Shown: positions 1 to 64,000 of the stretch, piece by piece
Layout of the letters: every line of letters starts with the position of its first letter
Position numbering within the stretch: position 1 is the stretch's first letter
Source of the DNA: Minisyncoccia bacterium
GTDB taxonomy: Bacteria; Patescibacteriota; Minisyncoccia; Phycocordibacterales; UBA918
DNA length: 64,000 bases
Direction: 5' to 3'
Assembly (NCBI GenBank): GCA_041738755.1
Contig: JBGSPE010000007.1
Span: forward strand, 13,079 to 77,078
Program-made: the position numbers and the translations under genes
The notes under the pieces: model-generated
Seen by the model: the letters and a program-made list of their open reading frames with translations, nothing else
Told to the model about the DNA's origin: nothing
The model's database searches: none

Positions 1-112
1 CACGATACGGCGATACTTGACATTCATGGTGATGGCATCGTTTCTGCCGACGCGAAAGCGAACGGTACCGGTCTCATCGAAGTGAGTGTTCGGTACCGTC
101 CGAACACCTGAT
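1..112 (+). CDS. 3' end of an unidentified CDS running off the window start (partial)
   Basis: Open frame from position 1 to TGA at 110-112 (…[15 protein letters not shown]), followed by a hairpin plus T-tract terminator. Confidence 0.3.
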
Positions 113-141
113 CTTTAAAATCCATACAGTATGTATGGTGG

Positions 142-174
142 GCCTCGCGGCACGTTCGCGAGGCTCTTTTTTTT
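142..174 (+). terminator. rho-independent terminator
   Basis: gcctcgcg/cgcgaggc 8 bp stem, 7 nt loop, followed by tctttttttt. Confidence 0.6.
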
Positions 175-189
175 GCTATACTCACACTC

Positions 190-1062
190 ATGTCAGAGTC
201 TCAACAACGTATCCAAGAAATTGAAGCAGCGATGCTTCAAGCAACCTTCTGGAACGACCCAAAAGCTGCTCAGGCGATGATTAAAGAGCTCCAAGAGCTC
301 AAGGATGCGGCTAGTGGGGTTGGTAAGTATGATCGCAATGACGCAGTCTTTACCATAGTTGCTGGTGCCGGTGGTGACGATGCTGAGGATTTTGCCCGGA
401 TGCTCACGAGTATGTATCAAAGCTATGGCGAGAAGCGGGGTTGGTCTGTGGTTATTATTGATAGTAATACCAACGACCAGAATGGGTATCGCAATATCAC
501 CTTCGTGATTCAAGGGAAGGGAGCATATGGCACATTGCAGCACGAGTCAGGTGTTCATCGTCTGGTTCGTATTTCACCGTTCAATTCAAACGGCAAGCGT
601 CAAACCTCCTTTGTGCTGGTTGAAGTTTCACCAAAGCTTGAGGACGTGTCCGCGGTTGAGCTTAATGAAGATGATTTAGAAATTTCCTTCGCTCGCTCTG
701 GTGGAGCGGGAGGACAAAATGTAAACAAGCGCGAAACTGCCGTCCGCATTGTTCATGTACCGACCAATCTTTCAGTGAATATCTCTTCCGAACGCTCCCA
801 GCAACAAAATCGTGAAAAAGGGCTGGCACTCTTGGCGGGAAAGATCTTTTTGTTCCAGGAAGAACAACGAAAGCGTGAACTACAAGGTTTGTCGCTGGAG
901 AAGAGTGTTAAAATTGAATGGGGGAGTCAGATTCGCTCGTATGTCCTCCATCCGTATCAATTAGTGAAAGACCACCGTACTAATACTGAGGTCCGGGCTA
1001 TTGAGTCCGTCCTTGCTGGAAATATTGAACCATTTATTACTAGTTCACCGTTAGAGCCATAA
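190..1062 (+). CDS. prfB: peptide chain release factor 2, N-terminally short form with no frameshift site
   Basis: GGQ motif ([11 protein letters not shown]) and SPF tripeptide ([14 protein letters not shown]) typical of RF2; 290 aa; ATG 8 nt after a TATACT -10-like box. Confidence 0.85.
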
Positions 1063-1144
1063 CATCCTGCTTGTAGCCATGCTGTATTAACGGGGTGTAG
1101 GTTATTGCTTCGGCCCTGAGTAAGGTCATGATATAATTATCGCT

Positions 1145-1828
1145 ATGATTTATTTTGATAACGTTTCTAAGCTGTATAACGACAAACGTTCGGCTGCGTT
1201 GCAAGAAGTTACGTTTCAAGTTGCACCAAAAGAGTTTGTCTCTCTCGTCGGACACTCAGGTGCGGGGAAGACGACACTCCTCAAAATGATTATTGCTGAA
1301 GATCAGCCAACCCACGGGCAGGTCTTTTTTGAGTCACTTGATGTCCATCAGATTCCAAAGTCGAAGTTGCCAAACTACCGCCGCAAGATTGGAACAGTGT
1401 TCCAAGATTTCAAACTCCTCCCCCATAAGACGGCCTTTGAAAACGTAGCCTTTGCTATGGAAGCCAACGGACGAACCGATACCGAGATTATGGAAAACGT
1501 ACCGCAAGCGCTCTCACTCGTAGACCTTGATGATAAAATCTGGAATTTCCCGCATGAGCTTTCAGGTGGTGAGAAGCAACGAGTTGCAATTGCGCGAGCA
1601 ATTGTAAATCAACCAGACATTATTATCGCGGACGAGCCGACCGGAAACCTTGACCCAATTGCCACCTACGAAATTGTGCAAATCCTTCGCAAGATAAATG
1701 ATCTTGGTACCACCGTAATTATGACGACGCACAACAAAGGAGTGGTAGATGAGATTGATAGACGAGTGATTACCATGGATGGCGGAAGGATTGTGAGGGA
1801 TGATACTAAAGGAAAATACATTTTATAA
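1145..1828 (+). CDS. ftsE: cell division ABC ATPase FtsE
   Basis: Walker A GHSGAGKTT, ABC signature LSGGEKQRV, Walker B IIIADEPTGNLD; ~225 aa; immediately upstream of an ftsX-like gene. Confidence 0.85.
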   Translation: MIYFDNVSKLYNDKRSAALQEVTFQVAPKEFVSLVGHSGAGKTTLLKMIIAEDQPTHGQVFFESLDVHQIPKSKLPNYRRKIGTVFQDFKLLPHKTAFENVAFAMEANGRTDTEIMENVPQALSLVDLDDKIWNFPHELSGGEKQRVAIARAIVNQPDIIIADEPTGNLDPIATYEIVQILRKINDLGTTVIMTTHNKGVVDEIDRRVITMDGGRIVRDDTKGKYIL

Positions 1829-1833
1829 TCAAT

Positions 1834-2754
1834 ATGGTAACCAGTTTCAAAAGAGTCATAAAAGCAGGGTTTGTTGGGTTTTGGCGTAATGCCTACGTAT
1901 CCCTCGCCTCTATCTTCGTTCTCACCGTCGCTTTGTTTGTGATTGGCGCCACGATGTTTATCGACCAGCTCCTCACTACGTCACTACAAACCCTGCAGTC
2001 AAAGGTAGACATCAATGTCTACTTCGTCCCAGATGCACCACAAGAACGAATTGATCAGCTGGTGACCGCCCTTGAAGCGTTACCTGACGTGGCTTCAGTA
2101 CAACTCACTTCACGTGAAGACGCTTTGCGAGAATACCGTGAACGAAACCAGGGTGATGAGATTGCTATGCAAGCTCTTGATGAGTTGAGTGAGAACCCGC
2201 TTGGTGCCAATCTCGCTGTCCAAGCTCGTGAGACCTCACAGTACGAGCAAATCGCGCAGTTTCTCGATGAACAGCAAGCGCAAGAAGAACCACAATTACG
2301 CGTGATTGATGAAGTGAACTACACCCGAAACAAAGATTCCATTGATACGCTGACCAACATCATCAATGCCGTTGAGCAAGCGAGCTTCTTGGTGCTCGTC
2401 GTACTCCTCATCTCTGCTGTTTTGATTACGTTCAACACCATTCGTCTCGCTATCTACACTGCTCGTGAGGAAATCGCCATTATGCGCTTGGTGGGAGCCA
2501 GCAACATGTTCATTCGTGGCCCATTCATGCTTCAAGGCTTCATGTATGGATTCCTCTCTGGGTTGCTCGCAATGATTATTTTCTACCCAATCATGATTTG
2601 GATTGGTCCTCGTACCGAAACGTTCTTCGAGCTTAATCTTTTGACCTACTACCTCGATAACTTCTTCGTCATCTTCTTCATCCTCGCTGGAATTGGAATT
2701 GCCCTGGGACTCGTTTCAAGTATCTTAGCCGTTGCTCGGTATCTCAAAACCTAA
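1834..2754 (+). CDS. ftsX: cell division permease-like protein FtsX
   Basis: N-terminal TM helix, large extracellular loop, three C-terminal TM helices; operon partner of ftsE. Confidence 0.8.
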   Translation: MVTSFKRVIKAGFVGFWRNAYVSLASIFVLTVALFVIGATMFIDQLLTTSLQTLQSKVDINVYFVPDAPQERIDQLVTALEALPDVASVQLTSREDALREYRERNQGDEIAMQALDELSENPLGANLAVQARETSQYEQIAQFLDEQQAQEEPQLRVIDEVNYTRNKDSIDTLTNIINAVEQASFLVLVVLLISAVLITFNTIRLAIYTAREEIAIMRLVGASNMFIRGPFMLQGFMYGFLSGLLAMIIFYPIMIWIGPRTETFFELNLLTYYLDNFFVIFFILAGIGIALGLVSSILAVARYLKT

Positions 2755-2766
2755 TTCTTTCTGCCT

Positions 2767-4437
2767 ATGAAAAAATCTGTTCAAAAAAAGACGTCAAAAG
2801 TGGCGCCTTCGACGAAGTATATCTTTGTAGTAGGGGGGGTGATGAGTGGCGTTGGTAAAGGAGTGACTTCTTCATCAATTGCACTACTTCTCCAAGCCAG
2901 AGGACTCAATGTCACAGCTATTAAGATTGACCCATACATCAACGTGGACGCTGGCACCATGAATCCGACCGAACACGGCGAAGTGTTTGTCTTAAAGGAT
3001 GGCCTTGAGACTGACCAGGACATGGGGAACTACGAGCGATTTTTAAATAAAAACTTACCAGCCCTCAACTACATGACAACTGGGAGTGTCTATCTCTCTG
3101 TCATTCAAAAAGAACGTAACCTGGAATACGGTGGCAAGAATGTAGAGGTGGTGCCCGACATCCCGCTTGAAGTGATTCGACGGATTAAAACGGCCGGGAA
3201 GGCGGCTGAAGCAGATGTCGTCTTGATTGAAATTGGCGGAACCGTTGGTGAATACCAAAATGTTCTTTTCCTTGAAGCGGTTCGTATGATGAAAACAGAT
3301 GAGCCAGAAAATGTGGCCGTCGTGATGGTGAGCTACTTGCCGGTACCAGGATCAATTGGTGAGATGAAGACCAAGCCCACCCAGACAGCGGTCCGGACGC
3401 TTAACAGTGCCGGAGTATTTGCCGACATGATTGTGGCTCGTAGTCCGGTTGGCGTCGACCAAAAGCGCAAAGAAAAGATTGCTAAGTTTTGTAACGTACG
3501 GGCGGAAAATGTTATTTCTGCGCCTGATGTTTTAAGTATTTACGATATTCCAGTCAACTACGAACATGACAAGCTCTCGCTTCGTCTCTGTGAATTGCTT
3601 GGTCTTTCAACCAAGAAGCCAGCTGACTTAAGTGCGTGGAAAAAATTTGTCACTCGCTCAAAGAATGATAGTTCACCAGTTAAGATTGCGGTTGTAGGAA
3701 AGTACTTCAGTTCAGGAGATTTTATTCTCTCTGACGTGTACCTTTCAGTGCTTGAAGCTATCAAGTATTCAGCTTACTCGCTTAACCTCAAACCAGAGAT
3801 TACCTACTTCTCAGCCCAAGACTTTACTGACAAAACAAAGCTCAAAGACCTCAAGAAATTTGATGGCGTACTCATACCAGGTGGGTTTGGAAAGACGGGG
3901 ATCGAAGGTAAGCTCAATGTGATTGAGTACGCCCGGAAGCAAAAGATTCCGTACTTCGGGATTTGCTATGGAATGCAGTTGGCGGTTCTTGAATATGCTC
4001 GTAATGTCATGAAGCTCACTGATGCGAGTACTGAAGAAATCAATCCGAAAGCCAAGGACTTGGTGATTGGCGTCATGCCAGAGCAACGAGAGAAAATTGC
4101 GCAAAAAGATATGGGGGGCTCAATGCGTCTTGGAGAATATGAAGCAAAACTCAAAAAGGGCAGTTTAGCTCAAAAGGTATATAAAGCGACTGATATCGTG
4201 GAGCGTCACCGTCACCGCTACGAGGTCAATCCAGACTACATTGAAGCTATTGAAGCAGCTGGACTTATGTTCACCGGTACCTCACCAGACGGACGACTGA
4301 TGGAAATTGCTGAGTTGCCAACGAATGTACATCCATTTTTCCTTGGTGTGCAGTTCCATCCAGAACTCACTGCGAGACCGCTTGCACCACATCCACTTTT
4401 TACGGCTTTTGTGAAAGCAGCCTACGAGTCCAAGTAG
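2767..4437 (+). CDS. pyrG: CTP synthase
   Basis: N-terminal GVMSGVGKGVTSSS synthase-domain motif, C-terminal glutamine amidotransferase (GICYGMQ, HRHRYEVN); 556 aa. Confidence 0.9.
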   Translation: MKKSVQKKTSKVAPSTKYIFVVGGVMSGVGKGVTSSSIALLLQARGLNVTAIKIDPYINVDAGTMNPTEHGEVFVLKDGLETDQDMGNYERFLNKNLPALNYMTTGSVYLSVIQKERNLEYGGKNVEVVPDIPLEVIRRIKTAGKAAEADVVLIEIGGTVGEYQNVLFLEAVRMMKTDEPENVAVVMVSYLPVPGSIGEMKTKPTQTAVRTLNSAGVFADMIVARSPVGVDQKRKEKIAKFCNVRAENVISAPDVLSIYDIPVNYEHDKLSLRLCELLGLSTKKPADLSAWKKFVTRSKNDSSPVKIAVVGKYFSSGDFILSDVYLSVLEAIKYSAYSLNLKPEITYFSAQDFTDKTKLKDLKKFDGVLIPGGFGKTGIEGKLNVIEYARKQKIPYFGICYGMQLAVLEYARNVMKLTDASTEEINPKAKDLVIGVMPEQREKIAQKDMGGSMRLGEYEAKLKKGSLAQKVYKATDIVERHRHRYEVNPDYIEAIEAAGLMFTGTSPDGRLMEIAELPTNVHPFFLGVQFHPELTARPLAPHPLFTAFVKAAYESK

Positions 4438-4494
4438 GGTAGAAGGGGGGTTCAAAGTATCAGAACTTTATGGTAGTCTAGTGGGCGCGTGACT

Positions 4495-4523
4495 TTGTCA
4501 TTTGCAAACAGCGAACAAACAAT
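4495..4523 (+). promoter_or_regulatory. putative sigma70-like promoter of tRNA-Gln (TTGTCA -35, 17 nt spacer, AACAAT -10)
   Basis: Hexamer spacing places the transcription start at about 4530, coinciding with the tRNA 5' end. Confidence 0.35.
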
Positions 4524-4530
4524 AGAATAA

Positions 4531-4601
4531 TGGCGGATCGTCTAATGGTAGGACTACGGTTTTTGGTGCCGTCTATCGGGGTTCGAGTCCCTGTCCGCCA
4601 G
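4531..4601 (+). tRNA. tRNA-Gln (anticodon TTG)
   Basis: Hand-folded cloverleaf: acceptor TGGCGGA/TCCGCCA with the U1:A72 pair typical of bacterial tRNA-Gln, D-arm GTCT..GGAC, anticodon stem ACGGT/GCCGT with loop TTTTGGT, T-arm CGGGG TTCGAGT CCCTG, discriminator G; CCA not encoded. Confidence 0.85.
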
Positions 4602-4678
4602 CACGTTATTTGAGGCTTATTTTCCAATCTAAAATTTAATACCGCTGCCTTACTTTGGAACTTTGGTATAATTTATAT

Positions 4679-5011
4679 ATGAAAGATCTAGAGGAATACA
4701 GAAAAATTAATCTTGCAGTGCGTGAAGATGGAACCTGGTCTGGGGTGAGCAGATGTCTTAGCAAGAAAGATATAGATTCTGAAAAAGTATTTATCGCTTC
4801 TAATTTTGGTGAAGACGGCACAATGGATTATTGGGCAATAATCACACATGATAAAAAAGTGTATGAATTTTATTATTACTGGAGTCCTGACAAAACCTGT
4901 ACTGAAGGTGAAATAACCGAATGGCATGATTATACGAACTCACCTGAAAAGATCTATATGTATGAAGAAGTCAAATTTATTTTGGATAACTTTGACTCAA
5001 TCGTACTATAA
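4679..5011 (+). CDS. hypothetical protein (AT-rich orphan gene next to tRNA-Gln)
   Basis: 110-aa ORF (MKDLEEYRK…), Y/W-rich, no motif recognised; lower GC than neighbours; ATG 8 nt after a TATAAT box. Confidence 0.5.
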   Translation: MKDLEEYRKINLAVREDGTWSGVSRCLSKKDIDSEKVFIASNFGEDGTMDYWAIITHDKKVYEFYYYWSPDKTCTEGEITEWHDYTNSPEKIYMYEEVKFILDNFDSIVL

Positions 5012-5261
5012 AAAAGTTCCAACTTCGTACCATACGGCCAGCAAACAAAAACCACCCCAAAATGAGGTGGGTGTCTGGCCTACTAGAGCGTGCACCTGCC
5101 AGGAGATGTAGAGGCTTGTTTCGGAGCAGACAGATTAATTATACCTAAGAGACCTAAATAATCAAAAAACACTTCCAATATCGTTCCAGACCCCCAGCTA
5201 CGAAAAAAGCGTTTGATGTTAGATTATTGTATACTTAGGTAATACGTTTTAAATAAATACT

Positions 5262-5828
5262 ATGTACTCACTCCTATTTCTTAGTCCACTCGGCACGCTC
5301 AACCTACTCCTTTCGCTGGGTGGTTTGGCTTTGCTTGGAGTGACTGTTGTTTTGGCAGTTGATTATCTGCGGTACGAGAGTCGTTTGTATGCGCGATTTA
5401 TAAAGCCATACGTTGAAGCGATTATCATTGGTACCACAGTAGGGAGTGTGGTGATGACACTGGTGTACTCAGAATACTTTGGTTTTATTCCATGTTCGCT
5501 TTGTTGGTTGCAGCGTGTGGCTCTGTACCCTCAAGCACTCATGAGTATCATAGCTGTAAAAACAAAAGATACGCTCTACTATCCGCTCTATGGAATTGGT
5601 CTCTCAATCTTTGGTTTCATTGTGGCTGTCTATCATTACATCTACCAAATGGTACCGGCTGACGTATTGGCTTCTGGCGGACTACCATGTCTCGCTGATG
5701 GGAGCGCTGACTGTGCCAGTAAGGTGATGAACACCTTTGGCTTTGTGACGTTTCCACTCCTTTCAGCTATTACCTTTTTATTTTTGATTGTCCTGTATTT
5801 GAATATTCGTCGGAGTAATACAAAATAG
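5262..5828 (+). CDS. disulfide bond formation protein, DsbB/BdbC family
   Basis: 4 TM helices; first loop PCSLCWLQRVALYP resembles BdbC PCVLCWYQRIFMYP; second Cys pair PCLADGSADC. Confidence 0.7.
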   Translation: MYSLLFLSPLGTLNLLLSLGGLALLGVTVVLAVDYLRYESRLYARFIKPYVEAIIIGTTVGSVVMTLVYSEYFGFIPCSLCWLQRVALYPQALMSIIAVKTKDTLYYPLYGIGLSIFGFIVAVYHYIYQMVPADVLASGGLPCLADGSADCASKVMNTFGFVTFPLLSAITFLFLIVLYLNIRRSNTK

Positions 5829-5832
5829 TGAA

Positions 5833-5862
5833 AACCGCCGGGCCCAAGGGTCCGGCGGTTTT
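5833..5862 (+). terminator. rho-independent terminator
   Basis: ccgccgggccc/gggtccggcgg stem followed by tttt. Confidence 0.65.
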
Positions 5863-5921
5863 ATAGAGTAGTGAAACTATTCAGGTTTATTTTGATACGC
5901 AATGCGGTAGAATACTCTGCA

Positions 5922-7046
5922 ATGGTTACTCCACGGTACGAATATTCGAAAGCAGTATTACTTGAACGAGCGCAACTACTCATGAACCTCACAGCGCCGT
6001 ATGGGTTGACAGTACGCTACGCCGTAAAAGCAAATCCTCATAAAGATATCGTCGCTTTGCTCCACGATACTGGAATGGAGTTTGATGCAAGTTCGAGTTA
6101 TGAAGCCGCTGATCTGTTGGCGCTAGGTATACCGGGTAGTCATATCTCACTATCGTCACAACAATCGCCACATAACCTAAACGAATTACTCGCAGCTGGT
6201 GTGCACTTTGTGGCGACATCCTTCAAGCAGCTTGAACTATTTCTTGCGTGTCCCCATCGACCACATACGGTAGCGGTGCGAATTAATCCACCTGTTGGTC
6301 ATGGTCACAATAATCGAACCAGTACCGGTGGGACAAATTCAAGTTTTGGAATTTGGCACGAATATATTGGGGAGATACTGACTCGGGTTGAAGCCGCTCA
6401 GGTAGAAATAGACAAGGTTCATATCCATATTGGTTCTGGAGCTGACCCAAAGGTGTGGGGGGAAGTGATGGATATTTCACTTGGTATTTTAGAACAGATA
6501 GAAACAGCTACGATTTTGGACATTGGTGGCGGGTACAAAGTTCACCGGTATGGAAATGAGAAAGAAGCTGATATTAATGCAATCATGAATCTCTTCAGTG
6601 CAAAGTTGGAAGCATTTTATAAAAAGACCGGCAGAAAGATTGCTCTTGAAATTGAACCCGGGACATTTGTGGTAGCTGGGGCGGGAACGCTTATTGCGAC
6701 GGTCGATGATATTGTCGATACAGGTAAAGAAGGGTATCAATTTTTGCGATTGAATACCGGGATGAATGATTTCTTACGGAGTAGTCTCTATGGTGCGCAG
6801 CACGGAATAGAGGTAGTAAATAATTCAGAAGAAACTGACACGTACGTGGTAGTAGGGCATAACTGCGAGTCAGGAGATATTTTGACCCCGGGTCCTGGCG
6901 ACCCAGAAGAAATTCTTCCACGAACATTTAAAAAAGCTACCATTGGAGATGAGGTGAGAATATATGATACGGGGGCATATTGTGCCAGTATGCGGGCTAA
7001 AGGATACAACTCGTTTCCTGATGCGGTAGAGGTGGTTGTTGAATAA
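5922..7046 (+). CDS. PLP-dependent decarboxylase, Orn/DAP/Arg decarboxylase fold (diaminopimelate- or carboxynorspermidine-decarboxylase-like)
   Basis: YAVKANPH PLP-lysine motif, EIEPG motif, C-terminal CESGD motif; start moved to the internal ATG (MVTPRY) because the upstream terminator ends at 5862. Confidence 0.7.
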   Translation: MVTPRYEYSKAVLLERAQLLMNLTAPYGLTVRYAVKANPHKDIVALLHDTGMEFDASSSYEAADLLALGIPGSHISLSSQQSPHNLNELLAAGVHFVATSFKQLELFLACPHRPHTVAVRINPPVGHGHNNRTSTGGTNSSFGIWHEYIGEILTRVEAAQVEIDKVHIHIGSGADPKVWGEVMDISLGILEQIETATILDIGGGYKVHRYGNEKEADINAIMNLFSAKLEAFYKKTGRKIALEIEPGTFVVAGAGTLIATVDDIVDTGKEGYQFLRLNTGMNDFLRSSLYGAQHGIEVVNNSEETDTYVVVGHNCESGDILTPGPGDPEEILPRTFKKATIGDEVRIYDTGAYCASMRAKGYNSFPDAVEVVVE

Positions 7047-7094
7047 ATTTTGAAATAAAGGAAATTATTCCAATAAATTGGTATACTTTCTGTA

Positions 7095-7616
7095 ATGAAA
7101 ACGTTTTTAGGAGGGTTGCTTGTCGTAATTGCGGCTGTGTCGATAGGGATATATACCTTTTCAACGTTTGTGTACGATAGAGATACTGACACTGAGCCAG
7201 TGGTACTTGATGAGGGGTTGGAGATGGAAAACCTACCCGCTGCCAATCAGGTACCGTCTGATGTCATGGCGCAGATTGCTGCTAAAAGTGAGTTGATTTT
7301 GGTTCGAAACCCTACACCACTTTCGGTAGTTTCTAGTCCGCTTCAGGTGAGTGGCATGGCCCGTGGGCAGTGGTACTTCGAAGGGTCCTTTCCGGTTACG
7401 GTGACTGATTGGGACGGCTTGATTATTGGTGAAGGATTTGTGACGGCACAGGCAGATTGGATGACTACAGAATTTGTACCTTTTACTGGTGAAATTACGT
7501 TTACGGTTCCTCCTGAGACGCCCTACAAGCGAGGTATTATTATCTTTCAAAAAGATAATCCATCTGGTCTGTCACAGAACGATGATGCGCTGGAGATACC
7601 AGTGAACTTTGAGTAA
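7095..7616 (+). CDS. membrane-anchored Gmad2/GerM-like immunoglobulin-like domain protein
   Basis: N-terminal TM; C-terminal GQWYFEGSFPVTVTDWDGLIIGEGFVTAQADWMTTEFVPF matches the Gmad2 Ig-like domain pattern. Confidence 0.6.
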   Translation: MKTFLGGLLVVIAAVSIGIYTFSTFVYDRDTDTEPVVLDEGLEMENLPAANQVPSDVMAQIAAKSELILVRNPTPLSVVSSPLQVSGMARGQWYFEGSFPVTVTDWDGLIIGEGFVTAQADWMTTEFVPFTGEITFTVPPETPYKRGIIIFQKDNPSGLSQNDDALEIPVNFE

Positions 7617-7696
7617 CCACCAACACCGTCCAATGGAGTGTCTAGTCGGCTTGACATTTGAGTTCTAAAATGTCACAATGGCCTTATATCACTACT

Positions 7697-7909
7697 ATGA
7701 AAGAAAGCATTGCAAATACAGTACAAGAGCTACGCATAAACGCGACAATGACCCAGGAAGAATTGGCTTCGTCTGTTGGTGTGAGTCGGCAGACTATTAT
7801 TGCTGTCGAAAAAGGGAATTACACCCCATCAGTTTTGTTGGCAATTAAAATAGCGGAAATATTTAAACAACCAGTCGAAAAAATATTCACCATTACGTAT
7901 GAAAAATAA
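7697..7909 (+). CDS. XRE-family helix-turn-helix transcriptional regulator
   Basis: TQEELASSVGVSRQTIIAVEKG…PSVLLAIKIAEIF is a canonical Cro/C1 HTH; ORF as listed starts at 7658, the internal ATG at 7697 is preferred. Confidence 0.8.
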   Translation: MKESIANTVQELRINATMTQEELASSVGVSRQTIIAVEKGNYTPSVLLAIKIAEIFKQPVEKIFTITYEK

Positions 7910-8264
7910 TCTTACACACATTGTTCTGGCTCTTGCTTTAGTAATACTGCTGGTCCTTTTGACTGATCCGTTTATGTACTTTATGCCGCCAACAGCTGCG
8001 TTGGTTGCGCTCCTAATAATTATTGTCTTGGTTGGAGTATGGACAGGGTCAATTTTGCGGGAAGCACCTGGTGATGAGCGAGCAATCATTCATAGCATGA
8101 ATGCAGGGCGGGTAGCGTATCTCTCTGGTGCAATTGTGCTGACAGCAGCGGTTGTCTACCAAGGCTTGGTCCATCATATGGTGGATACAGAAGTCGCTCT
8201 AGCGCTTGGAGTGATGGTGGTGGCTAAGATTGCTGCTCAGCTCTATTTTGAAAAGTATCGATAA
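7899..8264 (+). CDS. small membrane protein partnered with the XRE regulator (DUF2178-like)
   Basis: 121 aa, 3-4 predicted TM helices, overlaps the regulator stop. Confidence 0.55.
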   Translation: MKNNLTHIVLALALVILLVLLTDPFMYFMPPTAALVALLIIIVLVGVWTGSILREAPGDERAIIHSMNAGRVAYLSGAIVLTAAVVYQGLVHHMVDTEVALALGVMVVAKIAAQLYFEKYR

Positions 8265-8283
8265 CACTGTCTCGTGTAAGGAC

Positions 8284-8312
8284 AAAAAGTGAGCATTTGC
8301 TCACTTTTTTGT
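8284..8312 (+). terminator. rho-independent terminator
   Basis: aaaagtgagca/tgctcactttt stem followed by a T-tract. Confidence 0.7.
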
Positions 8313-8409
8313 TATTTTATTGGTTAAGAGTAAACCTGCGGTAGTGTAAATCACAGTTCTTCACTGCTGTCGGTATTTTGCGTCTTCGAGTACGCTATGA
8401 TTAAGGGGT

Positions 8410-8607
8410 ATGGATACACAAATCCTTTACAGTGAAGTCGAATACGCTCGAGTCAAATGGTACCTCGTTAGTAGCGGGAAAGATGGTACGATTGATGATG
8501 TCTTATCAGTCATCCGCCAGGGCTATACCAAAGCTGCTCAAATCCAGGCCCGGCTGCACCAAGAAGGCATTCTTGATCTCAATGAAATTCGGGAGTTTGA
8601 TGAATAA
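8410..8607 (+). CDS. small standalone winged-helix protein resembling the FtsK gamma domain
   Basis: 65 aa; KDGTIDDVLSVIRQGYTKAAQIQARLHQEGIL resembles the FtsK gamma consensus (…SVSLLQRRLRIGYNRAARLIEQME.EGIV); followed by a terminator. Confidence 0.5.
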   Translation: MDTQILYSEVEYARVKWYLVSSGKDGTIDDVLSVIRQGYTKAAQIQARLHQEGILDLNEIREFDE

Positions 8608-8614
8608 ATACTTT

Positions 8615-8644
8615 AAAGCCGGTGCATAATGCACCGGCTTTCTG
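8615..8644. terminator. bidirectional hairpin terminator
   Basis: aaagccggtgca taa tgcaccggcttt perfect stem with A/T tracts on both sides. Confidence 0.7.
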
Positions 8645-8651
8645 TCTTCGT

Positions 8652-8861
8652 TCAGACGCACCGTCGTTTACTATTTTTGGCAGTACATTGCCGGCCAGGC
8701 GCTTTGGCTGGCATGACACTATAGTCATTACTGCTTATTTGTACGCGCGGTGTCATAAATCGTTGCTTATACGTGGGAAGCACTGTAACAACAAAGACGT
8801 AGTATGTTATTACTGCCAGGGCCAGACACCACCAGACACCAAATTTTCGAAACCAGGCCAT
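8652..8861 (-). CDS. small membrane protein (69 aa) with a strong Shine-Dalgarno site
   Basis: Minus strand aaggaggagaaatATG; MAWFRKFGVWWCLALAVITYYVFVVTVLPTYKQ… single TM helix; ends at the bidirectional terminator. Confidence 0.4.
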   Translation of the reverse strand: MAWFRKFGVWWCLALAVITYYVFVVTVLPTYKQRFMTPRVQISSNDYSVMPAKAPGRQCTAKNSKRRCV

Positions 8862-8989
8862 ATTTCTCCTCCTTCTTGTCTCCTTAAAAAACACTCTCAA
8901 ACCTCACTATCTTCTAAAACTTATTGGATGTCAAATAATTATTGTATAAATCCTGTGTACTATATTTATAATTACACCGTAGTAAGAGA

Positions 8990-9048
8990 AGTAATTAAAC
9001 ACATGTTATGATTAAACAAGCAGTAGTCGCTGGAGGATGCTTCTGGGG
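8990..9048 (+). repeat. direct repeat copy A: duplicated msrA ribosome-binding region plus first 14 codons
   Basis: aggtaat(t/a)aaaca…ATGATTAAACAAGCAGTAGTCGCTGGAGGATGCTTCTGGGGT; the 42-nt ATG-containing core is identical to 9164-9205. Confidence 0.9.
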
Positions 9049-9148
9049 TGAGAAAGCGTGGGACGCTTTCGCAAGACCTTGCCAACTAGTTTCGAGCTTG
9101 CGAGAAAATAGTGACAAGGTGTACAGTTCCTGTAAGGAATAAGAGAGG

Positions 9149-9205
9149 TAATAAAACATATCTATGATTAAACAAGCAGTAGTCGCTGGAGGATGCTTCT
9201 GGGGT
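9149..9205 (+). repeat. direct repeat copy B (true msrA start)
   Basis: Second copy of the same ~57-60 nt segment; coding continues in frame as msrA. Confidence 0.9.
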
Positions 9206-9652
9206 CTCGAAGACCTAATCCGCACCCTTCCTGGCGTTATCGCCACCGAAGCTGGGTATACCGGCGGAACCAATGAGAACCCAACCTATCAAAGCCATCC
9301 CGGACACGCCGAGGCGGTCTTGATTGAATATGATGAAGAGAAAATTAGTTATCAGCAAATTCTCGATTTCTTTTTTCAAATTCATAATCCAACAACGTTG
9401 AATCAGCAGGGAAATGATCGAGGAACAGCCTATCGGTCCGCAATATTTTTTGCCACCGAAGAAGAGAAGCGCGTTGCTGAGGAGATGATTGAAATTGTGA
9501 ACGAATCAGAGCGCTGGAGTGATCCGGTAGTTACCACACTTGAGCCACTTGCTCGGTTTTGGCCAGCTGAGGATTATCACCAGGATTATCTGATTAAAAA
9601 TCCTGGCGGGTATACCTGTCACGCGATTTACTTCGATAGTTATCTGAAATAA
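9164..9652 (+). CDS. msrA: peptide methionine sulfoxide reductase MsrA
   Basis: GCFWG catalytic motif at the N-terminus, 162 aa, typical MsrA length. Confidence 0.9.
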   Translation: MIKQAVVAGGCFWGLEDLIRTLPGVIATEAGYTGGTNENPTYQSHPGHAEAVLIEYDEEKISYQQILDFFFQIHNPTTLNQQGNDRGTAYRSAIFFATEEEKRVAEEMIEIVNESERWSDPVVTTLEPLARFWPAEDYHQDYLIKNPGGYTCHAIYFDSYLK

Positions 9653-9688
9653 AAAACCGGCGGCCCCATCAGGGCCGCCGGTTTTTTA
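9651..9688. terminator. bidirectional terminator between msrA (+) and the DEAD-box helicase (-)
   Basis: aaaaaaccggcggccc…gggccgccggtttttt. Confidence 0.75.
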
Positions 9689-9693
9689 TCATC

Positions 9694-10962
9694 TTAGTGC
9701 TTCGGTACAAAGGTCAATGCTTGACCCTTTTGGGTTCCGCGGCCAGTTCGGCCGATACGGTGAACATAATCATCAAAGGTGTTTGGCAGGTCGTAGTTGA
9801 TGACGTGTGTCACGTTATCAACGTGGATACCTCGGGCCGCTACGTCGGTGGCTACCAAGACACGTGCTTGACCACTCTTGAAGTTGGTGAGTGATCGTTG
9901 TCGTTGGCCATGACTCTTATTTCCGTGGATAGATTCAGCTTTGATGCCGTGACTTGAAAGTTCATTGGCAAGCTTTTCAACACTGTGCTTCATTGAACCA
10001 AAGATAATTACACGCTTGAGTTCGTCTTTGGCAAGAAGGGCTAAGAGGCTCGTGAATTTATGAGCGTGCTCATACATGACTACGTCTTGCGCAATACTGT
10101 TTGTGACATCCTTTTTCTTGACTGAGATAGTTGTCGGCTTACGCATGAAGTCGTTGACCAACTTTTCCGCCTCGGCATTCATAGTGGCTGAGAAGAAAAG
10201 GGTTTGTCGGTTTGGTGTGACAGTACTCAAGATTCGACGCATGTCATGGATGAATCCCATATCAAGCATTCGGTCAGCTTCATCAAGCACCACGTTTGAA
10301 ATCTTGTTGGTCTTCAAGTCACCTCGTTCGATGAGGTCCAAGATTCGTCCTGGGGTACCAATCACAAAGTGATTGCCACGTCGTAGCTTCATAATCTGTG
10401 GTCGGATACTCGTACCTCCCACACAGGTGACGGCAAAGAGTTTAAAGGGAGCAGCAAATTTTCGGAATTCAGCTTCAATTTGAAGCGCTAATTCTCGAGT
10501 CGGAGTGAGGATTAACGTAACCTGATTCTTGTCTTTAAGTGTCTTTTGAATAAGGGGAAGCAAGAAGGCCGCTGTCTTACCAGTACCAGTTTGCGCGAGA
10601 CCAATTACATCTTGACCATTGGTGATCAAAGGAATGATTTGGTCCTGAATTGGTGAAGGAGTTTCGATTCCTTGTTTTTCAACTGCCATCGCAATATCTG
10701 GATGGAAACCAAAATCATTAAAGGTGTGCTTTGAGACGTACACTTCTTCAGCTACTTCAGCTGGGTTTTTATTAATGAATTGTGAGGGGTCAAAGGTTGG
10801 TTGCTTTCGGCCACCACCTCGACTGCCGCCACGGCTACTAGTTTGAGGTCGGCCACCACCGCCAAAGCGACGAGTACCACCACTTGAACGTCCAGGTTGA
10901 GCTGAACCAGAGTAAGGACGGCGTCCAGTTTGTGGACGTCGTGAGTTATTTGTTTGCATCAA
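9694..10962 (-). CDS. DEAD-box ATP-dependent RNA helicase with an N-terminal Arg/Gly-rich tail
   Basis: Q motif, AQTGTGKT (motif I), DEAD, SAT, HRIGRTGR motifs; first ~55 residues low complexity, R/G/S-rich. Confidence 0.9.
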   Translation of the reverse strand: MMQTNNSRRPQTGRRPYSGSAQPGRSSGGTRRFGGGGRPQTSSRGGSRGGGRKQPTFDPSQFINKNPAEVAEEVYVSKHTFNDFGFHPDIAMAVEKQGIETPSPIQDQIIPLITNGQDVIGLAQTGTGKTAAFLLPLIQKTLKDKNQVTLILTPTRELALQIEAEFRKFAAPFKLFAVTCVGGTSIRPQIMKLRRGNHFVIGTPGRILDLIERGDLKTNKISNVVLDEADRMLDMGFIHDMRRILSTVTPNRQTLFFSATMNAEAEKLVNDFMRKPTTISVKKKDVTNSIAQDVVMYEHAHKFTSLLALLAKDELKRVIIFGSMKHSVEKLANELSSHGIKAESIHGNKSHGQRQRSLTNFKSGQARVLVATDVAARGIHVDNVTHVINYDLPNTFDDYVHRIGRTGRGTQKGQALTFVPKH

Positions 10963-11180
10963 AAAATTGGTTAATGGAACTAAGAAAATTCTTAAAATTC
11001 CGGGGCGTGCAGGTAGTAAGTAATTCAGAAACCTGAATCAAGTCAGACATCTGCAGCTATTGGCCCCACACGAGTGACAAAAGCGTTCGACTATACTAAT
11101 ACAAAAAGATAATTTGTCAAATCTTGTGATGGGCCAATACTGTACGTGAGTAGTGAGTAAATTAGTAAAAACGTGCTAGC

Positions 11181-11951
11181 ATGGCGATTATGTCAGGTGA
11201 AATTGAATATATCTACGGAAAACATGCGGTTCGTGAGGTGCTTGAAATGCGTCCAGATGTTCTCCATGAGGTACACGTAGTACGAGACTTTGCTGATGCC
11301 AAAATACTAGCGTTATTGGATGGCGCAAAGGTGAGTCTTAAAGTGCTTAATGAAAAGAATCCACCCCGCGGTGTATCGTCAAAAGCGACACACCAGGGAA
11401 TTGTGGCCGGTATTCGGGCGGATAAGTTGACTATTCCGTATAAAACCTTCAAAGAAACATTGCGCGCAGAGCCACACACATCACTCCTGGTTCTCGGTGA
11501 AGTGCAAGATCCTCACAATGTTGGAGCAGTGATTCGTTCGGCAGCTGCGTTTGGTGTAGCAGGAGTACTGATTCCACCCCACAATCAAGCACCGGTGACA
11601 GGAACGGTGGTAAAGGTTTCGGCTGGAATGGCCTTTCGGATTCCTCTCGTCACTATTAGTAATGTAAATACCGCACTGCGCGATTTACAAAGTCTAGGCT
11701 TTTGGGTATATGGACTTGAGGGGAATGGTACGACAAGTACGGTCAGCGAAACATTCTCTCGTCCGAGTGTGTTTGTACTCGGTAATGAAGGCTCAGGTTT
11801 GAGAGAGAAAACGAAAGAATTATGTGATGAATTAATCTCTATTCCAATCCATCCGCAATGTGAGTCGCTCAATGCAGCAGCTGCTACAGCCATTGTGCTC
11901 GCTAGCTGGAGCGCCCAGCATCAAAGCGCTTTGTCGCCCCGTTTGAAGTAG
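11181..11951 (+). CDS. rlmB: 23S rRNA (guanosine-2'-O)-methyltransferase RlmB / SpoU-TrmH family
   Basis: SpoU methylase motifs (DPHNVGAVIRSAAAFG, LVLGNEGSGL, IPIHPQCESLNAAAATAI); N-terminal substrate-binding domain. Confidence 0.8.
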   Translation: MAIMSGEIEYIYGKHAVREVLEMRPDVLHEVHVVRDFADAKILALLDGAKVSLKVLNEKNPPRGVSSKATHQGIVAGIRADKLTIPYKTFKETLRAEPHTSLLVLGEVQDPHNVGAVIRSAAAFGVAGVLIPPHNQAPVTGTVVKVSAGMAFRIPLVTISNVNTALRDLQSLGFWVYGLEGNGTTSTVSETFSRPSVFVLGNEGSGLREKTKELCDELISIPIHPQCESLNAAAATAIVLASWSAQHQSALSPRLK

Positions 11952-12032
11952 TGTATTATTGTTGCTATCGGCACTAGACTGATGATGTGTTACACATCCA
12001 TATTATATTTATTGTAAATTGAACTACGTATT

Positions 12033-12956
12033 ATGACCGAACCCGAAAATCAGCCAGTCACCACTCCTTCTCACGAACCTGTGGTACCTCATCCACCTGC
12101 TCCTGAAGAGCACAAGGATGCTGTTGAAACTCATGAAGCAAGTACAGAATCTGAATCAACCACCATGGAATCCACTGAGGACCATACTCACTCTAATGAC
12201 ATGGTTAGTGGTGACGAGGCTATGCCAGCTACTATGACTGAGACTAAGTCACCGATAAAGTGGCAGTACTACGCTGGAGCAGCAGTAGTGCTTGCAATTA
12301 TTATTCTTGGCGTTTTATACGCTATGGATAGGCAGGGGAGAATGAACATCCCTCTGTTTGATGGAATTGAAAACTTCGCTGCGCGACAAACAGCCGTAGC
12401 ATCAGTAAACGGCGCTGATATTTCGGAGTATGACTTCAATGTGAGTGTAGCTCAAATTACTGCTGGAGCAGAAGCCCAAGGAGCAGATTTGAGTAGTCCT
12501 GAACTACAAACACAAATCAACTCGCAGGCAATCGAAATGCTGGTGAACACAGAACTCTTAAAGCAAGAAGCTGCGCGACGAGGTATCAGTATCACTGATG
12601 AAGATGTGAGCAATCGACTAACTTCACTTGAGGAAGAGGTTGGTGGTGCAGATGTTTTGAAAGAACGAATGGCTCAATTCAATATTAACGACAAGACACT
12701 GCGACGAGATATTTTAAACGAATTGACTATTCAAGCATTACTTGACCAGGTCTTTGAAGAAACCGATATCAATGTAACAGACGAGGAAATCCAAAGTCTG
12801 TACGCTGGAGCGGGTGGTGAAGAGGCTGGACTCCCACCGCTTGAAGAAGTTCGAGAGCAAGTCATTGAACAAATCCGAGGTGGTAAGGAACAAGAAATCG
12901 TTTCAACGTTTATCGCAACTTTGCGCGAGACGGCGACGATTGAAATCCTTATCTAG
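12033..12956 (+). CDS. membrane-anchored SurA-N-domain / PrsA-like chaperone protein with no obvious PPIase domain
   Basis: Pro/Glu-rich disordered N-terminus, one TM helix, then SurA_N-like helical domain (…AIEMLVNTELLKQEAARRGISITDEDV…). Confidence 0.55.
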   Translation: MTEPENQPVTTPSHEPVVPHPPAPEEHKDAVETHEASTESESTTMESTEDHTHSNDMVSGDEAMPATMTETKSPIKWQYYAGAAVVLAIIILGVLYAMDRQGRMNIPLFDGIENFAARQTAVASVNGADISEYDFNVSVAQITAGAEAQGADLSSPELQTQINSQAIEMLVNTELLKQEAARRGISITDEDVSNRLTSLEEEVGGADVLKERMAQFNINDKTLRRDILNELTIQALLDQVFEETDINVTDEEIQSLYAGAGGEEAGLPPLEEVREQVIEQIRGGKEQEIVSTFIATLRETATIEILI

Positions 12957-13024
12957 CTACAAATGACCACCGGCTGTACAGAGGGTACACCGGTGGTTTT
13001 TTGTTTGCTTGTTATACTACATAC

Positions 13025-14278
13025 ATGCATAAGCCGCTGAGTGCGCACGCCAGAACATTAACGTATCGAGCATCCGAACGAATGGCTGTTTTGCGTAGCT
13101 TGAGTGTTCCGGAGCGAAGTGTTGTCTTTCAAGAATTATCACCGTATGTACAACAATCCATTCTTTCTCATCTCAAAGATCAAGAGCTCGTTAACATGCT
13201 CGACAATATGGATATGGACCAGGCTGAGCGAGCGGTCGCACAAATTCCTAATGTAAAACGGCGGAAACGAGTTATTCAGCGGCTGAAAGGGGATATTCGA
13301 GAAAAGATGGATTATTTCTTACGCTTTCATCCGCAAGCATCTTTGTCACTCATTAATTTTAATTATTTATTTTTACCCAGTACTCTGACAATCGGTGAAG
13401 CTGCGGCAGTGATTGATGAACATTATGAAGAAATGGGTAAGTACCCAGAGTTGCTCGTCCACGAAAAAGGACGTTTGGTGGGGGAGGTGCCGTTTGCGGC
13501 AATGGTTCGTGAACGAAATGCCAGTCAATTAAAAAAGCACCTTCATCCAATTCCAACGATTTCATACAAGTCAGACGTTCCTGAGATTATTGAATTATTG
13601 ACGGGAACACAAAGCAAAAAAGTTGTGGTCCTTGATCATGATGAAAGTGTTCTGGGAATAATTTATGCTGATACCGTAAGGCCACTGTTTAGTGACGTAA
13701 GTTCAGAATCGCTCTATGATTTTGCTGGAGTTGATGCGAGTGAACGTGCGAGTGATGGTGTGTGGAAAAAAGTCAACGCTCGATACAAATGGTTGATTAT
13801 AAACCTCGGCACTGGTTTCCTTGCTGCCTCGGTAGTCAGTCTTTTTGAGAATACATTAAATGAGTTAGTGCTACTCGCTATTTACATGCCTATTGTAGCC
13901 GGGATGGGTGGAAACGCTGCTACCCAAACACTGGCCGTTACCGTACGAGGAATTACCATGGGAGAAATTAGTCTTGCAACTGGCCTCAAACCAGTTCTTA
14001 ACGAAGTAGGCGCTGGGTTTATTAACGGAGTCATTAACGGTGTGTTGGTGGCAATTGTTGCCGTACTATGGAATCAAAGTCCTGGTCTAGGCTTTGTAAT
14101 TGGGGTTGCCATGGTCTGCAACTTGGTAATTGCTGGTTTCTTTGGAGCATTCATTCCGTTGTTTATGAAAGCATTAGGTAAAGACCCAGCTACTTCAGCG
14201 ACGATATTTATTACTACCGCTACAGACGTATTTGGGTTCTTTATTTTCTTAGGATTGGCAACTATTATACTTCTATAG
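13025..14278 (+). CDS. mgtE: magnesium transporter MgtE
   Basis: MgtE N-domain, CBS pair, C-terminal 5-TM domain with PIVAGMGGNAATQTLAV; the listed start at 13001 overlaps the upstream terminator, internal ATG chosen. Confidence 0.85.
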   Translation: MHKPLSAHARTLTYRASERMAVLRSLSVPERSVVFQELSPYVQQSILSHLKDQELVNMLDNMDMDQAERAVAQIPNVKRRKRVIQRLKGDIREKMDYFLRFHPQASLSLINFNYLFLPSTLTIGEAAAVIDEHYEEMGKYPELLVHEKGRLVGEVPFAAMVRERNASQLKKHLHPIPTISYKSDVPEIIELLTGTQSKKVVVLDHDESVLGIIYADTVRPLFSDVSSESLYDFAGVDASERASDGVWKKVNARYKWLIINLGTGFLAASVVSLFENTLNELVLLAIYMPIVAGMGGNAATQTLAVTVRGITMGEISLATGLKPVLNEVGAGFINGVINGVLVAIVAVLWNQSPGLGFVIGVAMVCNLVIAGFFGAFIPLFMKALGKDPATSATIFITTATDVFGFFIFLGLATIILL

Positions 14279-14302
14279 ACCGAGTGATATACTAGTTTTT
14301 AT

Positions 14303-14884
14303 ATGAAAACCGCCGAACGAGTTGTCATGGTAGCTATCTTGCTGGTGTTAAGTGGGGGAGTGGCTTTTGTGTATTTCACGATGAAAGCAAATCACCAGGC
14401 TATTCTTGATGGGGTGGCGCGAGGAGATTATGAGATACCGATTGAAACGCCGCCAGCGACAACGACACCCGTTGCTGTTCCAGACAATGAAGATGTATGG
14501 CGTGAAATTTATCCCACAACCGTACCGATAACCATCGCAGACGTGTCTGTAGAGGCTTCGGTTGCGGATACATTGCCGGAACGAATTAAAGGTTTGTCCG
14601 GAACACCGTATCTGCCGATGGGCGTCGTCAAACTGTTTGCCTTTGGTGCGGCTGGTAGTCACTCGATTTGGATGAAAGATATGAATTATGCGATTGATAT
14701 TATCTGGGTTGATGAGACAGGTGTCATTGTTCACCTCGAAGAAAATATTACCCCGGAGTCGTTTCCAGAATCCTTCGGTTCGCCTACGCCGGCGTGGTAT
14801 GTAATTGAAGCAGCCGCTGGATTTGTAGCAGCTAATCAGATTGTTGCAGGAGACCAGGTGGTGCTTCCAGTTGTATTAGAATAG
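14303..14884 (+). CDS. DUF192 family protein (COG1430), membrane anchored
   Basis: N-terminal TM; C-terminal MKDMNYAIDIIWVDETGVIVHLEEN fits DUF192. Confidence 0.6.
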   Translation: MKTAERVVMVAILLVLSGGVAFVYFTMKANHQAILDGVARGDYEIPIETPPATTTPVAVPDNEDVWREIYPTTVPITIADVSVEASVADTLPERIKGLSGTPYLPMGVVKLFAFGAAGSHSIWMKDMNYAIDIIWVDETGVIVHLEENITPESFPESFGSPTPAWYVIEAAAGFVAANQIVAGDQVVLPVVLE

Positions 14885-14895
14885 AGCTTCCATTA

Positions 14896-14916
14896 TTGAT
14901 GTTTGTATTGTATAAT
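14896..14916 (+). promoter_or_regulatory. putative rnpB promoter (TTGATG …TGTATAAT extended -10-like)
   Basis: TATAAT at 14911-14916 about 5-8 nt upstream of the inferred RNase P RNA 5' end; -35 spacing is non-canonical. Confidence 0.3.
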
Positions 14917-14919
14917 GCA

Positions 14920-15255
14920 GACACACGATGATCGCCCTTTCGGGGGAGGAAAGTCCGAACACGCCCACAGTAATGTGGAGTCTGGTAGCGGGTAACGCCC
15001 GTCCGTCATTGACGAGAGGTGCGAGCAGAGACGTCTGGAGCGAAAGCAAAGGAACTCCTTACGTAATATATTATGTAAGGAGTAGTCATTTTGGTAACAA
15101 AGTGGGTGAAACGGCTAAATCCTTACCGGCGTGCAAGGCCGTGCTTCAATATTTTATTGGAGAGAGCCGCAAGAGGTGATTGGCAACAATCACCCCAGGT
15201 ATATGGTCATCCGGGAGTAATATCCTGACAGAATTCGGCTTATGTGTACAAAAAT
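14920..15255 (+). ncRNA. rnpB: RNase P RNA, bacterial type A
   Basis: Conserved P4 strands AGGAAAGTCCG (14945-) and ACAGAATTCGGCTTAT (15228-); GGTAACGCC and GCAAGGCC conserved-region motifs; perfect P12-like hairpin ctccttacgtaatatattatgtaaggag; ends before a terminator hairpin; boundaries approximate. Confidence 0.85.
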
Positions 15256-15277
15256 CACCCGTAAGGGTGTTTTTTGT
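15256..15277 (+). terminator. rho-independent terminator after rnpB
   Basis: cacccgtaagggtg stem followed by tttttt. Confidence 0.6.
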
Positions 15278-15315
15278 TTTATGATAAGAGAACTCATCAG
15301 GTAATTATTATATTC

Positions 15316-17868
15316 ATGTCAGGAAATCTGTTTATACCAAAGACGTTTCAGAGCGATGCTACTTCTCTTAGAACATCTCCCGTGTCGCCGCAGCCAGTGT
15401 CAGCTCCCAAAGTTGATAAAGCAGGAGCTTTGCTCCAAAAAATTCTCCATTATATCCTCATTGGCTTGGCTACACTGCTTCCCGTATTTTTTATTCCCGG
15501 TCTACCTGCGTCACTGAATTTTGATAAAGCCTTCCTGGCTTTGGCGGCTGGTCTTTCGGTGGTATCAGTACTTTGTCTAACAGCACTCCGTTCAAATAAA
15601 TTTGCGACCGTGATTCCAATGGCACTCGTGCTTTTTTGGGGAGTGGTTGTTGCGGCCGTAGTGAGTGCGTTGCTGTCGGGCGATGTGCAGGATGCTTTTC
15701 GAGGTCAGGTGTTTGAACCACTAACAGCAGGATTCTTAGCGCTTATGGCACTCACGATGACAATCCCACTCGTCCTACAAAAGTCTAAAGTGATGAGTCT
15801 GCGGGTCGTGTCTGGGTTTGTGGCCGCTGTTGCAGCTGTTGTTCTGTATTCGATTGTCCGGATATTCTTTGGGGCAGGTTTTCTTTCATTGGGAAGTTTT
15901 GGTGCTGTTACCAGTTCACCGATTGGAGGGTTCAACGACTTAGCTATCTTGAGTGCCCTCTCAATTATTATTGGATTAATAACATTATTACTTTTGCCTT
16001 TACGAAAAGGACTGCAAATTGCCATTTTTATACTTACTATTTTGGCGACATTTTTGATGGCAATGGTAAACTTCTTTTACCTTTGGATTGTTGTGGGATT
16101 TTTTGGACTACTCCTTCTCGTGTACATCCTCTCTCGCAATACGCTTTTCCCTGGAACCGGAGAAGCTGACTCGACAGTTCCGCCACTCCTTACGATTGCT
16201 ACAGCTTTTGTCTGTGTCGTGAGTGTCGTATTTATTTTTGCGGGTGAGTTTGTCGGTACACAAATTTCAAATGCAACTGGTGTCAGTTACCTTGAAGTAC
16301 GTCCCTCAGCAGCAGCTACAATTGATATTGCAAAATCTGTGTACCAAGAAGACATTCTTCTGGGAATTGGTCCAAATCGATTCGCCGATGCTTGGAGTCT
16401 CTACAAAGACAGGAGCATCAACGAAACACTTTTTTGGTCAGTTGATTTCACTGCCGGATACAGCTTTATGCTGACTCTGTTTATTACCTTAGGTGTACTT
16501 GGCACAACATTACTGATTGCTTTTCAGGGTTGGTTCTTGTATCTCGGTTACCGAATGCTCTTAAAGAGTCAAAACACTGACCCGTTTTGGAATTACTTTG
16601 GGGTAGTCACGTTTGTTGGAGCGGTTTTCCTTTGGGGGATGTCATATGTCTATGTACCAAATGCTACGACATTACTACTCACTGCACTATTTACAGGATT
16701 AACCTTTGTTGCTTACCAAGCCTTGGTTCCGCAAGCAATCAAAGTTCTCCCGCTGGTTACTACTAGAAGTCGAGGGTTTGCCCTTATGACGGTGTCAATA
16801 ATTGCAATTGTGGGTTCGGTAAGTATTCTTTTTTCAGTAGGAAAGCAATACGCTGCTCAAGCTACGTTTACTCGCGCCCAGACGGCTGATTCAATTGAAC
16901 GATTTGATCAACAACTACAAGCCGCCACGATACTGTTTCCAGATGATACGTTCATTGGTTTGCGAGCCCAAGCTCGTTTAGCTCAATTACAAGAGATTGC
17001 TGCTATTGCAGAACCAACCGAACAAGATCAAGAACGGTTTGTCGCACTTGCTGAAGAAGCAATTATCTTGGCTCAAGGTGCTCTTAGCCTTGACCCAAGT
17101 AATCCTGATTTACACGCTGTACTCGGCGGTGTCTACAGTATTCTAGCGGTTGCTGGCTTAGCTGATGCAGAAGCCAGAGCCACAGCAACCTATGGTGACG
17201 CACAGTTTCGAGATCCTCTCAACCCTTCATATTCACTCATGAAAGCCTATATGGCGGTTCGACTTAACGACCTGGGGCGGGCTCGTGAAGAAATTAGTGC
17301 CGCGCTTGCTTTAAAACAAAATTACACCGAAGCACTCTTCTTACTTTCACAGCTTGATATTCAAGAAGGGAATACAGATGCGGCCATTGCTACAACTCGT
17401 CAAATTATCACCCTTGAACCTAATAACCCTACTCGGTATTACCAACTTGGTATCTTGCTCAATGCAGCCAATGATCAGGGTGGAGCAATTGCAGCCTTCG
17501 AGGCAGCTATCGCGCGAGATACAAACTTTGCGAACGCCCGCTACTTACTTGCGTTGACGTACGTTCAGGTAGGTCGACCAGAGGACGCCTTACGTGAGCT
17601 TCGGATTGTTGAAGAATCTAATCCAGATAACGCTGAACTACGTGATGTTATTGCTCAGATTCAATCAACCGGTACGGTAGCTGTTCCGCAGTCTTCAGCA
17701 CTTGAGCCGTCAGTAACTGAGGGCTCGCCTACGCAAGCAAATGGTGAAGGTGTTACGGCTGAAGAAGCTCCAGATACCGATCTTATTTCTCCAGTTAATA
17801 CACCACCAAGTAACTCAGAGCAATCGTCAACAGTCGCACCCCCAACTTCTTCGTCTGATACTGAGTAA
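15316..17868 (+). CDS. large polytopic membrane protein, O-antigen ligase/polymerase-like N-domain with C-terminal TPR repeats
   Basis: ~12 predicted TM helices in the first ~500 aa, then TPR-like repeats (…YYQLGILLNAANDQGGAIAAFEAAIARDTNFANARYLLALTYVQVGRPEDAL…) and a Ser/Pro-rich tail. Confidence 0.6.
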   Translation: MSGNLFIPKTFQSDATSLRTSPVSPQPVSAPKVDKAGALLQKILHYILIGLATLLPVFFIPGLPASLNFDKAFLALAAGLSVVSVLCLTALRSNKFATVIPMALVLFWGVVVAAVVSALLSGDVQDAFRGQVFEPLTAGFLALMALTMTIPLVLQKSKVMSLRVVSGFVAAVAAVVLYSIVRIFFGAGFLSLGSFGAVTSSPIGGFNDLAILSALSIIIGLITLLLLPLRKGLQIAIFILTILATFLMAMVNFFYLWIVVGFFGLLLLVYILSRNTLFPGTGEADSTVPPLLTIATAFVCVVSVVFIFAGEFVGTQISNATGVSYLEVRPSAAATIDIAKSVYQEDILLGIGPNRFADAWSLYKDRSINETLFWSVDFTAGYSFMLTLFITLGVLGTTLLIAFQGWFLYLGYRMLLKSQNTDPFWNYFGVVTFVGAVFLWGMSYVYVPNATTLLLTALFTGLTFVAYQALVPQAIKVLPLVTTRSRGFALMTVSIIAIVGSVSILFSVGKQYAAQATFTRAQTADSIERFDQQLQAATILFPDDTFIGLRAQARLAQLQEIAAIAEPTEQDQERFVALAEEAIILAQGALSLDPSNPDLHAVLGGVYSILAVAGLADAEARATATYGDAQFRDPLNPSYSLMKAYMAVRLNDLGRAREEISAALALKQNYTEALFLLSQLDIQEGNTDAAIATTRQIITLEPNNPTRYYQLGILLNAANDQGGAIAAFEAAIARDTNFANARYLLALTYVQVGRPEDALRELRIVEESNPDNAELRDVIAQIQSTGTVAVPQSSALEPSVTEGSPTQANGEGVTAEEAPDTDLISPVNTPPSNSEQSSTVAPPTSSSDTE

Positions 17869-17876
17869 TACCTAGT

Positions 17877-19553
17877 ATGGTTCGGCGAGTCTTTAATTTT
17901 ATGTACAAGGAAGTACGCGGCTTACACCAAGCTGCGTATATTCTTGCCTTATTTGCCATCGGTTCACAAATATTAGCCGTCGTGCGAGATAGGCTTTTGG
18001 CTCATATGTTCGGCGCAGGACCTGAGCTTGACCTGTACTACGCTGCGTTTCGAATCCCAGATTTGTTGTATGTGCTCTTTGCGTCTGTACTCTCAGTATA
18101 TGTACTACTTCCGTTTGTCAGTCGGTACACAGAGCAAGTTAATAGCGCAGCCGGCGCTCGTGTTATCTCGCAAGTGTTTTCACTGTTCTTGATAGTGTAC
18201 AGCCTTGTAGCGCTAGGACTTTTTATTGCTGCTCCATTTGTCGCCCCAGTACTTTTCCCCGGCTTTATGGAGCAGATGGGAGAGCTGGTGTTACTGATGA
18301 GAATACTACTGTTACAAGTATTTTTCCTCGGCCTCTCTAGTTTATGTGGAGTCGTGACACAAATCAGTCACCGCTTTGTGCTCTACGCCATTAGTCCGCT
18401 TTTATATAACATCAGTATTATTTTCGGTATTATTTTCCTCTTTCCTTGGTTTGGTTTGGTTGGATTGGTCGTTGGTGTGGTGGTCGGGGCTCTCGGACAT
18501 CTCCTTATTCAAATACCCTTTGTACTGAAGAGTGAGTATCGGTTCGGTTTCTTTTTCGCGTTTGATTGGAAATTACTCCGAGAAGTATTGTGGGTATCTA
18601 TCCCTCGAGCATTTACGCTCTCAATAAACCAAATTGTTTTACTTATTCTTATTGGAGTGGCGAGTACGATGGCGGCAGGTTCTGTCTCAGTATTTCAGTT
18701 CGCTTTTAATCTCCAGTCAGTACCATTGGCAATTGTAGGGATGAGTTATTCAGTAGCTGCGTTTCCAACCCTTTCGACGCTCTTGGCAAAAAATGATATT
18801 AAGGAATTTAATCTTCAGTTATTAACTGCACTACGACACATAATTTTTTGGTCTGTTCCTATTATCGTATTAATAATCGTGCTGCGTGCTCAGATTGTCC
18901 GAGTCTTGCTCGGTACAGGATCATTTGATTGGGCTGATACGAGACTCACAGCAGCTGCCCTGGCAGTGTTTGTCGTTTCACTTGTTGCACAATGTGCGCT
19001 CTTGCTGTTAATACGCGCTTTCTACGCTGGGGGAAGAGCATTCACACCATTGTTTGTTTCGCTTGGTACGGCCGTAGTATCAATTGCTTTGGCACTATGG
19101 CTCCGTACTCTCTATGTAGCTAATAGTGACTTTCAATTCTTTGTCACTGATCTGTTCCGTCTCGAAGGAGTACCAGGAACAGAAGTTCTCATGCTCGCAG
19201 TCGCCTTTGTGTGTGGACAGCTTCTACAACTAACGATTCTATTCATCGTTTCTGAACGTGTCTTTGGGATTAATTATCGACCATTATGGAGACTCTTCTT
19301 TCAATCATGCGCGGCTGGAATTGCTGGTGGCGTCTCGGCATATGCAGCACTTATTTTTGTGGTTGACGGTATTAATCAAAACACGTTCATCGGGATTTCT
19401 CTCCAAGGCCTCGTAGCTGGTTTGATGGGTGTGACAGCTGTTATATTAGTATATCGATTATTCAACTCTCCTGAGCTCTTTGAAATTTACCGTTCATTCC
19501 ATTCGCGAATCTTTAAAACTGATGTGATTGCACCGCAACCAGATAGCCTCTAG
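17877..19553 (+). CDS. murJ: lipid II flippase MurJ/MviN
   Basis: 14-TM protein; N-terminal …ILAVVRDRLLAHMFGAGPELDLYYAAFRIPDLLY… matches MurJ. Confidence 0.85.
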   Translation: MVRRVFNFMYKEVRGLHQAAYILALFAIGSQILAVVRDRLLAHMFGAGPELDLYYAAFRIPDLLYVLFASVLSVYVLLPFVSRYTEQVNSAAGARVISQVFSLFLIVYSLVALGLFIAAPFVAPVLFPGFMEQMGELVLLMRILLLQVFFLGLSSLCGVVTQISHRFVLYAISPLLYNISIIFGIIFLFPWFGLVGLVVGVVVGALGHLLIQIPFVLKSEYRFGFFFAFDWKLLREVLWVSIPRAFTLSINQIVLLILIGVASTMAAGSVSVFQFAFNLQSVPLAIVGMSYSVAAFPTLSTLLAKNDIKEFNLQLLTALRHIIFWSVPIIVLIIVLRAQIVRVLLGTGSFDWADTRLTAAALAVFVVSLVAQCALLLLIRAFYAGGRAFTPLFVSLGTAVVSIALALWLRTLYVANSDFQFFVTDLFRLEGVPGTEVLMLAVAFVCGQLLQLTILFIVSERVFGINYRPLWRLFFQSCAAGIAGGVSAYAALIFVVDGINQNTFIGISLQGLVAGLMGVTAVILVYRLFNSPELFEIYRSFHSRIFKTDVIAPQPDSL

Positions 19554-19590
19554 TTTTTTTCTGGTTCTAAGGTAGAGTAGTGCAACACGT

Positions 19591-21378
19591 ATGAGTAAAA
19601 ACATCAGAAATTTCAGCATTATTGCTCACATTGACCACGGAAAATCAACCTTGGCTGATCGTATGCTTGAGCTCACCAAAACCGTTGAGCAGCGAAAAAT
19701 GAAGGATCAAGTACTTGATTCGATGGATCTTGAGCGTGAACGGGGTATCACTATCAAAATGCAGCCGGTAAAAATGCGCTATGAGCACGCTGGTGAGGTG
19801 TATGAGTTTAACCTCATTGATACTCCAGGACATATCGACTTCTCATACGAAGTGTCCCGAGCGCTTAAGGCCGTCGAGGGAGTATTGCTCCTTGTCGATA
19901 GCACCCAAGGCGTGCAGGCTCAAACCCTGACTACGCTCCAGATGGCAATCGATCAATCGCTCACTATTATTCCGGTATTGACCAAAACTGATATGCCTCA
20001 CTCCCGTGTAGAAGAGGTGGGCGAGGAAGTGATGCGTCTCTTAAATTGTGAGCGCGAGAGTATCTTGCTGGTATCAGGTAAGACGGGTGAGGGTGTACCA
20101 GAACTCTTAGCTACTATTTGCGATAGAATCCCGGCTCCCGAACAAAAAGTCATTGGCGATTACCGGGGGCTCATTTTTGATTTTCAATACTCAAACCACC
20201 GAGGGATTATTGTTTTTATGAGAGTCTTTGATGGAAAGGTAAAGAAGGGTGATATGGTGAAGTTTGCGGTAAGCGGTCACCAATTCACGGTTCTTGAAGT
20301 AGGGGTGGTTACTCCGCAAGAGACACCACAGGACGAGCTATCGTCCGGACAAATTGGCTATATTGTAACGGGTATCAAAGAGCCAGGAGTTGCAACAGTA
20401 GGGGATACCCTTGTCCCAGCTCGTTCTCAAGCAGTTGCACTGGCTGGCTATCAACAAGCGCGACCTGTTGTATGGTCTTCAATTTTCCCTGAGAATCAAG
20501 ACGAGTTTACTCAGTTGCGACATTCGCTTGATAGACTTCGTCTCTCAGACTCGTCGCTATCGTTTGAAGAAGAGTCTTCTGGAGTTTTGGGCCGAGGATT
20601 TAGGTGTGGGTTTTTGGGAATGCTCCACATGGAAATTATAACCGAACGCCTCCGTCGTGAGTTCAATATCGATATTATCATCACCGCTCCGTCTATTTCC
20701 TATGAAGTGACATGGCCTGACGGTCGGATTGAGTCAGTGTATGCTGCCAACCGTTTCCCCGAACATGGTGAGAAGGTAACGGTCAGAGAACCATGGGTCT
20801 TGGGTCAAATTATTTTACCGGGAGACTATATGGGTAATATCCTTACCTTGCTCTATGAGCATGAGGGAAGTGTGATTGATACTGAGATATTTGGCGATGG
20901 ACGTACGATTTTGACAGTTGAGATTCCTTTACGGGAGCTTATGCGTGGTTTCTTTGATAAATTAAAAAATGCTAGTAGTGGATATGCTTCATTATCATAT
21001 GAAATTGCAGAGCTTCGTCCAGCTACGGTAACAAAGCTCGACGTCCTGATTGCTGAGGAGGAGGTGCCAGCCTTTTCTCGAGTGGTGGGTATGATGCGGG
21101 CTGAGACTGATGCGCGCGCCATTGTCGATAAGTTGTATGCAGCACTCCCACGACAACAGTTTGTGACTAAAATTCAAGCCAAAGTTATGGGCAAAATTAT
21201 CGCTACCAAAAAACTCTCAGCGGTTGGGAAAGATGTAACTGCACACTTGTACGGAGGGGATATTACGAGAAAGATGAAGCTCCGGGAGAAACAAAAGAAA
21301 GGGAAAGCGAAGGCACTCGAGCGTGGTAAGGTTCATATTTCTCAAGATGTCTTTATGAAAATGATGAAGAGTGATTAA
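19591..21378 (+). CDS. lepA: elongation factor 4 (LepA)
   Basis: IRNFSIIAHIDHGKSTLADR G-domain; 595 aa with LepA-type C-terminal domain. Confidence 0.9.
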   Translation: MSKNIRNFSIIAHIDHGKSTLADRMLELTKTVEQRKMKDQVLDSMDLERERGITIKMQPVKMRYEHAGEVYEFNLIDTPGHIDFSYEVSRALKAVEGVLLLVDSTQGVQAQTLTTLQMAIDQSLTIIPVLTKTDMPHSRVEEVGEEVMRLLNCERESILLVSGKTGEGVPELLATICDRIPAPEQKVIGDYRGLIFDFQYSNHRGIIVFMRVFDGKVKKGDMVKFAVSGHQFTVLEVGVVTPQETPQDELSSGQIGYIVTGIKEPGVATVGDTLVPARSQAVALAGYQQARPVVWSSIFPENQDEFTQLRHSLDRLRLSDSSLSFEEESSGVLGRGFRCGFLGMLHMEIITERLRREFNIDIIITAPSISYEVTWPDGRIESVYAANRFPEHGEKVTVREPWVLGQIILPGDYMGNILTLLYEHEGSVIDTEIFGDGRTILTVEIPLRELMRGFFDKLKNASSGYASLSYEIAELRPATVTKLDVLIAEEEVPAFSRVVGMMRAETDARAIVDKLYAALPRQQFVTKIQAKVMGKIIATKKLSAVGKDVTAHLYGGDITRKMKLREKQKKGKAKALERGKVHISQDVFMKMMKSD

Positions 21379-21390
21379 GTACCAAAATAA

Positions 21391-21426
21391 TGTAAAAGGC
21401 GGTTCGCATGCGAACCGTCTTTTACA
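21391..21426. terminator. bidirectional hairpin terminator
   Basis: gtaaaaggcggttcgc at gcgaaccgtcttttac. Confidence 0.65.
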
Positions 21427-21442
21427 TAGTAACCATACTCTT

Positions 21443-21565
21443 TATAGGGGCACTCCAGAGCCTCCAGAATAGGCAAATACCATACTGATAACAATTAAGA
21501 TAGCCAAGACTGCCCAGACCCATTTAATAGCTTTTTTGGTTCGTTGATCAAATAAGAAACTCATG
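21443..21565 (-). CDS. possible 40-aa single-TM micro-protein
   Basis: Minus-strand ORF MSFLFDQRTKKAIKWVWAVLAILIVISMVFAYSGGSGVPL between lepA and ftsB-like, ends at the terminator; below the 60-aa ORF-track cutoff. Confidence 0.3.
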
Positions 21566-21618
21566 ACTGCTATTCTACCGTATAGGGAAGAATAGTAAAA
21601 TAGGGGTATAATTACAGC

Positions 21619-21990
21619 GTGTTAGATTTTCATCAAAAACGAAAACTCCGAGTTCTCGCCAGTTCACGTCTGGTGCAGCTATTATTCCTGGTGATAGTGA
21701 TTGGGGTGCTTTTTAGCGCCTTTACTCGTTACCAAATGGCCGCAGAGATGGCAGAACGTCGTGAGCTAGAGGAAGCGACGGTGGAAACGCTTCAAAAGCG
21801 AAAAGATGATTTAGAGAAACAGGTGCAGTATTTGTCAGATGAGCGGGGAATTGAAGCTGAAATGCGCCGGCAATTTGATGTGGCGCTTGAAGGTGAGCAA
21901 GTGGTAGTGATTGTTGATCCACCTGAACCAGAGTCTTCGGAACAAATTGTGCCAGAGGAAGAACCAGCTTGGTATGAGTTCTGGCGTTAG
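21619..21990 (+). CDS. septum formation initiator, FtsB/DivIC family
   Basis: N-terminal TM helix, coiled coil (…EEATVETLQKRKDDLEKQVQYLSDERGIEAEMR…), acidic C-terminus. Confidence 0.7.
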   Translation: MLDFHQKRKLRVLASSRLVQLLFLVIVIGVLFSAFTRYQMAAEMAERRELEEATVETLQKRKDDLEKQVQYLSDERGIEAEMRRQFDVALEGEQVVVIVDPPEPESSEQIVPEEEPAWYEFWR

Positions 21991-22033
21991 TCAAAAAGTG
22001 TTATACTATCTTGGTTAATATTAAAGTCAACGT

Positions 22034-22270
22034 ATGGATACAGTAGTTACAATTTATAGTACCCCAGTGTGTCATTTTTGCCATGCTGCAAAGGAATTTT
22101 TTAAGGAAAATAATGTTGCGTACACAGAGTATGATGTTGCGTCTGATGCAGCAAAACGAACTGAGATGATTGATATGACAGGGCAAATGGGCGTACCTGT
22201 AATTCAAATCGGTGATGATGTGATTATTGGTTTTGATGAGCCAAAGATTAAAGAACTTCTCAAGCTGTAA
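22034..22270 (+). CDS. glutaredoxin-like / NrdH-type redoxin
   Basis: 78 aa, CHFC active site near the N-terminus, GVPVIQIGDDVIIGFD thioredoxin-fold motif. Confidence 0.8.
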   Translation: MDTVVTIYSTPVCHFCHAAKEFFKENNVAYTEYDVASDAAKRTEMIDMTGQMGVPVIQIGDDVIIGFDEPKIKELLKL

Positions 22271-22289
22271 GGTAAAACCAGACAAACAA

Positions 22290-22313
22290 AAACGCCCTTC
22301 GGGGCGCTTTTGT
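22290..22313 (+). terminator. rho-independent terminator
   Basis: aaacgccc ttcg gggcgcttttgtt. Confidence 0.7.
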
Positions 22314-22409
22314 TATTGTGCCCTTGGCAGGAATCCCCTCCGGGCCTGGATAATTGTCATAAATATCAAATCACCCTTCGATTCCTGACAGAAGTAAAAC
22401 TATTTACTT

Positions 22410-22454
22410 CTGCCAGAGGCACATTTAAAAATCTTTTAAATGTGCCTCTGGCAG
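22410..22454. repeat. perfect 17-bp inverted repeat whose right arm is the 3' end of tRNA-Arg
   Basis: ctgccagaggcacattt (22410-22426), loop aaaaatctttt, aaatgtgcctctggcag (22438-22454); the right arm covers the tRNA acceptor 3' strand plus trailer. Confidence 0.9.
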
Positions 22455-22514
22455 GAATCGAACCCACATCTCCCCCTTAGGACGGGGTAGCTCTATCCAT
22501 TGAGCTACAAAGGC
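22443..22514 (-). tRNA. tRNA-Arg (anticodon CCT)
   Basis: Reverse complement folds: acceptor GCCTTTG/CAGAGGC, D-arm GCTC AATGGATA GAGC, anticodon loop GTCCTAA, T-arm GTGGG TTCGATT CCTGC, discriminator A; A27·G43 mismatch noted. Confidence 0.75.
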
Positions 22515-22579
22515 TTCTGTGGCCTCTAGGGTAGCATAAATCAAGCAAAGGTGGCAGATGGTTTGGTATACTACCCAAT

Positions 22580-22825
22580 ATGGATTCAAATCACCAAGAC
22601 CACGACACAATCGAAAAGTTGATGGTAGAGAACCAAAGGCTTCTGGCTGAGAATAATCTTATTCTTAAAAAACTCCAACGGGGCGCAACGTGGGGCTTCT
22701 GGTTTCGTATTGTATGGATAGCTGTACTCCTTGGGCTTCCATTTGTCACCTACTTCTACTTCGTGGCTCCGTACACTGATAATCTCGAATCAATTATCCG
22801 CTATTTGGCACCACTCGTTATCTAG
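22580..22825 (+). CDS. small membrane protein with an N-terminal coiled-coil segment (hypothetical)
   Basis: 81 aa; helical N-terminus, C-terminal TM helices. Confidence 0.5.
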   Translation: MDSNHQDHDTIEKLMVENQRLLAENNLILKKLQRGATWGFWFRIVWIAVLLGLPFVTYFYFVAPYTDNLESIIRYLAPLVI

Positions 22826-22893
22826 TTCCCCATGATTGAAATAATTGTGAAAACAGGTACAATAGCCGGCACTGATTCACATATTCAGTCCTT

Positions 22894-22966
22894 GCTTGGG
22901 TAGCTCAGTTGGTAGAGCACTCCCCTGAAGAGGGAGGGGTCAGCAGTTCGAGCCTGCTCCCAAGCA
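22894..22966 (+). tRNA. tRNA-Phe (anticodon GAA)
   Basis: Acceptor GCTTGGG/CCCAAGC, D-arm GCTC AGTTGGTA GAGC, anticodon stem CTCCC/GGGAG with loop CTGAAGA, T-arm AGCAG TTCGAGC CTGCT, discriminator A. Confidence 0.9.
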
Positions 22967-22974
22967 CAAAACAA

Positions 22975-23006
22975 AAAATTGCCACAATTCTGTGGCAATT
23001 TTTTGT
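22975..23006. terminator. bidirectional terminator (tRNA-Phe on + and hsp20 on -)
   Basis: aattgccaca attc tgtggcaatt flanked by A- and T-tracts. Confidence 0.75.
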
Positions 23007-23522
23007 TTACTTATGACCTGCGTTACTTCTGACCTTAAGTTGTGTTGTGCGGTGTTTGTCGAGCTTGGGAAGTTTGATTTCAAGCATGCCGTGTTTTTCT
23101 TGTGCCTCGGCTTCGTCAATCGCAACTTCTTCTGGTAAGACGAGTGTTCTTGAGAAACCACCCCAGAATAATTCTCGATGGAAGTATCCATCGTCATGGA
23201 CTTCTTGAAATTCTTCTCGCACACCACGGATGGTGACCATGTCGCGGGTGATAGAGATTTCAAGGTCAGTTGGACTTACCCCAGCGACAAGGGCTCGAAT
23301 CACAATACTCTCATCAGTTTGGTACATATCGACAGGTAGTTCACCGTCTTGCGTACTGCCCGTTGATTCTTGGTCATCCCAAGCATCATCTTCTTGATAA
23401 CTGTCTTCAACAGCAAGGTTATCTTCTTCACCAAATTCATGATTTTCATCAAGGATTCGGTCGTAGTCGCGATCTTGTTGATTGCCACCAGTGAGTCGGT
23501 CTAGAAATGAGGGTTTTTTCAT
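23007..23522 (-). CDS. Hsp20/alpha-crystallin small heat-shock protein with a long acidic N-terminal extension
   Basis: C-terminal alpha-crystallin domain (…PVDMYQTDESIVIRALVAGVSP…GYFHRELFWGGFSRTLVLPEEV…LEIKLPK); first ~60 residues D/E-rich. Confidence 0.85.
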   Translation of the reverse strand: MKKPSFLDRLTGGNQQDRDYDRILDENHEFGEEDNLAVEDSYQEDDAWDDQESTGSTQDGELPVDMYQTDESIVIRALVAGVSPTDLEISITRDMVTIRGVREEFQEVHDDGYFHRELFWGGFSRTLVLPEEVAIDEAEAQEKHGMLEIKLPKLDKHRTTQLKVRSNAGHK

Positions 23523-23528
23523 AATTGT

Positions 23529-24227
23529 TTAACAGGTGTTGGGATTATGGGCACATTCAAGTTGTTTAATTTTTTCGAAGAGAAGAAATAAAATTATAAC
23601 TCCCATCCATACAAAGAGAAAGACGCCTAGAATGGTTTCTCCGCTTGCATCCATTATAAAAAAGTTAAATAGGGCATGCAACACAACAGCCATGAACAAC
23701 CCAATTGTACCAGCAATAACCTGGGTAATTTTTGAGCGGTAATAGGTTAGAGCAAGGAAGACACCGATGGTACCTGAAGCTAGTACATGGAGAAGGGTAG
23801 CGCCCAAGAAGCGGAAACTACCGGTGAGAGCGGAGTTGAGATAGTCACCTGCCACAAGAGGATTAAAGATAAATAATGAGTTTTCGAGAGCCGCAAACCC
23901 GAGCGCAATCATAATCATGTAGATCACCATATCAATCGGCTCATCGACTTCTTTGTTCCACATCACAATTGCCAGAGCGGCAGCGTACTTGAGTAATTCT
24001 TCAATAATTACCCACACCAGGATGACATTAGCTCCGACATATAAATCAATGGCCAGTTTTTGCAACGGTAGGGCCATCGGCACAACTGCCATCCCAGCGA
24101 TAAAGCTGATGGCCAAAAGAATGTATGGTTCTGGTTGGCGATTATCTTCTCGTAGCCAAAACCATACCCAAAATAACGCCGGTATGAGTCCCGCTAAAAA
24201 AGCAATCGCAAAATATGTCGATTCCAT
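23529..24227 (-). CDS. PrsW-family intramembrane metalloprotease
   Basis: Polytopic membrane protein with EELLKY, ALENSLF and HALFNF motifs (PrsW E-E-x-x-K / F-x-x-x-E / H-x-x-x-N pattern). Confidence 0.75.
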   Translation of the reverse strand: MESTYFAIAFLAGLIPALFWVWFWLREDNRQPEPYILLAISFIAGMAVVPMALPLQKLAIDLYVGANVILVWVIIEELLKYAAALAIVMWNKEVDEPIDMVIYMIMIALGFAALENSLFIFNPLVAGDYLNSALTGSFRFLGATLLHVLASGTIGVFLALTYYRSKITQVIAGTIGLFMAVVLHALFNFFIMDASGETILGVFLFVWMGVIILFLLFEKIKQLECAHNPNTC

Positions 24228-24244
24228 TTATCACTATTGTAGCA

Positions 24245-24277
24245 AAAGCCGGCCGGAGCTTTGCTCCGGCCGGCTTT
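24245..24277. terminator. hairpin terminator between valS and prsW
   Basis: aaagccggccggagc tttg ctccggccggcttt. Confidence 0.7.
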
Positions 24278-24289
24278 ATAAAGGGGATA

Positions 24290-26503
24290 CTATGACGAAG
24301 GCCACTTTGCTACTAGTAACATCTCAGAATCTTTCATTTCCTTTGGTAGTTCTTGCCAGATGGCTTCCGTCACGTACGGCATAAATGGATGGAGCAGTTT
24401 GAGGGAAGTAGTGAGACATTCAATCAATACCTTCTGGCGCGCTTGCTTTGCTGCCATATCTTCTCCAGCCAGAATTGGCTTTGATTCTTCAAGTACCACG
24501 TCTGCTAATTCGCCCCAAATATAGTGATACGCTTTTTCACCGGCTAGATAGAGATTAAATTTTTCAATTTCGGCTGATACCTCCGCCACTGTAGTCTTGA
24601 GTGTCGCTAAGATTTCTTCATCTCGACTACTCAAAGTAACAGGTAATGTAGTGTCTGTATCAATTGTGTGAGTGAGTACGAAACGACTTATGTTCCAAAC
24701 TTTATTCGCAAAATTCTTATACCCCTTCACCTTACTCTCAGATAACGGCATATCATTACCGGGAGCAGCACCGATAACTAAAGACAGACGAGTCGCATCA
24801 GCTCCAAACTTTTCAATCATCGTGAGTGGATCAATTACGTTTCCAAGTGATTTACTCATCTTCTTGCCTTTCTCGTCACGTACGAGACCGTGAAGATAGA
24901 CGTTTTTAAAGGGAACCTGACCGACCAGGTACGTACTCATAAGTATCATGCGGGCCACCCAGAAAAAAAGAATGTCATAACCAGTTTCAAGAACAGTGGT
25001 GGGGTGATAGGTCTTAAGATCTTTTGTTTGCTCTGGCCAACCCAGAGTTGACATGGTCCATAGGCCTGAAGAAAACCAGGTGTCGAGGGTGTCAGGATCT
25101 TGTTTCCAACCCTCGCCAGGGGAGGTAGTCTGTACTTTCACTTCACCATCCTTAAACCAAGCAGGAATTTGGTGTCCGTACCAGATTTGTCTTGAAATAC
25201 ACCAATCATGCAGATTATTTATCCAGTTATAGTACACGCGCTCAAAGCGCTCAGGTAAAATAGATACGCCGTTATTTTCAACTGACTTAATCATCAAAGT
25301 CTTCAGTGTCACCGTATCACCTTGGTTCACTCCAGGAATCTCAGATGGTCCCATTGTAAACTCTTTATTTACATCGATAAACCACTGCTCTTTGATTTGT
25401 GGTTCAATTGTGCCACCGCCACGCGAGTTCGTGGCTACCTTGTTTACGTTTGTTTCATCGATTTTTTCAATCAAACCCTTCTCTTGCATTTTCAGTATAA
25501 TTTCTGCCCGGGCTTTCTTGATGTGTTGTCCGGCAAATTCTCCAGCAATTGGAAGTAAAATACCTCGCTCATCAATGATTTGTTCACGCTCAAGTCCATG
25601 ACGCTCAGCAATTTCAAAGTCAACCTGTGAGTGCCAAGGGGTAATGGTCATGACGCCAGTACCCATCTCCGGGTCAGCCGCTTCGTCTTTGATGACGGTC
25701 GCAGTAATAGGTCCATTTATCCATTCCACTTCAATTTGTTGTCCGTGTTCGTATTGGGCGTAGCGCTTGTCTTCTGGGTGCATCACGACGTACTTGTCAC
25801 CAAATTTTGTCTCTGGTCGAACTGTACCAATCGTAAAAGGTCCGTACTTGAAGTAATAGAAGGGGGAGTTGGTTTCGACGTATTCCATCTCATCATCGGA
25901 TACTGTCGTCTGCATCGCTGGGTCCCAATTTACACTGCGCGCTCCACGATAGATAAGTCCGTCTGCATACATTTTAATAAATGCTTCCATTACAGCTTTG
26001 TAGCGTGGTTGGTCTAGTGTAAAAGCATAGCGACTCCAGTCCATTGAGGCACCCATCTTCTTGGTCTGGTTGATGATTGTGTTTTTACTGTCTTCTGCAA
26101 ACGCATCAATTCGCTTAAGTAATTCCTCACGACCGATTTCATCACGACGCTTCTTTTCCTGCTTGTAGATAATTCCTTCCACTTTTGATTGAGTAGCCAG
26201 TGCGGCTGAGTCAGTGCCGGGAATCCAGAGGGTACGTTTACCAAGCATGCGGTTATACCGGACCAAAATATCTTCAATCGCGAGCATGGCGGCGTGCCCC
26301 ATATGGAGGGTACCTGTGACGTTTGGGGGAGGTAGGACGATAGAGAATGGTTCTGCGTCAGGGGTAGCTACTCCTTTCTCAACACAGACGTCAGGATTAA
26401 AAAAGCCACTATTTTCCCACATGGCATACAAATCATCTTCGTGCTGTGCCGGATCATAAGGTTTAAGAAATACCTCGGGGATATTTGGTTGCTTATCATT
26501 CAT
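24290..26503 (-). CDS. valS: valine--tRNA ligase, compact form lacking the C-terminal coiled-coil
   Basis: PPPNVTGTLHMGHA (HIGH region typical of ValRS), CP1 editing motif TVRPETKFGD, KMSKS; internal ATG (MNDKQPN) chosen over the longer listed ORF. Confidence 0.85.
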   Translation of the reverse strand: MNDKQPNIPEVFLKPYDPAQHEDDLYAMWENSGFFNPDVCVEKGVATPDAEPFSIVLPPPNVTGTLHMGHAAMLAIEDILVRYNRMLGKRTLWIPGTDSAALATQSKVEGIIYKQEKKRRDEIGREELLKRIDAFAEDSKNTIINQTKKMGASMDWSRYAFTLDQPRYKAVMEAFIKMYADGLIYRGARSVNWDPAMQTTVSDDEMEYVETNSPFYYFKYGPFTIGTVRPETKFGDKYVVMHPEDKRYAQYEHGQQIEVEWINGPITATVIKDEAADPEMGTGVMTITPWHSQVDFEIAERHGLEREQIIDERGILLPIAGEFAGQHIKKARAEIILKMQEKGLIEKIDETNVNKVATNSRGGGTIEPQIKEQWFIDVNKEFTMGPSEIPGVNQGDTVTLKTLMIKSVENNGVSILPERFERVYYNWINNLHDWCISRQIWYGHQIPAWFKDGEVKVQTTSPGEGWKQDPDTLDTWFSSGLWTMSTLGWPEQTKDLKTYHPTTVLETGYDILFFWVARMILMSTYLVGQVPFKNVYLHGLVRDEKGKKMSKSLGNVIDPLTMIEKFGADATRLSLVIGAAPGNDMPLSESKVKGYKNFANKVWNISRFVLTHTIDTDTTLPVTLSSRDEEILATLKTTVAEVSAEIEKFNLYLAGEKAYHYIWGELADVVLEESKPILAGEDMAAKQARQKVLIECLTTSLKLLHPFMPYVTEAIWQELPKEMKDSEMLLVAKWPSS

Positions 26504-26593
26504 AGATAAATTCGATAGTAGCACGAAAAAAGCCTTATAAAAAGGCATAGTAGAGATTATCATTTGAAAGACAGTAACATCAGATAAAAGAAA

Positions 26594-26619
26594 AAGCGGG
26601 GGATAGTTCCCCCGCTTTG
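26594..26619 (-). terminator. hairpin terminator after the Fis-type HTH gene
   Basis: aaagcggggg atagtt cccccgcttt. Confidence 0.6.
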
Positions 26620-26639
26620 TAAACACCTCATGGACTTAT

Positions 26640-27086
26640 TTAAGCCGCAATTCTCAACATGTTAAGTATCTGAAGTTCCTCTGCCTCTCTGGCTAGTTTA
26701 GCCAAGTACAATCTTCTTTCGGCTGACAAGAAATATAGGCCGTGATAGGCCATTTTTTTCTTGAGAGTCATTTCGTCAATCTGAAGCATGTCGCACAGCT
26801 CACTGGTATCCGAGGTGATCTGAAGAGAAGTTCTTATATTCTCCCTTTCTTCATGTTTTGCTTGCCTTGCTGATACTCTTAACTCGTTGACGTAGTCCCG
26901 CAGATCATACTGGTCTAGTTTTTGATACAGGGTTGAACGGCCAATGCCAAGTAGCCTGGCTGCTTTTGACCAGTTCATGGTCAACTCAAGAGCTTTCATG
27001 ATGTGAAGTTTTTCAGCCTCGTCTAAGCGAGTAAAAGAACCGTCGGGGTTGATAAAAGCTATCGAATCAGACAATTTATCAGGCAT
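26640..27086 (-). CDS. small Fis-type (HTH_8) DNA-binding protein
   Basis: ALELTMNWSKAARLLGIGRSTLYQKLDQY matches the Fis/NtrC C-terminal HTH; 148 aa standalone. Confidence 0.6.
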   Translation of the reverse strand: MPDKLSDSIAFINPDGSFTRLDEAEKLHIMKALELTMNWSKAARLLGIGRSTLYQKLDQYDLRDYVNELRVSARQAKHEERENIRTSLQITSDTSELCDMLQIDEMTLKKKMAYHGLYFLSAERRLYLAKLAREAEELQILNMLRIAA

Positions 27087-27131
27087 GTAACCTCCGTTTA
27101 AAGCGACCAGGAGAATAACACAGATTTTTGA

Positions 27132-28304
27132 TTAGGCAAGGCTTTTGTTCCCGTCAGCCCTGATGACATCAGCGCCACGAGGAGCGAGGGCACTCGCTGC
27201 TCTCGCATGGCCAGCAAGGGCAATCATGATACTGTTGTCGGTCGAGAGCTTTGGTTGGGGGAAGTAGACGGTTACATCAGGTGCTTCAGTGAGGAAGGTT
27301 GATTCAAACATTCGCTTCAGGTGTTGATTGGCACTGACACCCCCGCCAACGATGAGTGTCTGCGCATTGTGGGTAGTTACAGCAGCGAGAGATTTTTTAA
27401 GGAGTACTTTTGTGACTGCATCTTCAAAGTCGCGAGCAATAGCTTTAATGTCGGTTTCAGACAGTTCTAATCCTTGTGTTGCGTATCGTACTGCCGTCTT
27501 TAGACCAGAAAAAGAAAAGTCCAAGTCACCAGAATTCAACATAGGAGTCGGAAAGTCAGCAAACTTTGGAAGCTTTTCTTTGCGAGCGGTTTCAGCAAGC
27601 TTGGCTATTTCTGGTCCGCCAGGATAGGGGAGGCCAAGCATGCGGGCGACTTTGTCATACGCCTCACCAACGGCATCGTCTCTTGTTTGTCCAACCTTTT
27701 CATACTGAGCCCAATCCTTCATCAGGATAAGTTCGGTGTGTCCACCAGAGATGAGTAATGAAATAGCTGGAAACGGAATATCAGCTAGCTGATCATCCCG
27801 CTCTGCGTCAAAGATACTGGCGAGGACATGTCCTTCCATATGATTAACCGGCACAATTGGCACGTCCCACAAGAGGGCGAGTGCTCGGGCAAAATTCACT
27901 CCTACCCACAATGCTGGTTCGAGTCCTGGACCATTGGTGACCGCAATCAAATCAAAGGCATAGGCACCACGTTCTTCATGGAATTTTAATAACGCTTCAG
28001 CCAGTGATGGTTCTCTAATAAGTAGTGTCCGTATTTCGTCTTTAGCGTGAGGACTAAGTTCTGGGCTATCGGTGGCCTCAATACCAGATTCGGCGAGGGC
28101 TTTCTCAAGCATAGGAATGACGGTGATGACGTGCTCGCGCTTGGCTAACATCGGGAACACACCACCATATTCTCGGTGGATATCAATTTGTGACCAGAGC
28201 GCATTACCAAGAATTTGGTAGGTCGCGTGGGGGAATTCGCCTGAAACTTTGACAATACTCAGAGCCGTCTCGTCACAGGAGGTTTCAATGCTTAATAACA
28301 ACAT
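27132..28304 (-). CDS. tsaD: tRNA N6-adenosine threonylcarbamoyltransferase TsaD (Kae1/Gcp family)
   Basis: MLLLSIETSCDETALSIV N-terminus, metal-binding H-x-E-G-H region (VNHMEGHVLA), C-terminal ~50 aa extension. Confidence 0.85.
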   Translation of the reverse strand: MLLLSIETSCDETALSIVKVSGEFPHATYQILGNALWSQIDIHREYGGVFPMLAKREHVITVIPMLEKALAESGIEATDSPELSPHAKDEIRTLLIREPSLAEALLKFHEERGAYAFDLIAVTNGPGLEPALWVGVNFARALALLWDVPIVPVNHMEGHVLASIFDAERDDQLADIPFPAISLLISGGHTELILMKDWAQYEKVGQTRDDAVGEAYDKVARMLGLPYPGGPEIAKLAETARKEKLPKFADFPTPMLNSGDLDFSFSGLKTAVRYATQGLELSETDIKAIARDFEDAVTKVLLKKSLAAVTTHNAQTLIVGGGVSANQHLKRMFESTFLTEAPDVTVYFPQPKLSTDNSIMIALAGHARAASALAPRGADVIRADGNKSLA

Positions 28305-28341
28305 GTGAGCACTATAGCGGAGATATTGTCCTTACGCAAAA

Positions 28342-29232
28342 GTGTGGTACCGTAATTCGATGAAAAAAATTGTCACTCATGATGGACGCTTTCATGCAGA
28401 TGAAATCTTTGGGGTCGCAGTACTCCAATTAGCACTGGCGTCGGAGGAGTTAGAAATAGTACGAACCAGAGAACAGTCTGAAATTGAACGAGCGGATATC
28501 GTCCTTGATGTTGGGGGAGTGTATGAACCAGTTCGGCAACGGTTTGATCATCATCAAAATGGAGCACCGGTTCGGGAGAATGGTATCCCATATGCGGCAT
28601 TTGGCCTCGTATGGAAAGCGTATGGTGAGCAGGTCGCAGGCTCAAAAGAAATTGCCGAGAAAATTGATACACGCCTCGCCCAAGTAATCGATGCTGGTGA
28701 TAATGGGATGGCTTTGTATACGGTAAATGAGTACAGTATTCCGCCACTGGAATTATTTTCTTTTTTAGAGTCATTTATGCCACCGCTTGGCTCAGACGCT
28801 AGTCAAGATGAGGCTTTTTTCAAAGCGGTAGAGGTTGCTCGGAATTATCTCGTGCGAGTCATTGAAAATTACAAAACCAAGGAAATTTTGAAAGCTGAGG
28901 CGACTCGAGTATATGATGAAGCTGAAGATAAACAGGTTTTGGTATTTGATAGTCCGATGAAGCGAGGAATCTTTAGTGATTTTGAAGGAGTACTGGCCAT
29001 AGTGACACCAGTAGGTAATGAAGGAGACAAATGGTCGGCTCAAGTAGTACCTTCGGATGATGAATCATTTGCTGCTAGGTCACTTTTTCCGGCTGAATGG
29101 GCGGGACTAAAAGATGAAGAGTTGGAGACTGTCTCTGGTATTAGTGGAGCCCTATTTTGCCACAAAGGACGATTTATGTTCATGTGTAAGACAAAGGAGG
29201 GAGCAATCGCAGCAGCGAAGCAGGCAAAATAG
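28342..29232 (+). CDS. MYG1/UPF0160 family metal-dependent hydrolase
   Basis: THDGRFHADE hallmark motif near the N-terminus; ~290 aa. Confidence 0.75.
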   Translation: MWYRNSMKKIVTHDGRFHADEIFGVAVLQLALASEELEIVRTREQSEIERADIVLDVGGVYEPVRQRFDHHQNGAPVRENGIPYAAFGLVWKAYGEQVAGSKEIAEKIDTRLAQVIDAGDNGMALYTVNEYSIPPLELFSFLESFMPPLGSDASQDEAFFKAVEVARNYLVRVIENYKTKEILKAEATRVYDEAEDKQVLVFDSPMKRGIFSDFEGVLAIVTPVGNEGDKWSAQVVPSDDESFAARSLFPAEWAGLKDEELETVSGISGALFCHKGRFMFMCKTKEGAIAAAKQAK

Positions 29233-29247
29233 CAGAAGAAAACAAAG

Positions 29248-29288
29248 GGCCCTGGATTCTAAAAGAATCCAGGGCCCTTTGTTCGATT
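29248..29288. terminator. bidirectional terminator
   Basis: aaagggccctggattc taaaa gaatccagggcccttt. Confidence 0.75.
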
Positions 29289-29309
29289 TCACAATGAATC
29301 AAATGTGTG

Positions 29310-29382
29310 TGACCGATACAGGACTTGAACCTGTGACCTCTACAATGTCAATGTAGCGCTCTACCAGCTGAGCTAATCGGTC
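29310..29382 (-). tRNA. tRNA-Val (anticodon GAC)
   Basis: Reverse complement: acceptor GACCGAT/ATCGGTC, D-arm GCTC AGCTGGTA GAGC, anticodon stem CTACA/TGTAG with loop TTGACAT, T-arm ACAGG TTCAAGT CCTGT, discriminator A; flanks gtgtgt/cacaca extend the acceptor helix in the precursor. Confidence 0.85.
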
Positions 29383-29547
29383 ACACACATTTCATTCTAA
29401 AGAACTCTTCAATGAGATGGTAAAAATGTCTGGGAGACATTTTTACCGCTACCACTCTACTAATCGCACAAATAAATCTAACGACGAGAATGTTACCATA
29501 TTATTTAATAATTGGAATCAAGTGTTGCTTAGGGTACTATTTAGGAT

Positions 29548-30294
29548 ATGGAAAATATACCCAAAGTACAACATTCGACTGACTTTGAATCTACCGAAAC
29601 TCCAACTGAGCACGTAGAAGATGTGGTGGTCGCGCTCGATAGAGCTCTGCAGCATTGTCGTGCCCATCCTGATGATATGTCTTGTGATTGTTCGGTATTA
29701 CATGCAAGGATTTGTCATACAGAAATACAGAATCTTTTTGAACACTACGAGCGACATGAAATTCTAACTTACGATGATATTCAAAGCAGTCTAGAAATTG
29801 TATTGCAAAAATTAACCACAGAGCTTGAGGCCGATCCCGAAGATGAAGAGATGCGAAAAGGTTTTCAGATTCTTAAAGAACGAGCGCGCGAGATAAGGTT
29901 TGCTACCAGAAGATATGTCCAAACCATCGCTAAGTTTCATCATATTAAAGAGCAGCAGTTTCGAATGGATCCGAATGAGTTCGTGGCTGAGTTTCAGAAT
30001 ATTGATCAGATTCGTCGCAATGCTCACAATGGGTTAATTGATACTCTAACTATCTATACAAAGACAATCAACGAATTACAGCGGTACGGAGCATTAGATG
30101 GGTTAGAAATTGTTGAGTGGCATATTACTGACCGTTTTGCAGATGATTCAGAAACTGACGGAAAAATCCATGTATTTTCAGGAGACGTACTTCGGAACAG
30201 GGATCTCGTGAAGGATTGGGCAATTAGTGCTCATATGCATGAAAAACTGCAACAAATTGAAGCATTGCAAAAGGAGCACTCAAACAGTGTTTGA
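29548..30294 (+). CDS. hypothetical protein (AT-rich, adjacent to tRNA-Val)
   Basis: 248-aa ORF, no motif recognised; acidic, helical; convergent with a 69-aa ORF. Confidence 0.5.
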   Translation: MENIPKVQHSTDFESTETPTEHVEDVVVALDRALQHCRAHPDDMSCDCSVLHARICHTEIQNLFEHYERHEILTYDDIQSSLEIVLQKLTTELEADPEDEEMRKGFQILKERAREIRFATRRYVQTIAKFHHIKEQQFRMDPNEFVAEFQNIDQIRRNAHNGLIDTLTIYTKTINELQRYGALDGLEIVEWHITDRFADDSETDGKIHVFSGDVLRNRDLVKDWAISAHMHEKLQQIEALQKEHSNSV

Positions 30295-30300
30295 GTGCTC

Positions 30301-30510
30301 CTACTCCGAGCGGAGTTTTTTGGCATATGAAATGATAAGATGACGCATAATATCAGCGTCAGTCAGATTGGGTATTTCACGCTTAACCTTTTCAGATAAA
30401 GCGAGAAAACGTTCCGATTGTAAGACTTCTTTGATTGACCTTTCGCAGGTATCCTGGAAAATTATGCTTGCCTCCTCACGAATGGCTGAGGCCAGCGCGG
30501 TACTTACCAT
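30301..30510 (-). CDS. hypothetical small protein (69 aa)
   Basis: Convergent ORF MVSTALASAIREE…; no recognisable domain. Confidence 0.3.
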   Translation of the reverse strand: MVSTALASAIREEASIIFQDTCERSIKEVLQSERFLALSEKVKREIPNLTDADIMRHLIISYAKKLRSE

Positions 30511-30602
30511 TGCTAATATCCTTAAAGATCAGAATGCTTGGCGACTAATAAAATAGCACATAGTCATAAAAAGTCAATATTAATAGATAACGGAGTACTA
30601 AA

Positions 30603-32375
30603 ATGATAAGAACATCTCATAAAACTATTCCCAATACCCCGTTACGTTTTTTATGGTATTTGGGCTCTAAGTATAAACTTTTAGGCACCTCAGTATTCTT
30701 GCTGGTTTTATTTGCAGAAACACTCAATGTCTTAATTTTTTATGTTTCATCGCAGCTCATTGATGTTTTTACTGCTGCACCAACCCTGATTGAACAAAAA
30801 GAGACTCTTCTATTTTGGGGAGGATTATTTTTATTGGTTTCATTTAGTAATAGTATCTGTTACCGGTTAAGTGGCTTTGCGCTCATAATGTGGGTTATTA
30901 AGTTCCAGCGTGATGGATACGCTGAGCTATATGAATACCTTACGCGCCATAGTCATACGTATTTTAGTAATCGGTTTGCGGGTGCTCTTTCTAACAAAGT
31001 TTCAAATGCTGTTGACGGTAGTGGGGGGATGGCGTTTCAGATTGTCTGGACCTTCTTTTCTGAGTTTGTTGGGTTGCTCGTGACATTGATTTTGTTCTTT
31101 ACAATTGATTATCGAATTGGACTGGTGCTACTTTGCATGTTCTTTATTGTATTAGGGTTTAATATTTGGGCTGTACATTGTCGTCGGCCGTTTGTTATCG
31201 CGTACGCAACTGCTTCTTCAAAAGCTCGAGGTGAAGGAGTCGATACGATTACCAACATGAGTATTGTCAGGCAATTTTCGCAGCGAAATTTTGAATTACG
31301 TCGGCTCAACAGAGTCTTTGATGACCGAGCTGAAAAAGATATAAAGCAATCAATTTTTGGTGAGTGGATTATGCTGATTAATGCCTTTTTTGCTGTTTTT
31401 ATGACAACGACAGTTTTGGTCATGTTGTATGTCTTGCTTGATACGGGAGCGATTACAGCCGGGGTATTAGTATTAGTACTCGGTTTACTCGGTCGGGTAG
31501 GGTATATGTTTACTATTATTGGACAAGCCCTCAATCGATTTATTCGCGAGTACGGAAATGTTGAAGAGGGCCTTGAAGAAATTTTGCAGGAGATGGAGTT
31601 AACAGATCAGCCTGGAGCCATAGAACTTTTAGTCCCCCGTGGTGAGATTGTATGGAAGGATGTTGTCTTTGAATATGGAGTAAATAATATTTTTAAACAT
31701 TTTAATCTGATAATTTCACCTGGTCAGAGACTCGGTTTAGTAGGGCCATCAGGCGCCGGAAAGAGTACATTTGTCTCACTGCTCTTGCGGCAAAATGATA
31801 TAAGCGGTGGAAGTATTTTGATTGATAATCAAGCTATTGATACGGTAACACAGGATTCTTTGCGGAGGAATATCGCTATCGTTCCACAAGAGCCAGCCCT
31901 TTTCCATCGTAGTATTAGAGAAAATATTGCATATGGTAGACCAGATGCAACTGAAGCAGATATTGTTGAAGCCGCAAAACGCGCTCAGGCTCACGAGTTC
32001 ATCACTGCACTTGAGTTCGGATATGACACCATGGTGGGTGAACGAGGCATCAAGCTATCAGGTGGCCAAAAGCGGCGAGTAGCCATCGCTCGGGCCATAC
32101 TCAAGAATGCTCCGATCTTGGTGCTTGATGAAGCTACTTCCGCGCTTGATAGTGAAAGTGAAGTAGCGATTCAGGCAGCGCTTTCAGAGCTGATGACTGG
32201 TAAGACTGTAATTGCGATAGCGCACCGTCTCTCAACGTTGCGCGAGATGGATAGAATCTTGGTACTTGAACAAGGTCAGGTCGTAGAAGATGGTACGCAC
32301 GATGCTCTCAAATCAGCTGGAGGAGTATATCAACGTTTGTGGGAGCACCAGGCTGGAGGCTTTCTGACTGAATAA
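30603..32375 (+). CDS. ABC exporter, fused permease-ATPase (MsbA/MdlB-like)
   Basis: 6-TM N-domain; Walker A GPSGAGKST, signature LSGGQKRRVAIARAIL, Walker B ILVLDEATSALD. Confidence 0.85.
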   Translation: MIRTSHKTIPNTPLRFLWYLGSKYKLLGTSVFLLVLFAETLNVLIFYVSSQLIDVFTAAPTLIEQKETLLFWGGLFLLVSFSNSICYRLSGFALIMWVIKFQRDGYAELYEYLTRHSHTYFSNRFAGALSNKVSNAVDGSGGMAFQIVWTFFSEFVGLLVTLILFFTIDYRIGLVLLCMFFIVLGFNIWAVHCRRPFVIAYATASSKARGEGVDTITNMSIVRQFSQRNFELRRLNRVFDDRAEKDIKQSIFGEWIMLINAFFAVFMTTTVLVMLYVLLDTGAITAGVLVLVLGLLGRVGYMFTIIGQALNRFIREYGNVEEGLEEILQEMELTDQPGAIELLVPRGEIVWKDVVFEYGVNNIFKHFNLIISPGQRLGLVGPSGAGKSTFVSLLLRQNDISGGSILIDNQAIDTVTQDSLRRNIAIVPQEPALFHRSIRENIAYGRPDATEADIVEAAKRAQAHEFITALEFGYDTMVGERGIKLSGGQKRRVAIARAILKNAPILVLDEATSALDSESEVAIQAALSELMTGKTVIAIAHRLSTLREMDRILVLEQGQVVEDGTHDALKSAGGVYQRLWEHQAGGFLTE

Positions 32376-32378
32376 AAC

Positions 32379-32408
32379 AAAGGCCCCGTCTCTGACGGGG
32401 CCTTTCTT
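32379..32408 (+). terminator. rho-independent terminator
   Basis: aaaggccccgtc tctga cggggccttt. Confidence 0.7.
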
Positions 32409-32465
32409 TATAACTTTTTGGCAGTAGTTCAGGTATTATTAGTATATACAATAAGTAATTTATTT

Positions 32466-34280
32466 ATGTGCGGAATTTTTGGCTACGTCGGGACGAGAAC
32501 AGCAATGCCGCTTTTGGTTGAGGGTTTACGCACCCTTGAGTATCGAGGTTATGACTCTTCAGGTATCTTCATTCCGGGGCAGCAGGCTGTAAAGACAGTT
32601 GGTCCAATCGATTCTCTGGCAGCTAAGTTGTCTGAGACTATTCCGGGCACATCTGGAATCGCGCATACCAGGTGGGCGACACACGGTGCACCGACAGAAA
32701 AGAACGCTCACCCACATTTTGATATGAGTGGTTCAATTGCGATTGTTCACAATGGCATCATCGAAAATTACCGAGAACTTAAAGAAGGACTTGTCGTGCG
32801 AGGAATCAGCTTTGAGTCTGATACAGATAGTGAAGTGTTCGCCAAGCTCATAGGTACGGTATACACCGGAGACTTACTACAAGCCGTCAGACGGGCGCTA
32901 CAGATGGTTCGAGGTACCTATGGTGTAGCGGTGGCTTCTCACCATAATCCAGAACAAATTGTGGTTGCTCGCATGGGGAGTCCGATTGCTATCGGGGTTG
33001 GAAGAGATGGAAACTTCGTCTCGTCAGACCCGTCGGCACTCCTCACTCACACCAAGGATATTATCTTCCTTGAAGATGGTGAATGTGCCGTTATTGAAAA
33101 AGACAACTATAAGCTCTATTCGATAAAGGGAGAGCTTTTTACTCGCAAGCCGGAAACGATTGAATGGGCTATCGAGGACGTGCAGAAAAATGGCTATGAA
33201 CACTTCATGCTGAAAGAAATTTTTGAAGCACCGCAGGTAATTGAAAATGCGATTCGCGGTCGCTTGGTGGTGGATAAGGGAAGAGTAAAGCTTGGCGGTC
33301 TTGAAAGTGTCCTTGAAACCCTTACCTCGATAAATCGTCTGGTTATCGTTGGCTGTGGGTCTGCTTATTATGCTGCGCAAGTGGGACGCTATTTCCTCGA
33401 GGAATACGCCAATCTGCCGGTTGAGGTGGAGCTTGGGAGCGAATATCGCTACAAGAAAAATCTACCCGATAGTAATAGCGCGGTCTTGGTAGTAAGTCAG
33501 TCAGGTGAGACAGCTGATACGCTTGCTTCACTTCGTTTTGCCAAACAGCAAGGTCTCCTCACTATCGGTATCATCAACGCCGTTGGTTCAACCATTGCGC
33601 GCGAGACCGATGCTGGGGTCTATAACCATGCTGGTCCAGAAATTGCAGTAGCCTCAACCAAGGCCTTCATCTCACAACTTACCGTCTTTGCACTCCTAAC
33701 CGTACTGATAGGTCGTGAGAAGGGGATGACCCAAGCTGAAGGTGAAGTGATTACGAGGGAACTCGAAGCATTGCCGAAGATTGTTACCGAGTACTTGAAG
33801 CAAACCGATGATATAAAACGGATTGCTAAAAAGTATGCTCAGTACCGTGACGCAATGTTTATTGGACGAAAGTTCCATGCACCGATTGCGTACGAAGGTT
33901 CATTAAAATTAAAAGAGGTGACGTACCTGCACGCTGAAGCCTACGCCGGAGGAGAATTGAAACACGGCTCGATTGCCTTGCTTGATAAAGATTTTCCAGT
34001 CATAGCTATTGCACCAAAAGATGATGTGTACGATAAGATGGTTTCAAATATAGAAGAGGTAAAAGCTAGAAATGCACCGATTATCATGGTGGCGACTCAC
34101 GGTGACTATACGGCACCAAATTTGGCAGATGACGTTATATACATCCCCAAAGTCTCGCCACTCTTGCAGCCAATCATTACGACCATTCCGCTACAGTTGT
34201 TGGCCTACTACATAGGGGTAGAACGAGGTCTCAATGTAGATCGTCCTCGTAATTTAGCCAAAAGTGTGACGGTAGAATAA
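32466..34280 (+). CDS. glmS: glutamine--fructose-6-phosphate aminotransferase
   Basis: MCGIFGYVG N-terminal nucleophile (Cys2), two SIS domains, C-terminal …NVDRPRNLAKSVTVE; ATG at 32466 preferred over the upstream TTG of the listed ORF. Confidence 0.9.
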   Translation: MCGIFGYVGTRTAMPLLVEGLRTLEYRGYDSSGIFIPGQQAVKTVGPIDSLAAKLSETIPGTSGIAHTRWATHGAPTEKNAHPHFDMSGSIAIVHNGIIENYRELKEGLVVRGISFESDTDSEVFAKLIGTVYTGDLLQAVRRALQMVRGTYGVAVASHHNPEQIVVARMGSPIAIGVGRDGNFVSSDPSALLTHTKDIIFLEDGECAVIEKDNYKLYSIKGELFTRKPETIEWAIEDVQKNGYEHFMLKEIFEAPQVIENAIRGRLVVDKGRVKLGGLESVLETLTSINRLVIVGCGSAYYAAQVGRYFLEEYANLPVEVELGSEYRYKKNLPDSNSAVLVVSQSGETADTLASLRFAKQQGLLTIGIINAVGSTIARETDAGVYNHAGPEIAVASTKAFISQLTVFALLTVLIGREKGMTQAEGEVITRELEALPKIVTEYLKQTDDIKRIAKKYAQYRDAMFIGRKFHAPIAYEGSLKLKEVTYLHAEAYAGGELKHGSIALLDKDFPVIAIAPKDDVYDKMVSNIEEVKARNAPIIMVATHGDYTAPNLADDVIYIPKVSPLLQPIITTIPLQLLAYYIGVERGLNVDRPRNLAKSVTVE

Positions 34281-34352
34281 GGCTTTAAACATAGCTTTCC
34301 CAAGATGGCCAATACTTGATTTTAATATAAATATATGTTATAATATATTTAT

Positions 34353-35714
34353 ATGCCGTTAGCTATTGCTGTTATTGGATTTTTGGTCCTCCTTGGGTTA
34401 AGTGGGGGTATTGAAGGTGGGTTGGCTCCGCAATCAAATGCGAGTACTACAGTAGAGCGTGAAGTCTCTCGCTCTACACCTGCTCGATCAAACAATGAAC
34501 GAACTTCACTTTCAGATCGATTTGATAATCAGTTCAGACGCTCTGGCGAGGTGCAAGGAGTTTCTCTTGATACGCGTCTACCTAGTGTAGAAACTCTTGC
34601 AGCTCGCAACCTTGAGTCCACGAGTGCAACTGTCCGTGGTTCAGCTATGCTCCGAACCTATAAAGATGGAGTTGTGTTTGTCGTGTACGGCTACAATGAA
34701 GGAAGAGTGGAACTATTAGCTAAAAATTACCGTAGTACTAATGTTGCACCAACTACTGATGATCGAGCTCAGGTACTTATCCTCGACCGACGTGCTAATG
34801 GCTCTGAAGCGTATGAACGCCGTGTGAGTAATTTAGCAAAAGATACACAGTACTATTTCAAAATTTGTACCGAATACCAAACACTGGCTGGTACAAAGGC
34901 GGTGACGTGTGGCTCTACCAAGACGTTTGTCACCAATCCAACCTTTTCCGTATCGAATGATAGTTTTCGAACACCGCGTATCAGTCTTCGTGCTCCGCTA
35001 AACATCACTGATAGCGAAGCATCGTTTTCAGGTCAGGTTACGATGAATGATGGTGTCGATGGTATTCCATTTTTAGTCTATGGTGAATCCGAATCTTTGG
35101 TACGAGCCGTATCTGAAAACAATCGTACCTTCAGTAGTGTGCGAGAAGATGATGAAGAGTTGCAAAAAGTTCGAATCGCGACTGGCTTGCGGGGACAATA
35201 TGAATTCACCCTGCCGCTGGATGGTCTTGATAATGGTCAGCAGTACTTCTATCGAGCCTGTGTTGAGTATGATGGAGAACGAGATGGACTGGTCTGTGAT
35301 AGTGTACGGAATTTTGTCACCGATGGACGAGACCGAAGCAATAAGCCAACCGCAACGACTGGTACTGTGACCGTCTCAGGTACTCGTGCAACTATTACTG
35401 GGTCAGCGGATATGGAAGACTTCTTCGATGGTGTAGCCTTCTTTGTGTACGGCACTGACAGAGCTGGTATTGAAGGCGTGGTTGAGCGGGGCTCGTTTGC
35501 ACGGATTAGTCAGTCTATTGATCGTCTCCAGCGAGTCAGTGTTGATGATGACCTTGATGGCCGAGATAGTTTTACTCGTACTATCTCAGACTTACTCCCA
35601 GGCACTACATATCACTACCGAATGTGTGTGCAGTATGAAGACCAAGATGATCGAGGAAGAGATACCTTTTTCCTCCGCTGTGGCACTACGCAGACTTTTA
35701 CTTCAGGACAATAA
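34353..35714 (+). CDS. secreted/anchored protein with three ~130-aa internal beta-rich repeats, each with a conserved Cys pair
   Basis: N-terminal hydrophobic signal/anchor; repeats share G(V/I)xFxVYG…YYF(K/R)xCxEY…C(G/D)(S/T)xxxF motifs (residues ~100-200, ~230-320, ~340-450). Confidence 0.6.
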   Translation: MPLAIAVIGFLVLLGLSGGIEGGLAPQSNASTTVEREVSRSTPARSNNERTSLSDRFDNQFRRSGEVQGVSLDTRLPSVETLAARNLESTSATVRGSAMLRTYKDGVVFVVYGYNEGRVELLAKNYRSTNVAPTTDDRAQVLILDRRANGSEAYERRVSNLAKDTQYYFKICTEYQTLAGTKAVTCGSTKTFVTNPTFSVSNDSFRTPRISLRAPLNITDSEASFSGQVTMNDGVDGIPFLVYGESESLVRAVSENNRTFSSVREDDEELQKVRIATGLRGQYEFTLPLDGLDNGQQYFYRACVEYDGERDGLVCDSVRNFVTDGRDRSNKPTATTGTVTVSGTRATITGSADMEDFFDGVAFFVYGTDRAGIEGVVERGSFARISQSIDRLQRVSVDDDLDGRDSFTRTISDLLPGTTYHYRMCVQYEDQDDRGRDTFFLRCGTTQTFTSGQ

Positions 35715-35745
35715 AAATAAGCACCGAACGGTGCTTATTTTTTAT
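35714..35745. terminator. bidirectional terminator
   Basis: aaaataagcaccg aa cggtgcttatttt. Confidence 0.75.
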
Positions 35746-36922
35746 TAAAGAGTAATTCGAGTGGGTGTGGTTTTTGCAGGAGTGTATGTACTCCATATGA
35801 AGCTGTGGCAATACATCCAATTTGGAGACCTGCTCCATTAATAGTAAGTTCCTGTTCATTGTGTAGCTCTACAATAGGTAATCCTTTGGTGGTGAGAGCA
35901 TACGGAGCACTCCAGGCGCTCTGTAAAGGTAGGTCTAGCGTAGGGAAATTTGCGGTAAGGAATTGTTCAATTTTTTTTACATGTGGTAGATATGCTGGGT
36001 AGGAAAAATTCTTTTTTGAAACTGGCTTGTCACCATAGCCAACGAGTAGTCGATTGTCAGAGGTGACCTTTCCATAATGAAACGAAGGCCGAGTAGTACT
36101 ATTTTCAAACATATCTTTATCTAAAAGACCAATCATACCCAACTCCTTTTTGGTGAGTTTACGGGTGACACCGATGGTGGTGAGAAACGGGGTAATTGCG
36201 TTATGCGGTTCGCTTGTTCCCCGGCAATAAATAATATGTTTATACGTAATGATACCTCCGTCAGTCTGTACAGTGGTTGGAGACAGTTTTTTAAGGAGGG
36301 CAGTGTGTTCATAAATCTGCACTCCCTTTGCTTCTAGGTATTTCCCAAATCCACGAGCAAACGCAAGCGGGTTTACTGAAATGTTGTGTCGGCGACTTCG
36401 TCTTACTGCAGTATAGAGGGTAGAGGCGAATTCACTCTTGAGTGCTGTGTCAGTAAGTAGTTCAAGCTGTGAATCGAGAGTTTTCTGCACTGTGCGATAG
36501 TTCATATAAAATCCGCTGCTACTTCTCTCCTCCTCGTCGCTCAGATGAAGGTAGTCATGTTCAACAAAATCACAAGGGATGTTGTTTTGGACAATGATTC
36601 TTTTCACTAGTTTGGTTGCTTGAATATGGGCTTCAAAATACGCTTTTGTAGCTTTGGTACCGTAGGCAGTGATGAGTTCATACCAATTGGCATGTTCTGG
36701 TTCATGGACCAACATGCCTGCTGAGTGACCGGTAGAACCTGAGCCAACAGTGTTTTTCTCAATAATCACCACTCGCTTTTTTCGATGTGTGGTAAGGAAG
36801 TAGGCTGTTGCAAGACCAGTAATTCCACCTCCGACTATGAGATAGTCTGCTTCAATTGATTTCTTGAGAGCGGGGAAGGTTTGTTTTTCTGGATTTCCCC
36901 AAAAGAGTTCACGTTTGTTCAT
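35735..36922 (-). CDS. FAD-dependent oxidoreductase (DAO family)
   Basis: N-terminal dinucleotide-binding DYLIVGGGITGLATAYFL; ~395 aa. Confidence 0.75.
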   Translation of the reverse strand: MNKRELFWGNPEKQTFPALKKSIEADYLIVGGGITGLATAYFLTTHRKKRVVIIEKNTVGSGSTGHSAGMLVHEPEHANWYELITAYGTKATKAYFEAHIQATKLVKRIIVQNNIPCDFVEHDYLHLSDEEERSSSGFYMNYRTVQKTLDSQLELLTDTALKSEFASTLYTAVRRSRRHNISVNPLAFARGFGKYLEAKGVQIYEHTALLKKLSPTTVQTDGGIITYKHIIYCRGTSEPHNAITPFLTTIGVTRKLTKKELGMIGLLDKDMFENSTTRPSFHYGKVTSDNRLLVGYGDKPVSKKNFSYPAYLPHVKKIEQFLTANFPTLDLPLQSAWSAPYALTTKGLPIVELHNEQELTINGAGLQIGCIATASYGVHTLLQKPHPLELLFNKK

Positions 36923-36946
36923 AGTACCCAGTATAGCAGGGGTGTT

Positions 36947-37519
36947 TTAGAGAGTTTTCAGCAGTTCTCGCATAGCCTTAATCTCTTCTGATTGAGTGGT
37001 GATAATTCCTGCTGTAAAGCCACGCAACTCGTCTCTGGTAATATGTGGCTGGACACTTTCGGCCATCATAAGAGCGCCTTGGTGGTGCGGAATCATGTCT
37101 TCAAGAAATGCCTTGTCGAGTTCGGTTCCCGTGAGTGAGCTCAAGTCTCGCATCATAGGTGTATAGGTATTACTTGGTTCATAAGCGCTCCCGAACCACC
37201 GTATATGCCAATCCATCATAGTGGTAACCTCTTGTTCTTGAGCAATCAAGATATTTTCAGCGAGGAGTATAATTTCTGCCGAACTGCTACTAGCCGCCAA
37301 GATAATCTTTGCTGAATCAATCGCTTCTTGATGATGAGGAATCATCATCGTAATAAACTCCTCTTCGCTATTTACCATCATTGAGTGGTCCATAGTTCCA
37401 TCTTGCACATGGTCTTCCTTGGTCATAGAAGAAGTGTGGTCGGTGTGTTGCCTTGTGGCAAGATAAGCTCCAACCAAAATGAGTATTACAGCTCCACCAA
37501 TAAGTGTTTTTTGTTTCAT
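36947..37519 (-). CDS. DUF305 family protein (secreted/lipoprotein-like)
   Basis: Two copies of the MIPHHQ(E/G)A(I/L) DUF305 motif; N-terminal TM/signal. Confidence 0.7.
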   Translation of the reverse strand: MKQKTLIGGAVILILVGAYLATRQHTDHTSSMTKEDHVQDGTMDHSMMVNSEEEFITMMIPHHQEAIDSAKIILAASSSSAEIILLAENILIAQEQEVTTMMDWHIRWFGSAYEPSNTYTPMMRDLSSLTGTELDKAFLEDMIPHHQGALMMAESVQPHITRDELRGFTAGIITTQSEEIKAMRELLKTL

Positions 37520-37596
37520 GTTAACAGTATAGCGTTCACTGTGAGACCTGCAACAGCAACGGCCACAATGTATTCACATTGTGGCCGGCTGATTTG

Positions 37597-37668
37597 TGAT
37601 CCTACGGAGAATCGAACTCCGATTTCCAGGATGAAAACCTGGCGTCCTAACCGTTAGACGATAGGACC
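37597..37668 (-). tRNA. tRNA-Glu (anticodon TTC)
   Basis: Reverse complement: acceptor GGTCCTA/TAGGATC (one G·U), D-arm GTCT AACGGTTA GGAC, anticodon stem CCAGG/CCTGG with loop TTTTCAT, T-arm CGGAG TTCGATT CTCCG, discriminator A. Confidence 0.85.
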
Positions 37669-37802
37669 AAATGCTACCGTAATGTAGCAAGTGGTTTGAA
37701 ACGTTTTGCGGGCGGTATATATTGCGTGCCAGCAAAGGTACGCAAAACGTGCCCGAAATAATAGCAGATTATTCCAAAAAAGCTAGTGAGTATATTCGAA
37801 GA

Positions 37803-38225
37803 CTAGTGGCTATGCTCTGCTTCGGTCGCTAGGGCATCTTCAGAGGTCTTGTGAATGGTGCCTTTAGGGTGATGAGGTGGGGCGTAGATTGAATACACCT
37901 TGAGTGCTGTGTCGCCAGTATTGATGATATTGTGCCACATGCCTGATGGAATAAAGATAGCAAAGTCTGGTCCTGCTTCGGAGGTAAAGTCCGCTGTTTC
38001 TTCTGTAGCACCCATCTTTACTAACGCTGCACCTGCTTCGATGCGGATAAATTGGTCGGTGCCTTGGTGAATCTCAAGACCAATCTCACCTCCGACTGGG
38101 ATTGACATGAGGGTCATCTGCAAGAACTGTCCGGTCCACGCGGTGGTGCGAAAATTGGTGTTTTCGGTTGTGAGTGCCTCTACATGTACAACGTAGGGCT
38201 TTGGTCCGTGATCGTCAGTATGCAT
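37803..38225 (-). CDS. cupin domain protein
   Basis: Cupin_2-like two-motif core (…PVGGEIGLEIHQGTDQFIRIEAGAA…PSGMWHNIINTGD…). Confidence 0.65.
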   Translation of the reverse strand: MHTDDHGPKPYVVHVEALTTENTNFRTTAWTGQFLQMTLMSIPVGGEIGLEIHQGTDQFIRIEAGAALVKMGATEETADFTSEAGPDFAIFIPSGMWHNIINTGDTALKVYSIYAPPHHPKGTIHKTSEDALATEAEHSH

Positions 38226-38313
38226 ACGAGTGTTTGTTAGGTAATAAGTATTTTTATTATACGCTTTTGAGTAAAAAAGTCATTGAAGGTTTTTGTGGTA
38301 TGATGTGGCCACT

Positions 38314-39042
38314 ATGCAAACAAAACAAAATATCTTGGCGGATAAATTCGCTGAATACTTCAAGGAAGTAATTTATGGAGGAATTGACGGAATTGTAACC
38401 ACGTTTGCGGTGGTGGCTGGTTTTGCCGGGGCGGCGATTTCAAACAGTGAGACGACCCAATTGTCATTTGCAGTGGTGTTACTTTTTGGACTTGCGAACC
38501 TTTTTGCTGATGCTGCTTCTATGGGGTTAGGAAACTTCCTTTCAGTTCGTTCAGAAAAGGATCTCTATAGTGCAAAGCGGGGAACTGAGTTGTCTGAAAT
38601 GAAAGCAAATCCAGAGACTGAAGTGGCTGAGACACTGATACTACTTCGACAAAAAGGGTTCACAGAGACAGATGCAATTACGCTCGCTGGGATTTATCGT
38701 ACGAATGAAGAGTACTGGCTCGACTTCATGATGAATAATGAACATGAAATGTCTGATCCAAGAGGAGAGAACGAAGTCTTCACTGGTCTTGCCACCTTTT
38801 TATCATTCATGGTATTTGGTGCGATTCCGCTTCTACCATTCATGCTGCAAAGCTCGGGAGATCCAAAGACTGCGTTTGTGTATTCTTCAGTTGGCACCTT
38901 GATTGCGCTCATTGTGCTTGGGCTTATGAAGTGGAAGGTGGTGGGAAGTGGTTTCAAATCATCGCTCATTGAGGTGGTATTAGTGGGTGGTACTGCCGCT
39001 CTCTTGGCTTACTACGTTGGTACCTTCTTCGCTGGTCTCTAG
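38314..39042 (+). CDS. VIT1/CCC1 family iron/manganese transporter
   Basis: GGIDGIVTTFAVVAGFAGA N-terminal motif and 5 TM helices typical of the VIT family; internal ATG (MQTKQNIL) preferred. Confidence 0.75.
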   Translation: MQTKQNILADKFAEYFKEVIYGGIDGIVTTFAVVAGFAGAAISNSETTQLSFAVVLLFGLANLFADAASMGLGNFLSVRSEKDLYSAKRGTELSEMKANPETEVAETLILLRQKGFTETDAITLAGIYRTNEEYWLDFMMNNEHEMSDPRGENEVFTGLATFLSFMVFGAIPLLPFMLQSSGDPKTAFVYSSVGTLIALIVLGLMKWKVVGSGFKSSLIEVVLVGGTAALLAYYVGTFFAGL

Positions 39043-39302
39043 AACAAAAATCACGCAATTTGCACTAAGGCGCCTAGTCGACTTATCCGCATAGTTATAT
39101 CCAGACTTTTCCTAGGGCTTTTATACAGGGTTATACACAGGTTTTCCCCTAAACCCTTAAAATACGTCATCTGCATTTTAAATTGACTATTTTGCCTGGT
39201 ATGAGAACCTTGTAATAGGTTTGCACGGTGGTGAAGTATTCTATACTTACGCTCGAGGCTACGAGCAAAGCGTGCAGGCCGAAGCTCTACGTTGTACAAA
39301 GC

Positions 39303-39335
39303 AAAAGCACCCTGGAGGGGGTGCTTTTGTGTTTT
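39303..39335. terminator. hairpin terminator downstream of trxB
   Basis: aaaagcaccctggagggggtgcttttgtgtttt. Confidence 0.7.
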
Positions 39336-39353
39336 ATGTTGGACTTTCTATTA

Positions 39354-40283
39354 TTACTTGGTTTTTAGCGTCACGTAGATGTCTTCAAGAGCCCGGACAG
39401 CGTCTCCGGCTGCAATGTTGTTTTGGTGGTATTTCACGTTGGTACAGTCTCCAGCGGCCCAGATATTATTCGCGGACGTTTTCTGAGTCCACGGGTCAAT
39501 GGCGATGCGCTTGTAGTCGTCTAAGGCAACAATATCACTCACAAAGTCCGTGTTCGGGAGCATACCAATCTCCACAAAAATACCAGTGACGTTGAGGGTG
39601 TGGAGTTCACCAGTGAGCTTATCCTTGTAGGTGAGGCCTGACACAAATTTATCACCGTGTATTTCAGTTGTCTCAGTGTTTGTAATACCTCGCATGTTAG
39701 GGTGTGAGAGTACCTTTTCAACTGTGACCGGGTCGGCTTTATACGCCGGACCATTATTCAAGAGCGTTACGCTTTTGGTGTAGGCGAGTAACTGAGCTGC
39801 TGTTTCAAAGCCAGCATTACCACCACCAATCACCACTACATCTTGTCCAGCAAAGAGTGGTCCGTCGCAGGAGGCACAGTAGGTAAGACCTTTGTGTTCA
39901 AACATGTCGGCGTTGAGAGCTGTCAGACGACGACGATTTGAACCTGCTGTAAGTAGTACCGCTAACGCTTCTTGTGTCGTGCCGTCCGATAGGGAGGCGA
40001 GATACGTACCAGCTTCAGTCTTTTCTACTTTCACTACGGTTTGACCACTCACGATATCGACACAGTCTCCTGCGTACGTTTCAAGGTGGGTGCGGAGACT
40101 CTTGGCGAGATCGTCACCACTAATGTGTGGACTACCAATCCAGTTTTGGATATCAGGTGAGACGGTACTTTGACCACCCCATTCTTTCGTAACGAATAAG
40201 GTACGGAGTTGCTTTCTAGAGGCGTAGACACCAGCGGCAGTACCGGCTGGTCCACCACCGATAATAATCAGATCGTAAGTCAT
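39354..40283 (-). CDS. trxB: thioredoxin-disulfide reductase
   Basis: IIGGGPAGTAAGVYASR FAD motif, redox-active CASCDG, VVIGGGNAG NADPH motif; internal ATG (MTYDLIIIGGG) chosen. Confidence 0.9.
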   Translation of the reverse strand: MTYDLIIIGGGPAGTAAGVYASRKQLRTLFVTKEWGGQSTVSPDIQNWIGSPHISGDDLAKSLRTHLETYAGDCVDIVSGQTVVKVEKTEAGTYLASLSDGTTQEALAVLLTAGSNRRRLTALNADMFEHKGLTYCASCDGPLFAGQDVVVIGGGNAGFETAAQLLAYTKSVTLLNNGPAYKADPVTVEKVLSHPNMRGITNTETTEIHGDKFVSGLTYKDKLTGELHTLNVTGIFVEIGMLPNTDFVSDIVALDDYKRIAIDPWTQKTSANNIWAAGDCTNVKYHQNNIAAGDAVRALEDIYVTLKTK

Positions 40284-40380
40284 TTTTGAAATATTAATGT
40301 AAACGTGAATAGTATACCAGATTGTTTGAAGATGTAAAGTTAACTGTACATGTGTATCTTCAGGTATCGTCATATTTGAT

Positions 40381-40408
40381 TTAACAAAACCGCTAGAAAG
40401 CGGTTTTG
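40381..40408. terminator. hairpin terminator between ftsZ and trxB
   Basis: aaaccgc tagaaa gcggttttgtttgg. Confidence 0.65.
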
Positions 40409-40569
40409 TTTGGTGTGTAGAGGTTGGTAGGAACCGGTCACGAGTTACTAACCAAAATATTTATTTTATTATAAATATTTTGCTAAGTACTCGCGACCCC
40501 AGCTCGCTGTTCAGTGCGGCGGGCCAGAGCCGCACTTCACAACGCTCCGCTTCGCAGTTCCGTCAAAGC

Positions 40570-41793
40570 TTATTTAAGCTTTGACCTTCTTAAGAAGGCC
40601 GGAACGGCGCCCCAGTCGTCTTCGTCATCGGTGTCGTCTTGTTGATCAACTGGTTTTGGATCACGCTTTGGGATGTCGTGTACATTTGGGGTGGGTTCAG
40701 GAATTCTTGTTTCATCAGCTTTACGTGGAAGTGAGTTGAAGATTTTTCCGCGGTTTACTGGTTCAGCTTCTACCTCTGGCTCTGGTTCATTTTGGATACT
40801 TGGTGCTCGACGAGCAATATGACTCCGGGCAGCCGCTTCTTCGGGGAAGCCGGTAGCGATAACCGTTACCTTGATTTCATTCTTCTTCAACTTGTCGTCC
40901 TTGATAGCTCCAAAGATAACCTTAGCTTGTGAGTCGATTGATTCGGTAATCACACGAGCAGCATCTTGGATTTCAAGCATTCCGAGGTCATCGCCCCCAG
41001 CAATCGCAAAGAGGACGCCCTTGGCTCCCGTGATAGAAACTTCAAGGAGTGGGGAATTGATAGCACTTCGAGCTGCTTCTTCGGCTCGCTTTTCACCTGA
41101 TGAGACACCGACACCCATAAGGGCTGAACCAGCATTCTCCATAACGCTTCGAATGTCAGCGAAGTCGACGTTGATGATACCAGGCATGGTAATAAGGTCT
41201 GAGATACCCTCAACTGCTTGTTTCAAGACATTGTCACACTGCTCAAAAGCATTACGTACGGTAGTTTCCTTATCAACGATAGCAAGGAGTCGGTCATTTG
41301 GAATGGTGATGAGGGCATCTACTTCTTTCTTGAGTTCCTCGATACCTTGGAGAGCCAGTCGCATTCGTTCTTGTCCTTCAAACAAAAATGGCTTGGTGAC
41401 AACAGCAATCGTAAGCGCTCCGCTCTCGCGAGCAATCTTAGCTACAACCGGTGCTGAACCAGTTCCGGTTCCACCACCCATACCTCCGGTAATAAAGATC
41501 ATATCTGACCCCTTGATTGCATTAGCGATTTCTTCACGAGTTTCCTCTGCGGCGCGACGACCCATGTCAGGGTTACCACCAGCTCCGAGTCCTCGAGTAA
41601 GATTTTTACCAATGTGAATTTTTTTCTTCGCGAGTGAGTGATGGAGATCTTGTGCGTCACTGTTGATAGCAATGAACTCCACTCCTTTCACTTTTGAAGA
41701 CACCATGTGATTGACGGCGTTCTTTCCAGAACCACCAACACCCACCACACGAATGCGGGCGAAGGATTCAACGTCTGATTTTATTTGTTCCAT
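40570..41793 (-). CDS. ftsZ: cell division GTPase FtsZ
   Basis: [13 protein letters not shown] tubulin signature, T7 loop, long disordered C-terminal tail. Confidence 0.95.
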
Positions 41794-41942
41794 ACAGAAT
41801 AATTACTAAGTTCCATTTCTTCTACCGATACCCACCCCTGAGTACGAGTAGTCTTATAACCTAGCTATCATACACGTCATAAAATTATCTGTCACCATAT
41901 TGACAGACCTGACTTCTGTGTAATTGACAAAAGTATAAAATG

Positions 41943-43112
41943 TTATGGAAGAAACTGACTGAGCCAAGAAACGAGGCTTCGTTTTGTATGTTTTACAATC
42001 CCGATAGTAGAAGCTTCTTCGGTGTCACTGGCACCCCACATACAGAGGCCGTACGCGACTGCCCAAGAGGCATCTTTTACTTTGAGATTTTTTCCAATTT
42101 CCAAGGTGGCGGTTCGGGCAGGGAGGGAGAGAGATGTTTTGGCAACCTCAACTACTTGTGGGTGGTTTGATCCGCCCCCGGTCAAGATAACGCCTGCAGG
42201 TAATAACCCATCACGTTTGATTTTTTTCAAATGATTATCGACGAGTCCAAAGATACTCTGTAGTCGCTCTGTCACAATTTCGTCAACCCGCTTCTTAGAG
42301 AAGGTGGCGCTTGTCATTGCTCCGCGCTTAATCTTCTCTGCGTCTTCTAGGGTGACACGTAAGCCGAGAGCAATATCATTCGTGATGTCAGTGGAACCAA
42401 CAGGGAAGATTTTGAGAGAGATTGGAGTAGTGTCTTCAAAGATAACGATGGAGGTTGTCTCAGCTCCAATGTTAGCCAGGATACAACCAGCACGCTTTTG
42501 GGCTTTTGAAAGAAGGACAAAGCTGGCCGCGAGTGGGGAAGCAATCACATCTTCCACATACACTCCAAGGCTTTCGATAGTTTTTATGAGGTCATTAACA
42601 TGCTGTTCAAAGGTGGTGATGAAAAGACTATCGACTTCTAGTTTGGTACCACGAAGACCTTGTGGGCGTCCCATGACCGGTCTCCCGTCGATGCTGTGGC
42701 GAAGGGGGATACCGTGAAGGATGCGACGATTGGGAATGTTATCCATCACCCGGTCCTCACTATCTTGCATGAGCTTTTCAAGATCAGATGAGGTAATCTC
42801 TGAATCTGCTCGTGCTGGGATAATTTCACCATGAGAGTAGACTTCCTCAAGACCGATGCTCCCAATAGCCACGTGAGCTCGCTTCACAACCACACCAGCG
42901 GCCTTCTCAGCCTGTGCGAGGGCGCTTTTGATACTTCGGGCCACATCGCCTTCTTGCATGATGTAGCCGCTCTTGAGGCCGCGACTCTCAGCTAAGCCAG
43001 TACCGATGATTTCCGGCTTGGCTTGGCTTCCGGCGTTTCTAGGTAGGCGAGCAATCGCCACTTTTACATGGAAGGTTCCTACATCGATACCGGTGATAAT
43101 ATGATCTGACAT
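41943..43112 (-). CDS. ftsA: cell division protein FtsA
   Basis: Actin-fold ATPase MSDHIITGIDVGTFHVKVAIARL…; immediately upstream of ftsZ. Confidence 0.9.
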   Translation of the reverse strand: MSDHIITGIDVGTFHVKVAIARLPRNAGSQAKPEIIGTGLAESRGLKSGYIMQEGDVARSIKSALAQAEKAAGVVVKRAHVAIGSIGLEEVYSHGEIIPARADSEITSSDLEKLMQDSEDRVMDNIPNRRILHGIPLRHSIDGRPVMGRPQGLRGTKLEVDSLFITTFEQHVNDLIKTIESLGVYVEDVIASPLAASFVLLSKAQKRAGCILANIGAETTSIVIFEDTTPISLKIFPVGSTDITNDIALGLRVTLEDAEKIKRGAMTSATFSKKRVDEIVTERLQSIFGLVDNHLKKIKRDGLLPAGVILTGGGSNHPQVVEVAKTSLSLPARTATLEIGKNLKVKDASWAVAYGLCMWGASDTEEASTIGIVKHTKRSLVSWLSQFLP

Positions 43113-43122
43113 TACGTGTGTA

Positions 43123-43503
43123 TTAGGTTATCCGAAATCGCTTCAGATATTTTTTTTCCTGTGCATCCATTGTATCCCCATGGTCCAAGCCTTTCAAATG
43201 TAAGAGGCCGTGGATAAAGAGAAAGGCAATGTATCCGTCAACACTTAAATTAAAATTCTTGGCTTCTTTCTTGGCAACAGTCGGGCAAATATAGACCTCA
43301 CCGACAGTTGGGGTAAGAGGGAATGAGAGAACGTTAGGAACGTAGTCTTTTTGACGATATGCTTGATTAAGCTGCTTGGCTTTGGTGGCACCGATAAAGG
43401 TAAGGCTCACTTCATACCGTTTACCCATAATCGTATCCTTCATAGCGAGAAACGGCTGTGTGGGAGTATAGGCGACGGTGCTGGTAATAATAAGAGATGA
43501 CAT
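43123..43503 (-). CDS. ybeY: rRNA maturation endoribonuclease YbeY
   Basis: NVLSFP motif and H-G-x-L-H-L-x-G-x-D-H zinc motif (HGLLHLKGLDH). Confidence 0.8.
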   Translation of the reverse strand: MSSLIITSTVAYTPTQPFLAMKDTIMGKRYEVSLTFIGATKAKQLNQAYRQKDYVPNVLSFPLTPTVGEVYICPTVAKKEAKNFNLSVDGYIAFLFIHGLLHLKGLDHGDTMDAQEKKYLKRFRIT

Positions 43504-43574
43504 AGGTGTGCGTACCATTATACACGGGCCTGAAATCAAAAAAACCGCTCATGTGATTATGAGCGGTTTTTTCT

Positions 43575-43817
43575 TTAACGTCGTGGTCGGAATTCTTGAA
43601 TCTTTCCGAGTTTGACCAACTTTTCGTAGGTAACTCGTTTTACAAGTTTTTTGAGTTTTGCTGTCCGTTGGACATTGCGACTCTTAATTCTTGTGTGGTA
43701 TCGACCACTTCGAACTTTTGGAACGATACCCGCTCCCTGGACGCGCTTGGTGAACCGTCGAATGACGTTTGCGCTACTTTCGTTATTGTTTTTAACGACT
43801 TGAACATTGGTTGCCAT
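43575..43817 (-). CDS. rpsU: 30S ribosomal protein S21
   Basis: NVIRRFTKRVQGAGIV resembles S21 (ALRRFKRSCEKAGVL); basic; ~80 aa. Confidence 0.6.
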   Translation of the reverse strand: MATNVQVVKNNNESSANVIRRFTKRVQGAGIVPKVRSGRYHTRIKSRNVQRTAKLKKLVKRVTYEKLVKLGKIQEFRPRR

Positions 43818-43863
43818 ATGTGGCCAAGAGCATATCACTTACTACAAATATACGCAAGGGGCT

Positions 43864-45036
43864 CTAAGCGACTACAGGACTTTTCCGCTTGAGACGCTTC
43901 AAAAGAGTGTCATGGTCAACGTACTCTTGATTACGGACGTTCATATCACGGAGGATGACGGTATTATCAACAAATTCTTTTTGACCAATAATCAAGGTGT
44001 ATCGAACACCTCTCGCCTCCGCTTCTCGTAATTGGGTTGAGAGTGAGTCACTCGCGAGGTTGTGGAATACCGGTATACCAGCTCGACGTAAGGTATCAAT
44101 GAGCATCAGGCTGCGAATTTTTGGACCAAAACCTAGTTGGACAACAAACACCGCTGGAGTGGTTGTTTTTGGCCTTGGGACACGAGCTGGAGCTTTGTTG
44201 TTCTTGAAGACAATAACAGCACCTACTCCTGGAGTCTTGGTCCGCGTCGTTCGTTGTAAGAATTCATTGAAGCGACCACCCTTGATACTGAGTGGAGCAG
44301 GAGATCCGTCTTCAGTAACGATATCAACTGAAAAGATAGCGTCTGAGTAGCACTCATGATGAGCCATCATTTTTGGATCAATCTCATACGGTGTTTCACT
44401 CATATCGAGGTATTCGATAATTTCACGGAAATGTTTACGACTAGGGTCGCTCAAATATTCCAGCGGACTTGGACTGCGACTCGCCATATCATGTTCGATT
44501 TCAATCAGGTGAGAAAGGGCACTGAGTGGGTGTTCTTTCATGAGCTCTCGAGCAGTACTTGGCATCGTATCAAGTCGCTTCTTGAGATAGTTGGTGAGTT
44601 CTCTCGTGTATCGTGTCAGTGAGTCTTTGTCACCGAGGGAGTTGATGCGTACGGTGTGGTCGGTGTGACCAAGTTCGGTGGCTAGCGCTCGTGAAGCTTG
44701 GATGAGAATCGCTTCTGCAATGCTTCGTTCAACATTAAAAATATGGAACGTAACTGCCGGTTCGCCGGTGCGTGGTGTTTGCTCGAGAGAATAGAGGAGG
44801 ACTGGTCGGCCAAGGGCATGGAGTCGTTCATCACAATATGTCACCACCCCGTTACTCAGAAGTCCGCCGTGAGCATCAGTCTTTTTGTTTGTAGCAGTAA
44901 CAGTGTGCGGAATAGTTGTAATACAATCTTTGCATTCAGGTTCTTTGCGTAGTTGCTCAATGGTCTGAAAGCCGAAGTGTTCAGCGGTAGCGTGGGCGAC
45001 TTTTAGAAATTCGGTGGGAGAGTATGACATGAACAA
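43864..45036 (-). CDS. histidyl-tRNA synthetase-like class II aaRS with anticodon-binding domain; motif 2 appears degenerate
   Basis: VRINSLGDKDSLTRYTRELTNYL vs HisRS ELNSIGSLEARANYRDAL; GGRFNEF vs motif 3 GGRYDGL; C-terminal HGTP anticodon-binding fold; the FRxE…GRxREF motif 2 position reads YSLEQTPRTGEPAVTF. Confidence 0.55.
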   Translation of the reverse strand: MFMSYSPTEFLKVAHATAEHFGFQTIEQLRKEPECKDCITTIPHTVTATNKKTDAHGGLLSNGVVTYCDERLHALGRPVLLYSLEQTPRTGEPAVTFHIFNVERSIAEAILIQASRALATELGHTDHTVRINSLGDKDSLTRYTRELTNYLKKRLDTMPSTARELMKEHPLSALSHLIEIEHDMASRSPSPLEYLSDPSRKHFREIIEYLDMSETPYEIDPKMMAHHECYSDAIFSVDIVTEDGSPAPLSIKGGRFNEFLQRTTRTKTPGVGAVIVFKNNKAPARVPRPKTTTPAVFVVQLGFGPKIRSLMLIDTLRRAGIPVFHNLASDSLSTQLREAEARGVRYTLIIGQKEFVDNTVILRDMNVRNQEYVDHDTLLKRLKRKSPVVA

Positions 45037-45041
45037 ATTGA

Positions 45042-45662
45042 TTATTCTTGACTAGTAACTGCTTCGTCTTCAATGGCTCCGGGTAAAAACTCAATCATCG
45101 TCGGCGGGAAGAGTCTGAGCCACGCGCGGCCGACGATTCTATCCTCCTGGAGGACGCCCCAGCTGCGAGAGTCAGAGCTCTCGCCTCGATTGTCACCCAT
45201 GACAAAGTATTCACGTTCACCCAAGGTCTCCATGAGTGGAGCAGCCGGTGGCATCAGTTCAATATATGGTTCATCTAGGATATAACCTTCAGGATCAGCT
45301 TCATTACTAATGCGAACTTGACCGTTTTCGATAGTAATAGTATCTCCCGGGAGACCAATCACCCGCTTAATAAAGAATTTTGAGGGGTCACGCGGGTACC
45401 GGAAGATAATCACTTCGCCTCGAACCGGGTCATTAAAGTAATGAGTCACTTGGTCAACGATAAGGTACTCGCCAGTATGAAAGGTTTGTTCCATGGATGC
45501 GCCAGAGACGATAAATGGTTGAGCAATAAACATTCGGATTGGGATAACAATCAAAATAGCAATAAGGGAGAAGCGGACGATTTCTAAGAAGGGATGAGGT
45601 TCTCGATGGTTGAGTGATTCTTCATCAATTGAATCAGTTTTTTTGTTAGAGAATAGCTGCAT
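45042..45662 (-). CDS. lepB: signal peptidase I
   Basis: SGASMEQT (catalytic Ser), KRVIGLPGD (catalytic Lys), GDNRGESSDSR boxes. Confidence 0.9.
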   Translation of the reverse strand: MQLFSNKKTDSIDEESLNHREPHPFLEIVRFSLIAILIVIPIRMFIAQPFIVSGASMEQTFHTGEYLIVDQVTHYFNDPVRGEVIIFRYPRDPSKFFIKRVIGLPGDTITIENGQVRISNEADPEGYILDEPYIELMPPAAPLMETLGEREYFVMGDNRGESSDSRSWGVLQEDRIVGRAWLRLFPPTMIEFLPGAIEDEAVTSQE

Positions 45663-45768
45663 AGCGATTAGTAATGAGCATTATACGCAATAAAAAATAC
45701 GAACACAAATTTTGTGGAAAATGTGTGTCTCACTACGCGTCAGGAAGTTTTTTGTGTACAATACTTTT

Positions 45769-46356
45769 ATGTATTATCTTGTTGGGCTCGGGAACCCTGG
45801 TGAAAAATATCAGGACACGCGACACAATGTGGGGTGGCAGATTCTCGACTCTATTTGCGAGAAAGCTTCTCTGCCAGAAGCACTGCTGCAGAAGCAGCTG
45901 AGTGGTCGAGCAACGAGTGGCAAAATCGCTGGACAACTTGTCTCAGTGCTCTACCCAGATACCTTTATGAATAATTCTGGCAGTGCAGTGGTGAAATTAC
46001 TTCCAAGAGACGAGATGGAACGATTGATTGTAATTCATGATGACATCGACTTACCACTTGGTGAGCTGCGGCTCGCGAAAGGAAGAGGGGATGGTGGTAA
46101 TAACGGGATTAAATCCATTATTGATAAAACAGGAACAAAAGAATTTATCCGCATGCGGATTGGGATCGCTCCTCGGAGCTTATTTACTGGTGCAGTGAAG
46201 CGACCAAAGGGCGGAGGACCGCTTGAACGGTTTGTCTTGAAGTCGTTTACCAGAAGTGAAATGGCGAAGCTTGAAATAGTAAAGGAGTCTGCCTATCTTG
46301 CCTTGCAAGAACTTCTTAAAAACGGCCTTCAAAGTGCAATGAATAAATATAATTAG
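45769..46356 (+). CDS. pth: peptidyl-tRNA hydrolase
   Basis: YLVGLGNPGEKYQDTRHNVG N-terminal motif; ATG at 45769 preferred over the upstream extension. Confidence 0.9.
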   Translation: MYYLVGLGNPGEKYQDTRHNVGWQILDSICEKASLPEALLQKQLSGRATSGKIAGQLVSVLYPDTFMNNSGSAVVKLLPRDEMERLIVIHDDIDLPLGELRLAKGRGDGGNNGIKSIIDKTGTKEFIRMRIGIAPRSLFTGAVKRPKGGGPLERFVLKSFTRSEMAKLEIVKESAYLALQELLKNGLQSAMNKYN

Positions 46357-46389
46357 TGGGCATCTCGATGTGTTTTTGATGAGTAACTA

Positions 46390-46422
46390 AAAAGTGGCCA
46401 GAGCAGTGCTCTGGCCACTTTT
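46390..46422. terminator. bidirectional terminator
   Basis: aaaagtggccagagc agtg ctctggccactttt. Confidence 0.8.
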
Positions 46423-46427
46423 ACGAC

Positions 46428-46547
46428 TTAGTCGTGGTAACCACCTTGATCACCCTGGTAGTAACCTGAGTTCCTGTCACGGTTTGTCTGGTTATTTTGG
46501 GTTTTCTGCGTGGTTTGTGTGGGTTCCGAATTTATTCGCTTTTCAAG
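46428..46547 (-). CDS. possible 39-aa Q/N/G-rich micro-protein with a strong SD
   Basis: Minus strand ggaaggagaagaggcATG…; MPDLEKRINSEPTQTTQKTQNNQTNRDRNSGYYQGDQGGYHD*; stop abuts the terminator hairpin. Confidence 0.35.
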   Translation of the reverse strand, partial: LEKRINSEPTQTTQKTQNNQTNRDRNSGYYQGDQGGYHD

Positions 46548-46743
46548 ATCAGGCATGCCTCTTCTCCTTCCAAAAAATAGTAGCACACATTCACATTCTG
46601 CCTAGGCCGGTCCTAGAGAGTTTAAGAATGTCTTAAATCTTCCAAGTGCAAGGCGACAAAACAAAAAGCCGCGAATGGGACGAGTTGTCCAGTGAGCGGC
46701 TTTTTGTTGCGGTCAACGCAGCAATCGGAGATTTTAGACCTTC

Positions 46744-47841
46744 TTACGCTTCGTTCGCTTCTTTGTATGACAGTGTCATCTTCTGATCGTTTGGTTCGAA
46801 GAGGGTAATCTTGAACTTGTAGACAGAACCGAGTGAGAGATTGCTCTTGAGCTTCTCTTCGGTTTCAAATTCTGATACGTGTACGAGACCAGCAACTCCT
46901 TCTTCGATTGAGGCCAAAGCACCATGCTTGTTGTACTTAATAACAACCGCATCAACCACCTGGTCCTTCTTGAACTTCTTAGACGCTGACACCCATGGGT
47001 TTTCCTTGAGTTGTTTGATTGAAAGAGAAATTTTGTCATCCTTCACTTCAATCACCTTGACTGATACCTGGTCACCAACGCTGAAGAGCGACTTCGTATC
47101 TTCAACAAGACCCCAGTCAATTTCTGAAATGTGTACCAACCCTTCAAGACCCGGTTCAAGCTTAACGAATACGCCAAAGTCCACCGCACCGGTGACTTCA
47201 CCAGCCACAATTGAACCAACTTCGTACTTGTTAACCTTTTCACCCTTCTCTTCTTTTTCTTGGAGGCTCTTTTCAGAGAAGATGAGTTTGTGTTCTTTCT
47301 GGTCTGCTGTAATCATCACGACTGAAAGATGCTTACCAATGAGGTCATTGAGGGCGGTGAGGATTTTATCCTTATCACCGTCTGAAACTCGTGGGTAATT
47401 TTCAGCAGAGAGTTGTGAAGCTGGGAGGAATCCTTGGATACCTTGCCATTCAATAATAAGTCCGCCCTTGTTAGCGTCTTTCACTTCAAGACTCATGACA
47501 TTACCTTTCTTCACTGCTTCTTCAGCATCAGCCCAGATGAGGGCTTGTCGCGCTTCTTTGAGTGAAAGTTCGATGTAGCCATCTTCATTTTCGGTACTCA
47601 CCACCTTTGAAGCGATGGTGTCGCCTGGAGATACTTTGCGGAGAATATCACGAGCATTCATGTATTCACGTCCATAGATAAGACCAGTACCGTATGGTGG
47701 TACATCGATGTATACGCGGGCTCGGCCCACAGCTGATACAGTTCCTTCAACAATTTGTCCATCTACCAATGGGGCAGGGGAATTATCGAGGTAGGTTTGC
47801 ATAATGCTCGGTTGTCCGGCAGTTGCAGTTACTTCTGACAT
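46744..47841 (-). CDS. rpsA: 30S ribosomal protein S1 (short form, 4 S1 domains)
   Basis: Repeated S1 OB-fold domains (…GTVSAVGRARVYIDV…, …GEVTGAVDFGVFVKL…); internal ATG MSEVTATAG chosen. Confidence 0.85.
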   Translation of the reverse strand: MSEVTATAGQPSIMQTYLDNSPAPLVDGQIVEGTVSAVGRARVYIDVPPYGTGLIYGREYMNARDILRKVSPGDTIASKVVSTENEDGYIELSLKEARQALIWADAEEAVKKGNVMSLEVKDANKGGLIIEWQGIQGFLPASQLSAENYPRVSDGDKDKILTALNDLIGKHLSVVMITADQKEHKLIFSEKSLQEKEEKGEKVNKYEVGSIVAGEVTGAVDFGVFVKLEPGLEGLVHISEIDWGLVEDTKSLFSVGDQVSVKVIEVKDDKISLSIKQLKENPWVSASKKFKKDQVVDAVVIKYNKHGALASIEEGVAGLVHVSEFETEEKLKSNLSLGSVYKFKITLFEPNDQKMTLSYKEANEA

Positions 47842-48059
47842 ATTATTATTTATGTATTTATTCCGACGACACGCGTCTGCACAACCTTGTCGCAAGGGTG
47901 GAAGAATCTCTGTGAGATTCTTCCACCCGGCCATAGTTCGTGAGTGCAGGGTTAAACGTGTGTCGCGAGAAACTATTAAACCTTTCGGTGCGTGCAATAT
48001 ACCAGAATACGATTATTTGTCTACTCTAATGATGGTCAAAATAAAAAGCCCTTAGGCAG

Positions 48060-49300
48060 AGGTGGTTGTACCTCTATCTAAGGGCCACGGCGTTTCTGCC
48101 GATTTTTATTCAACTCCATTCAGCTTCGCTGGTGATCAGGCGGATTGTTCACCATATCGCCCATTTGGTCTGGTACCAACTTTCCATAATCGATATCATT
48201 TACGTTGCGATACTTATTATCATCTGGTTCATTGGAAGCGTACATGTTGAGACCTTTCTAGAACTACGGCTCACTATGTTACGGTTTCAGTATAAAAAGT
48301 CAATAATATTAATAGAAAACGCCACCCAGAAATTGAGTGGACGTGTGGAATGTCTGAGGGGAGTCATTTGCAAACTGCTTTCAGCAAGGCTGACAAGTGT
48401 TTGACGTAATGAATCTCCCCTCATGACCGGGTGAATGCCGTTTCAGGTTCAATGTGTGTCACAGGCGGCAACCAGGACAGGCACCTTACTACTAGAGGCA
48501 AATCAAAGATTGATTTATTTTAAGAACGGATGTTTGGCGCCGTTCCCCCTGCGTACCTAACACTTTAATGGTTAGTTGGACAGAGGGCAAGTCTCTCGCA
48601 TTTTCATGTCGCGGGTTCTCCCGAAAAGTCGACGATTGTGGCGGTGGGCCGGTGTCAGGAATAGAGTTCCTGCCACCGGCCCTGATCCGTGGCGCGCGGT
48701 ATGTCTTTAGCCATGCAGGCAGATAGACATCCGGAGACGGGCGGGGCGCAGTTCGCCGCGACCAAGTGCCTAGGGATCAGCTGTCAAAACAACAGCCCTC
48801 ATAATGTAGCATATTATTGTAATAATGTCAAGCATTCCTGACAACAGAGAAAGCACGACAAGCAGTTTTGGTTTTAAGTATAGAAAGCCCCATCTTTCCG
48901 CTTGAAAGCGTAAAGATGGGGCGCTTGGAATAGGGTCTGTACCCTTGGTTCTGGATTTTCCCGAGAGATAAAATGGACGGTATTCCTCTCAACCCAGCTC
49001 AGCAGCATTGCTACTGAGAAAATGTACTGTACTTGGCCATGTTAGAACCTCCACGGGGTACTCTGCTTACGCAGAGACTTGTCGGCATCGCGTTGATCAG
49101 GTCAGGTCGGTCGCGGTCGTCGCAGCAACGAGCATGGCAGCACTGGCGTTCGTTGCCGGCCGGCTCGTCGAGGTCATGGAGCGATGGCTCATGATGATTC
49201 TCCTTCAGATGGACTTTGCTTGCAGCGGCTTCTCGTGTATATTCGATCCTCTCTGCAATTTCGATAGTACTAAAAATTTATTATGTTGCAAGTAGATTGT
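48060..49300. other. ~1.2 kb ORF-free region with locally elevated GC and numerous stable hairpins (candidate structured ncRNA(s) or degraded locus)
   Basis: No ORF of 60 aa or more has a recognisable product; hairpins at 48045-48090, 48636-48682 (gggccggtg…caccggccc with an inner caggaa/ttcctg stem), 48888-48925 (ccccatcttt…aaagatgggg nested), 49121-49158; tandem GGTCG repeats at about 49100. Confidence 0.5.
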
Positions 49301-49364
49301 GCACATCGACACAGCCCCCAAAACACTTCGTGTTTTGGGGGCTGTGTCGTATACTGTTGTCACT

Positions 49365-49985
49365 ATGATTATTACGTATCACGGCGGGCAGTGTTTTAAA
49401 GTATCTTTTGGAAACACTACCTTGGCCTTCAATCCAATTTCCAAAAAATCAAAGCTTGAAAGTACTAAATTTGGTTCAGATGTAGCACTGGTTTCAATGT
49501 GGCACCCAGATTTTAATGGGGTTGATCAGGTGGCGCACGGTAACAAACAACCGTTTGTGGTTGATGGTCCGGGTGAATATGAGATTGGCTCAGTGATTGC
49601 TCGTGGATTTGGCGTTAAAACTATTTACGACAAACAACCTATTTTTAACACTATCTACCAGGTGTGGCTCGAAGACATGAATATCGTCTTCCTTGGTGCC
49701 TTGGCCGATATTGAAATTGACCCAAAGATATTGAGTGAACTGGGTGACATCGATATATTGTTCGTTCCAATTGGTGGCGGGGAACTCTTAACTGTACCGC
49801 AAGCCAGTAAGTTGGCCGTTAAGCTTGAAGCTAAGTTGATTATCCCAATGCACTACACCCCGGATGCGTTGAAGCAGTTTCTGAAAGAAGAGGGGGAAGA
49901 AGGACTAAAGCCAGTTGATAAATTGGTACTCAAGCGAAAAGAAGTACAAGAGCTTAGTGGTTCAGTGGCAGTGTTAAGTAGCTAA
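49365..49985 (+). CDS. MBL-fold metallo-hydrolase (Lactamase_B_3 / UlaG-like)
   Basis: …DVALVSMWHPDFNG…ILFVPIGGGELLTV…IPMHYT pattern of the beta-lactamase_3 fold; internal ATG chosen. Confidence 0.55.
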   Translation: MIITYHGGQCFKVSFGNTTLAFNPISKKSKLESTKFGSDVALVSMWHPDFNGVDQVAHGNKQPFVVDGPGEYEIGSVIARGFGVKTIYDKQPIFNTIYQVWLEDMNIVFLGALADIEIDPKILSELGDIDILFVPIGGGELLTVPQASKLAVKLEAKLIIPMHYTPDALKQFLKEEGEEGLKPVDKLVLKRKEVQELSGSVAVLSS

Positions 49986-49989
49986 TTCT

Positions 49990-50421
49990 ATGAAGCTCCC
50001 AAAAATACAGACGTTGCGGCAGAAATCAAAGGCGGCTCGTAATAACATTGCCTTTGGTGTAGCTTGTACATTTACGGCCGTTGTATTCGCAGTCTGGATT
50101 TTGGTTGACCCGTCTGGAATCAGTGAGTCAGTAACGGCGGTTCCGACTGATCAGCCCCGGATGTTTGGCGGGCTGATTGACCAGATTAAAGAACAAGTAG
50201 CGGGTGCCCAGCAAGCATTTGAAACAGATGAGCAAGTTCCAGAAGAAACAACTCGTGAATCAGATGTAATCATCCCGCCGATTCCAACCGAGCCTGAATT
50301 CAGTACCGCTACAAACTCACAAGCGAGTACAACCGGAAGTACGACACCACGAGAAGTCCAATTGTTTATTGATACAAGTGCTACTACTACTCCGGCTGAT
50401 ACTTCAGGCAGGGTTCAGTAA
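49990..50421 (+). CDS. membrane-anchored hypothetical protein with a Thr/Ser-rich C-terminus
   Basis: N-terminal TM helix, then an acidic low-complexity extracellular region. Confidence 0.5.
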   Translation: MKLPKIQTLRQKSKAARNNIAFGVACTFTAVVFAVWILVDPSGISESVTAVPTDQPRMFGGLIDQIKEQVAGAQQAFETDEQVPEETTRESDVIIPPIPTEPEFSTATNSQASTTGSTTPREVQLFIDTSATTTPADTSGRVQ

Positions 50422-50460
50422 TGTGCTATACTAGCGAGTAATTTTTAGATTGTCAGAATA

Positions 50461-52953
50461 GTGCGTTATATGCCGAAAAAGTCACCTCAAGCAGCTCCAG
50501 AACCAATCGACCACATGCGTGGTGTCGTCTCACAAAGCATTACGGGCGAAATGGAAACCGCCTACCTAGACTACGCTATGTCGGTTATTACGATGCGTGC
50601 CTTGCCTGACGTACGTGATGGTTTAAAGCCAGTTCACCGACGAATCCTCTACTCAATGCGCCTTAATGGACTCACTGCTACCGCTAAATTCAAGAAATCG
50701 GCTACTGTCGTAGGAGACGTACTCGGTAACTTTCACCCGCACGGTGACTCGGCTGTCTATGAGTCAATGGTAAAGCTTGTCCAGCCGTTTTCCACACGAT
50801 ATCCACTGGTTATTGGACAAGGGAACTTCGGTTCGGTTGATGGCGACTCGGCTGCTGCGTATCGATATACCGAAGCTAAAATGTCTCGGATTGCTGAGGA
50901 GCTCCTTCGCGATTTGGAGAAAGATACGGTGGATTGGCGACCAAACTTTGATGGTACTAAGAAAGAACCAGTAGTGCTTCCAGCCGCAGTGCCAAACCTT
51001 CTTCTCCTTGGTTCGCTTGGAATTGCGGTTGGAATGGCCACAAATATTCCACCCCACAATCTCCGTGAAGTGTCTGAAGCCGTAGCGTATCTAATTGATA
51101 ATCCAGAAGCCTCAACTGACGACTTACTTAAATTTGTAAAAGGTCCTGACTTCCCAACGGGAGCGATTGCGTTTAATCAAAAAGATATTACGCACGCTTA
51201 CTCCAATGGTCGGGGAGGTGTGACGGTTCGTGGTGAAGCAGAAATTGTTGAAGATAAACGCGGCGCCTTCTCAATCATTATTACGTCAATTCCGTATCGA
51301 GTTAACAAGGCTGACTTACAAGAAAAGATTGCTAACTTGGTCCGTGAAAAGAAGATTGAAGGGATTCGAGAAATGCGCGATGAGTCTACTAGTGATATCC
51401 GGGTTGTGATTGAACTCAAGACCGGAGCGCAACCACAAACCGTTTTAAATAAATTATACAAACACACCCAGCTTGAGGATACCTTCCACTACAACATGGT
51501 GGCATTGGTGGATGGTGTGCCGCAAACCTTATCGCTCAAGGTGATTTTGCAAGAGTACGTGAAGCACCGAGCGGATGTAATCCGCCGTCGAACTCAATAC
51601 GACCTCAACAAAGCGCAGGACCGTGAACATATTTTGCTCGGCCTCAAGAAAGCGCTCGATCATATTGATAAAATCATTAAGCTTATTCGAGCTGCCAAAG
51701 ATGTTCCAACCGCCCACGCTTCGTTGATGAAAGAATTTAAATTCTCAGTCATCCAAGCGCAAGCAATCCTCGATATGCGGTTGCAGAAGCTCGCTGGTTT
51801 GGAACGCAAGAAGATTGAAGACGAGTTGGCGGAAATTCAAAAGTTAATTAAGGCTTTGGAAGCAATTTTGAAGAGCAAAGCCAAGATGATGGGAATCGTA
51901 AAGTCTGAACTCCTTGAGGTAGCAGAAAAATATGGTGATGAGAGACGAACTAAAATCGTAAAGGGTGGCGTCAAACAAATCAATCCCGAAGATCTTATTC
52001 CGGATGAGGAAAGCGTCTTGGTCTTAACAGCTGGTGGTTACGTAAAACGAACTAATCCAGAAGAATACAAAACCCAAAAGCGTGGCGGCGTGGGAGTGAT
52101 TGACCTTAATACCAAAGAAGAGGATGTGGTCACGACACTGCTTACAACCTCTTCCCACAGTGACTTACTCTTCTTTACCAATGCCGGTAAAGTCTACCAA
52201 TCAAAGATGTATGAAATCCCAGAAGGGAAACGTGCTACCAAGGGTAAGTCGATTATGAACTTCCTCTCAATGGGAAGTGAGGAGCGGGTTACCTCAGTCT
52301 TAGCGGTTCGTCGTGAAGAGTGGGATGGCGAGTGGGGACTCATCATGTTTACCAAAAATGGTGTAGCCAAGAAGAGCGACGCATCAGTTTTCAAAGATGT
52401 CAGACGGAGTGGTCTTATTGCCATCACCCTCAAGGATAATGATTCATTAATTGCCGCTCGATTTGTCGGTAAGGGTGATGAGTTGTCACTCGTGACAAGT
52501 AAGGGGCAATCAATTCGCTTCAAGGAAAGTGATGTTCGAGAAATGGGACGGACTGCTTCAGGTGTCGCTGCGATGAAGCTCGGTAAGGGCGATGAGATAG
52601 TTTCGGCAGATGTCTTCACCAAGGGTGTGAAGGACAGAGAACTTTTGATTGTGACTGAACATGGCTACGGTAAGGTTACGCCAGCTAAAGAATATAAATT
52701 GCAAAAACGAAGTGGGTCAGGTATTAAAACCGCCAAGGTAACTGACAAGACGGGACAAATAGTCTGTGGAATTGTCTTAAGTCAAGAAGAACATAAAGAA
52801 GGTGAGCTCGTCATTATGAGCAAGAAGGGACAGGTGATTAAGTTGCCACTCAAGGATGTCCCGACGCTCGGTAGAGACACGCAAGGAGTCCGTGTGATGA
52901 AGATGCGAGCGGGAGATGCGATAGCGAGCGTGGTATTTGTAAAGACTGAGTAG
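50461..52953 (+). CDS. gyrA: DNA gyrase subunit A
   Basis: [28 protein letters not shown] active-site region with Tyr, GyrA-box-like QKRGGVG in the C-terminal beta-pinwheel, 830 aa. Confidence 0.9.
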
Positions 52954-52960
52954 TGACGGT

Positions 52961-53004
52961 AAAAGCCGCCAGAAACCCTTAAGGGTTTCTGGCGGCTTTT
53001 GTTT
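52961..53004 (+). terminator. rho-independent terminator
   Basis: aaaagccgccagaaaccctt aa gggtttctggcggcttttgtttt. Confidence 0.8.
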
Positions 53005-53032
53005 TACACATCTCATAACCGCAACCGACTCA

Positions 53033-53602
53033 TTGCCCTATATAATGTATGTAATGAATCCAATTCTTGGCGGGCAGTTTGTAAAACCTGAAATCGTCGT
53101 AACTCATTTTCATTTGCGTGAGGGTGATACTGTGGCTGATTACGGTACGGGGAGTGGTTTCTTTTTGAGATCACTTTCCACTTCGGTCGGAGCAACCGGC
53201 CGCGTGTATGCCTGCGAGATACAAAAAAGCCTGGTTGAAAAAATTGGTGAACAAAGTCGTCAATCAGGTCTGACTAATATTCAAGTCCTTTGGTGTGATC
53301 TTGAAGAGTTGGGTGGGTTAAAAATTGCTGACAATGCGCTCGATGCCGGAGTCCTTGTAAATACGCTTTTTATTTTGGAAGATAGAGAGACTGCGGTGAA
53401 AGAAATAGCGCGAACACTGAGGTCGGGCGCCAAGTTATTTGTTATTGATTGGACTGAATCATTTGCTGGTATGGGGCCGATGCCTGATCATGTAATTACC
53501 GAAGCTGAAGCTACGGTCCTGTTCGAAGCCAATGGGTTTATTTTTGAACGTAATTATCCAGCTGGAGAACACCACTACGGCTTAGCTTTTAGAAAGTTAT
53601 GA
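53033..53602 (+). CDS. class I SAM-dependent methyltransferase
   Basis: Motif I VADYGTGSGFF, motif post-I acidic residue, ~185 aa. Confidence 0.7.
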   Translation: MPYIMYVMNPILGGQFVKPEIVVTHFHLREGDTVADYGTGSGFFLRSLSTSVGATGRVYACEIQKSLVEKIGEQSRQSGLTNIQVLWCDLEELGGLKIADNALDAGVLVNTLFILEDRETAVKEIARTLRSGAKLFVIDWTESFAGMGPMPDHVITEAEATVLFEANGFIFERNYPAGEHHYGLAFRKL

Positions 53603-54903
53603 ATTTAAGACCATTTGAACTAGGCCTCATCATCGTATTCATCGTTTTGATTGCCGGATCATTATTGTTCCTTTCGGTGTATAGTCCAGGTAATGATAAC
53701 GATGGTCTGCCACAGGTTGGTACAGTAACTATCTGGGGTACCTTGCCACAGTCAGGCATGGAGCAAGTACTACGGGGGATGGCTGAAGTTAACGAATCTT
53801 ATAACGGCGTCTCGTATAGAGAAATTAGTCCAGCAGATTTTTCAAATGAACTGGTTAACGCTTTGGCAGATGGGACTGGTCCTGATTTACTCCTGGTTCC
53901 CCATGAGCGCCTCGTTGAGTTTCGTCGACGCTTACAGGTTATTTCATATGATTCTTTTCCCTTGCGAGATTTCCGAAGTCTCTACCTTGATGGGGCTGCA
54001 GTTTTTGCCTTAAACGATGGCGTCTATGCCTACCCGATTGCTGTTGATCCGCTCATGATGTACTGGAATCGCAATATGCTAGCCAATAATAATCTCCTGA
54101 CACCCCCAGCTACCTGGGAAGCGCTTGTTAATACCTACGTACCAACACTTATTCAGCGACAGGCTGATAGATCTATTACGCAGAGCGTGGTAGCAATGGG
54201 GGAGTATAGTAATATTCGAAATGCGTTCGGGATTATCTCAGCTCTCTTGATTCAGGGTGGCTCTGCAATGGTAACAGAACAAAATACTGAGTATGTTATT
54301 CAGCTCGATAGTTCACTCCAAGGCGGTGACCGACCATTTCAAAGCGTGGCTGACTTCTACACACGCTTCAGTCGCCCTAGTAACGCACTGTACTCATGGA
54401 ATCGATCATTTCCACCAGACCGAGACCGCTTTGTGAGTGAAAACTTAGCATTATATTTTGGGTATGGAAGTGAAGGAAAGGAGCTTGAGCGACTCAATCC
54501 CAATCTCAATTTTGATATTGCTGAATTACCGCAAGGCGGAGCCGCAACCGTCAGGCGGACCTATGGTCAGTTCTATGGATTGTCAGTCCTTCGTTCGTCA
54601 GATAATTTTCCTGGAGCCGCTATTGTCCTCCGTGATTTAGCGAGCGCTGATATCAGTAAGCAAATAGCTGACACGTACAATTTGGTACCTGCTTTGCGTA
54701 GTTTGGTCGCAGCCGGTAGTAACGATACCTATGGGCGACTTAATTACACTTCGGCAGCCATTACCTACGGTTGGTTAAATCCAGATTTAGCCGGGACCAA
54801 TACTATTTTTGAAACAATGGTTCGTGACATTAATGAAAATCGAAATGATGTCGGTGGTGCAGTGACTGACGCCGAAGATCGTTTAGAGTTAGAGTATAAT
54901 TAA
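53599..54903 (+). CDS. membrane-anchored ABC-type substrate-binding protein, MalE/SBP_bac_1-like, orphan (no permease or ATPase adjacent)
   Basis: N-terminal TM anchor; GTVTIWGTL…ALADGTGPDLLLVPHERL…GVYAYPIAVDPLMMYWNRNML…TPPATWEAL matches the family-1 SBP pattern. Confidence 0.6.
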   Translation: MNLRPFELGLIIVFIVLIAGSLLFLSVYSPGNDNDGLPQVGTVTIWGTLPQSGMEQVLRGMAEVNESYNGVSYREISPADFSNELVNALADGTGPDLLLVPHERLVEFRRRLQVISYDSFPLRDFRSLYLDGAAVFALNDGVYAYPIAVDPLMMYWNRNMLANNNLLTPPATWEALVNTYVPTLIQRQADRSITQSVVAMGEYSNIRNAFGIISALLIQGGSAMVTEQNTEYVIQLDSSLQGGDRPFQSVADFYTRFSRPSNALYSWNRSFPPDRDRFVSENLALYFGYGSEGKELERLNPNLNFDIAELPQGGAATVRRTYGQFYGLSVLRSSDNFPGAAIVLRDLASADISKQIADTYNLVPALRSLVAAGSNDTYGRLNYTSAAITYGWLNPDLAGTNTIFETMVRDINENRNDVGGAVTDAEDRLELEYN

Positions 54904-54906
54904 TTT

Positions 54907-55341
54907 ATGAAATTTACACATTTATTCTTGGTAGTGGTTATGGCCTTCGGGGTGGCGTTACCAAGTATTTCATTGTCTCAAGGTACAACCCCAAACGGTC
55001 CACCAGCAAACCCACCAACTACACCAAACGGTCCGGCTGCAACACCTCCAGTCACACCAAATGGTGGAGGTGGCGGTTCTCGAGCCTTGGACAATCCTCT
55101 CCAGGTTGATTCACTTGAAGACTTGCTGGTAGCTATCCTTCGAATTGTGATTGTTCTCGCTACGCCGATTGTTGTACTCTTTATTATTTTGGCTGGCTTC
55201 AAGTATGTGACTGCAAGAGGTGATGCTGCAAAGACAAAGGAAGCCACCCTTGCCCTTACTTATGCAGTCATCGGTGGAATACTCATTATAGGCGCGGTCG
55301 CTATTGCGGAGATTATCGGTAATATAGTAGAAGCTTTTTAA
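54907..55341 (+). CDS. VirB2/TrbC-like pilin-family small membrane protein, paralog 1 (signal peptide, TPNGP repeats)
   Basis: Signal peptide, Pro-rich TPNGPxxxPP repeats, then two hydrophobic helices separated by a Lys-rich loop (…FKYVTARGDAAKTKEATLALTYAVIGG…). Confidence 0.5.
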   Translation: MKFTHLFLVVVMAFGVALPSISLSQGTTPNGPPANPPTTPNGPAATPPVTPNGGGGGSRALDNPLQVDSLEDLLVAILRIVIVLATPIVVLFIILAGFKYVTARGDAAKTKEATLALTYAVIGGILIIGAVAIAEIIGNIVEAF

Positions 55342-55347
55342 TCCGGT

Positions 55348-55599
55348 ATGGAAACTCCAAAAGATTTTGCAGGGTTGGTGAATTTTTTTCTCAGTTTTAT
55401 TGGTATTCTTATCCCAGCACTCTTCGCAGTTTTATTTGTCTATATTATGTACAAAATCTTTGATGCCTGGATTTTGCACGCTGATGATGAGACAAAACGA
55501 AAAGAAGGAAAGTCACTGATTATTGTCGCAGTCCTGGTATTTGTGCTTATGATCAGCACGTGGGGAATTGTGGGTCTTATCCAGCGCTCCTTATTTTAG
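55348..55599 (+). CDS. VirB2/TrbC-like small membrane protein, paralog 2 (no signal peptide)
   Basis: Two TM helices with a DETKRKEGKSL loop; alignable to paralogs 3-5. Confidence 0.45.
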   Translation: METPKDFAGLVNFFLSFIGILIPALFAVLFVYIMYKIFDAWILHADDETKRKEGKSLIIVAVLVFVLMISTWGIVGLIQRSLF

Positions 55600-55652
55600 G
55601 AGTAGCCATATGCAATAAAATATGGTATACTAAAAATTATTACTTAGTGTCT

Positions 55653-56042
55653 ATGTATTCTATGACTCGTATTGTATCCATCTTTTCAGTTCTTGGTATT
55701 GCCTTGTTACCAGGGGTAACTTCAGCGCAGTTGGCAACGTCTGGCAACGCTGGGCCCTTCCAAGACCTCTTGGTAAATATTCTTGAGTTTTCAAACACTA
55801 CCCTCATTCCATTTATTATTGGTATTGGGTTCCTCTTCTTTGTGTGGGGAATGTTTCAATACTTCATCGCTGGTGGCGCCAATGAAGAGTCTAAGCAAAA
55901 GGGGAAGAGTCTGATGATTAATGCTACGATTGGTTTTGTCGTGATTATTATTTTCTTTGGAATCATCAATCTCCTCACCAATAGTACTGGGCTTGAAGGA
56001 GAAGCAATTCAAAATGTCCCACAAATCACCATTCCAGAATAA
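55653..56042 (+). CDS. VirB2/TrbC-like small membrane protein, paralog 3
   Basis: Signal peptide; NILEFSNTTLIPFIIGIGFLFFVWGMFQYFIAGGANEESKQKGKSLMINATIGFVVIIIFFGIINLL; ~65% identical to paralog 4. Confidence 0.5.
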   Translation: MYSMTRIVSIFSVLGIALLPGVTSAQLATSGNAGPFQDLLVNILEFSNTTLIPFIIGIGFLFFVWGMFQYFIAGGANEESKQKGKSLMINATIGFVVIIIFFGIINLLTNSTGLEGEAIQNVPQITIPE

Positions 56043-56164
56043 TTGGTAAGATTTTGTTATACACATGATGGTAAAACCCGGCGTCTCAAGCCGGGTTTTG
56101 TACCATATAATTAAGTAAACGTAGCCGCGTTGTTAATAGCCACATTATTTGCATAAACTAACCT

Positions 56165-56551
56165 ATGAAAAAAATCTTTTACTCAATCAGCAGCCTTAGT
56201 CTTTTGGCACTTCCGCTTGTTTCATCTGCTCAACAAGGTCAGGGTTTCCAGCCAGACGGCGGAGAGCTTGGTGATTTCTTTACAAACATTCTCCTTTTCT
56301 CAAATAACGTCCTTATTCCATTTATTCTTGGAATCGGATTCTTGGTATTTGTGTACGGAGTATTTCTTTACTTTATTGCCGGCGGAGCCAATGAAGACAA
56401 ACAAAAGCAAGGAAAGAGCCTTCTTATCTACGCTACGCTTGGTTTCGTAATTGTGATTATTTTCTGGGGAGTAGTGAATCTTCTTGCTCAAGGTACAGGG
56501 TTTGATAACGACAATCTTGAAAATATTCCAGACCTACCGACCACTCGATAA
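56165..56551 (+). CDS. VirB2/TrbC-like small membrane protein, paralog 4
   Basis: Signal peptide; NILLFSNNVLIPFILGIGFLVFVYGVFLYFIAGGANEDKQKQGKSLLIYATLGFVIVIIFWGVVNLL. Confidence 0.5.
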   Translation: MKKIFYSISSLSLLALPLVSSAQQGQGFQPDGGELGDFFTNILLFSNNVLIPFILGIGFLVFVYGVFLYFIAGGANEDKQKQGKSLLIYATLGFVIVIIFWGVVNLLAQGTGFDNDNLENIPDLPTTR

Positions 56552-56566
56552 GTTTCCTTCGGAAAC

Positions 56567-56590
56567 AAAAAAGCCCTTCGGGGCTTTTTT
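56567..56590 (+). terminator. rho-independent terminator
   Basis: aaaagcccttcggggctttttt. Confidence 0.75.
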
Positions 56591-56640
56591 GTTTCCCCAT
56601 GAAAAAGCTTTTTGACAGTGTGACGTGCTAAAATCCTAGT

Positions 56641-56976
56641 ATGTCTCCCGAAGATAGAGCAGTTGGTGAAGCCGTTAGTTTTGTTGCTACGGTCAATGAT
56701 GTGATTATTTTTCCCCTCATCGCACTTCTAACAGGAATTGCCTTCTTGGTATTCCTTTATGGTTGCGCTGAATTTATCTTTAACGCTAGTAACGAACAGG
56801 GTCGTAAGCAGGGGACTCAACATGTCATGTACGGTATTATTGGTTTGGTTGTAATGTTGAGTGCTTGGTCAATTCTCCAGATTGCTACTGCAACCTTCGG
56901 GCTTAATGATGAACTGGATTGTGCGAATAACCCTTCAGCTAGTGGGTGTGCGGAGAAGTTTGAGCTCCAACAATAA
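56641..56976 (+). CDS. VirB2/TrbC-like small membrane protein, paralog 5 (no signal peptide, C-terminal Cys pair)
   Basis: IIFPLIALLTGIAFLVFLYGCAEFIFNASNEQGRKQGTQHVMYGIIGLVVMLSAWSIL core alignable with paralogs 1-4. Confidence 0.45.
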   Translation: MSPEDRAVGEAVSFVATVNDVIIFPLIALLTGIAFLVFLYGCAEFIFNASNEQGRKQGTQHVMYGIIGLVVMLSAWSILQIATATFGLNDELDCANNPSASGCAEKFELQQ

Positions 56977-56977
56977 A

Positions 56978-57016
56978 AAATAGAGCCCTTGGTACAAGTA
57001 CCAAGGGCTCTGAGTT
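56978..57016. terminator. bidirectional terminator
   Basis: agagcccttggtac aa gtaccaagggctct. Confidence 0.8.
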
Positions 57017-57036
57017 TAAAGATCGATTGAAAAGGA

Positions 57037-57771
57037 TTATTTGCAGTCTTCTTCCTTGAAGACGACACCTTCAGCAGTGGCTTCTGCCTTGGTGAAGGGG
57101 TCCACCATGACCTCGAGAGGTTCGGTGAGATCGGATTTCACCAGAAGCGTCCGCTTGCGACCGCTGTACGGCCCTTGGACGAGATAGTCCATCCACGAGC
57201 CACGGTTGATTTCATCGACCGTGGCAGTTGGAATGTAGTTACGGAAGCCACAGGTGTTGGCGGGGACGGTGAAGGTCAGGCTTTTGGTGCCTGGCTCAAA
57301 CACCAGGAGCATCCCTTCAGCCGGAACGTCCGGCATCTTGCTCCCATCCGTGGCTTCAGCTTCAGACTTTTCAGTCTCCGCTTCGGGCTTCGCTGCTTCG
57401 GTCACCTTCGCTTCGGCCCAGTTGGTGGTAGCAATGGTCCACTGACCGAAGCCAGAGAAGAGCATCGTCACTGCAAAGGTGATGCCTCCGCCTAAGCGAA
57501 GTACGGTGCCCCAAGGCTGGACGGCAGGAAACTTCAGTTCGTGAAGCTTGTTGCCGCCCCAGAGCATCACAGCTGCGATGATGAGGTTCCAGGCAAAGCC
57601 AAGCTTTGCCCAGGCCAGCAGAACGCCGATCCCAGCAAAGGCGATGCCGATGCCGATGTTGATAGCCAGCTTGGTGGTTGAGCTCATGGTGTTTCCGCGA
57701 TTGGTGGTCGCTTGGGTCGCTTGAGCTTGTGTATTGCCAGCGATGCCAGCAACAGGAGGATTGGTTGTCAT
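57037..57771 (-). CDS. membrane protein with a C-terminal soluble beta-rich domain (possibly NfeD-like), translationally coupled to the SPFH gene
   Basis: 2-3 N-terminal TM helices, Ala/Glu-rich linker, C-terminal ~100-aa domain; ATGA overlap with the upstream SPFH gene; GC-rich. Confidence 0.5.
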   Translation of the reverse strand: MTTNPPVAGIAGNTQAQATQATTNRGNTMSSTTKLAINIGIGIAFAGIGVLLAWAKLGFAWNLIIAAVMLWGGNKLHELKFPAVQPWGTVLRLGGGITFAVTMLFSGFGQWTIATTNWAEAKVTEAAKPEAETEKSEAEATDGSKMPDVPAEGMLLVFEPGTKSLTFTVPANTCGFRNYIPTATVDEINRGSWMDYLVQGPYSGRKRTLLVKSDLTEPLEVMVDPFTKAEATAEGVVFKEEDCK

Positions 57772-58859
57772 GAAGTTTTCCCTTTCGGTTTGGGTTTACC
57801 TTTTGCCTGGCCGGTGACGCGAGATGCGAGTGCCCGGCCTTCAGGTGTGCGGAGAATTGCAGCGATTGCCTTGGCTGCTTCAGGGTCGAGACCATGAAGT
57901 GACAAGTCAATTTCTGTGCGGTTGATTTGCATCCCCTCAAGGTTACCCGAGATAGAGAGGAATCGGTCACGTGCGAGATTGACGTCAGCTTGGGTCATGC
58001 GACCTGCAGTAATCTCTGCCTTGAGTTCATCCTTGGTTAGGCCGAGGATGATTAGAGTACCGCTCGCGATAGCTTCAGCTTCGCCGATGGCTGACATCGT
58101 CTTCTGCATATCTTCGCTCGGGAGGAGTTCTCTCACTGTCACATCAGAGATTCTAATTCCACACCTTTTTTCGATAGGATGTTTCTTCTTTCTGAATTTC
58201 TTGTCAAGGATATTATTGAGATCCTTGTAGAGATTTAGTGCCTCCCGGACAGTCTTATCTTTAAACTGTTCAGCGATTTCACCGATGATGAGGTCGGTGA
58301 TATCGTTGGCTACGCCAGAGACACTGCCGAGAAAGGTGACCGGATTATTTTGGTCCGGACGCAGGCGGAAGGACCCTTTTCCTTTGATGGTTCCATCCTT
58401 ACATTGGATGGTAAAATCAAAGTCATTGGATGCTTCTTCCAGGGAAATATTGTTTTCGCCGAGGCGACGTTCCCATGGAAAGCTGACATGCGTCCCCGGC
58501 CCGTAGAAGACGTTGGGATTTTGAACCCCTCGCAGAGTGGCAAGGGTATCTTGGGTGACGAACATCCCAATGGTGGGATTCCTGATGATAAACCATTTTC
58601 CAATGGAGTACACCAGAATGCCAGCTGACAACCCAAGGCCGATGAACCAGAAAATCATTCCTGCCAGTGACGTTTGAACGTCAAGGGTTTCTGCACCGGG
58701 TAAAGGTTCGGTGGGGAAAAATTGTTCCCCAAACCACTGGACTATGGTCGGAACCAACCACAACACCAAGATGGTGTATACGGCCAGAACTAACCAACGG
58801 TCAATCTGGCTGCGGTTGCTGATGTCGGCATCGGACGGCTGAGTGAATTGATCGGCCAT
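57768..58859 (-). CDS. SPFH/band-7 (stomatin/flotillin/HflK-like) membrane protein
   Basis: N-terminal TM helices, SPFH core (…FDFTIQCKDGTIKGKGSFRLRP…), coiled-coil and Lys-rich tail. Confidence 0.7.
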   Translation of the reverse strand: MADQFTQPSDADISNRSQIDRWLVLAVYTILVLWLVPTIVQWFGEQFFPTEPLPGAETLDVQTSLAGMIFWFIGLGLSAGILVYSIGKWFIIRNPTIGMFVTQDTLATLRGVQNPNVFYGPGTHVSFPWERRLGENNISLEEASNDFDFTIQCKDGTIKGKGSFRLRPDQNNPVTFLGSVSGVANDITDLIIGEIAEQFKDKTVREALNLYKDLNNILDKKFRKKKHPIEKRCGIRISDVTVRELLPSEDMQKTMSAIGEAEAIASGTLIILGLTKDELKAEITAGRMTQADVNLARDRFLSISGNLEGMQINRTEIDLSLHGLDPEAAKAIAAILRTPEGRALASRVTGQAKGKPKPKGKTS

Positions 58860-59035
58860 GATATGTAATCCTTTTCAATTTTCAAAGGTCATTTCCTGTA
58901 AAGGGTGACCGAACAAGCTGTTATTATAATAGCATAGAATTTGCTAAAAGTCAATAAAAACCTTATAAATCAAGGATAGTTTCTTAAAAGAAGGCTTATA
59001 ATATACGTACTTTATTTGCTATATGTGTCTGGGTT

Positions 59036-60094
59036 TTGTATGATTTGAGCCACATGAGTACTGCTACGTATAAAGACCTGAGAAGTCGGGAAGAAAAGCA
59101 GCTGGCGGCGAAAGCTGATACACGTCCACGAGTGACCTTGTCGTTCTATCGATATGTGCAAATTGCTGATCCTGAACAGTTTCGTTTGGAGCTATTAGAG
59201 GCCTGGAGTAGCTTAGAATGCCGTGGTCGTATCTACGTCGCACACGAGGGTATTAATGCGCAAATGGATGTGCTGAAGGAGCAGTGGGACGCCTTTGACG
59301 CTTTTGTGCAGAGCCGACTGGAGCTTGCTGCAGTGCCATACAAGATAGCGGTAGAAGAAGGTGAACTGCCGTCGTTTTTTAAGTTGACAATCAAGGTCAA
59401 AGATAAGATTGTGGCGGACGGTCTTGATGATGCCTCATTTGATGTGACTGATACAGGAGTGTATCTGACAGCGGCTGAAATAAATGCGTATGTCGAAGAC
59501 CCGGATGCGGTAGTGGTTGATATGCGAAATTCTTATGAGAGTGAAGTAGGTCATTTTGAAGGAGCTATTACTCCAAATGTAGAGACGTTTCGGGATGAGC
59601 TTGCTTTAGCACCTGCTCTCCTTGAACCATACAAGGATAAGAAGATTGCCCTCTACTGTACTGGTGGCATTCGTTGTGAAAAGGCCAGTGCCTGGCTCAA
59701 GCATAACGGTTTTAAGGATGTACGACACTTAAAGGGTGGGATTATTGACTACGCTCATCAAGTGAATGAGGAAGATTTAGAGAATAAATTTAAAGGGAAA
59801 AATTTTGTCTTCGATGAACGTCTCGGTGAGCGAGTGGGAGGGGAAGTGATTGCTCATTGTCACTTATGTAAAGTTACAAAGAGCGACACACACCACCATT
59901 GTAAAAATGAAGTGTGCCACGCTCTATTTATTGGATGTGATACCTGTATAGAAAAGAAACAGGGATATTGTGGAATTATCTGTCAGTTGACTGATAGATT
60001 ACCAAAGGGAATGAAAAAGCGGTACGCCAGATTCTATAACCAAGTCATCCGTAAGCGCATGAAATTTAAGAAGACGAGGTTGGTGAGTATTTAA
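59036..60094 (+). CDS. trhO: rhodanese-domain tRNA uridine(34) hydroxylase (TrhO/YceA, UPF0176)
   Basis: UPF0176 N-domain, rhodanese active-site loop YCTGGIRCEKAS, C-terminal Cys-rich tail. Confidence 0.75.
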   Translation: MYDLSHMSTATYKDLRSREEKQLAAKADTRPRVTLSFYRYVQIADPEQFRLELLEAWSSLECRGRIYVAHEGINAQMDVLKEQWDAFDAFVQSRLELAAVPYKIAVEEGELPSFFKLTIKVKDKIVADGLDDASFDVTDTGVYLTAAEINAYVEDPDAVVVDMRNSYESEVGHFEGAITPNVETFRDELALAPALLEPYKDKKIALYCTGGIRCEKASAWLKHNGFKDVRHLKGGIIDYAHQVNEEDLENKFKGKNFVFDERLGERVGGEVIAHCHLCKVTKSDTHHHCKNEVCHALFIGCDTCIEKKQGYCGIICQLTDRLPKGMKKRYARFYNQVIRKRMKFKKTRLVSI

Positions 60095-60118
60095 AAAACT
60101 GCCACAGGCAGTTTTTTA
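60094..60118 (+). terminator. rho-independent terminator
   Basis: aaaaaactgcc aca ggcagtttttt. Confidence 0.8.
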
Positions 60119-60218
60119 AATTGCGCGTGAGAGAGGCTCGGTCACAAATAATTTTGCAAACAAAATTTTCTCGACCCGTAAAACAGTGTATAGACACTGT
60201 TTTACCATTTGTTCACAA

Positions 60219-60270
60219 GCTCACATCATTCCGGCTTTCGAGTCCCCACGGTAGCAAAGCAGTTTGCTAC
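60219..60270. repeat. repeated intergenic hairpin element, copy 1 (palindrome ggtagcaaa gcag tttgctacc at 60249-60270)
   Basis: Shares …tcacaag…catc at(t/g)ccggct…caaagcagtttgc… with copy 2; contains ttcgagtcc, a same-sense copy of the tRNA-Leu T-loop/T-stem. Confidence 0.7.
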
Positions 60271-60272
60271 CT

Positions 60273-60334
60273 TCTCACGCACAGACAAAAATCGCCCTCA
60301 TAAATGAGGGCTGATTTTTGTATCTGTGCGTGAG
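60273..60334. repeat. long imperfect inverted repeat enclosing a terminator hairpin and overlapping the tRNA-Leu 3' end
   Basis: ctcacgcacagacaaaaatc [gccctca taaa tgagggc] gatttttgtatctgtgcgtgag; the right arm includes the tRNA discriminator plus acceptor 3' strand. Confidence 0.8.
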
Positions 60335-60407
60335 AGAGGACTCGAACCTCCACAGGTCACCCTACTAGTTCCTAAGACTAGCGCGTCTACCATTCCGCCA
60401 CTCACGC
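60327..60407 (-). tRNA. tRNA-Leu (anticodon TAG), long variable arm
   Basis: Reverse complement: acceptor GCGTGAG/CTCACGC, anticodon stem CTAGT/ACTAG with loop CTTAGGA, variable arm ~TAGGGTGACCTGTGG, T-loop TTCGAGT, discriminator A. Confidence 0.8.
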
Positions 60408-60593
60408 AATGTGGGCGAGTATAGCAGATTTCTTTGTTGGTTGCTACCAACTTGGAAAAGTCTTCCAAACATTCTAAGTCCGGACAAAAATAAAAACCCT
60501 TTCGGGTCTTTATCGTCGTCACAAGTCCTCAGAAAGTATATTCCTTACAGTCATTACTTTCTTGGCTCGCGACCCCGCCTCACTCGTAGCAAA

Positions 60594-60644
60594 GCTACAT
60601 CATGCCGGCTCGGACAGCCGTCGCAAGCAAAGCAGTTTGCTTGC
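60594..60644. repeat. repeated intergenic hairpin element, copy 2 (palindrome gcaagcaaa gcag tttgcttgc at 60623-60644)
   Basis: Same core and loop as copy 1 with two compensatory base-pair swaps in the stem; contains cggacagccg, complementary to the tRNA-Lys 3' end/trailer on the other strand. Confidence 0.7.
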
Positions 60645-60649
60645 TAATT

Positions 60650-60685
60650 AAAACAACCTCAGACTAAAAAGTCTGAGGTTGTTTT
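60650..60685 (-). terminator. hairpin terminator downstream of tRNA-Lys
   Basis: aaaacaacctcagac taaaaa gtctgaggttgtttt. Confidence 0.7.
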
Positions 60686-60696
60686 AATTCCGGCTG

Positions 60697-60769
60697 TCCG
60701 CCCTCCAGGACTCGAACCTGGGACCATCTCGTTAAGAGCGAGCTGCTCTACCAACTGAGCTAAGGGCGG
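60697..60769 (-). tRNA. tRNA-Lys (anticodon CTT)
   Basis: Reverse complement: acceptor CCGCCCT/AGGGCGG, D-arm GCTC AGTTGGTA GAGC, anticodon stem GCTCG/CGAGA with loop CTCTTAA, T-arm CCAGG TTCGAGT CCTGG, discriminator A. Confidence 0.85.
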
Positions 60770-60824
60770 ATTGGTTGGTCAAGCGAGTTTACAACAAAGT
60801 AGACCTCGACACAAGTCACTTTTG

Positions 60825-60897
60825 AGTCCTGGGTGGGAGTCGAACCCACGTATGGCGGTTTTGCAAACCGCAGCGTTAACCACTTCGCCACCAGGAC
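60825..60897 (-). tRNA. tRNA-Cys (anticodon GCA)
   Basis: Reverse complement: acceptor GTCCTGG/CCAGGAC, anticodon stem GCGGT/ACCGC with loop TTGCAAA, T-arm GTGGG TTCGACT CCCAC, discriminator U (as in bacterial tRNA-Cys). Confidence 0.85.
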
Positions 60898-60988
60898 AGT
60901 ACGGCCCACTATATCACCATTTACCTAAAACAAAAATAACAATTTGGGGGAATACTTGTTATTATGTGAGTATAATCACGTTTACCAT

Positions 60989-61477
60989 ATGGCAACACGT
61001 CGTTGGACAATTAAAGACTTAAAGACAGCAGTGAAATCATCTCACAGCACCCGTGAAGTTATTTTTAAATTAGGTTTAATCCCAGCGGGTGGGAATTATG
61101 AGCAAATAAAAACCGCAATATTTGAGAATAAAATTTCAACTACACATTTTACCGGTAAGGGATGGCGAATAAACCGGACGTTCGCACCAAACCCGCGCAT
61201 CCCACTTTCAAATATATTGGTAGGTCACTCAAAATTTCAAAGCTTCAAACTCAAAAAGCGATTATTTACAGAGGGTTTAAAGTTACAAAAGTGCGAGCTG
61301 TGTGGCTGGGCAGAACAATCACAAGATGGTAGAATCCCTCTCGAACTCGATCATATCAATGGTGACCGTTATGACAATAGAATAGAAAATCTAAGGATTC
61401 TCTGTCCAAATTGTCACAGCTTACAACCTACGCATCGAGGGATGAATCAAAAACGCCGGGTGAAGCAGAAGCCCTAG
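60989..61477 (+). CDS. free-standing HNH endonuclease (homing-endonuclease-like) between tRNA genes
   Basis: C-terminal HNH motif [25 protein letters not shown] with CELCGW…CPNCH zinc ligands; basic N-terminal putative DNA-binding domain; TATAAT at 60971-60976 just upstream of the ATG at 60989. Confidence 0.8.
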
Positions 61478-61483
61478 CAATAG

Positions 61484-61566
61484 GCCAGGGTGGTGGAATG
61501 GTAGACACGCGACACTTAAAATGTCGTGGGAGAAATCCCGTATGGGTTCGAGTCCCATCCCCGGCA
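61484..61566 (+). tRNA. tRNA-Leu (anticodon TAA), long variable arm
   Basis: Acceptor GCCAGGG/CCCCGGC (A4·C69 mismatch), anticodon stem CGACA/TGTCG with loop CTTAAAA, variable-arm hairpin GGGAGAAATCCC, T-arm ATGGG TTCGAGT CCCAT, discriminator A. Confidence 0.75.
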
Positions 61567-61617
61567 CAATAATTGTCAAAAACCCCGGCCAGTATGGCCG
61601 AGGTTTTTGTTTGTCAC

Positions 61618-61959
61618 TTACTTCAAACTCTGCTTCTGAATTTCTTGGAATACTTCATCGACATGTTGTCGGTGTCGTTCACCGGCATCAACCATGAAAT
61701 CAAAGTGGGGGATACGTTTCATTCGAGCCTTCTCCTTAATATAGTTTCGGACACTGGTGCCGCTTCGTTTGAGGAAAATAAGGGCATCAGCTTCCTTTCC
61801 ATCTGGAATAGTCGTAAAGAATACAATCGCTTTTTTAAGGTCAGGTGAAACGTCTACTCGCGTAACAGTAATCATCGGGCTGGTGTTAGCCTCGTGTAAG
61901 ATAAAGGTCGCTACATGCTCCTTCAATAAATTTCCAACTTTTGCTTGGCGTTCTGACAT
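61618..61959 (-). CDS. rbfA: ribosome-binding factor A
   Basis: ~113 aa KH-like RbfA pattern (…[16 protein letters not shown]…[20 protein letters not shown]…); directly downstream of infB. Confidence 0.8.
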
Positions 61960-61965
61960 ACTAGT

Positions 61966-63477
61966 TTAGGTAATTACGATATCGTGAGGCTTGAGGACGT
62001 CACCAGGGGCAATTTCAGTTCGGGTCTCGAGCTGCATGCCAAATTCTCCTTCTTCAACGTGCTGTACGTCAGACTTGTATTGTTGAAGGTTCTTAACTGT
62101 ACCGTGACCAATTTCAATATCCCGACGAAGAATGGTTACTCGTTGGTTCATTTTAATAGTTCCTTCTTCTACTCGAGCACCGAGGACGTGGGTATACTTC
62201 TGGGTACTGAAGTGCTTGAGGATTTTGGCTGCTCCAGTAATAACTTTCTCCTCTTTTTTTGGCGTTCGGTTCTTGAGGGCGGTATTGAGCCACTCTGAAA
62301 GTTCATAAATAATTGAGAAGGTATCAATCTCAACTCCAAGTCGTTCAGCTAAGTCTTTAGCTGGGCGTTCAACTTTTACGTTAAATCCTACAATGATAGA
62401 GTTTTCCGTTGCACTCACATTCTGAACGTCACTGACACTGATATCTCCCACACTGGTTCCGATGACACGGACCGTGATGCGGTCTGATTCAAATTTACTG
62501 AGTTCGTGTTGGATAGCTTCAATAGTCCCGTTCACATCTGCCTTGATAAGGATAGGGACGGTAGGGAGGCTTGATCGCACCACAATCTCATTTGGTTCAG
62601 GTACTGAGGTATCGGCCGCAGTCATGGCAGCCTCGGCTTCTTTTTTGTTTGCGTAGGCAAAGAATCGTGTCCCTACTTCTGGGATACTATCAAATCCTAC
62701 AATCTGAACTGGAGCTGAGAGACTAGCTTCTTTGAGAGTCTTGCCTTGGAAATCTTCCATGATACGAACGGGTGCTAGAGCGCTACCAGCAATCACGACC
62801 TGACCGCTTTTGAGAGTACCGTTTGTAATGAGTAAGGTTGCTGTGTTGCCTCGTTTGGTATCGAGATTACTTTCGATGATATGTCCGGTAGCGAGCGCTC
62901 CCGCATCACCAGTAAGTTCTTGCAGGTCTGCAGTAAGGATAACGAGATCAAGGAGGTCATCTATACCAGTCCCGGATTTAGCAGAAATCGGTGTCCATGG
63001 AATATCACCACCCATGCCTTCAATATAGATTTCATGTTCAATGAGGCTTGCTTGGGTGCGAGGGATGTCGGCTCCTGGCTTGTCGATTTTGTTGATAGCC
63101 ACAATGTAGGGAATATTGGCTTGCTTGATTGAGGCAAGGGCTTCCATAGTTTGTGGCTTTACGCCGTCCTCAGCCGATACAATCAAAATCGCGACATCAG
63201 CGACGTCAGCGCCACGCAGACGCATCTTTTGGAACGCTTCGTGACCGGGAGTGTCGAGGAAGGTAATAGTCTCATGATTACCATCTTTAGTCGTATGTGG
63301 CACCACATAAGCAGAAAGGTGCTGGGTAATACCACCAGCTTCGCCATCAACGATGTTACTTTTGCGAATCGTATCAAGCAGCGTTGATTTGCCATGGTCA
63401 ATATGGCCCATCACCACCACAATCGGCGGTCGCTTGATGATTTGTTCGATTTGTTTTGTTTTCTTGGCCATAGACAC
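61966..63477 (-). CDS. infB: translation initiation factor IF-2 (short form lacking the N-terminal extension)
   Basis: G-domain VVVMGHIDHGKSTLLD, DTPGHEAF, NKID; 503 aa with C-terminal beta-barrel domains. Confidence 0.9.
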   Translation of the reverse strand: MSMAKKTKQIEQIIKRPPIVVVMGHIDHGKSTLLDTIRKSNIVDGEAGGITQHLSAYVVPHTTKDGNHETITFLDTPGHEAFQKMRLRGADVADVAILIVSAEDGVKPQTMEALASIKQANIPYIVAINKIDKPGADIPRTQASLIEHEIYIEGMGGDIPWTPISAKSGTGIDDLLDLVILTADLQELTGDAGALATGHIIESNLDTKRGNTATLLITNGTLKSGQVVIAGSALAPVRIMEDFQGKTLKEASLSAPVQIVGFDSIPEVGTRFFAYANKKEAEAAMTAADTSVPEPNEIVVRSSLPTVPILIKADVNGTIEAIQHELSKFESDRITVRVIGTSVGDISVSDVQNVSATENSIIVGFNVKVERPAKDLAERLGVEIDTFSIIYELSEWLNTALKNRTPKKEEKVITGAAKILKHFSTQKYTHVLGARVEEGTIKMNQRVTILRRDIEIGHGTVKNLQQYKSDVQHVEEGEFGMQLETRTEIAPGDVLKPHDIVIT

Positions 63478-63581
63478 GATACATTGGTAAAACCACCAGA
63501 CTTTGGTGGCACTGCTAAATTAATGTGTGGCAGTATAGCAGAGATTTACATATTTATCACGTCGTGTCATGATTTTGGGTA

Positions 63582-64000
63582 ATGTTTAAAAAGCCCCGGG
63601 TCTATCTTGACTATGCTGCAGCCACACCGCTCTCCCCGGCGGCATTTTCGGCAATGAAGCCGTGGCTCTTGGATAGCTACGCAAATGCGAGCGCGATACA
63701 CGCTGAAGGCCTGGCTGCGCGTCAGGCGGTAGAGGCAGCACGCGAGCAGGTAGCTGATGTAGTAAAAGTTCGACCTGAGTACGTGACATTTGTGAGTGGA
63801 GGAACTGAAGCAAACAATCTAGGTCTTTTTGGAACGGTTGAGTATCTCAAAAACCAAGGTCGAACCTATGAGTCGATGGAAGTTATTACGACTGCGATTG
63901 AGCACCCGTCTATTACTGAAGCAATGAAGGAGCTCACAAGTAAGGGTGTGAAGGTCTTAACAGTTAATGTAAATTCAGAAGGAAAAATTGATCGTAACCA
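63582..64000 (+). CDS. cysteine desulfurase (NifS/IscS/SufS family), 5' part; gene continues beyond the window
   Basis: MFKKPRVYLDYAAATPLSPAA…NASAIHAEG…VTFVSGGTEANNL matches the class V aminotransferase / cysteine desulfurase N-terminus. Confidence 0.8.
   Translation, partial: MFKKPRVYLDYAAATPLSPAAFSAMKPWLLDSYANASAIHAEGLAARQAVEAAREQVADVVKVRPEYVTFVSGGTEANNLGLFGTVEYLKNQGRTYESMEVITTAIEHPSITEAMKELTSKGVKVLTVNVNSEGKIDRN

Follow-up and report, generated by a model that had tools for sequence, protein, structure and literature searches.

A 124-bp palindromic insert at a tRNA-Arg gene and an apparently undescribed family of structured gene-end inserts in Patescibacteria

Recombination sites that act as a folded single strand are known from integrons (attC) and from CTX-phi, whose attP(+) hairpin is used by XerCD. 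MITEs and the REP/REPIN sequences are small, gene-less, palindromic, multi-copy bacterial elements that lie near terminators downstream of genes and are presumably mobilised in trans. At the tyrT locus of E. coli, 178-bp repeats, each with the tRNA 3′ end, are located downstream of tRNA-Tyr (rtT RNA); we know of no inverted copies or tRNA-end palindrome at this locus, and of no family of it spread over many tRNAs and genomes. The Patescibacteria (candidate phyla radiation) have tiny genomes in which, to our knowledge, few mobile elements have been recognised. Tycheposons are tRNA-anchored islands with arrays of partial tRNAs (10.1101/2020.12.28.424599), and integrase-mediated insertion into tRNA 3′ parts with partial-tRNA arrays, as in tycheposons, is the closest described concept for the locus reported here.

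The locus lies in a stretch of 64,000 nucleotides from a Minisyncoccia bacterium (the window), whose LepA is 75–84% identical to that of MAGs labelled Paceibacterota, Parcubacteria or Nomurabacteria. The tRNA-Arg(CCT) gene occupies positions 22442–22514 on the minus strand (ARAGORN; Rfam RF00005 tRNA at 22443–22514, 54.8 bits). It is intact and does not encode CCA. A repeat search showed that the tRNA 3′ part from the T-loop to the end, with 8 nt of trailer (proximal copy of the identity block; 22434–22459, minus strand), recurs in direct orientation at 22310–22335 on the same strand (distal copy; tRNA 3′ end at 22318–22335, then trailer). The direct copy of the tRNA 3′ end noticed in the initial annotation is therefore real and extends into the trailer, with 81% identity over 26 nt and a spacing of 124 bp. 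This spacing delimits a unit of 124 bp (22336–22459, minus strand), from the start of the proximal repeat at G57 of the T-loop to the last base before the distal copy, which is missing at the orthologous loci of relatives.

An inverted-repeat search revealed a perfect palindrome at 22410–22454 (unstranded), with arms at 22410–22430 and 22434–22454 that are 21 nt long, 100% complementary and separated by a 3-nt centre. One arm consists of the last 12 nt of the tRNA and 9 nt of the trailer; the sequence in tRNA sense runs from ...TTCGATTCCTGCCAGAGGCAC (gene end) through ATTTAAAA (trailer) and the 3-nt centre to the exact reverse complement TTTTAAATGTGCCTCTGGCAG. The perfect inverted repeat of 17 bp reported initially is thus 21 bp long, and it is the longest perfect hairpin among the 26 long inverted repeats of the window. 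It has neither a G+C-rich core nor a T run. The same search gave a second hairpin, hp2 (CAGAAGTAAA-TAGT-TTTACTTCTG; 22389–22412, minus strand), which divides the inverted copy at the boundary between its acceptor part and its T-stem part. The T-loop/acceptor copy placed earlier at 22376–22390 was found at 22377–22392 (minus strand), in inverted orientation; it corresponds to the T-loop and the 3′ strand of the T-stem and matches 22447–22462 over 16 nt with 94% identity. The unit ends with a 41-nt spacer (22336–22376, minus strand) that includes a weak hairpin at 22348–22376 predicted by folding. A blastn search of the spacer against all fetched loci returned only the spacer itself and its counterpart in contig L187.

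Beyond the distal copy lies a bidirectional intrinsic terminator (22285–22314, unstranded; terminator scan and inverted repeat), which tRNA-Arg shares with a convergent glutaredoxin gene (22034–22270; Pfam Glutaredoxin on the L187 copy). The Arg locus is identical in sequence in Logan contig L187, an independent assembly, so that the repeats are not an assembly artefact.

At the orthologous tRNA-Arg(CCT) the site is empty in seven relatives (L001, L004, L005, L012, L014, L021 and L024), where an A-rich trailer comes directly after the gene, and then a G+C hairpin, a T run and the convergent glutaredoxin gene. The trailers are of one type: that of the distal copy in the window begins GGGCAC aataacaaaagcgcc... 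and that of L001 begins GGGCAC tataacaaaaagccg... As the distal trailer and terminator resemble those at the empty sites, the distal copy with the terminator is the ancestral 3′ end of the gene, and the 124 bp at 22336–22459 were inserted, displacing that end. On the insertion model, the present 3′ part of tRNA-Arg, from the T-loop onward, is derived from the insert. Seven further relatives (L009, L015, L016, L018, L025, L027 and L028) have other inserts at the orthologous gene. That in L028 shares its left module with the window, including the hp2 core AAGTAAA...TTTACTT, and this core is also present in an insert at tRNA-Arg(TCG) of L071. The direct repeat was originally taken as the mark of an integrase-mediated insertion, to be checked by looking for an integrated element in related genomes. 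The insertion is borne out by the empty sites and by the ancestral flank at the distal copy, and the inserts do vary between relatives; however, the 124-bp unit is not an integrase-bearing element and carries no integrase gene.

Inserts with the same order of parts were recognised at other genes. The order is: gene end and trailer, centre, inverted trailer and inverted gene end, hp2, inverted T-loop, spacer, and distal gene end with the ancestral terminator. It was found in the Arg unit and also in L028, L004, L014, L069 and others. The units are 95–400 bp long, units of 95–250 bp are repeated in tandem, and the duplicated block is gene-specific and comprises about 3 to 26 nt. Where the Arg unit has its spacer, other members have a conserved scaffold, of which two types were distinguished. 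In type A, P1, a helix of 3 bp, closes the fixed internal loop 5′-G(G/C)A...GA-3′; P2 is a variable hairpin; and P3 consists of GGGGTCG(A/C)GAG, a hairpin, a bulged A and CT(C/T)GTGAC (pattern GGGGTCGMGAG...CTYGTGAC). The end of P3 is the exact junction with the distal copy, usually at T-loop position C56. Type B (L028, L145, L173, L132 and L196) ends in a short hairpin beside the T-loop copy.

In the window, the initial annotation had pointed to the same architecture at tRNA-Leu and tRNA-Lys, and it was found at both, with the parts in the order seen at tRNA-Arg. The tRNA-Leu(TAG) gene (60326–60407, minus strand; span with insert 60123–60407) has an insert of 203 bp, as given by the spacing of the direct repeat 60112–60136/60315–60339. 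Its palindrome (60273–60335; arms 60273–60291 and 60317–60335) encloses a terminator-like site at 60294–60311. There follow, all on the minus strand, hp2 (60250–60271), the inverted T-loop (60237–60247), P1/P2 (60205–60236), a P3-like hairpin that is a near match to the type A pattern (60141–60177) and the distal copy (60123–60140); the ancestral terminator (60093–60117) is situated just beyond the span. The tRNA-Lys(CTT) gene (60696–60769, minus strand; span with insert 60485–60769) carries a type A-short insert. The arms of its palindrome (60691–60700 and 60611–60620) enclose a terminator hairpin (60646–60689) and hp2 (60623–60644), and are followed on the minus strand by P1/P2 (60577–60610), P3 (60518–60576) and GAC with the ancestral trailer and terminator (60485–60517). 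The Lys P3 matches the family pattern exactly, as does a fourth family scaffold (P3) of the window at 40437–40500 (minus strand), which lies just downstream of ftsZ (FtsZ identified by Pfam) with no tRNA adjoining. These two exact matches compare with 0.00 expected in the window by chance.

Copies of tRNA ends were counted in the window and in the relatives anchored by LepA, a copy being accepted if at least 15 of the 20 nt of the tRNA 3′ 20-mer matched. Roughly one tRNA in six (14 of ~78) has a copy of its own 20-mer downstream and none has one upstream. Among all fetched loci, a sample enriched by the motif scan, the numbers are 62 of 224 tRNAs downstream versus 2 of 224 upstream. With this downstream bias, the copies are not a matter of chance. 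A scan of metagenome contigs with the P3 pattern gave at least 125 matches. Among the matches listed, 68 of 125 are located within 600 nt (37–501 nt) downstream of a tRNA on the same strand, these tRNAs representing about 20 amino-acid types, and most of the remaining low-G+C metagenome matches listed have the same architecture. In total, the architecture was found again in over a hundred contigs from many projects. The 11 pattern matches in viral contigs were attributed to chance, since they are high in G+C and none is near a tRNA.

A MAFFT alignment of the scaffold misaligned its 5′ part, and covariation was therefore assessed by our own counts on a modular parse of the elements. P1 shows 7 Watson–Crick types in 57 of 67 elements, as compared with about 7% expected by chance. 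Positions 2 and 3 of P2 are paired in 54 and 47 of 57 elements (shuffle maxima 36 and 35), and six positions of the P3 inner stem in 53–61 of 62 (shuffle maxima 40–53). The bulged A of P3 is invariant (62/62), and hp2 has variable stems with a loop that is often CTGC across the family. The family scaffold is thus conserved and covarying. Units folded as circles with DNA parameters are highly structured: 74% of the bases are paired in the Arg unit (dG −30.1 versus −4.6 ± 2.7 for shuffles; z = −9.4) and 78% in the Leu unit (z = −12.6).

Neither the type A pattern nor type B was found in the Arg unit. Given also that its spacer has no relatives, it is assigned to the family by architecture and the hp2 core only, and is best read as a short member that lacks the conserved scaffold. 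Taken together, the inserts are best read as a family of small structured inserts, spread across the Patescibacteria, whose members sit where tRNA genes and certain conserved protein genes have their 3′ ends. This family is large and appears to be undescribed: a literature search found no description of such inserts, and a search of the Arg locus and a second locus against Rfam 15 gave nothing beyond tRNA at gathering score or at E up to 5, weak matches being far below gathering scores.

The inserts turn over between genomes by presence and absence. Besides the Arg loci, the orthologous Leu, Lys and Cys tRNAs of four relatives are either empty or have other insert types. Tandem arrays occur in L071, L173, L135, L196 and others. 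Some units carry cargo, namely two genes between two near-identical right halves in L123 and two small ORFs in L112. One contig, L071, has an Arg and a Gly insert whose P3 segments are one base apart, the remainder of the two inserts being different. Members were also found at the 3′ ends of rplL and rpsI, in addition to the site just downstream of ftsZ. At rplL (L109) the proximal end reads GTA ACT TTA AAA TAA and the distal end GTA ACA CTT AAA TAG; both encode VTLK-stop, and the four differences are all synonymous. Hence, both copies evolved as working gene ends, and the proximal one was imported with the insert. The junction at rpsI, GTGAC|CTAA, is common to two independent contigs.

The explanation that we favour, and consider reasonably probable, is that the Arg locus holds a 124-bp non-autonomous integrative mini-element, belonging to a Patescibacteria-wide gene-end family and moved by a recombinase encoded elsewhere. 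It would have entered within or next to the T-loop of tRNA-Arg, bringing its own tRNA 3′ part, and the original 3′ end, trailer and terminator would have been displaced 124 bp downstream. As the insert carried its own tRNA 3′ part, the gene would have stayed intact. The proposed element is almost wholly self-complementary: the replacement tRNA end and trailer would pair with the inverted copy, interrupted by hp2, after which comes the inverted T-loop. The order of parts in the insert, X-a-[loop]-a′-X′-b′-[loop]-b-X, is the one that a circle of two complementary arms and two loops would give on recombining with the chromosome at a site X (the gene end) in one arm. Such a circle might be a duplex that contains an inverted repeat or, alternatively, a single strand folded on itself. 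We infer site-specific recombination through a circular intermediate, with the recombinase acting in trans. Two features fit this less well: a single site-specific recombinase would not usually give a duplicated block whose length ranges from about 3 to 26 nt, and the G.T wobbles conserved in the basal part of P3, together with the better folding of the tRNA-sense strand, would fit an RNA as well as a DNA. Neither a circular junction nor a pair of empty and filled alleles from one population was observed.

No recombinase or integrase gene, and no integrase fragment, was found in or beside the mini-elements; in a unit of 124 bp there is no room for an integrase gene. A tblastn search of the window with a large serine recombinase (LSR) and an approximate XerD query gave no match. 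LSR loci in the same lineage were examined, and seven of seven abut a tRNA. In L168, L188 and L190–L193, the LSR gene lies within inverted repeats of 150–209 bp with 97–100% identity, the outer ends of which include the last 4–6 nt of the tRNA. That these elements show the topology of the mini-elements at tRNA ends is in favour of an integrative origin of the latter. The far arm of the inverted repeat at the L028 LSR locus is cut off by the contig end. The LSR was rejected as the mover of the mini-elements: LSR elements have neither a distal tRNA copy nor scaffold A, no LSR is present in the window, and the two kinds of element have only their topology in common. A search for LSR in viral contigs found none.

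An alternative that we regard as unlikely places the function at the RNA level. The feature would then be either a 3′-trailer hairpin with a role in terminating, processing or regulating the tRNA precursor or a structured non-coding RNA extending from the inverted to the distal copy. In the latter version, the ends would pair as a mimic of the acceptor/T-arm 'top half', with hp2 replacing nucleotides 8–48, which tRNA-processing enzymes might recognise. The covariation of the P1, P2, P3 and hp2 hairpins and the conserved 5′-G(G/C)A...GA-3′ loop enclosed by P1 would be expected of such an RNA. So would the G.T wobbles that are conserved on the tRNA-sense strand in the basal part of P3; in 65 of 67 elements, this strand gives a better fold than the antisense one. 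However, this asymmetry arises largely from G.T wobbles fixed by the search pattern; outside the pattern-fixed positions, G.U/G.T pairs are rare (about 2%) and the strands are symmetric. The pair counts at these positions lean towards a DNA palindrome rather than a typical RNA.

As regards termination, the terminator scan picked out the centre of the Leu palindrome, a normal terminator such as also occupies the palindrome centre of roughly half the type A units. The Arg palindrome at 22410–22454 was passed over by the scan and does not resemble a terminator; on the minus strand of the Arg locus, only the ancestral terminator (22314–22285) was detected, and the tRNA-Arg transcript therefore probably reads through the insert. 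The 5′ strand of the acceptor stem, GCCTTTG, can pair with the proximal CAGAGGC or the distal CAAGGGC, with one G.U pair each, as read from the sequence. In the minimum-energy folds of the Arg and Leu precursors, the distal copy is the partner of the 5′ acceptor strand and the inverted copy that of the proximal 3′ end, in line with an RNA-level role, and an effect of the hairpin on maturation of the Arg precursor is possible on this modelling. A terminator-like hairpin between the tRNA and the scaffold was found in 33 of 63 units; its absence from about half of them would favour an RNA, and its presence in the others counts against one. The feature is absent at the orthologous tRNAs of close relatives, which have ordinary terminators, and is thus not a lineage-wide processing device. 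Members behind rplL and rpsI, with imported coding ends, and the lack of an Rfam match also speak against an RNA-level element. The suggestion in the initial annotation of a lineage-specific way of terminating or processing tRNA transcripts is accordingly not upheld.

Somewhat less likely still is a reading of the inserts as attL/attR scars, left when a conventional prophage or island with its integrase lost nearly all of its interior, in agreement with the early view that the DNA between the direct repeats had been lost almost entirely. A direct repeat of the tRNA 3′ part does flank the insert and the ancestral end is displaced; large elements integrate at tRNA ends in the same lineage (L168, L188–L193); and tRNA-anchored islands such as tycheposons are known to contain arrays of partial tRNAs (10.1101/2020.12.28.424599). 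Random deletion would nevertheless not leave the same order of parts and a covarying scaffold of 60–100 nt at dozens of tRNAs and genomes; moreover, units of 95–250 bp recur in tandem, and no integrase fragments were found. The same compact, ordered units at many tRNAs and genomes speak against the deletion claim. Inserts of the Arg type are small units of a defined kind, not random remnants of prophage deletion.

A local replication error is a poorer candidate again: two template switches at a palindromic terminator would have produced a direct-inverted-direct triplication of the tRNA 3′ end, which then decayed. Fold-back template switching (quasipalindrome and DUP-INV-DUP mechanisms) yields a direct-inverted-direct order, and by analogy the order at tRNA-Arg might have arisen in this way. 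The terminators of this genome, long perfect palindromes that start right behind the gene, would suit such switches, and the Arg spacer has no relatives. On the other hand, the trailer of the proximal copy is not that of the distal copy, and those proximal terminators that are present are unlike the ancestral one. The inverted copy is interrupted by hp2, which is common to Arg inserts of different genomes, and scaffolds are common to many loci and genomes, as in the Arg and Gly inserts of L071 with their nearly identical P3. Finally, the two rplL copies differ only synonymously.

Chance similarity or an assembly artefact can practically be dismissed: repeats are a general risk in metagenome assemblies, and L021 has a run of N at tandem tRNA-Phe, but the 21-nt inverted repeat is perfect, the independent assembly is identical and more than a hundred contigs from many projects show the architecture. 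Group II and group I introns, hammerhead and other ribozymes, retrons, IS200/IS605, IS110 bridge RNA and a retroviral-style primer-binding site were dropped by inspection because of size, missing defining motifs, the position of the trailer inside the palindrome and the lack of Rfam matches.

The favoured reading, a mini-element moved in trans, may be extended by analogy, though the extension is speculative and we think it improbable in this particular form. The elements might be rod-like mini-circles, possibly of single-stranded DNA taken up or made in naturally competent ultra-small bacteria. A stem that mimics the 3′ end of a gene (tRNA, rpsI, rplL) would let them integrate there by strand exchange, as do integron cassettes and CTX-phi, with the target set by the paired arms as opposed to a fixed core, and P1/P2/P3 would be the recombinase-binding module. 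If this were true, Patescibacteria would have a gene-end-anchored cassette system able to carry cargo genes.

Structured inserts of 100–400 bp stand behind a sizeable fraction of Patescibacteria tRNA genes and some ribosomal-protein genes. If mobile, they would be a source of genome plasticity and gene exchange that has gone unrecognised in these bacteria, and a new example of integration that restores the end of the target gene. Depending on the enzyme, they could be of use as a compact recombination site, one arm of which matches the target. Their partial tRNA copies and long hairpins can also mislead tRNA annotation, terminator prediction and assembly.

In comparison with known systems, the mini-inserts resemble tRNA-targeting islands and tycheposons in that the insertion is in the tRNA 3′ part, the gene is regenerated, the displaced end remains as a partial tRNA copy and insertions stack into arrays. 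They differ in being 95–400 bp long, without an integrase or, in the typical gene-less unit, any other gene. Unlike tRNA-targeting islands, they hold an inverted copy of their own identity block, many have a common structured scaffold abutting the junction, and protein-gene 3′ ends are also used. LSR elements of the same lineage likewise adjoin a tRNA 3′ end, and their palindrome topology is the same as that of the mini-elements; however, a long direct repeat of the tRNA 3′ part and scaffold A are both missing from LSR elements, and the two share no sequence similarity. With tyrT, the mini-inserts have in common partial copies of the tRNA 3′ end repeated directly downstream of the gene.

Like MITEs and REP/REPIN sequences, the mini-inserts are small, gene-less, highly palindromic and multi-copy, lie just downstream of genes and are presumably moved in trans. 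In contrast to MITEs, they lack conserved terminal inverted repeats and do not duplicate a target site of constant length, and, unlike either MITEs or REPINs, each carries target-gene-specific sequence that restores the 3′ end of that gene.

As in attC and CTX-phi attP(+), target-like sequence is present in both orientations, so that one strand folds into a stem mimicking the double-stranded target; an imperfect palindrome with a target-mimicking stem and an inverted target copy beside one junction is present in the Arg unit. No R/L boxes or dif-like cores were evident by eye in the mini-inserts. In contrast to attC and CTX-phi, the target is the 3′ end of a gene, and the crossover is at the inner end of the stem, beside the scaffold. 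Once integrated, the parts follow one another as in attC and CTX-phi, with a target copy, a short loop, the inverted copy, the remaining element and a further target copy; hp2 is comparable to the extra-helical features of attC, being located on one arm of the mini-insert; and, like integron cassettes, the mini-inserts form tandem arrays without a recombinase of their own.

A fourth type A scaffold of the window, the conserved scaffold of the small structured inserts, lies within positions 40437-40620 on the minus strand, shortly past the 3' end of ftsZ (40570-41793), and no tRNA adjoins it. The final ftsZ codons and the stop codon are contained in a perfect 11-bp palindrome (GTCAAAGCTTA / TAAGCTTTGAC). 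The scaffold ends in ...GTGAC and is followed by CGGTTCCTACC... and then by a terminator. The CGGTTCCTACC stretch may be either a piece of a tRNA or an ftsZ end that was displaced.

In contigs fetched for comparison, two genes for ribosomal proteins also carry type A inserts at their 3' ends, namely rplL (L109) and rpsI (L101 and L152). In rplL, the displaced and replacement ends differ at synonymous sites only. In rpsI, the junction GTGAC|CTAA is common to the two independent contigs.

Across the whole window, the terminators of this genome are perfect bidirectional palindromes of unusual length, with 15-21-nt arms and the order A-tract, G+C core, T-tract (e.g. 29241-29283, 49307-49349 and 22969-23008), and often only a few bases separate them from the gene end. 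The tRNA-Val(GAC) region (29296-29397 with flanks, minus strand) shows a 15-nt complementarity with one mismatch between the 3' trailer (29296-29310) and the 5' leader (29383-29397). This pairing would lengthen the acceptor stem of the precursor far past the mature ends. In the tRNA cluster, tRNA-Leu(TAA) starts 7 nt past a free-standing HNH endonuclease ORF (60944-61477, plus strand; Pfam HNH_3 and HNH), homologues of which adjoin tRNA-Thr in contigs L148 and L182.

In contig L021 (13488-13590), a run of N separates the 3' regions of two tandem tRNA-Phe genes and is followed by a type A-like insert; such repeats seem to interrupt assemblies or to lead to scaffolding. Some contigs (L023, L011, L012, L014 and others) encode LepA 75-78% identical to that of the window in the same gene order, and their record titles name Acidimicrobiales or Saccharibacteria. 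These records are probably mislabelled bins.

Genes for large serine recombinases with Resolvase, Recombinase and Zn_ribbon_recom domains were observed in seven contigs (L168, L188, L190-L193 and L028), where they are convergent with a tRNA gene (Tyr, Lys or Phe) and terminate beside its 3' end. On both sides of them lie inverted repeats, 150-209 bp long and 97-100% identical, which start inside the final 4-6 nt of the tRNA and take in the region coding for the recombinase C-terminus. In topology, these elements of the same lineage resemble the small inserts.

Follow-up and report, generated by a model that had tools for sequence, protein, structure and literature searches.

The stretch of DNA analyzed here, a 64 kb window of a Patescibacteria (CPR) genome, contains a long gap between two divergently transcribed genes. 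The gap spans positions 47842-49364 (1,523 nt), with the minus-strand gene for ribosomal protein S1 (46744-47841) as its left flank and a gene for an MBL-fold hydrolase, whose start codon lies at 49365, as its right flank. Patescibacteria genomes are tiny and densely packed, and their regulatory RNAs and micro-proteins are little known and almost unstudied; 1.5 kb of non-coding DNA is therefore conspicuous. A preliminary description of about 1.2 kb of this gap had set it upstream of gyrA; the region lies directly upstream of the MBL gene, and gyrA, which starts at 50461, is two genes away (the neighbors of the gap are S1, pth, signal peptidase, MBL, an unknown 143-aa protein, here u143, and gyrA). 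The same description was right that the region is truly ORF-poor, as no ORF between the S1 and MBL genes exceeds 112 aa, and right in direction about its higher GC content, but the rise is modest: the gap has a GC content of 0.48, reaching 0.54-0.55 at its peaks, against about 0.45 in the window as a whole. Tandem Repeats Finder detected no tandem repeats, including the GGTCG repeats reported before. The gap sequence has no second copy and no repeats elsewhere in the 64 kb window, and no long-range inverted repeats were found in the region.

We compared the locus with about 180 syntenic loci from related Paceibacteria. The order pth-S1-[gap]-MBL-u143-gyrA is fixed in all genome loci, while the gap ranges in length from 202 to 2,394 nt and its content past the S1 leader is for the most part unrelated between species, with intact accessory ORFs occupying it in other genomes. 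The close relatives L081 and L083 have an S1 protein that is 97% identical, yet a wholly different gap of ~980 nt, which is likewise composed of promoter, small-ORF-or-sRNA and terminator units. Across relatives, hairpins with T tails in the middle of the gap point predominantly in the S1 direction (31 versus 6 in the opposite direction). The idea that metagenome contigs break preferentially in this gap was dropped, because contig ends are about equally frequent upstream (23) and downstream (22) of S1. The stretch is fast-changing, lineage-specific filling of a hypervariable spacer at a fixed genomic site.

All excess RNA folding in this spacer comes from five separate long hairpins. A 150-nt sliding scan gave significant folding z-scores at hairpins alone, with values of ~0 between them. 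The five lie at 47896-47928 (15 bp, perfect, just beyond the 1.2 kb first described, on the S1-leader side), 48048-48085 (16 bp, 88% complementary), 48646-48682 (16-bp arms, 94%), 48887-48922 (17 bp, 94%) and 49307-49349 (20 bp, perfect, plus strand, just beyond that 1.2 kb on the MBL side, in an element extending to 49355). Long hairpins had thus been correctly noticed, but those quoted as perfect and nested are not perfect, and their sequences and coordinates were slightly off. A G+C-rich stem-loop followed by a T run, the signature of an intrinsic terminator, is present at 48322-48340 (terminator scan) and at 48048-48085 and 48887-48922 (sequence), each with its T tail on the minus strand; the hairpins at 48646-48682 and 49307-49349 have no T run. 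The last of these, followed by a TATACT that stands 9 nt before the MBL start codon, is the right border of the variable spacer. In L083, L022, L091, L096, L014, L102 and L123 a 17-20 bp hairpin of other sequence is placed equally far from the MBL start. Long hairpins are the ordinary intergenic terminators of this genome, with 36 in the 64 kb window, for example directly after gyrA. Genome scans can take two lessons from this: in this lineage a long perfect hairpin is an ordinary terminator, and a high whole-region folding z-score can arise wholly from such hairpins.

The only broadly conserved, strongly covarying RNA at the locus is the 5' leader of the S1 gene, just outside the region originally flagged. 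A predicted promoter (TAGACA-16-TATATT, 48023-47996) and a structured leader (47842 to ~47990) occupy 47842-48039 on the minus strand. The leader gave about 110 nhmmer matches among 165 loci; two of its helices are 98-99% paired, with 165 double-change cells versus 54 +/- 7 in shuffles. Simple column pairing revealed no further helices, and the leader has no Rfam match.

Between the S1 leader and the MBL-proximal hairpin, the minus strand can be divided into three candidate units. The one nearest the MBL gene, Unit A (~49258 to 48880), would code for a 31-residue peptide, as an mRNA or as a dual-function RNA, and would have a 3' region of ~200 nt. Its promoter-like site (49264-49291) consists of TTGCAA (49291-49286), 16 nt and TACTAT (49269-49264), with 8 of 12 consensus matches, which is under the scan threshold. 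L003 has the TTGCAA-N16/17-TACTAT arrangement at the aligned place, and in L001 the -10 region aligns; the site is a putative promoter. The small ORF follows at 49097-49192 (31 codons, MSHRSMTSTSRPATNASAAMLVAATTATDLT; the peptide begins MSHRSMTSTSRP), with AAGGAGA ahead of it at 49205-49199. Homologous ORFs are found in L001 (5352-5438, 28 aa) and L003 (4845-4952, 35 aa), where a family model of the unit matches with E values of 1e-139 and 5e-5, respectively; the micro-ORF pointed out in the preliminary description is thus conserved in two other genomes. In all three genomes the ATG, the stop codon and the purine-rich site are aligned, the indels are all multiples of a codon (9, 9 and 12 nt), and the first 36 nt of the ORF are 89% identical to L001. 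The indel pattern keeps the frame on both strands. Among the small ORFs of the spacer this is the only one in which start, stop and frame are all conserved.

The putative ribosome-binding sites call for caution. The preliminary description had pointed to strong Shine-Dalgarno (SD)-like sites at two micro-ORFs, of 31 and 41 aa; both ORFs exist, at minus 49097-49192 and minus 48120-48245, but the sites are weak evidence. They were first taken as strong proof of translation, a view weakened by a genome-wide count in which only 5 of 49 long ORFs have such a site; because SD-like sites are this rare, the AAGGAGA before the 31-codon ORF is unusual rather than typical for the genome. The 3' region of Unit A (48923-49096) contains small hairpins and a 9-codon ORF (49040-49011) behind a GGAGG, the latter common to L001 only. 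Its homology extends to L001 and, less strongly, to L003, its folding z is ~0, and a few of its pairs are compensated among the three sequences. In Unit A, 16 of the 68 predicted pairs carry a double change, in three sequences only, which are too few for statistics. The unit ends in a predicted terminator (48876-48922) made of the 17-bp hairpin at 48887-48922 and a T-rich tail; L001 and L003 keep the base of the stem (GCCCCA.../...TGGGGC) and the T tail, and have compensatory changes higher in the stem.

Unit B (48320-48797, ~480 nt; as a transcript ~48797 to 48315) would be a non-coding RNA. Its predicted promoter (48803-48844) has TTGACA (48831-48826), 17 nt and TACATT (48808-48803) with a TG ahead, and scores 10 of 12 in the consensus scan; the block TGCTTGACATT...GTATGCTAC is kept in L172, while the neighboring sequence is not alignable. 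On this strand the GC-rich body (48446-48797) contains no ORF above 36 aa. Its 5' half (48575-48797) does not align with L172, 48446-48575 has only short conserved islands, and shuffled sequence folds as well as the first 146 nt (z = -0.35). As the 16-bp hairpin at 48646-48682 lies in this non-conserved half and has no T tail, Unit B could be two transcripts or end earlier. Three elements make up the 3' domain (48312-48445): a long hairpin (48352-48427) whose base, GUCAUGAGGGGAG/CUCCCCUCAGAC, is invariant; the linker AUUCCACACGUCC; and a T-tailed terminator hairpin (48319-48344). A 25-mer, CATTCACCCGGTCATGAGGGGAGAT, and a 16-mer, GACTCCCCTCAGACAT, are identical in L172, and each of the two sequences, folded by itself, takes up the same architecture (z = -4.6 and -7.2). 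Compensated changes separate the two at the apex of the hairpin and in the terminator, in two to three sequences, too few for statistics. The stem sequesters an AUG and a GAGGGGAG tract. A 45-codon ORF overlaps the 3' domain, and we rejected it as a conserved peptide because indels of -2, +1 and +1 put it in another frame in L172, and the two substitutions found in the conserved tail both change the amino acid. The selected part of Unit B would be this 3' domain, in which a long hairpin, its base invariant and purine-rich/pyrimidine-rich, precedes the terminator. The unit recurs in one close relative lineage, L172/L173, where the promoter block, 3' domain and terminator are conserved and no ORF on that strand exceeds 27 aa; as a candidate free-standing sRNA gene it is limited to two lineages and has an unconserved 5' half. 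The tail and terminator are also common to L081-L083.

Unit C (~48270 to 48040) would be an orphan unit carrying the 41-codon ORF. Its promoter-like site (48276-48303; TTGACT, 16 nt, TAACAT) scores 9 of 12 in the consensus scan, and the TTGACTTTT block of this site falls within a 57-nt piece common to L081/L083. The ORF (48120-48245, 41 codons, MYASNEPDDNKYRNVNDIDYGKLVPDQMGDMVNNPPDHQRS) would encode a putative acidic peptide beginning MYASNEPDD; searches of about 183 loci and of 5.8 billion proteins gave no homolog of it. A non-homologous 30-codon acidic ORF occupies the same position in L081. The predicted terminator (48038-48085) consists of the 16-bp hairpin at 48048-48085 followed by TTTTTATTTT, with a z of about -5.

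On balance we favor, with some reserve, the reading that the spacer holds three small, independent minus-strand transcription units, each running from promoter to terminator, as accessory and lineage-specific filling. All three would be read in the S1 direction, from a sigma-70-like promoter to a long-stem intrinsic terminator, and the density of hairpins would reflect the terminators of the three units together with the S1-leader and MBL-proximal hairpins. A promoter scan finds five promoter-like sites in the gap, all on the minus strand, versus 2.8 +/- 1.6 expected; promoters and terminators of the units are consensus or structure predictions. The spacer is variable and its homology patchy, conserved blocks stand out within it, and its architecture is one of discrete hairpins. 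We infer that the units are transcribed within the borders given here, that their small ORFs are translated, and that they may have a regulatory role. Their distribution differs by unit (A in L001 and L003, B in L172, C in none), and five further close MBL or S1 homologs gave no new copies of any of them. Such units would be gained, lost and recombined among close lineages, with terminator/promoter junctions as shared module borders. Covariation at the level of single units has little statistical weight because each has at most two to three homologs. Most of the region lacks conservation and covariation in relatives, the outcome that the preliminary description itself named as a refutation; its suggestion of one or more ncRNAs survives in reduced form, in the ~480-nt Unit B shared with one close relative and the Unit A ORF conserved in two other genomes.

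In an alternative that is possible if doubtful, the spacer has no function and is decaying: accessory or horizontally acquired genes would have been reduced to terminators, promoters and scraps, and the small ORFs would have arisen by chance. This reading would fit a hypervariable site at which other genomes keep intact accessory ORFs, a filling that for the most part has no homolog in about 180 loci, a local GC content that deviates from that of the genome, inter-hairpin sequence that folds like shuffled sequence, and SD-like sites that are not the genome norm. Against it, no protein remnant was found in six frames, also with respect to the ORFs at this site in relatives, in Unit B two invariant blocks, of 25 and 16 nt, and a conserved promoter stand beside unalignable sequence, and the start and stop of the Unit A ORF align in three genomes. 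The decayed ordinary gene proposed earlier, to be sought by blastx, fails as well, since our six-frame substitutes for that search gave no protein similarity: six stop-masked frames gave nothing at E<=1 against Pfam and one 13-bit chance match against NCBIfam, and the concatenated six frames gave nothing at E<=1 against 5.8 billion protein clusters, in a search that needs shared 5-residue words. Nor did tblastn of 262 gap ORFs from relatives hit anything outside Unit A and the S1 leader, and the small ORFs are absent from the protein collection by exact look-up. It is quite unlikely that the locus encodes micro-proteins only (31 aa in Unit A, 41 aa in Unit C), with the other RNA as UTR and Unit B as a dead relative. 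In its favor, the start, stop and purine-rich site of the Unit A ORF are conserved in three genomes, and equivalent units of L081 hold SD-led ORFs of 61 and 30 aa, the one with the 61-aa ORF having a terminator homologous to that of Unit B. Neither L081 ORF is similar to the window. The peptides, however, have no detectable homologs and are poorly conserved past about 12 residues, the 3' domain of Unit B is conserved as RNA through frame-shifting indels, and the Unit C ORF is unique to this genome. Type I toxin-antitoxin-like modules, in which the mRNA for a small toxic peptide has a long stabilizing hairpin and is paired with an antisense RNA, are very unlikely: the small ORFs, long hairpins, patchy accessory distribution, free-standing units and the AUG and GAGGGGAG tract sequestered in the Unit B stem recall them, but no peptide has a hydrophobic segment of transmembrane length, no promoter-like site for an antisense RNA lies on the plus strand, and the frame of the Unit B ORF is not conserved.

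The two broader proposals of the preliminary description fare worse. One large novel structured ncRNA of the OLE, GOLLD or ROOL class across most of the 1.2 kb is extremely unlikely. Both strands of a 496-nt piece of this GC-elevated, ORF-free region do fold better than shuffled sequence (z = -4.8 and -4.5), but isolated hairpins account for the signal, promoter-like and terminator-like sites inside the region split it, its three parts differ in phylogenetic distribution, a relative whose S1 protein is 97% identical has almost none of it, and it is unconserved across about 180 loci. The Rfam comparison that had been proposed identified no family in the gap: Rfam 15 returned only nine tRNAs for the whole window at gathering thresholds, sub-threshold miRNA-type hairpin noise for 47800-49450 at E<=10 with permissive filters, and no match in 11 relatives with long gaps, and ARAGORN found no tmRNA. 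A motif likened to SRP-RNA helix 8 has no SRP match at E<=10 and is unconserved in the L001 homolog. As for a replication origin or an origin-like control region next to gyrA, for which only the proximity of gyrA and the length of the non-coding stretch would speak, the probability is virtually nil: one-mismatch DnaA boxes (TTATCCACA-like) number 16 in 64 kb versus 16.2 expected, with none in 47842-49364, cumulative GC skew rises steadily across region and window with no turning point, and the gap is as short as about 200 nt in relatives. A mobile element (IS, MITE, prophage or plasmid fragment) was also considered and set aside, as the region has no long-range inverted repeats, no second copy in the window and no phage or plasmid similarity; blastn against phage and plasmid collections gave no match, and pattern scans of viral contigs gave six non-extending chance matches in contigs of 61-66% GC, then zero.

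The analysis shows that no housekeeping RNA was missed here: the stretch represents accessory, rapidly exchanged material at a fixed site, with two narrowly conserved candidates: a small-ORF RNA (Unit A) and an ORF-free RNA (Unit B). A further-reaching proposal, which we regard as speculative and rather unlikely, is that the S1/MBL junction of Paceibacteria is a dedicated exchange site at which self-contained promoter-to-terminator mini-genes, for regulatory RNAs and micro-proteins, are swapped among lineages by recombination at shared terminator/promoter junctions, and that Unit B is a new ~480-nt regulatory RNA. If so, the invariant GAGGGGAG/CUCCCCUC hairpin would be the functional core of Unit B, in a genome that hardly uses Shine-Dalgarno sites.

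Several known systems offer points of comparison. Integron gene-cassette arrays are likewise series of small modules that can be exchanged at a single fixed place in the chromosome, each ending 3' in a hairpin; here, no integrase gene adjoins the site in the window or the other loci, and the spacer hairpins are near-perfect, T-tailed terminators rather than attC sites with extrahelical bases, in modules that carry their own predicted promoters, and we therefore rejected an integron cassette array. The resemblance to SRP RNA, tmRNA, RNase P RNA, 6S, OLE, ROOL, GOLLD, raiA, HEARO and group I/II introns is superficial, consisting of GC-rich hairpins and a CAGGTCAGGTC string, and none of these families matched at E<=10. 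The closest likeness of the hairpins is to intrinsic (rho-independent) terminators: those at 48048-85, 48319-44 and 48887-922 are G+C-rich stems followed by minus-strand T runs, and the spacer hairpins resemble those after most genes in the window, though their stems are unusually long (15-20 bp) and those at 48646-82 and 49307-49 have no T tail.

At the level of units, Unit A invites comparison with dual-function sRNAs and small-ORF mRNAs such as SgrS-SgrT, RNAIII-hld and SR1-SR1P. Like these it combines a conserved ORF of 28-35 codons with a longer conserved untranslated part and its own predicted terminator; it has no sequence relationship to them, and its translation and base-pairing role are only putative. 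Unit B resembles free-standing bacterial sRNA genes in being ORF-free, in having a conserved sigma-70-like promoter and a stem-loop directly before a T-tailed terminator, and in its narrow phylogenetic range, and differs from them in its length (~480 nt, which is great for an sRNA) and in being conserved only in the 3' ~130 nt and in two lineages. In E. coli, an autoregulatory leader lies upstream of the S1 gene, rpsA. The S1 leader at our locus has no sequence or Rfam relationship to it, its autoregulation is only putative, and its architecture, two covarying long-range helices with an optional variable hairpin, is different. Both leaders are nonetheless structured, lack a Shine-Dalgarno sequence, lie directly upstream of S1 and are A-rich before the ATG. 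This leader, a candidate new ribosomal-protein leader widespread in the clade, is the more valuable by-product of the analysis.

The 1,523-nt gap at 47842-49364, which separates the gene for four-domain ribosomal protein S1 (46744-47841, minus strand) from that for an MBL-fold (Lactamase_B_3) hydrolase (ATG at 49365), is a hypervariable site that most likely holds accessory mini-genes bounded by terminators. It encloses the stretch 48060-49300, which a preliminary description had singled out as ORF-free, GC-elevated and rich in perfect hairpins, with GGTCG tandem repeats. To its right, the MBL gene is followed by a 143-aa gene and then by gyrA, which starts at 50461. The genome belongs to the Patescibacteria (CPR), in the Paceibacteria/Kaiserbacteria-Nomurabacteria group, and its S1 protein shares 87% identity with the one from a Candidatus Paceibacterota MAG. 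The lack of ORFs was borne out, no ORF in the gap exceeding 112 aa, and the two micro-ORFs reported on the minus strand at 49097-49192 and 48124-48246 are present. GC content is indeed raised, with local peaks of 0.54-0.55, but modestly so (0.48 against ~0.45 for the window), and Tandem Repeats Finder detected no repeats.

Long hairpins do exist in the gap, but those within 48060-49300 are imperfect and lie slightly away from where they had been placed: 48646-48682 (16-bp arms, 94% complementary), 48887-48922 (17 bp, 94%) and 48048-48085 (16 bp, 88%). Two perfect ones, at 47896-47928 (15 bp) and 49307-49349 (20 bp), fall just outside. The window contains 36 long, often perfect hairpins in total, including one directly 3' of gyrA, and such hairpins are the normal gene-end signal of this genome. 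A 496-nt piece folds better than shuffled sequence on either strand (z = -4.8 and -4.5). In a 150-nt sliding scan compared against dinucleotide shuffles, signal appears only at discrete hairpins, with z ~0 between them. All five promoter-like matches in the gap lie on the minus strand, on which three of its hairpins carry T tails; across relatives, mid-gap T-tailed hairpins point in the S1 direction in 31 cases and in the opposite direction in 6. Promoter-like sites and T-tailed hairpins thus divide the gap into three co-directional units, A to C from right to left, whose transcription, borders and translation we infer.

Unit A (~49258 to 48880, minus strand) has homologs in two syntenic loci of related Paceibacteria, L001 and, more weakly, L003. 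All three genomes align at a purine-rich site (AAGGAGA, AAGGGAGA or GAGGAGA), at the ATG and at the stop codon, and the predicted peptides of 31, 28 and 35 residues share the pattern M-S/N-x-R/H-...-STS-R/P-P. Indels in this ORF measure 9, 9 and 12 nt, sizes that are also compatible with a plus-strand frame; the plus-strand ORFs here, however, begin and stop at different places and vary in length (95, 45 and 77 aa). At the terminator the GCCCCA/TGGGGC base is retained, and the stem above it differs by compensated changes among the three sequences, too few for covariation statistics. Strong Shine-Dalgarno (SD)-like 5-mers are rare in this genome, preceding 3.5% of all ATGs and lying near a possible start in only 5 of the 49 ORFs of at least 150 aa in the whole window, and are therefore no proof of translation. 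None precedes S1, MBL, the 143-aa ORF or gyrA.

Unit B (~48797 to 48315, minus strand) contains no same-strand ORF longer than 36 aa. Its homolog lies in L172/L173, from a genome that lacks Unit A and whose MBL protein is 93% identical. Conserved between the two are the promoter block TGCTTGACATT...GTATGCTAC, a few islands and, most clearly, the 3' ~130 nt; CATTCACCCGGTCATGAGGGGAGAT and GACTCCCCTCAGACAT do not differ between the genomes. Folded separately, the two 3' parts adopt one common shape, a long hairpin followed by the terminator (-48 kcal/mol each; z = -4.6 and -7.2), and differences in hairpin apex and terminator are compensated, among two or three sequences, too few for covariation statistics. 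A 45-codon ORF overlapping the unit has its frame altered by indels of -2, +1 and +1, and both substitutions in the conserved tail are non-synonymous for it, which argues that selection on Unit B would target the RNA rather than a peptide. No alignment with L172/L173 is possible for the 5' half, where hairpin 48646-48682 lies, and this half folds as shuffled sequence does (z = -0.35). Of this unit, loci L081-L083 have just the tail and the terminator, which there lie 3' of a 61-codon SD-led ORF. Unit C (~48270 to 48040, minus strand) carries a 41-codon acidic ORF, for which we found no homolog in the syntenic loci or in 5.8 billion protein clusters; a non-homologous 30-codon acidic ORF occupies its position in L081.

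We compared the surroundings of S1 homologs in 80 genome and 80 metagenome loci, and added 18 loci obtained by exact protein look-ups. The order pth-S1-gap-MBL-143-aa ORF-gyrA is constant across them, and gap length ranges continuously from 202 to 2,394 nt, with content that, the S1 leader excepted, is unrelated between species. Larger gaps contain real accessory ORFs: a 326-aa deacetylase-like protein (L031), membrane proteins (L007, L008, L017, L075), an acidic 155-208-aa ORF (L001, L004 and L006, homologous in the first two and without such a match in L006), and further ones of 98 to 316 aa, none of which left a detectable trace in the window. Even L081/L083, whose S1 protein is 97% identical to the window's, have a gap of ~980 nt in which just three stretches match the window: the S1 leader, the border next to MBL and a single 57-nt terminator/promoter piece. 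This closest relative (L081:1-900, L083:1-640) fills its gap with three mini-units of its own, each with a promoter-like site and a terminator hairpin: the SD-led 61-codon ORF, an ORF-free piece of ~110 nt with the 3' hairpin GAGGCCGGTCGAACA/TTCGACCGGCCTC, and the 30-codon acidic ORF. The S1-MBL junction resembles a hot spot for insertion or recombination. Preferential breakage of metagenome contigs in the gap was rejected, 23 contig ends lying on the upstream side of S1 and 22 on the downstream side.

The main rival reading, that most of the gap filling is decaying accessory DNA, we rate lower because invariant blocks and conserved promoters adjoin the unalignable sequence. Three readings offered in the preliminary description are not supported. 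A decayed ordinary gene finds no support in six-frame translations, which with stops masked match nothing in Pfam or NCBIfam and, concatenated, nothing in 5.8 billion protein clusters at E<=1; nor did phage and plasmid collections or viral contigs yield a meaningful match to the gap. For a large structured RNA, the folding signal is limited to discrete hairpins, Rfam 15 at gathering thresholds reports only tRNAs in the window (at E<=10, only sub-threshold miRNA-like noise on hairpins), and ARAGORN finds no tmRNA. A replication origin is likewise unsupported, the gap having no DnaA box, the window total matching chance expectation, and GC skew showing no turning point.

Terminator-bounded mini-genes remain our preferred reading of the gap, and its right border has features of its own. 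At 49307-49355 a near-perfect hairpin of 17-20 bp lies ~16 nt 5' of the MBL start codon and recurs in L083 (~585-625), L022, L091, L096, L014, L102 and L123, 16-58 positions upstream of the start, at a fixed distance and with a different sequence in each genome. The hairpin is followed by a conserved TATACT that stands 9 nt ahead of the ATG; there is no SD. One possible explanation is a leaderless mRNA with a -35 region that overlaps the hairpin; another is a terminator that acts as an insulator. The public record seems to start the MBL gene at GTG 49299 (228 aa; 49299-49985), which would put the 20-bp hairpin inside the reading frame; close relatives and the Pfam match back ATG 49365 (206 aa). 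Between MBL and gyrA, the 143-aa ORF (49990-50421) belongs to no Pfam family and shows only 24-45% identity in relatives that have 80-89% identity in gyrA; it is a fast-evolving gene with a fixed place in the synteny.

At the left border, the S1 5' leader (47842 to ~47990-47995, minus strand) gives nhmmer matches in about 110 of 165 loci (for example L081:764-937 and L010:3839-4007). An alignment of 74 sequences reveals a conserved -10 box, TATATT; two long-range helices, 98-99% paired, of which one is formed by the invariant pairing of GCGACACACG...CGCGTGTCGTCGG and the other has six pairs of CTGCGC/GCGCAG type with many compensatory variants; an optional hairpin of variable length after GGCC, represented in the window by 47896-47928; and an A-rich, SD-less spacer before the ATG. 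Double-sided changes fill 165 cells, against 54 +/- 7 in shuffles and at most 56 when partners are slid. With no match in Rfam and no description found in the searchable literature, this element is a candidate for a new r-protein (S1) leader.

What the first reader, a model, noticed from the sequence alone, without database searches (positions are those of the whole stretch)
53599..56976. Tandem array of five paralogous VirB2/TrbC-pilin-like two-helix proteins next to an orphan MalE-like substrate-binding protein
Five consecutive small genes (54907, 55348, 55653, 56165, 56641) encode proteins with the same architecture. Each has a hydrophobic helix, a short Lys/Gln/Glu-rich loop (…GGANE(D/E)KQKQGKSL…) and a second hydrophobic helix. 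Three of them carry cleavable signal peptides and paralog 1 adds Pro-rich TPNGP repeats. This layout (long leader, two TM helices, tiny polar loop) is that of type IV secretion / conjugative pilins (VirB2/TrbC). Paralogs 3 and 4 are ~65% identical, consistent with recent duplication, and the others have diverged. The array is preceded by a membrane-anchored family-1 solute-binding protein with no cognate permease or ATPase, and by a SAM methyltransferase. No VirB4/VirD4/VirB6 genes are in the window. This could be a major surface-appendage or adhesin locus, or a T4SS-related system, possibly involved in host or episymbiont contact.
Basis: partly seen in the sequence, partly recalled or inferred. 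Interest (0 to 1): 0.75.

Follow-up and report, generated by a model that had tools for sequence, protein, structure and literature searches.

The report
Conserved pilin-like gene array in Patescibacteria
Five neighbouring small genes encode relatives of the pilus subunits of type IV secretion systems, a known and still unexplained feature of ultrasmall Patescibacteria; what seems to be undescribed is that throughout one whole class they sit in a fixed operon with a sugar-binding-type membrane protein.

Summary
Five + strand genes (144, 83, 129, 128, 111 aa) follow a 434-aa membrane-anchored protein with a MalE-like fold and a SAM methyltransferase. The interpretation also holds. All five match Pfam PF18895 (T4SS_pilin), four of them above its cutoff. 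All 37 orthologues of paralog 1 also match TrbC/VirB2 (PF04956). No VirB4, VirD4 or VirB6 lies in the window.

The kind is already published: tandem VirB2-like pilin arrays in Patescibacteria (Wang 2023; Quinonero-Coronel 2025).

Three points go beyond what I found in print:
- The module MBL-fold gene, GyrA, methyltransferase (usually), binding protein, pilin array recurs in every informative related locus: 80 species-representative genomes plus three more distant Campbell-, Wolfe- and Parcubacteria loci.
- The array consists of four ancient, positionally fixed subunit types. Orthologues are 52-59% identical, while types within a genome are 20-39% identical. Only type 3/4 varies in copy number. 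This argues against a recent-duplication or antigenic-variation array.
- The binding protein never has a permease or ATPase beside it in the six loci with gene annotation.

Most likely this is the pilin module of the chromosomal, non-conjugative Patescibacteria T4SS, encoded apart from virB4. Function is inferred, not shown. Interest is moderate.

The parts
52960..53001 (+). Hairpin with U-tract just after the gyrA stop. It is a likely gyrA terminator and marks the upstream boundary of the operon.
   Evidence: 19-bp perfect stem, -34.3 kcal/mol, z = -8.4 against shuffles, followed by UUUUGUUUU (sequence).
53033..53602 (+). Class I SAM-dependent methyltransferase of unknown substrate. The longest ORF starts at 53033; the independent gene call of 182 aa starts at 53054. 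It overlaps the next gene by 4 nt.
   Evidence: Methyltransf_11/25/31 at E 5e-13 to 2e-10. The 182-aa call is in L088. It is present upstream of the binding-protein gene in most related loci and absent from a few distant ones.
53599..54903 (+). Membrane-anchored protein with the fold of a family-1 (MalE-like) oligosaccharide-binding protein. It has no cognate permease or ATPase nearby, and its N-terminus is nearly invariant (MKLRPFEL in most relatives, MNLRPFEL here).
   Evidence: AF2 model pLDDT 69.9, pTM 0.69, N-terminal helix 5-27. Foldseek PDB hits 5ysf, 1eu8, 3uor and MalE at E about 1e-15, TM 0.6-0.7, 13-18% identity. The ortholog profile weakly matches sugar-binding proteins. 788 representative clusters at E<=1e-30. 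N-terminal motif.
54907..55341 (+). Pilin-like paralog 1 (type 1): Sec-type leader, variable Pro-rich extension, then the two-helix pilin domain. This is the most TrbC/VirB2-like of the five.
   Evidence: PF18895 28.4 bits, PF04956 21.3 bits. 37/37 orthologues match both families. The N-terminal extension is hypervariable in orthologues.
55348..55599 (+). Pilin-like paralog 2 (type 2): a minimal two-helix hairpin with no leader.
   Evidence: PF18895 24.8 bits, just under the cutoff. 32/36 orthologues match PF18895. Orthologues of about 85 aa sit at a fixed position.
55653..56042 (+). Pilin-like paralog 3 (type 3/4): leader plus hairpin.
   Evidence: PF18895 30.3 bits. The 129-aa gene call is in L088. 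It belongs to the only type whose copy number varies between genomes, 1-3 copies.
56165..56551 (+). Pilin-like paralog 4 (type 3/4): leader plus hairpin.
   Evidence: PF18895 30.2 bits. 622 homologues were found; 119 of the 120 listed carry a precomputed PF18895 hit. AF2 gives a leader helix 4-24 and a hairpin 33-72 / 77-110. 37/37 of this type match NF045849.
56641..56976 (+). Pilin-like paralog 5 (type 5): hairpin without a leader, and a C-terminal tail with two conserved cysteines (C94, C103).
   Evidence: PF18895 32.3 bits. 36/36 orthologues match PF18895. C103 is invariant and C94 nearly invariant in 36 sequences.
56981..57012 (.). Palindromic hairpin between the array and the convergent genes. 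It marks the downstream boundary of the operon.
   Evidence: 14-bp stem, -23.8 kcal/mol, z = -6.7. The terminator scan lists it on the - strand with a T-run.
57037..58859 (-). Two convergent genes: a 244-aa membrane protein and a 363-aa SPFH/Band-7 membrane protein. They are positionally conserved neighbours, and whether they belong to the system is uncertain.
   Evidence: Band_7 31.8 bits. A pair of - strand ORFs of roughly 240-370 and 330-490 aa sits at this position even in distant loci, although sequence similarity is mostly lost.

Best explanation
The five genes encode VirB2/TrbC-superfamily pilin-like subunits (Pfam PF18895). They belong to the chromosomal, non-conjugative type IV secretion system typical of Patescibacteria. 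The organism is a member of the class Paceibacteria (Parcubacteria). Here the pilin module is not next to virB4. It forms its own core-genome operon just downstream of gyrA: methyltransferase, membrane-anchored MalE-fold binding protein, then four ancient pilin types in fixed order (type 1, type 2, type 3/4 present twice here, type 5).

Inferred mechanism: the subunits insert into the cytoplasmic membrane as helical hairpins with the basic loop facing inward. Types 1 and 3/4 lose a Sec leader to signal peptidase I. VirB4-type machinery encoded elsewhere then extracts the subunits and assembles them into a heteromeric surface filament or conduit. Type 3/4 is the likely bulk subunit. Type 1 displays a hypervariable N-terminal extension on the surface. 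Type 5 carries a disulfide-looped tail. The co-transcribed binding protein stays anchored beside the assembly and binds an oligosaccharide-like ligand, either a host surface glycan or a scavenged nutrient.

Shown: homology, architecture, operon boundaries, class-wide synteny, and positional orthology of the types. Inferred: pilus formation, dependence on VirB4, and the roles of the binding protein and the methyltransferase.
For: - Family membership. All five match PF18895, the P1 type matches TrbC/VirB2 in 37/37 orthologues, and the P3/4 type matches the mycoplasma-ICE pilin-like family in 37/37.
- Architecture: searches show leader, helix, short basic loop, helix.
- Operon unit: 3-6 nt gaps or overlaps join the methyltransferase, binding protein, P1 and P2 genes, with strong hairpins at both ends.
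- Synteny: the binding-protein gene is followed by pilin-like ORFs (2-7 where downstream sequence is not cut short) and preceded by GyrA in all informative loci from 80 species-representative genomes, down to 31% identity. The same holds in Campbell-, Wolfe- and Parcubacteria loci.
- Ancient fixed types: collinear order P1-(P1')-P2-P3/4-P5, with ortholog bit scores about 100-170 against 25-55 for other types. Orthologues are 52-59% identical against 20-39% between types.
- Literature: VirB2-like pilins and 441 tandem arrays in Patescibacteria, with VirB4 usually near dnaA in Paceibacteria (PMC12102498). The pilin series is essential in S. epibionticum (PMC10633639). PF18895 pilins are among the most highly expressed genes of unknown function in Paceibacterales (PMC10936435).
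- VirB4 in relatives: two genomes that carry this module (L036, L085) are listed as VirB4-positive in Table S1 of PMC12102498.
- Processing enzyme: a signal peptidase I gene lies at 45042-45662.
Against: - No VirB4, VirD4, VirB6, VirB3 or TrsD gene lies within about 55 kb upstream or about 15 kb downstream, or within +/-8-10 kb in any related locus.
- One genome carrying the module (Parcubacteria OLB19, L047) is listed as lacking VirB4.
- Ortholog profiles of types 1 and 3/4 do not hit any solved VirB2 or TraA sequence.
- Fold searches with the P4 model return only generic helical hairpins.
- No pilus of this type has been seen in any Patescibacterium, and monoderm T4SSs normally lack pili (PMC12857230).
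- P2 and P5 lack the long leader typical of VirB2.
- The function of the binding protein is pure inference.
Confidence: 0.55

Rival explanations
1. T4SS-independent membrane complex. The four 2-TM subunit types form a fixed hetero-oligomeric channel in the cytoplasmic membrane. This channel works directly with the anchored binding protein as a non-canonical solute capture or uptake device. The VirB2-like fold has been exapted, and no pilus and no VirB4 are involved.
For: The binding-protein gene and the pilin array are strictly coupled in every informative locus, and no ABC permease or ATPase lies beside the binding protein. The four types are ancient and kept in fixed order, as expected for a defined complex. 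The module is unlinked to virB4 everywhere examined. The OLB19 genome has the module but is listed as VirB4-negative. The binding-protein clade is well separated from ordinary solute-binding proteins, with only 2,371 hits at E<=1e-3 in 1.84 billion representatives.
Against: No precedent exists for a VirB2-like protein acting as a transporter subunit. Most Paceibacteria, including two genomes with this module, do have VirB4. The Sec leaders, the hypervariable exposed N-terminal extensions, the 697-aa ORF in L083 that carries a large N-terminal region ahead of a pilin domain and the high expression fit a surface structure better than a permease. OLB19 is a draft assembly.
Confidence: 0.2
2. T4SS channel components without an extended pilus. 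The proteins are VirB2- or PrgF-like small membrane subunits that line or stabilise the translocation channel through the membrane and cell wall, as assumed for small hydrophobic proteins of monoderm MPF-FATA systems.
For: Monoderm T4SSs lack pili (PMC12857230). All five paralogs, and 37/37 type-3/4 orthologues, match a pilin-like protein family of mycoplasma ICEs, which are monoderm MPF-FATA elements. In Table S3 of PMC12102498 some genomes show consecutive 'VirB2, PrgF, PrgF' hits far from virB4, which may be arrays of this type scored partly as PrgF. That link is unverified.
Against: Five to seven subunit genes, very high expression in relatives and surface-type variable extensions on type 1 are more than a channel lining would need. 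I could not test similarity to PrgF, because no PrgF profile is available in these tools.
Confidence: 0.15
3. Variation array. The paralogs are interchangeable, recently duplicated versions of one pilin that serve antigenic variation or adaptation to different host strains. This has been suggested for Patescibacteria arrays by analogy with Bartonella and Anaplasma VirB2 paralogs.
For: The suggestion is in PMC12102498. Low identity between paralogs, a copy number of type 3/4 that varies from 1 to 3 and the hypervariable type-1 extension fit it in part.
Against: Each type has clear orthologues at the same position in dozens of species, at 52-59% identity, about the same as the adjacent binding protein. 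Types differ in fixed features: leader or not, the Cys pair, length. That is the pattern of specialised subunits under purifying selection, not of a diversifying cassette array.
Confidence: 0.07
4. Unrelated small hydrophobic membrane proteins, for example holin-, YidH- or stress-type proteins, whose match to pilin models is due to composition.
For: Scores in the window are only 25-32 bits. JGI annotates homologues as 'YidH (DUF202)'. Fold searches are non-specific.
Against: The match is consistent and in register across 140+ orthologues, with E down to 3e-11 for PF18895, 8.6e-8 for TrbC and 8.5e-12 for NF045849. Competing families appear only sporadically.
Confidence: 0.03

Closest known systems
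VirB2-like pilin arrays of the Patescibacteria T4SS (S. epibionticum ML1 SEML1_0006-0019; TM7x 'Sec-secreted array'; 441 arrays reported by Quinonero-Coronel et al. 2025)
   Same: Both are tandem series of sequence-divergent, structurally similar PF18895/VirB2-like 2-TM proteins on the chromosome of a monoderm, reduced-genome epibiont lineage. Neither has an associated relaxase. Identity within an array is similar (published mean 25%, maximum 54%; here 20-50%).
   Different: In Saccharimonadia the array lies inside the virB4 cluster. Here it is a separate operon next to gyrA, coupled to a MalE-fold binding protein and usually a methyltransferase. It consists of four positionally orthologous types conserved across the class. 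[quoted passage not shown]
VirB2/TrbC conjugative pilins of diderm T4SSs (Agrobacterium VirB2, RP4 TrbC; Pfam PF04956)
   Same: Both have the leader, helix, short basic loop, helix layout. The type-1 orthologues match PF04956 in 37/37 cases.
   Different: The window's P1 scores below the PF04956 cutoff. Two of the five paralogs have no leader. There is no adjacent virB3-virB11 or virD4, the host is a monoderm, and there is no evidence of cyclisation, lipid binding or filament formation.
Mbov_0395 / MMCAP2_0565 pilin-like conjugal transfer protein of mycoplasma ICEs (NCBIfam NF045849)
   Same: This is the best-scoring NCBIfam family for all five paralogs (E 3e-7 to 6e-6) and for 37/37 type-3/4 orthologues. 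Both are small 2-TM proteins of a monoderm MPF-FATA-type system.
   Different: Scores are below the family cutoff of 40 bits. The mycoplasma protein is a single gene inside a mobile element, not a multi-type array in a housekeeping region.
Sulfolobus bindosome (sugar-binding proteins with pilin-type signal peptides plus the Bas assembly system with small pilin-like BasABC). This comparison is recalled from my own knowledge and is not tested against sequences here.
   Same: In both, a membrane-anchored sugar-binding-type protein is genetically tied to several small pilin-like proteins rather than to a permease. The N-terminal anchor of the binding protein is strongly conserved and carries an acidic or amide residue early in the helix.
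   Different: The pilin class differs: type IV pilin-like single helices in the bindosome against VirB2-like hairpins here. There is no class III signal-peptide motif (no Gly/Ala at -1) and no T4P-type ATPase or platform gene in the locus. This is an analogy only.
Canonical family-1 solute-binding proteins of ABC importers (MalE, TMBP, beta-1,2-glucooligosaccharide-binding protein)
   Same: Both have the two-lobe fold (Foldseek E about 1e-15, TM 0.6-0.7) and many invariant aromatic and polar residues.
   Different: Identity is 13-18%. The anchor is a transmembrane helix rather than a lipid or cleaved signal. No permease or ATPase genes lie adjacent in any of the six annotated loci, and the gene is always followed by pilin-like genes.

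Membership tests
Pfam PF18895 T4SS_pilin | Whole-protein HMM score at or above the gathering cutoff (26.6 bits) | tested here: met
   P1 28.4, P3 30.3, P4 30.2 and P5 32.3 bits pass. P2 at 24.8 bits is just under, but 32/36 of its orthologues match at E<=0.01. P1 type 37/37 and P5 type 36/36.
Pfam PF18895 T4SS_pilin | About 70-residue domain of two hydrophobic helices joined by a short polar loop | tested here: met
   Hydropathy segments and loops of 13-15 residues with 2-4 Lys/Arg. The AF2 hairpin spans 33-72 / 77-110 in P4.
VirB2/TrbC pilins (PF04956) | HMM score at or above the gathering cutoff (27.9 bits) | tested here: inconclusive
   The window's P1 scores 21.3 bits (E 3e-4), below the cutoff, and the other four paralogs do not match. 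All 37 P1-type orthologues match at E<=0.01, best 8.6e-8.
VirB2/TrbC pilins (PF04956) | Long N-terminal leader removed by signal peptidase I | tested here: inconclusive
   P1, P3 and P4 have Sec-type leaders with small residues at -3 and -1. P2 and P5 have none. No dedicated predictor was available and cleavage was not shown.
VirB2/TrbC pilins (PF04956) | Encoded within a T4SS gene cluster (virB3, virB4, virB6 and others) | tested here: not met
   No such genes lie in the 64-kb window, in about 8.5 kb beyond its end, or within +/-8-10 kb in related loci.
VirB2/TrbC pilins (PF04956) | Fold and sequence similarity to solved conjugative pilins (VirB2, TraA, TrwL) | tested here: inconclusive
VirB2/TrbC pilins (PF04956) | Polymerises into an extracellular pilus (with phospholipid) | not testable with these tools
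   This needs shearing and mass spectrometry, cryo-EM or cryo-ET.
Patescibacteria 'VirB2 arrays' (Quinonero-Coronel et al. 2025) | Two to eleven pilin genes in tandem or separated by one non-pilin gene | tested here: met
   Five consecutive genes with intergenic gaps of 6, 53, 122 and 89 nt. Definition.
Patescibacteria 'VirB2 arrays' (Quinonero-Coronel et al. 2025) | High divergence within the array (published mean 25%, maximum 54% identity) | tested here: met
   20-39% identity between types and 50% for P3 against P4.
Patescibacteria 'VirB2 arrays' (Quinonero-Coronel et al. 2025) | The genome also encodes a Patescibacteria-clade VirB4 | not testable with these tools
   Only one contig of this genome is available. 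Of three relatives carrying the module that appear in the held part of Table S1, two are VirB4-positive and one (OLB19) is negative.
Family-1 solute-binding protein of an ABC importer (MalE-like) | Two-lobe periplasmic-binding-protein fold | tested here: met
   Foldseek against PDB: 5ysf, 1eu8, 3uor and MalE at E about 1e-15, TM 0.55-0.70. The model has moderate confidence (pLDDT 69.9).
Family-1 solute-binding protein of an ABC importer (MalE-like) | Match to SBP_bac_1 / SBP_bac_8 models | tested here: inconclusive
   The window protein has no Pfam hit at E<=1 and only a weak MalE NCBIfam hit (31 bits against a cutoff of 291). Many homologues carry precomputed PF13416/PF01547 hits.
Family-1 solute-binding protein of an ABC importer (MalE-like) | Cognate permease and ATPase genes in the same operon | tested here: not met
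   None in the window locus or in the six annotated related loci. The only ABC gene in the window is an exporter-type fused ABC_membrane + ABC_tran gene at 30603-32375.
Archaeal bindosome / Bas system | Class III (prepilin-type) signal peptide on the binding protein, plus a T4P-like ATPase and platform protein | tested here: not met
   The N-terminus MKLRPFEL.. has no Gly/Ala-Phe/Leu cleavage motif, and there are no PilB/PilC-type genes in the locus. It is retained only as an analogy.

The most novel reading that the evidence does not exclude
The MalE-fold protein is a dedicated partner of the VirB2-like subunits. Together they would form a pilus- or channel-coupled ligand-capture device, a bacterial 'bindosome-like' structure built on T4SS pilins. 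Paceibacteria would use it to recognise host glycans or take up host-derived oligosaccharides or other building blocks, possibly without needing VirB4. This would give the enigmatic Patescibacteria T4SS pilins a concrete import-related function.
Probability: 0.2. Interest if true: 0.8.

Novelty: new variant of a known kind. Interest (0 to 1): 0.5.

Why it matters
The role of the Patescibacteria T4SS and its unusual pilin arrays is an open question. The system is essential in the one organism tested, and a 2024 perspective calls its role 'completely unknown' (PMC11665869). Reviews speculate about uptake from the host (PMC12857230).

In the largest class, Paceibacteria, this work shows two things. 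The pilin-like genes form a deeply conserved core operon of four specialised subunit types. That operon is always led by a sugar-binding-fold membrane protein with no transporter partner beside it.

This yields concrete experiments: identify the ligand of the binding protein, test whether it associates with the subunits, and determine whether the module tracks VirB4 across genomes. It also argues against antigenic variation as the reason for multiple paralogs in this lineage. If the linkage is only genomic habit, the locus is simply another member of a described family.

Tried and rejected
- **Pilin profiles against PDB sequences.** The ortholog profiles of types 1 and 3/4 gave only spurious hits (designed 'Pizza' proteins, FliL) and no VirB2 or TraA.
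- **Looking beyond the window for VirB4.** The IF-2 look-up failed. The other look-ups returned only short contigs from another assembly, showing housekeeping and glycosidase genes and no T4SS genes.
- **Supplementary tables of PMC12102498.** They were searched for the genomes carrying this module. The tables are truncated, so only three genomes could be matched, and the gene-level table does not reach them.
- **Supplementary expression tables of PMC10936435.** The cited pilin genes of the PMX.50 and PMX.108 MAGs could not be located.
- **DNA tandem repeat in the P1 Pro-rich region.** None was found.
- **Sigma-70 promoter scan of the locus.** It found no more sites than shuffled sequence, so it is uninformative.
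- **Mobile conjugative element.** Rejected: the context is housekeeping genes, and the synteny is class-wide and vertical.
- **Type IV pilus (T4P) locus.** Rejected: there is no prepilin motif, and the PilM_2 hit belongs to FtsA.

Full report
**1. What is in the sequence**

The region holds a compact + strand gene series:
- a SAM-dependent methyltransferase at 53033/53054-53602;
- a 434-aa protein at 53599-54903, which the methyltransferase gene overlaps by 4 nt;
- five small genes: P1 54907-55341 (144 aa), P2 55348-55599 (83 aa), P3 55653-56042 (129 aa), P4 56165-56551 (128 aa) and P5 56641-56976 (111 aa).

Gene calls made independently on another assembly of the same organism have exactly these lengths (L088).

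The series is bracketed by two strong hairpins. One lies right after the gyrA stop (52960-53001, -34.3 kcal/mol, z -8.4, followed by a U-tract). The other lies after P5 (56981-57012, -23.8 kcal/mol, z -6.7), facing two convergent genes. The block therefore looks like one transcription unit, separate from gyrA. The promoter scan was uninformative, and no Shine-Dalgarno motifs are visible upstream of the starts.

**2. The five proteins**

Each protein has two long hydrophobic segments joined by a 13-15-residue loop carrying 2-4 Lys/Arg. P1, P3 and P4 also have a Sec-type leader. P2 and P5 do not. An AlphaFold2 model of P4 gives a leader helix 4-24 and a helical hairpin 33-72 / 77-110.

The similarity among the five is real but old:
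- Local alignment z-scores are 4.6-50.
- Profile-profile comparisons align the types in register.
- Identities are 20-39%, except P3 against P4. That pair is 50% identical over the full length, 60% in the hairpin core and 62% at DNA level.

**3. Family assignment**

All five match Pfam PF18895 'T4SS_pilin'. Four pass the curated cutoff and P2 falls just under it. P1 also weakly matches PF04956 TrbC/VirB2. All five match the mycoplasma-ICE 'pilin-like conjugal transfer protein' NF045849 below its cutoff.

Ortholog sets remove the doubt that these are compositional matches:
- 37/37 P1-type proteins match both PF18895 (best 3e-11) and TrbC/VirB2 (best 8.6e-8).
- 32/36 P2-type and 36/36 P5-type proteins match PF18895.
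- 37/37 P3/4-type proteins match NF045849 (best 8.5e-12).
- Of 622 database homologues of P4, 119 of the 120 listed carry a precomputed PF18895 hit.

**4. The binding protein**

The 434-aa protein has a single N-terminal transmembrane helix and no lipobox. Its AF2 model has moderate confidence (pLDDT 69.9, pTM 0.69). The model matches oligosaccharide-binding proteins of ABC importers at E about 1e-15, TM 0.6-0.7 and 13-18% identity. These include the beta-1,2-glucooligosaccharide-binding protein, TMBP and MalE. The ortholog profile weakly matches the same proteins by sequence.

The protein belongs to a well-separated clade. Only 2,371 representatives out of 1.84 billion match at E<=1e-3, and 788 match at E<=1e-30, nearly all full-length. 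Orthologues are about 60% identical, with a dense set of invariant aromatic and polar residues and an almost invariant N-terminus MKLRPFEL. In distant members this relaxes to ..RPFQI.. or ..KFQL...

**5. Context and organism**

Homologues come from Kaiser-, Nomura-, Pace-, Campbell- and Wolfebacteria, that is GTDB class Paceibacteria. The window is housekeeping DNA: CTP synthase, MurJ, LepA, a class I tRNA synthetase, GlmS, FtsZ, FtsA, YbeY, signal peptidase I, Pth, S1, GyrA, IF-2 and nine tRNAs. There is no VirB4, VirD4 or VirB6, and none in about 8.5 kb beyond the window end.

**6. Comparative result**

I scanned one genome per species with the binding-protein alignment and obtained 80 loci at 31-61% identity. 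An iterated HMM built from the five paralogs, together with phmmer markers, gave a uniform picture. In every locus with enough sequence, the order is MBL-fold gene, small ORF, GyrA, methyltransferase (usually), binding protein, pilin-like ORFs on the same strand (2-7 where downstream sequence is not cut short), two convergent genes and a UPF0176 rhodanese.

Three further loci from a more distant clade show the same module, with precomputed PF18895 annotations. They come from Campbellbacteria, Wolfebacteria and a 'Parcubacteria group' MAG, whose binding proteins are 72%, 47% and 43% identical to a query that is itself 29% identical to the window protein. None of the six loci with gene annotation has an ABC permease or ATPase near the binding protein.

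**7. The array is four ancient types, not a recent expansion**

I assigned every pilin ORF to its best window paralog. This gives a collinear pattern: P1, then in some genomes a short P1-like gene, then P2, then one to three P3/4 genes, then P5. The ortholog score is typically 100-170 bits, against 25-55 bits for the next type.

Orthologues are 52-59% identical to the window proteins. That is about the same as the neighbouring binding protein, and far above the 20-39% between types.

The types carry fixed distinguishing features:
- Type 1: a leader, a hypervariable Pro/Thr/Gly/Asn- or Cys-rich extension, and the most VirB2-like hairpin. One distant locus (L083) has a 697-aa ORF at the head of its array, with about 600 residues ahead of a C-terminal pilin domain.
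- Type 2: a bare hairpin of about 85 aa.
- Type 3/4: a leader, a highly conserved hairpin, and variable copy number.
- Type 5: no leader, and a C-terminal tail with two conserved cysteines.

This is the signature of specialised subunits of one assembly. It does not fit a diversifying cassette array.

**8. What is already known**

Tandem VirB2-like pilin arrays are a described feature of the Patescibacteria T4SS.
- In Southlakia epibionticum a series of predicted pilins inside the T4SS cluster is essential (PMC10633639).
- A survey of 3,035 genomes found VirB2-like proteins, using PF04956 and PF18895 among other profiles, in 1,948 VirB4-positive assemblies. They were near virB4 in 1,135 of these.
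[quoted passage not shown] It reported VirB4 near dnaA in Paceibacteria and almost no relaxases (PMC12102498).
- A 2025 review highlights these systems as the only monoderm T4SSs with potential pili, and speculates about uptake from the host (PMC12857230).
- PF18895 pilins are among the most highly expressed genes of unknown function in Paceibacterales MAGs (PMC10936435).

I found no mention of a solute-binding protein linked to the pilins in the main text or held supplements of the survey, or in full-text searches.

**9. Is secretion machinery present elsewhere?**

This could not be tested for this genome. Of three module-bearing relatives found in the held part of the survey's Table S1, two Kaiserbacteria (L036, L085) are VirB4-positive. 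Parcubacteria OLB19 (L047) is VirB4-negative. Most Nomura- and Kaiserbacteria listed there are positive.

**10. Interpretation**

The best-supported reading is that this is the pilin module of the chromosomal, non-conjugative Patescibacteria T4SS. In Paceibacteria it has become a separate core operon led by a MalE-fold membrane protein.

The following steps are inferred from VirB2 biology and are not shown here: membrane insertion as hairpins, leader removal by signal peptidase I, extraction and polymerisation by VirB4-type machinery, and surface display of the type-1 extension and the type-5 loop.

The invariant coupling to a binding protein without a transporter is the most interesting point. 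It allows a more novel reading, in which the binding protein and the 2-TM subunits form a ligand-capture or uptake device, possibly independent of VirB4. I give that about 0.2.

The main alternatives are:
- channel-lining (PrgF-like) subunits without a pilus;
- a variation array, largely contradicted by the positional orthology;
- unrelated small membrane proteins, contradicted by the consistent family matches.

**11. Verdict**

The kind of feature is already known. The Paceibacteria-wide operon architecture and its subunit composition appear to be new detail. Interest is moderate at 0.5, and the locus is best rated a new variant of a known kind.

Noticed in passing
window 57037-58859 (- strand): Two convergent genes follow the array: a 244-aa membrane protein with a low-complexity N-terminus and a 363-aa protein with two TM helices, an SPFH/Band-7 domain and a Lys-rich tail. 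A pair of - strand ORFs of similar sizes occupies this position even in distant loci, although sequence similarity is mostly lost. They may or may not belong to the system.
   Followed up: partly
window 56641-56976 (P5), residues C94 and C103: Type-5 pilin-like proteins carry two conserved cysteines in the C-terminal tail (motif LDCA..P.A.GC). These would lie outside the cell and could form a disulfide loop, loosely reminiscent of the D-region of type IV pilins.
   Followed up: partly
L083:9265-11358 (also L008, L018, L059, L063): The N-terminal extension of type-1 pilin-like proteins is hypervariable: Pro/Thr/Gly/Asn-rich in most, Cys-rich in L008 and L018. In L083 the 697-aa ORF at the head of the array carries about 600 residues with short repeats ahead of a C-terminal pilin domain, which suggests surface display of variable modules.
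   Followed up: partly
window 53599-53640; alignment A2: The cytoplasmic stub and the start of the anchor helix of the binding protein (MKLRPFEL) are nearly invariant across relatives that are about 60% identical overall. A Glu or Gln is kept at the start of the helix even in homologues at 31% identity. No explanation was found. It could be an interaction site with the 2-TM subunits.
   Followed up: partly
L047 (Parcubacteria bacterium OLB19, GCA_001567365.1): This genome carries the full module but is listed as lacking VirB4 in Table S1 of PMC12102498. It is either an assembly gap or a hint that the module can persist without the T4SS ATPase.
   Followed up: no
L068 and L069, between GyrA and the methyltransferase: An extra pilin-like ORF (135 and 121 aa) sits upstream of the methyltransferase in these two loci. 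In the most distant group (L073, L081-L084) an additional pilin-like gene lies between the binding-protein gene and the type-1 gene.
   Followed up: no
L013 and L072 (contig CAXRCZ010000007.1, 126,716 bp): The same locus appears twice on one contig, at mirror-image coordinates (5997-23292 reversed and 103425-120720; the coordinate sums equal contig length + 1). The contig is therefore a self-reverse-complementary palindrome, most likely an assembly artefact.
   Followed up: no
database annotations of P4 homologues; record titles: JGI names many of these pilin-like proteins 'uncharacterized membrane protein YidH (DUF202 family)' and one 'cytochrome oxidase subunit 2'. Many MAGs carrying the Paceibacteria-type module are titled 'uncultured Candidatus Saccharibacteria'. 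Both look like annotation or labelling errors.
   Followed up: no
window 60944-61477, with tRNA genes at 60326-60897 and 61484-61567: An HNH endonuclease gene is embedded in a cluster of four tRNA genes between the rhodanese and RbfA/IF-2 genes. Relatives have an HNH gene or unrelated small ORFs at this spot, so it is a variable islet in an otherwise syntenic region.
   Followed up: no
PMC12102498 Table S3, e.g. GCA_000990275.1 genes 786-788: Some genomes in the published survey show consecutive hits 'VirB2 (T_virB2), PrgF, PrgF' far from virB4. Arrays of the type described here may have been scored partly as PrgF homologues and therefore not counted as VirB2 arrays. This is unverified.
   Followed up: no
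window 53570-56645 (gene starts): None of the seven genes of the operon has a recognisable Shine-Dalgarno sequence in the 30 nt upstream. The methyltransferase, binding-protein, P1 and P2 genes are separated by -4 to +6 nt, which suggests translational coupling.
   Followed up: no
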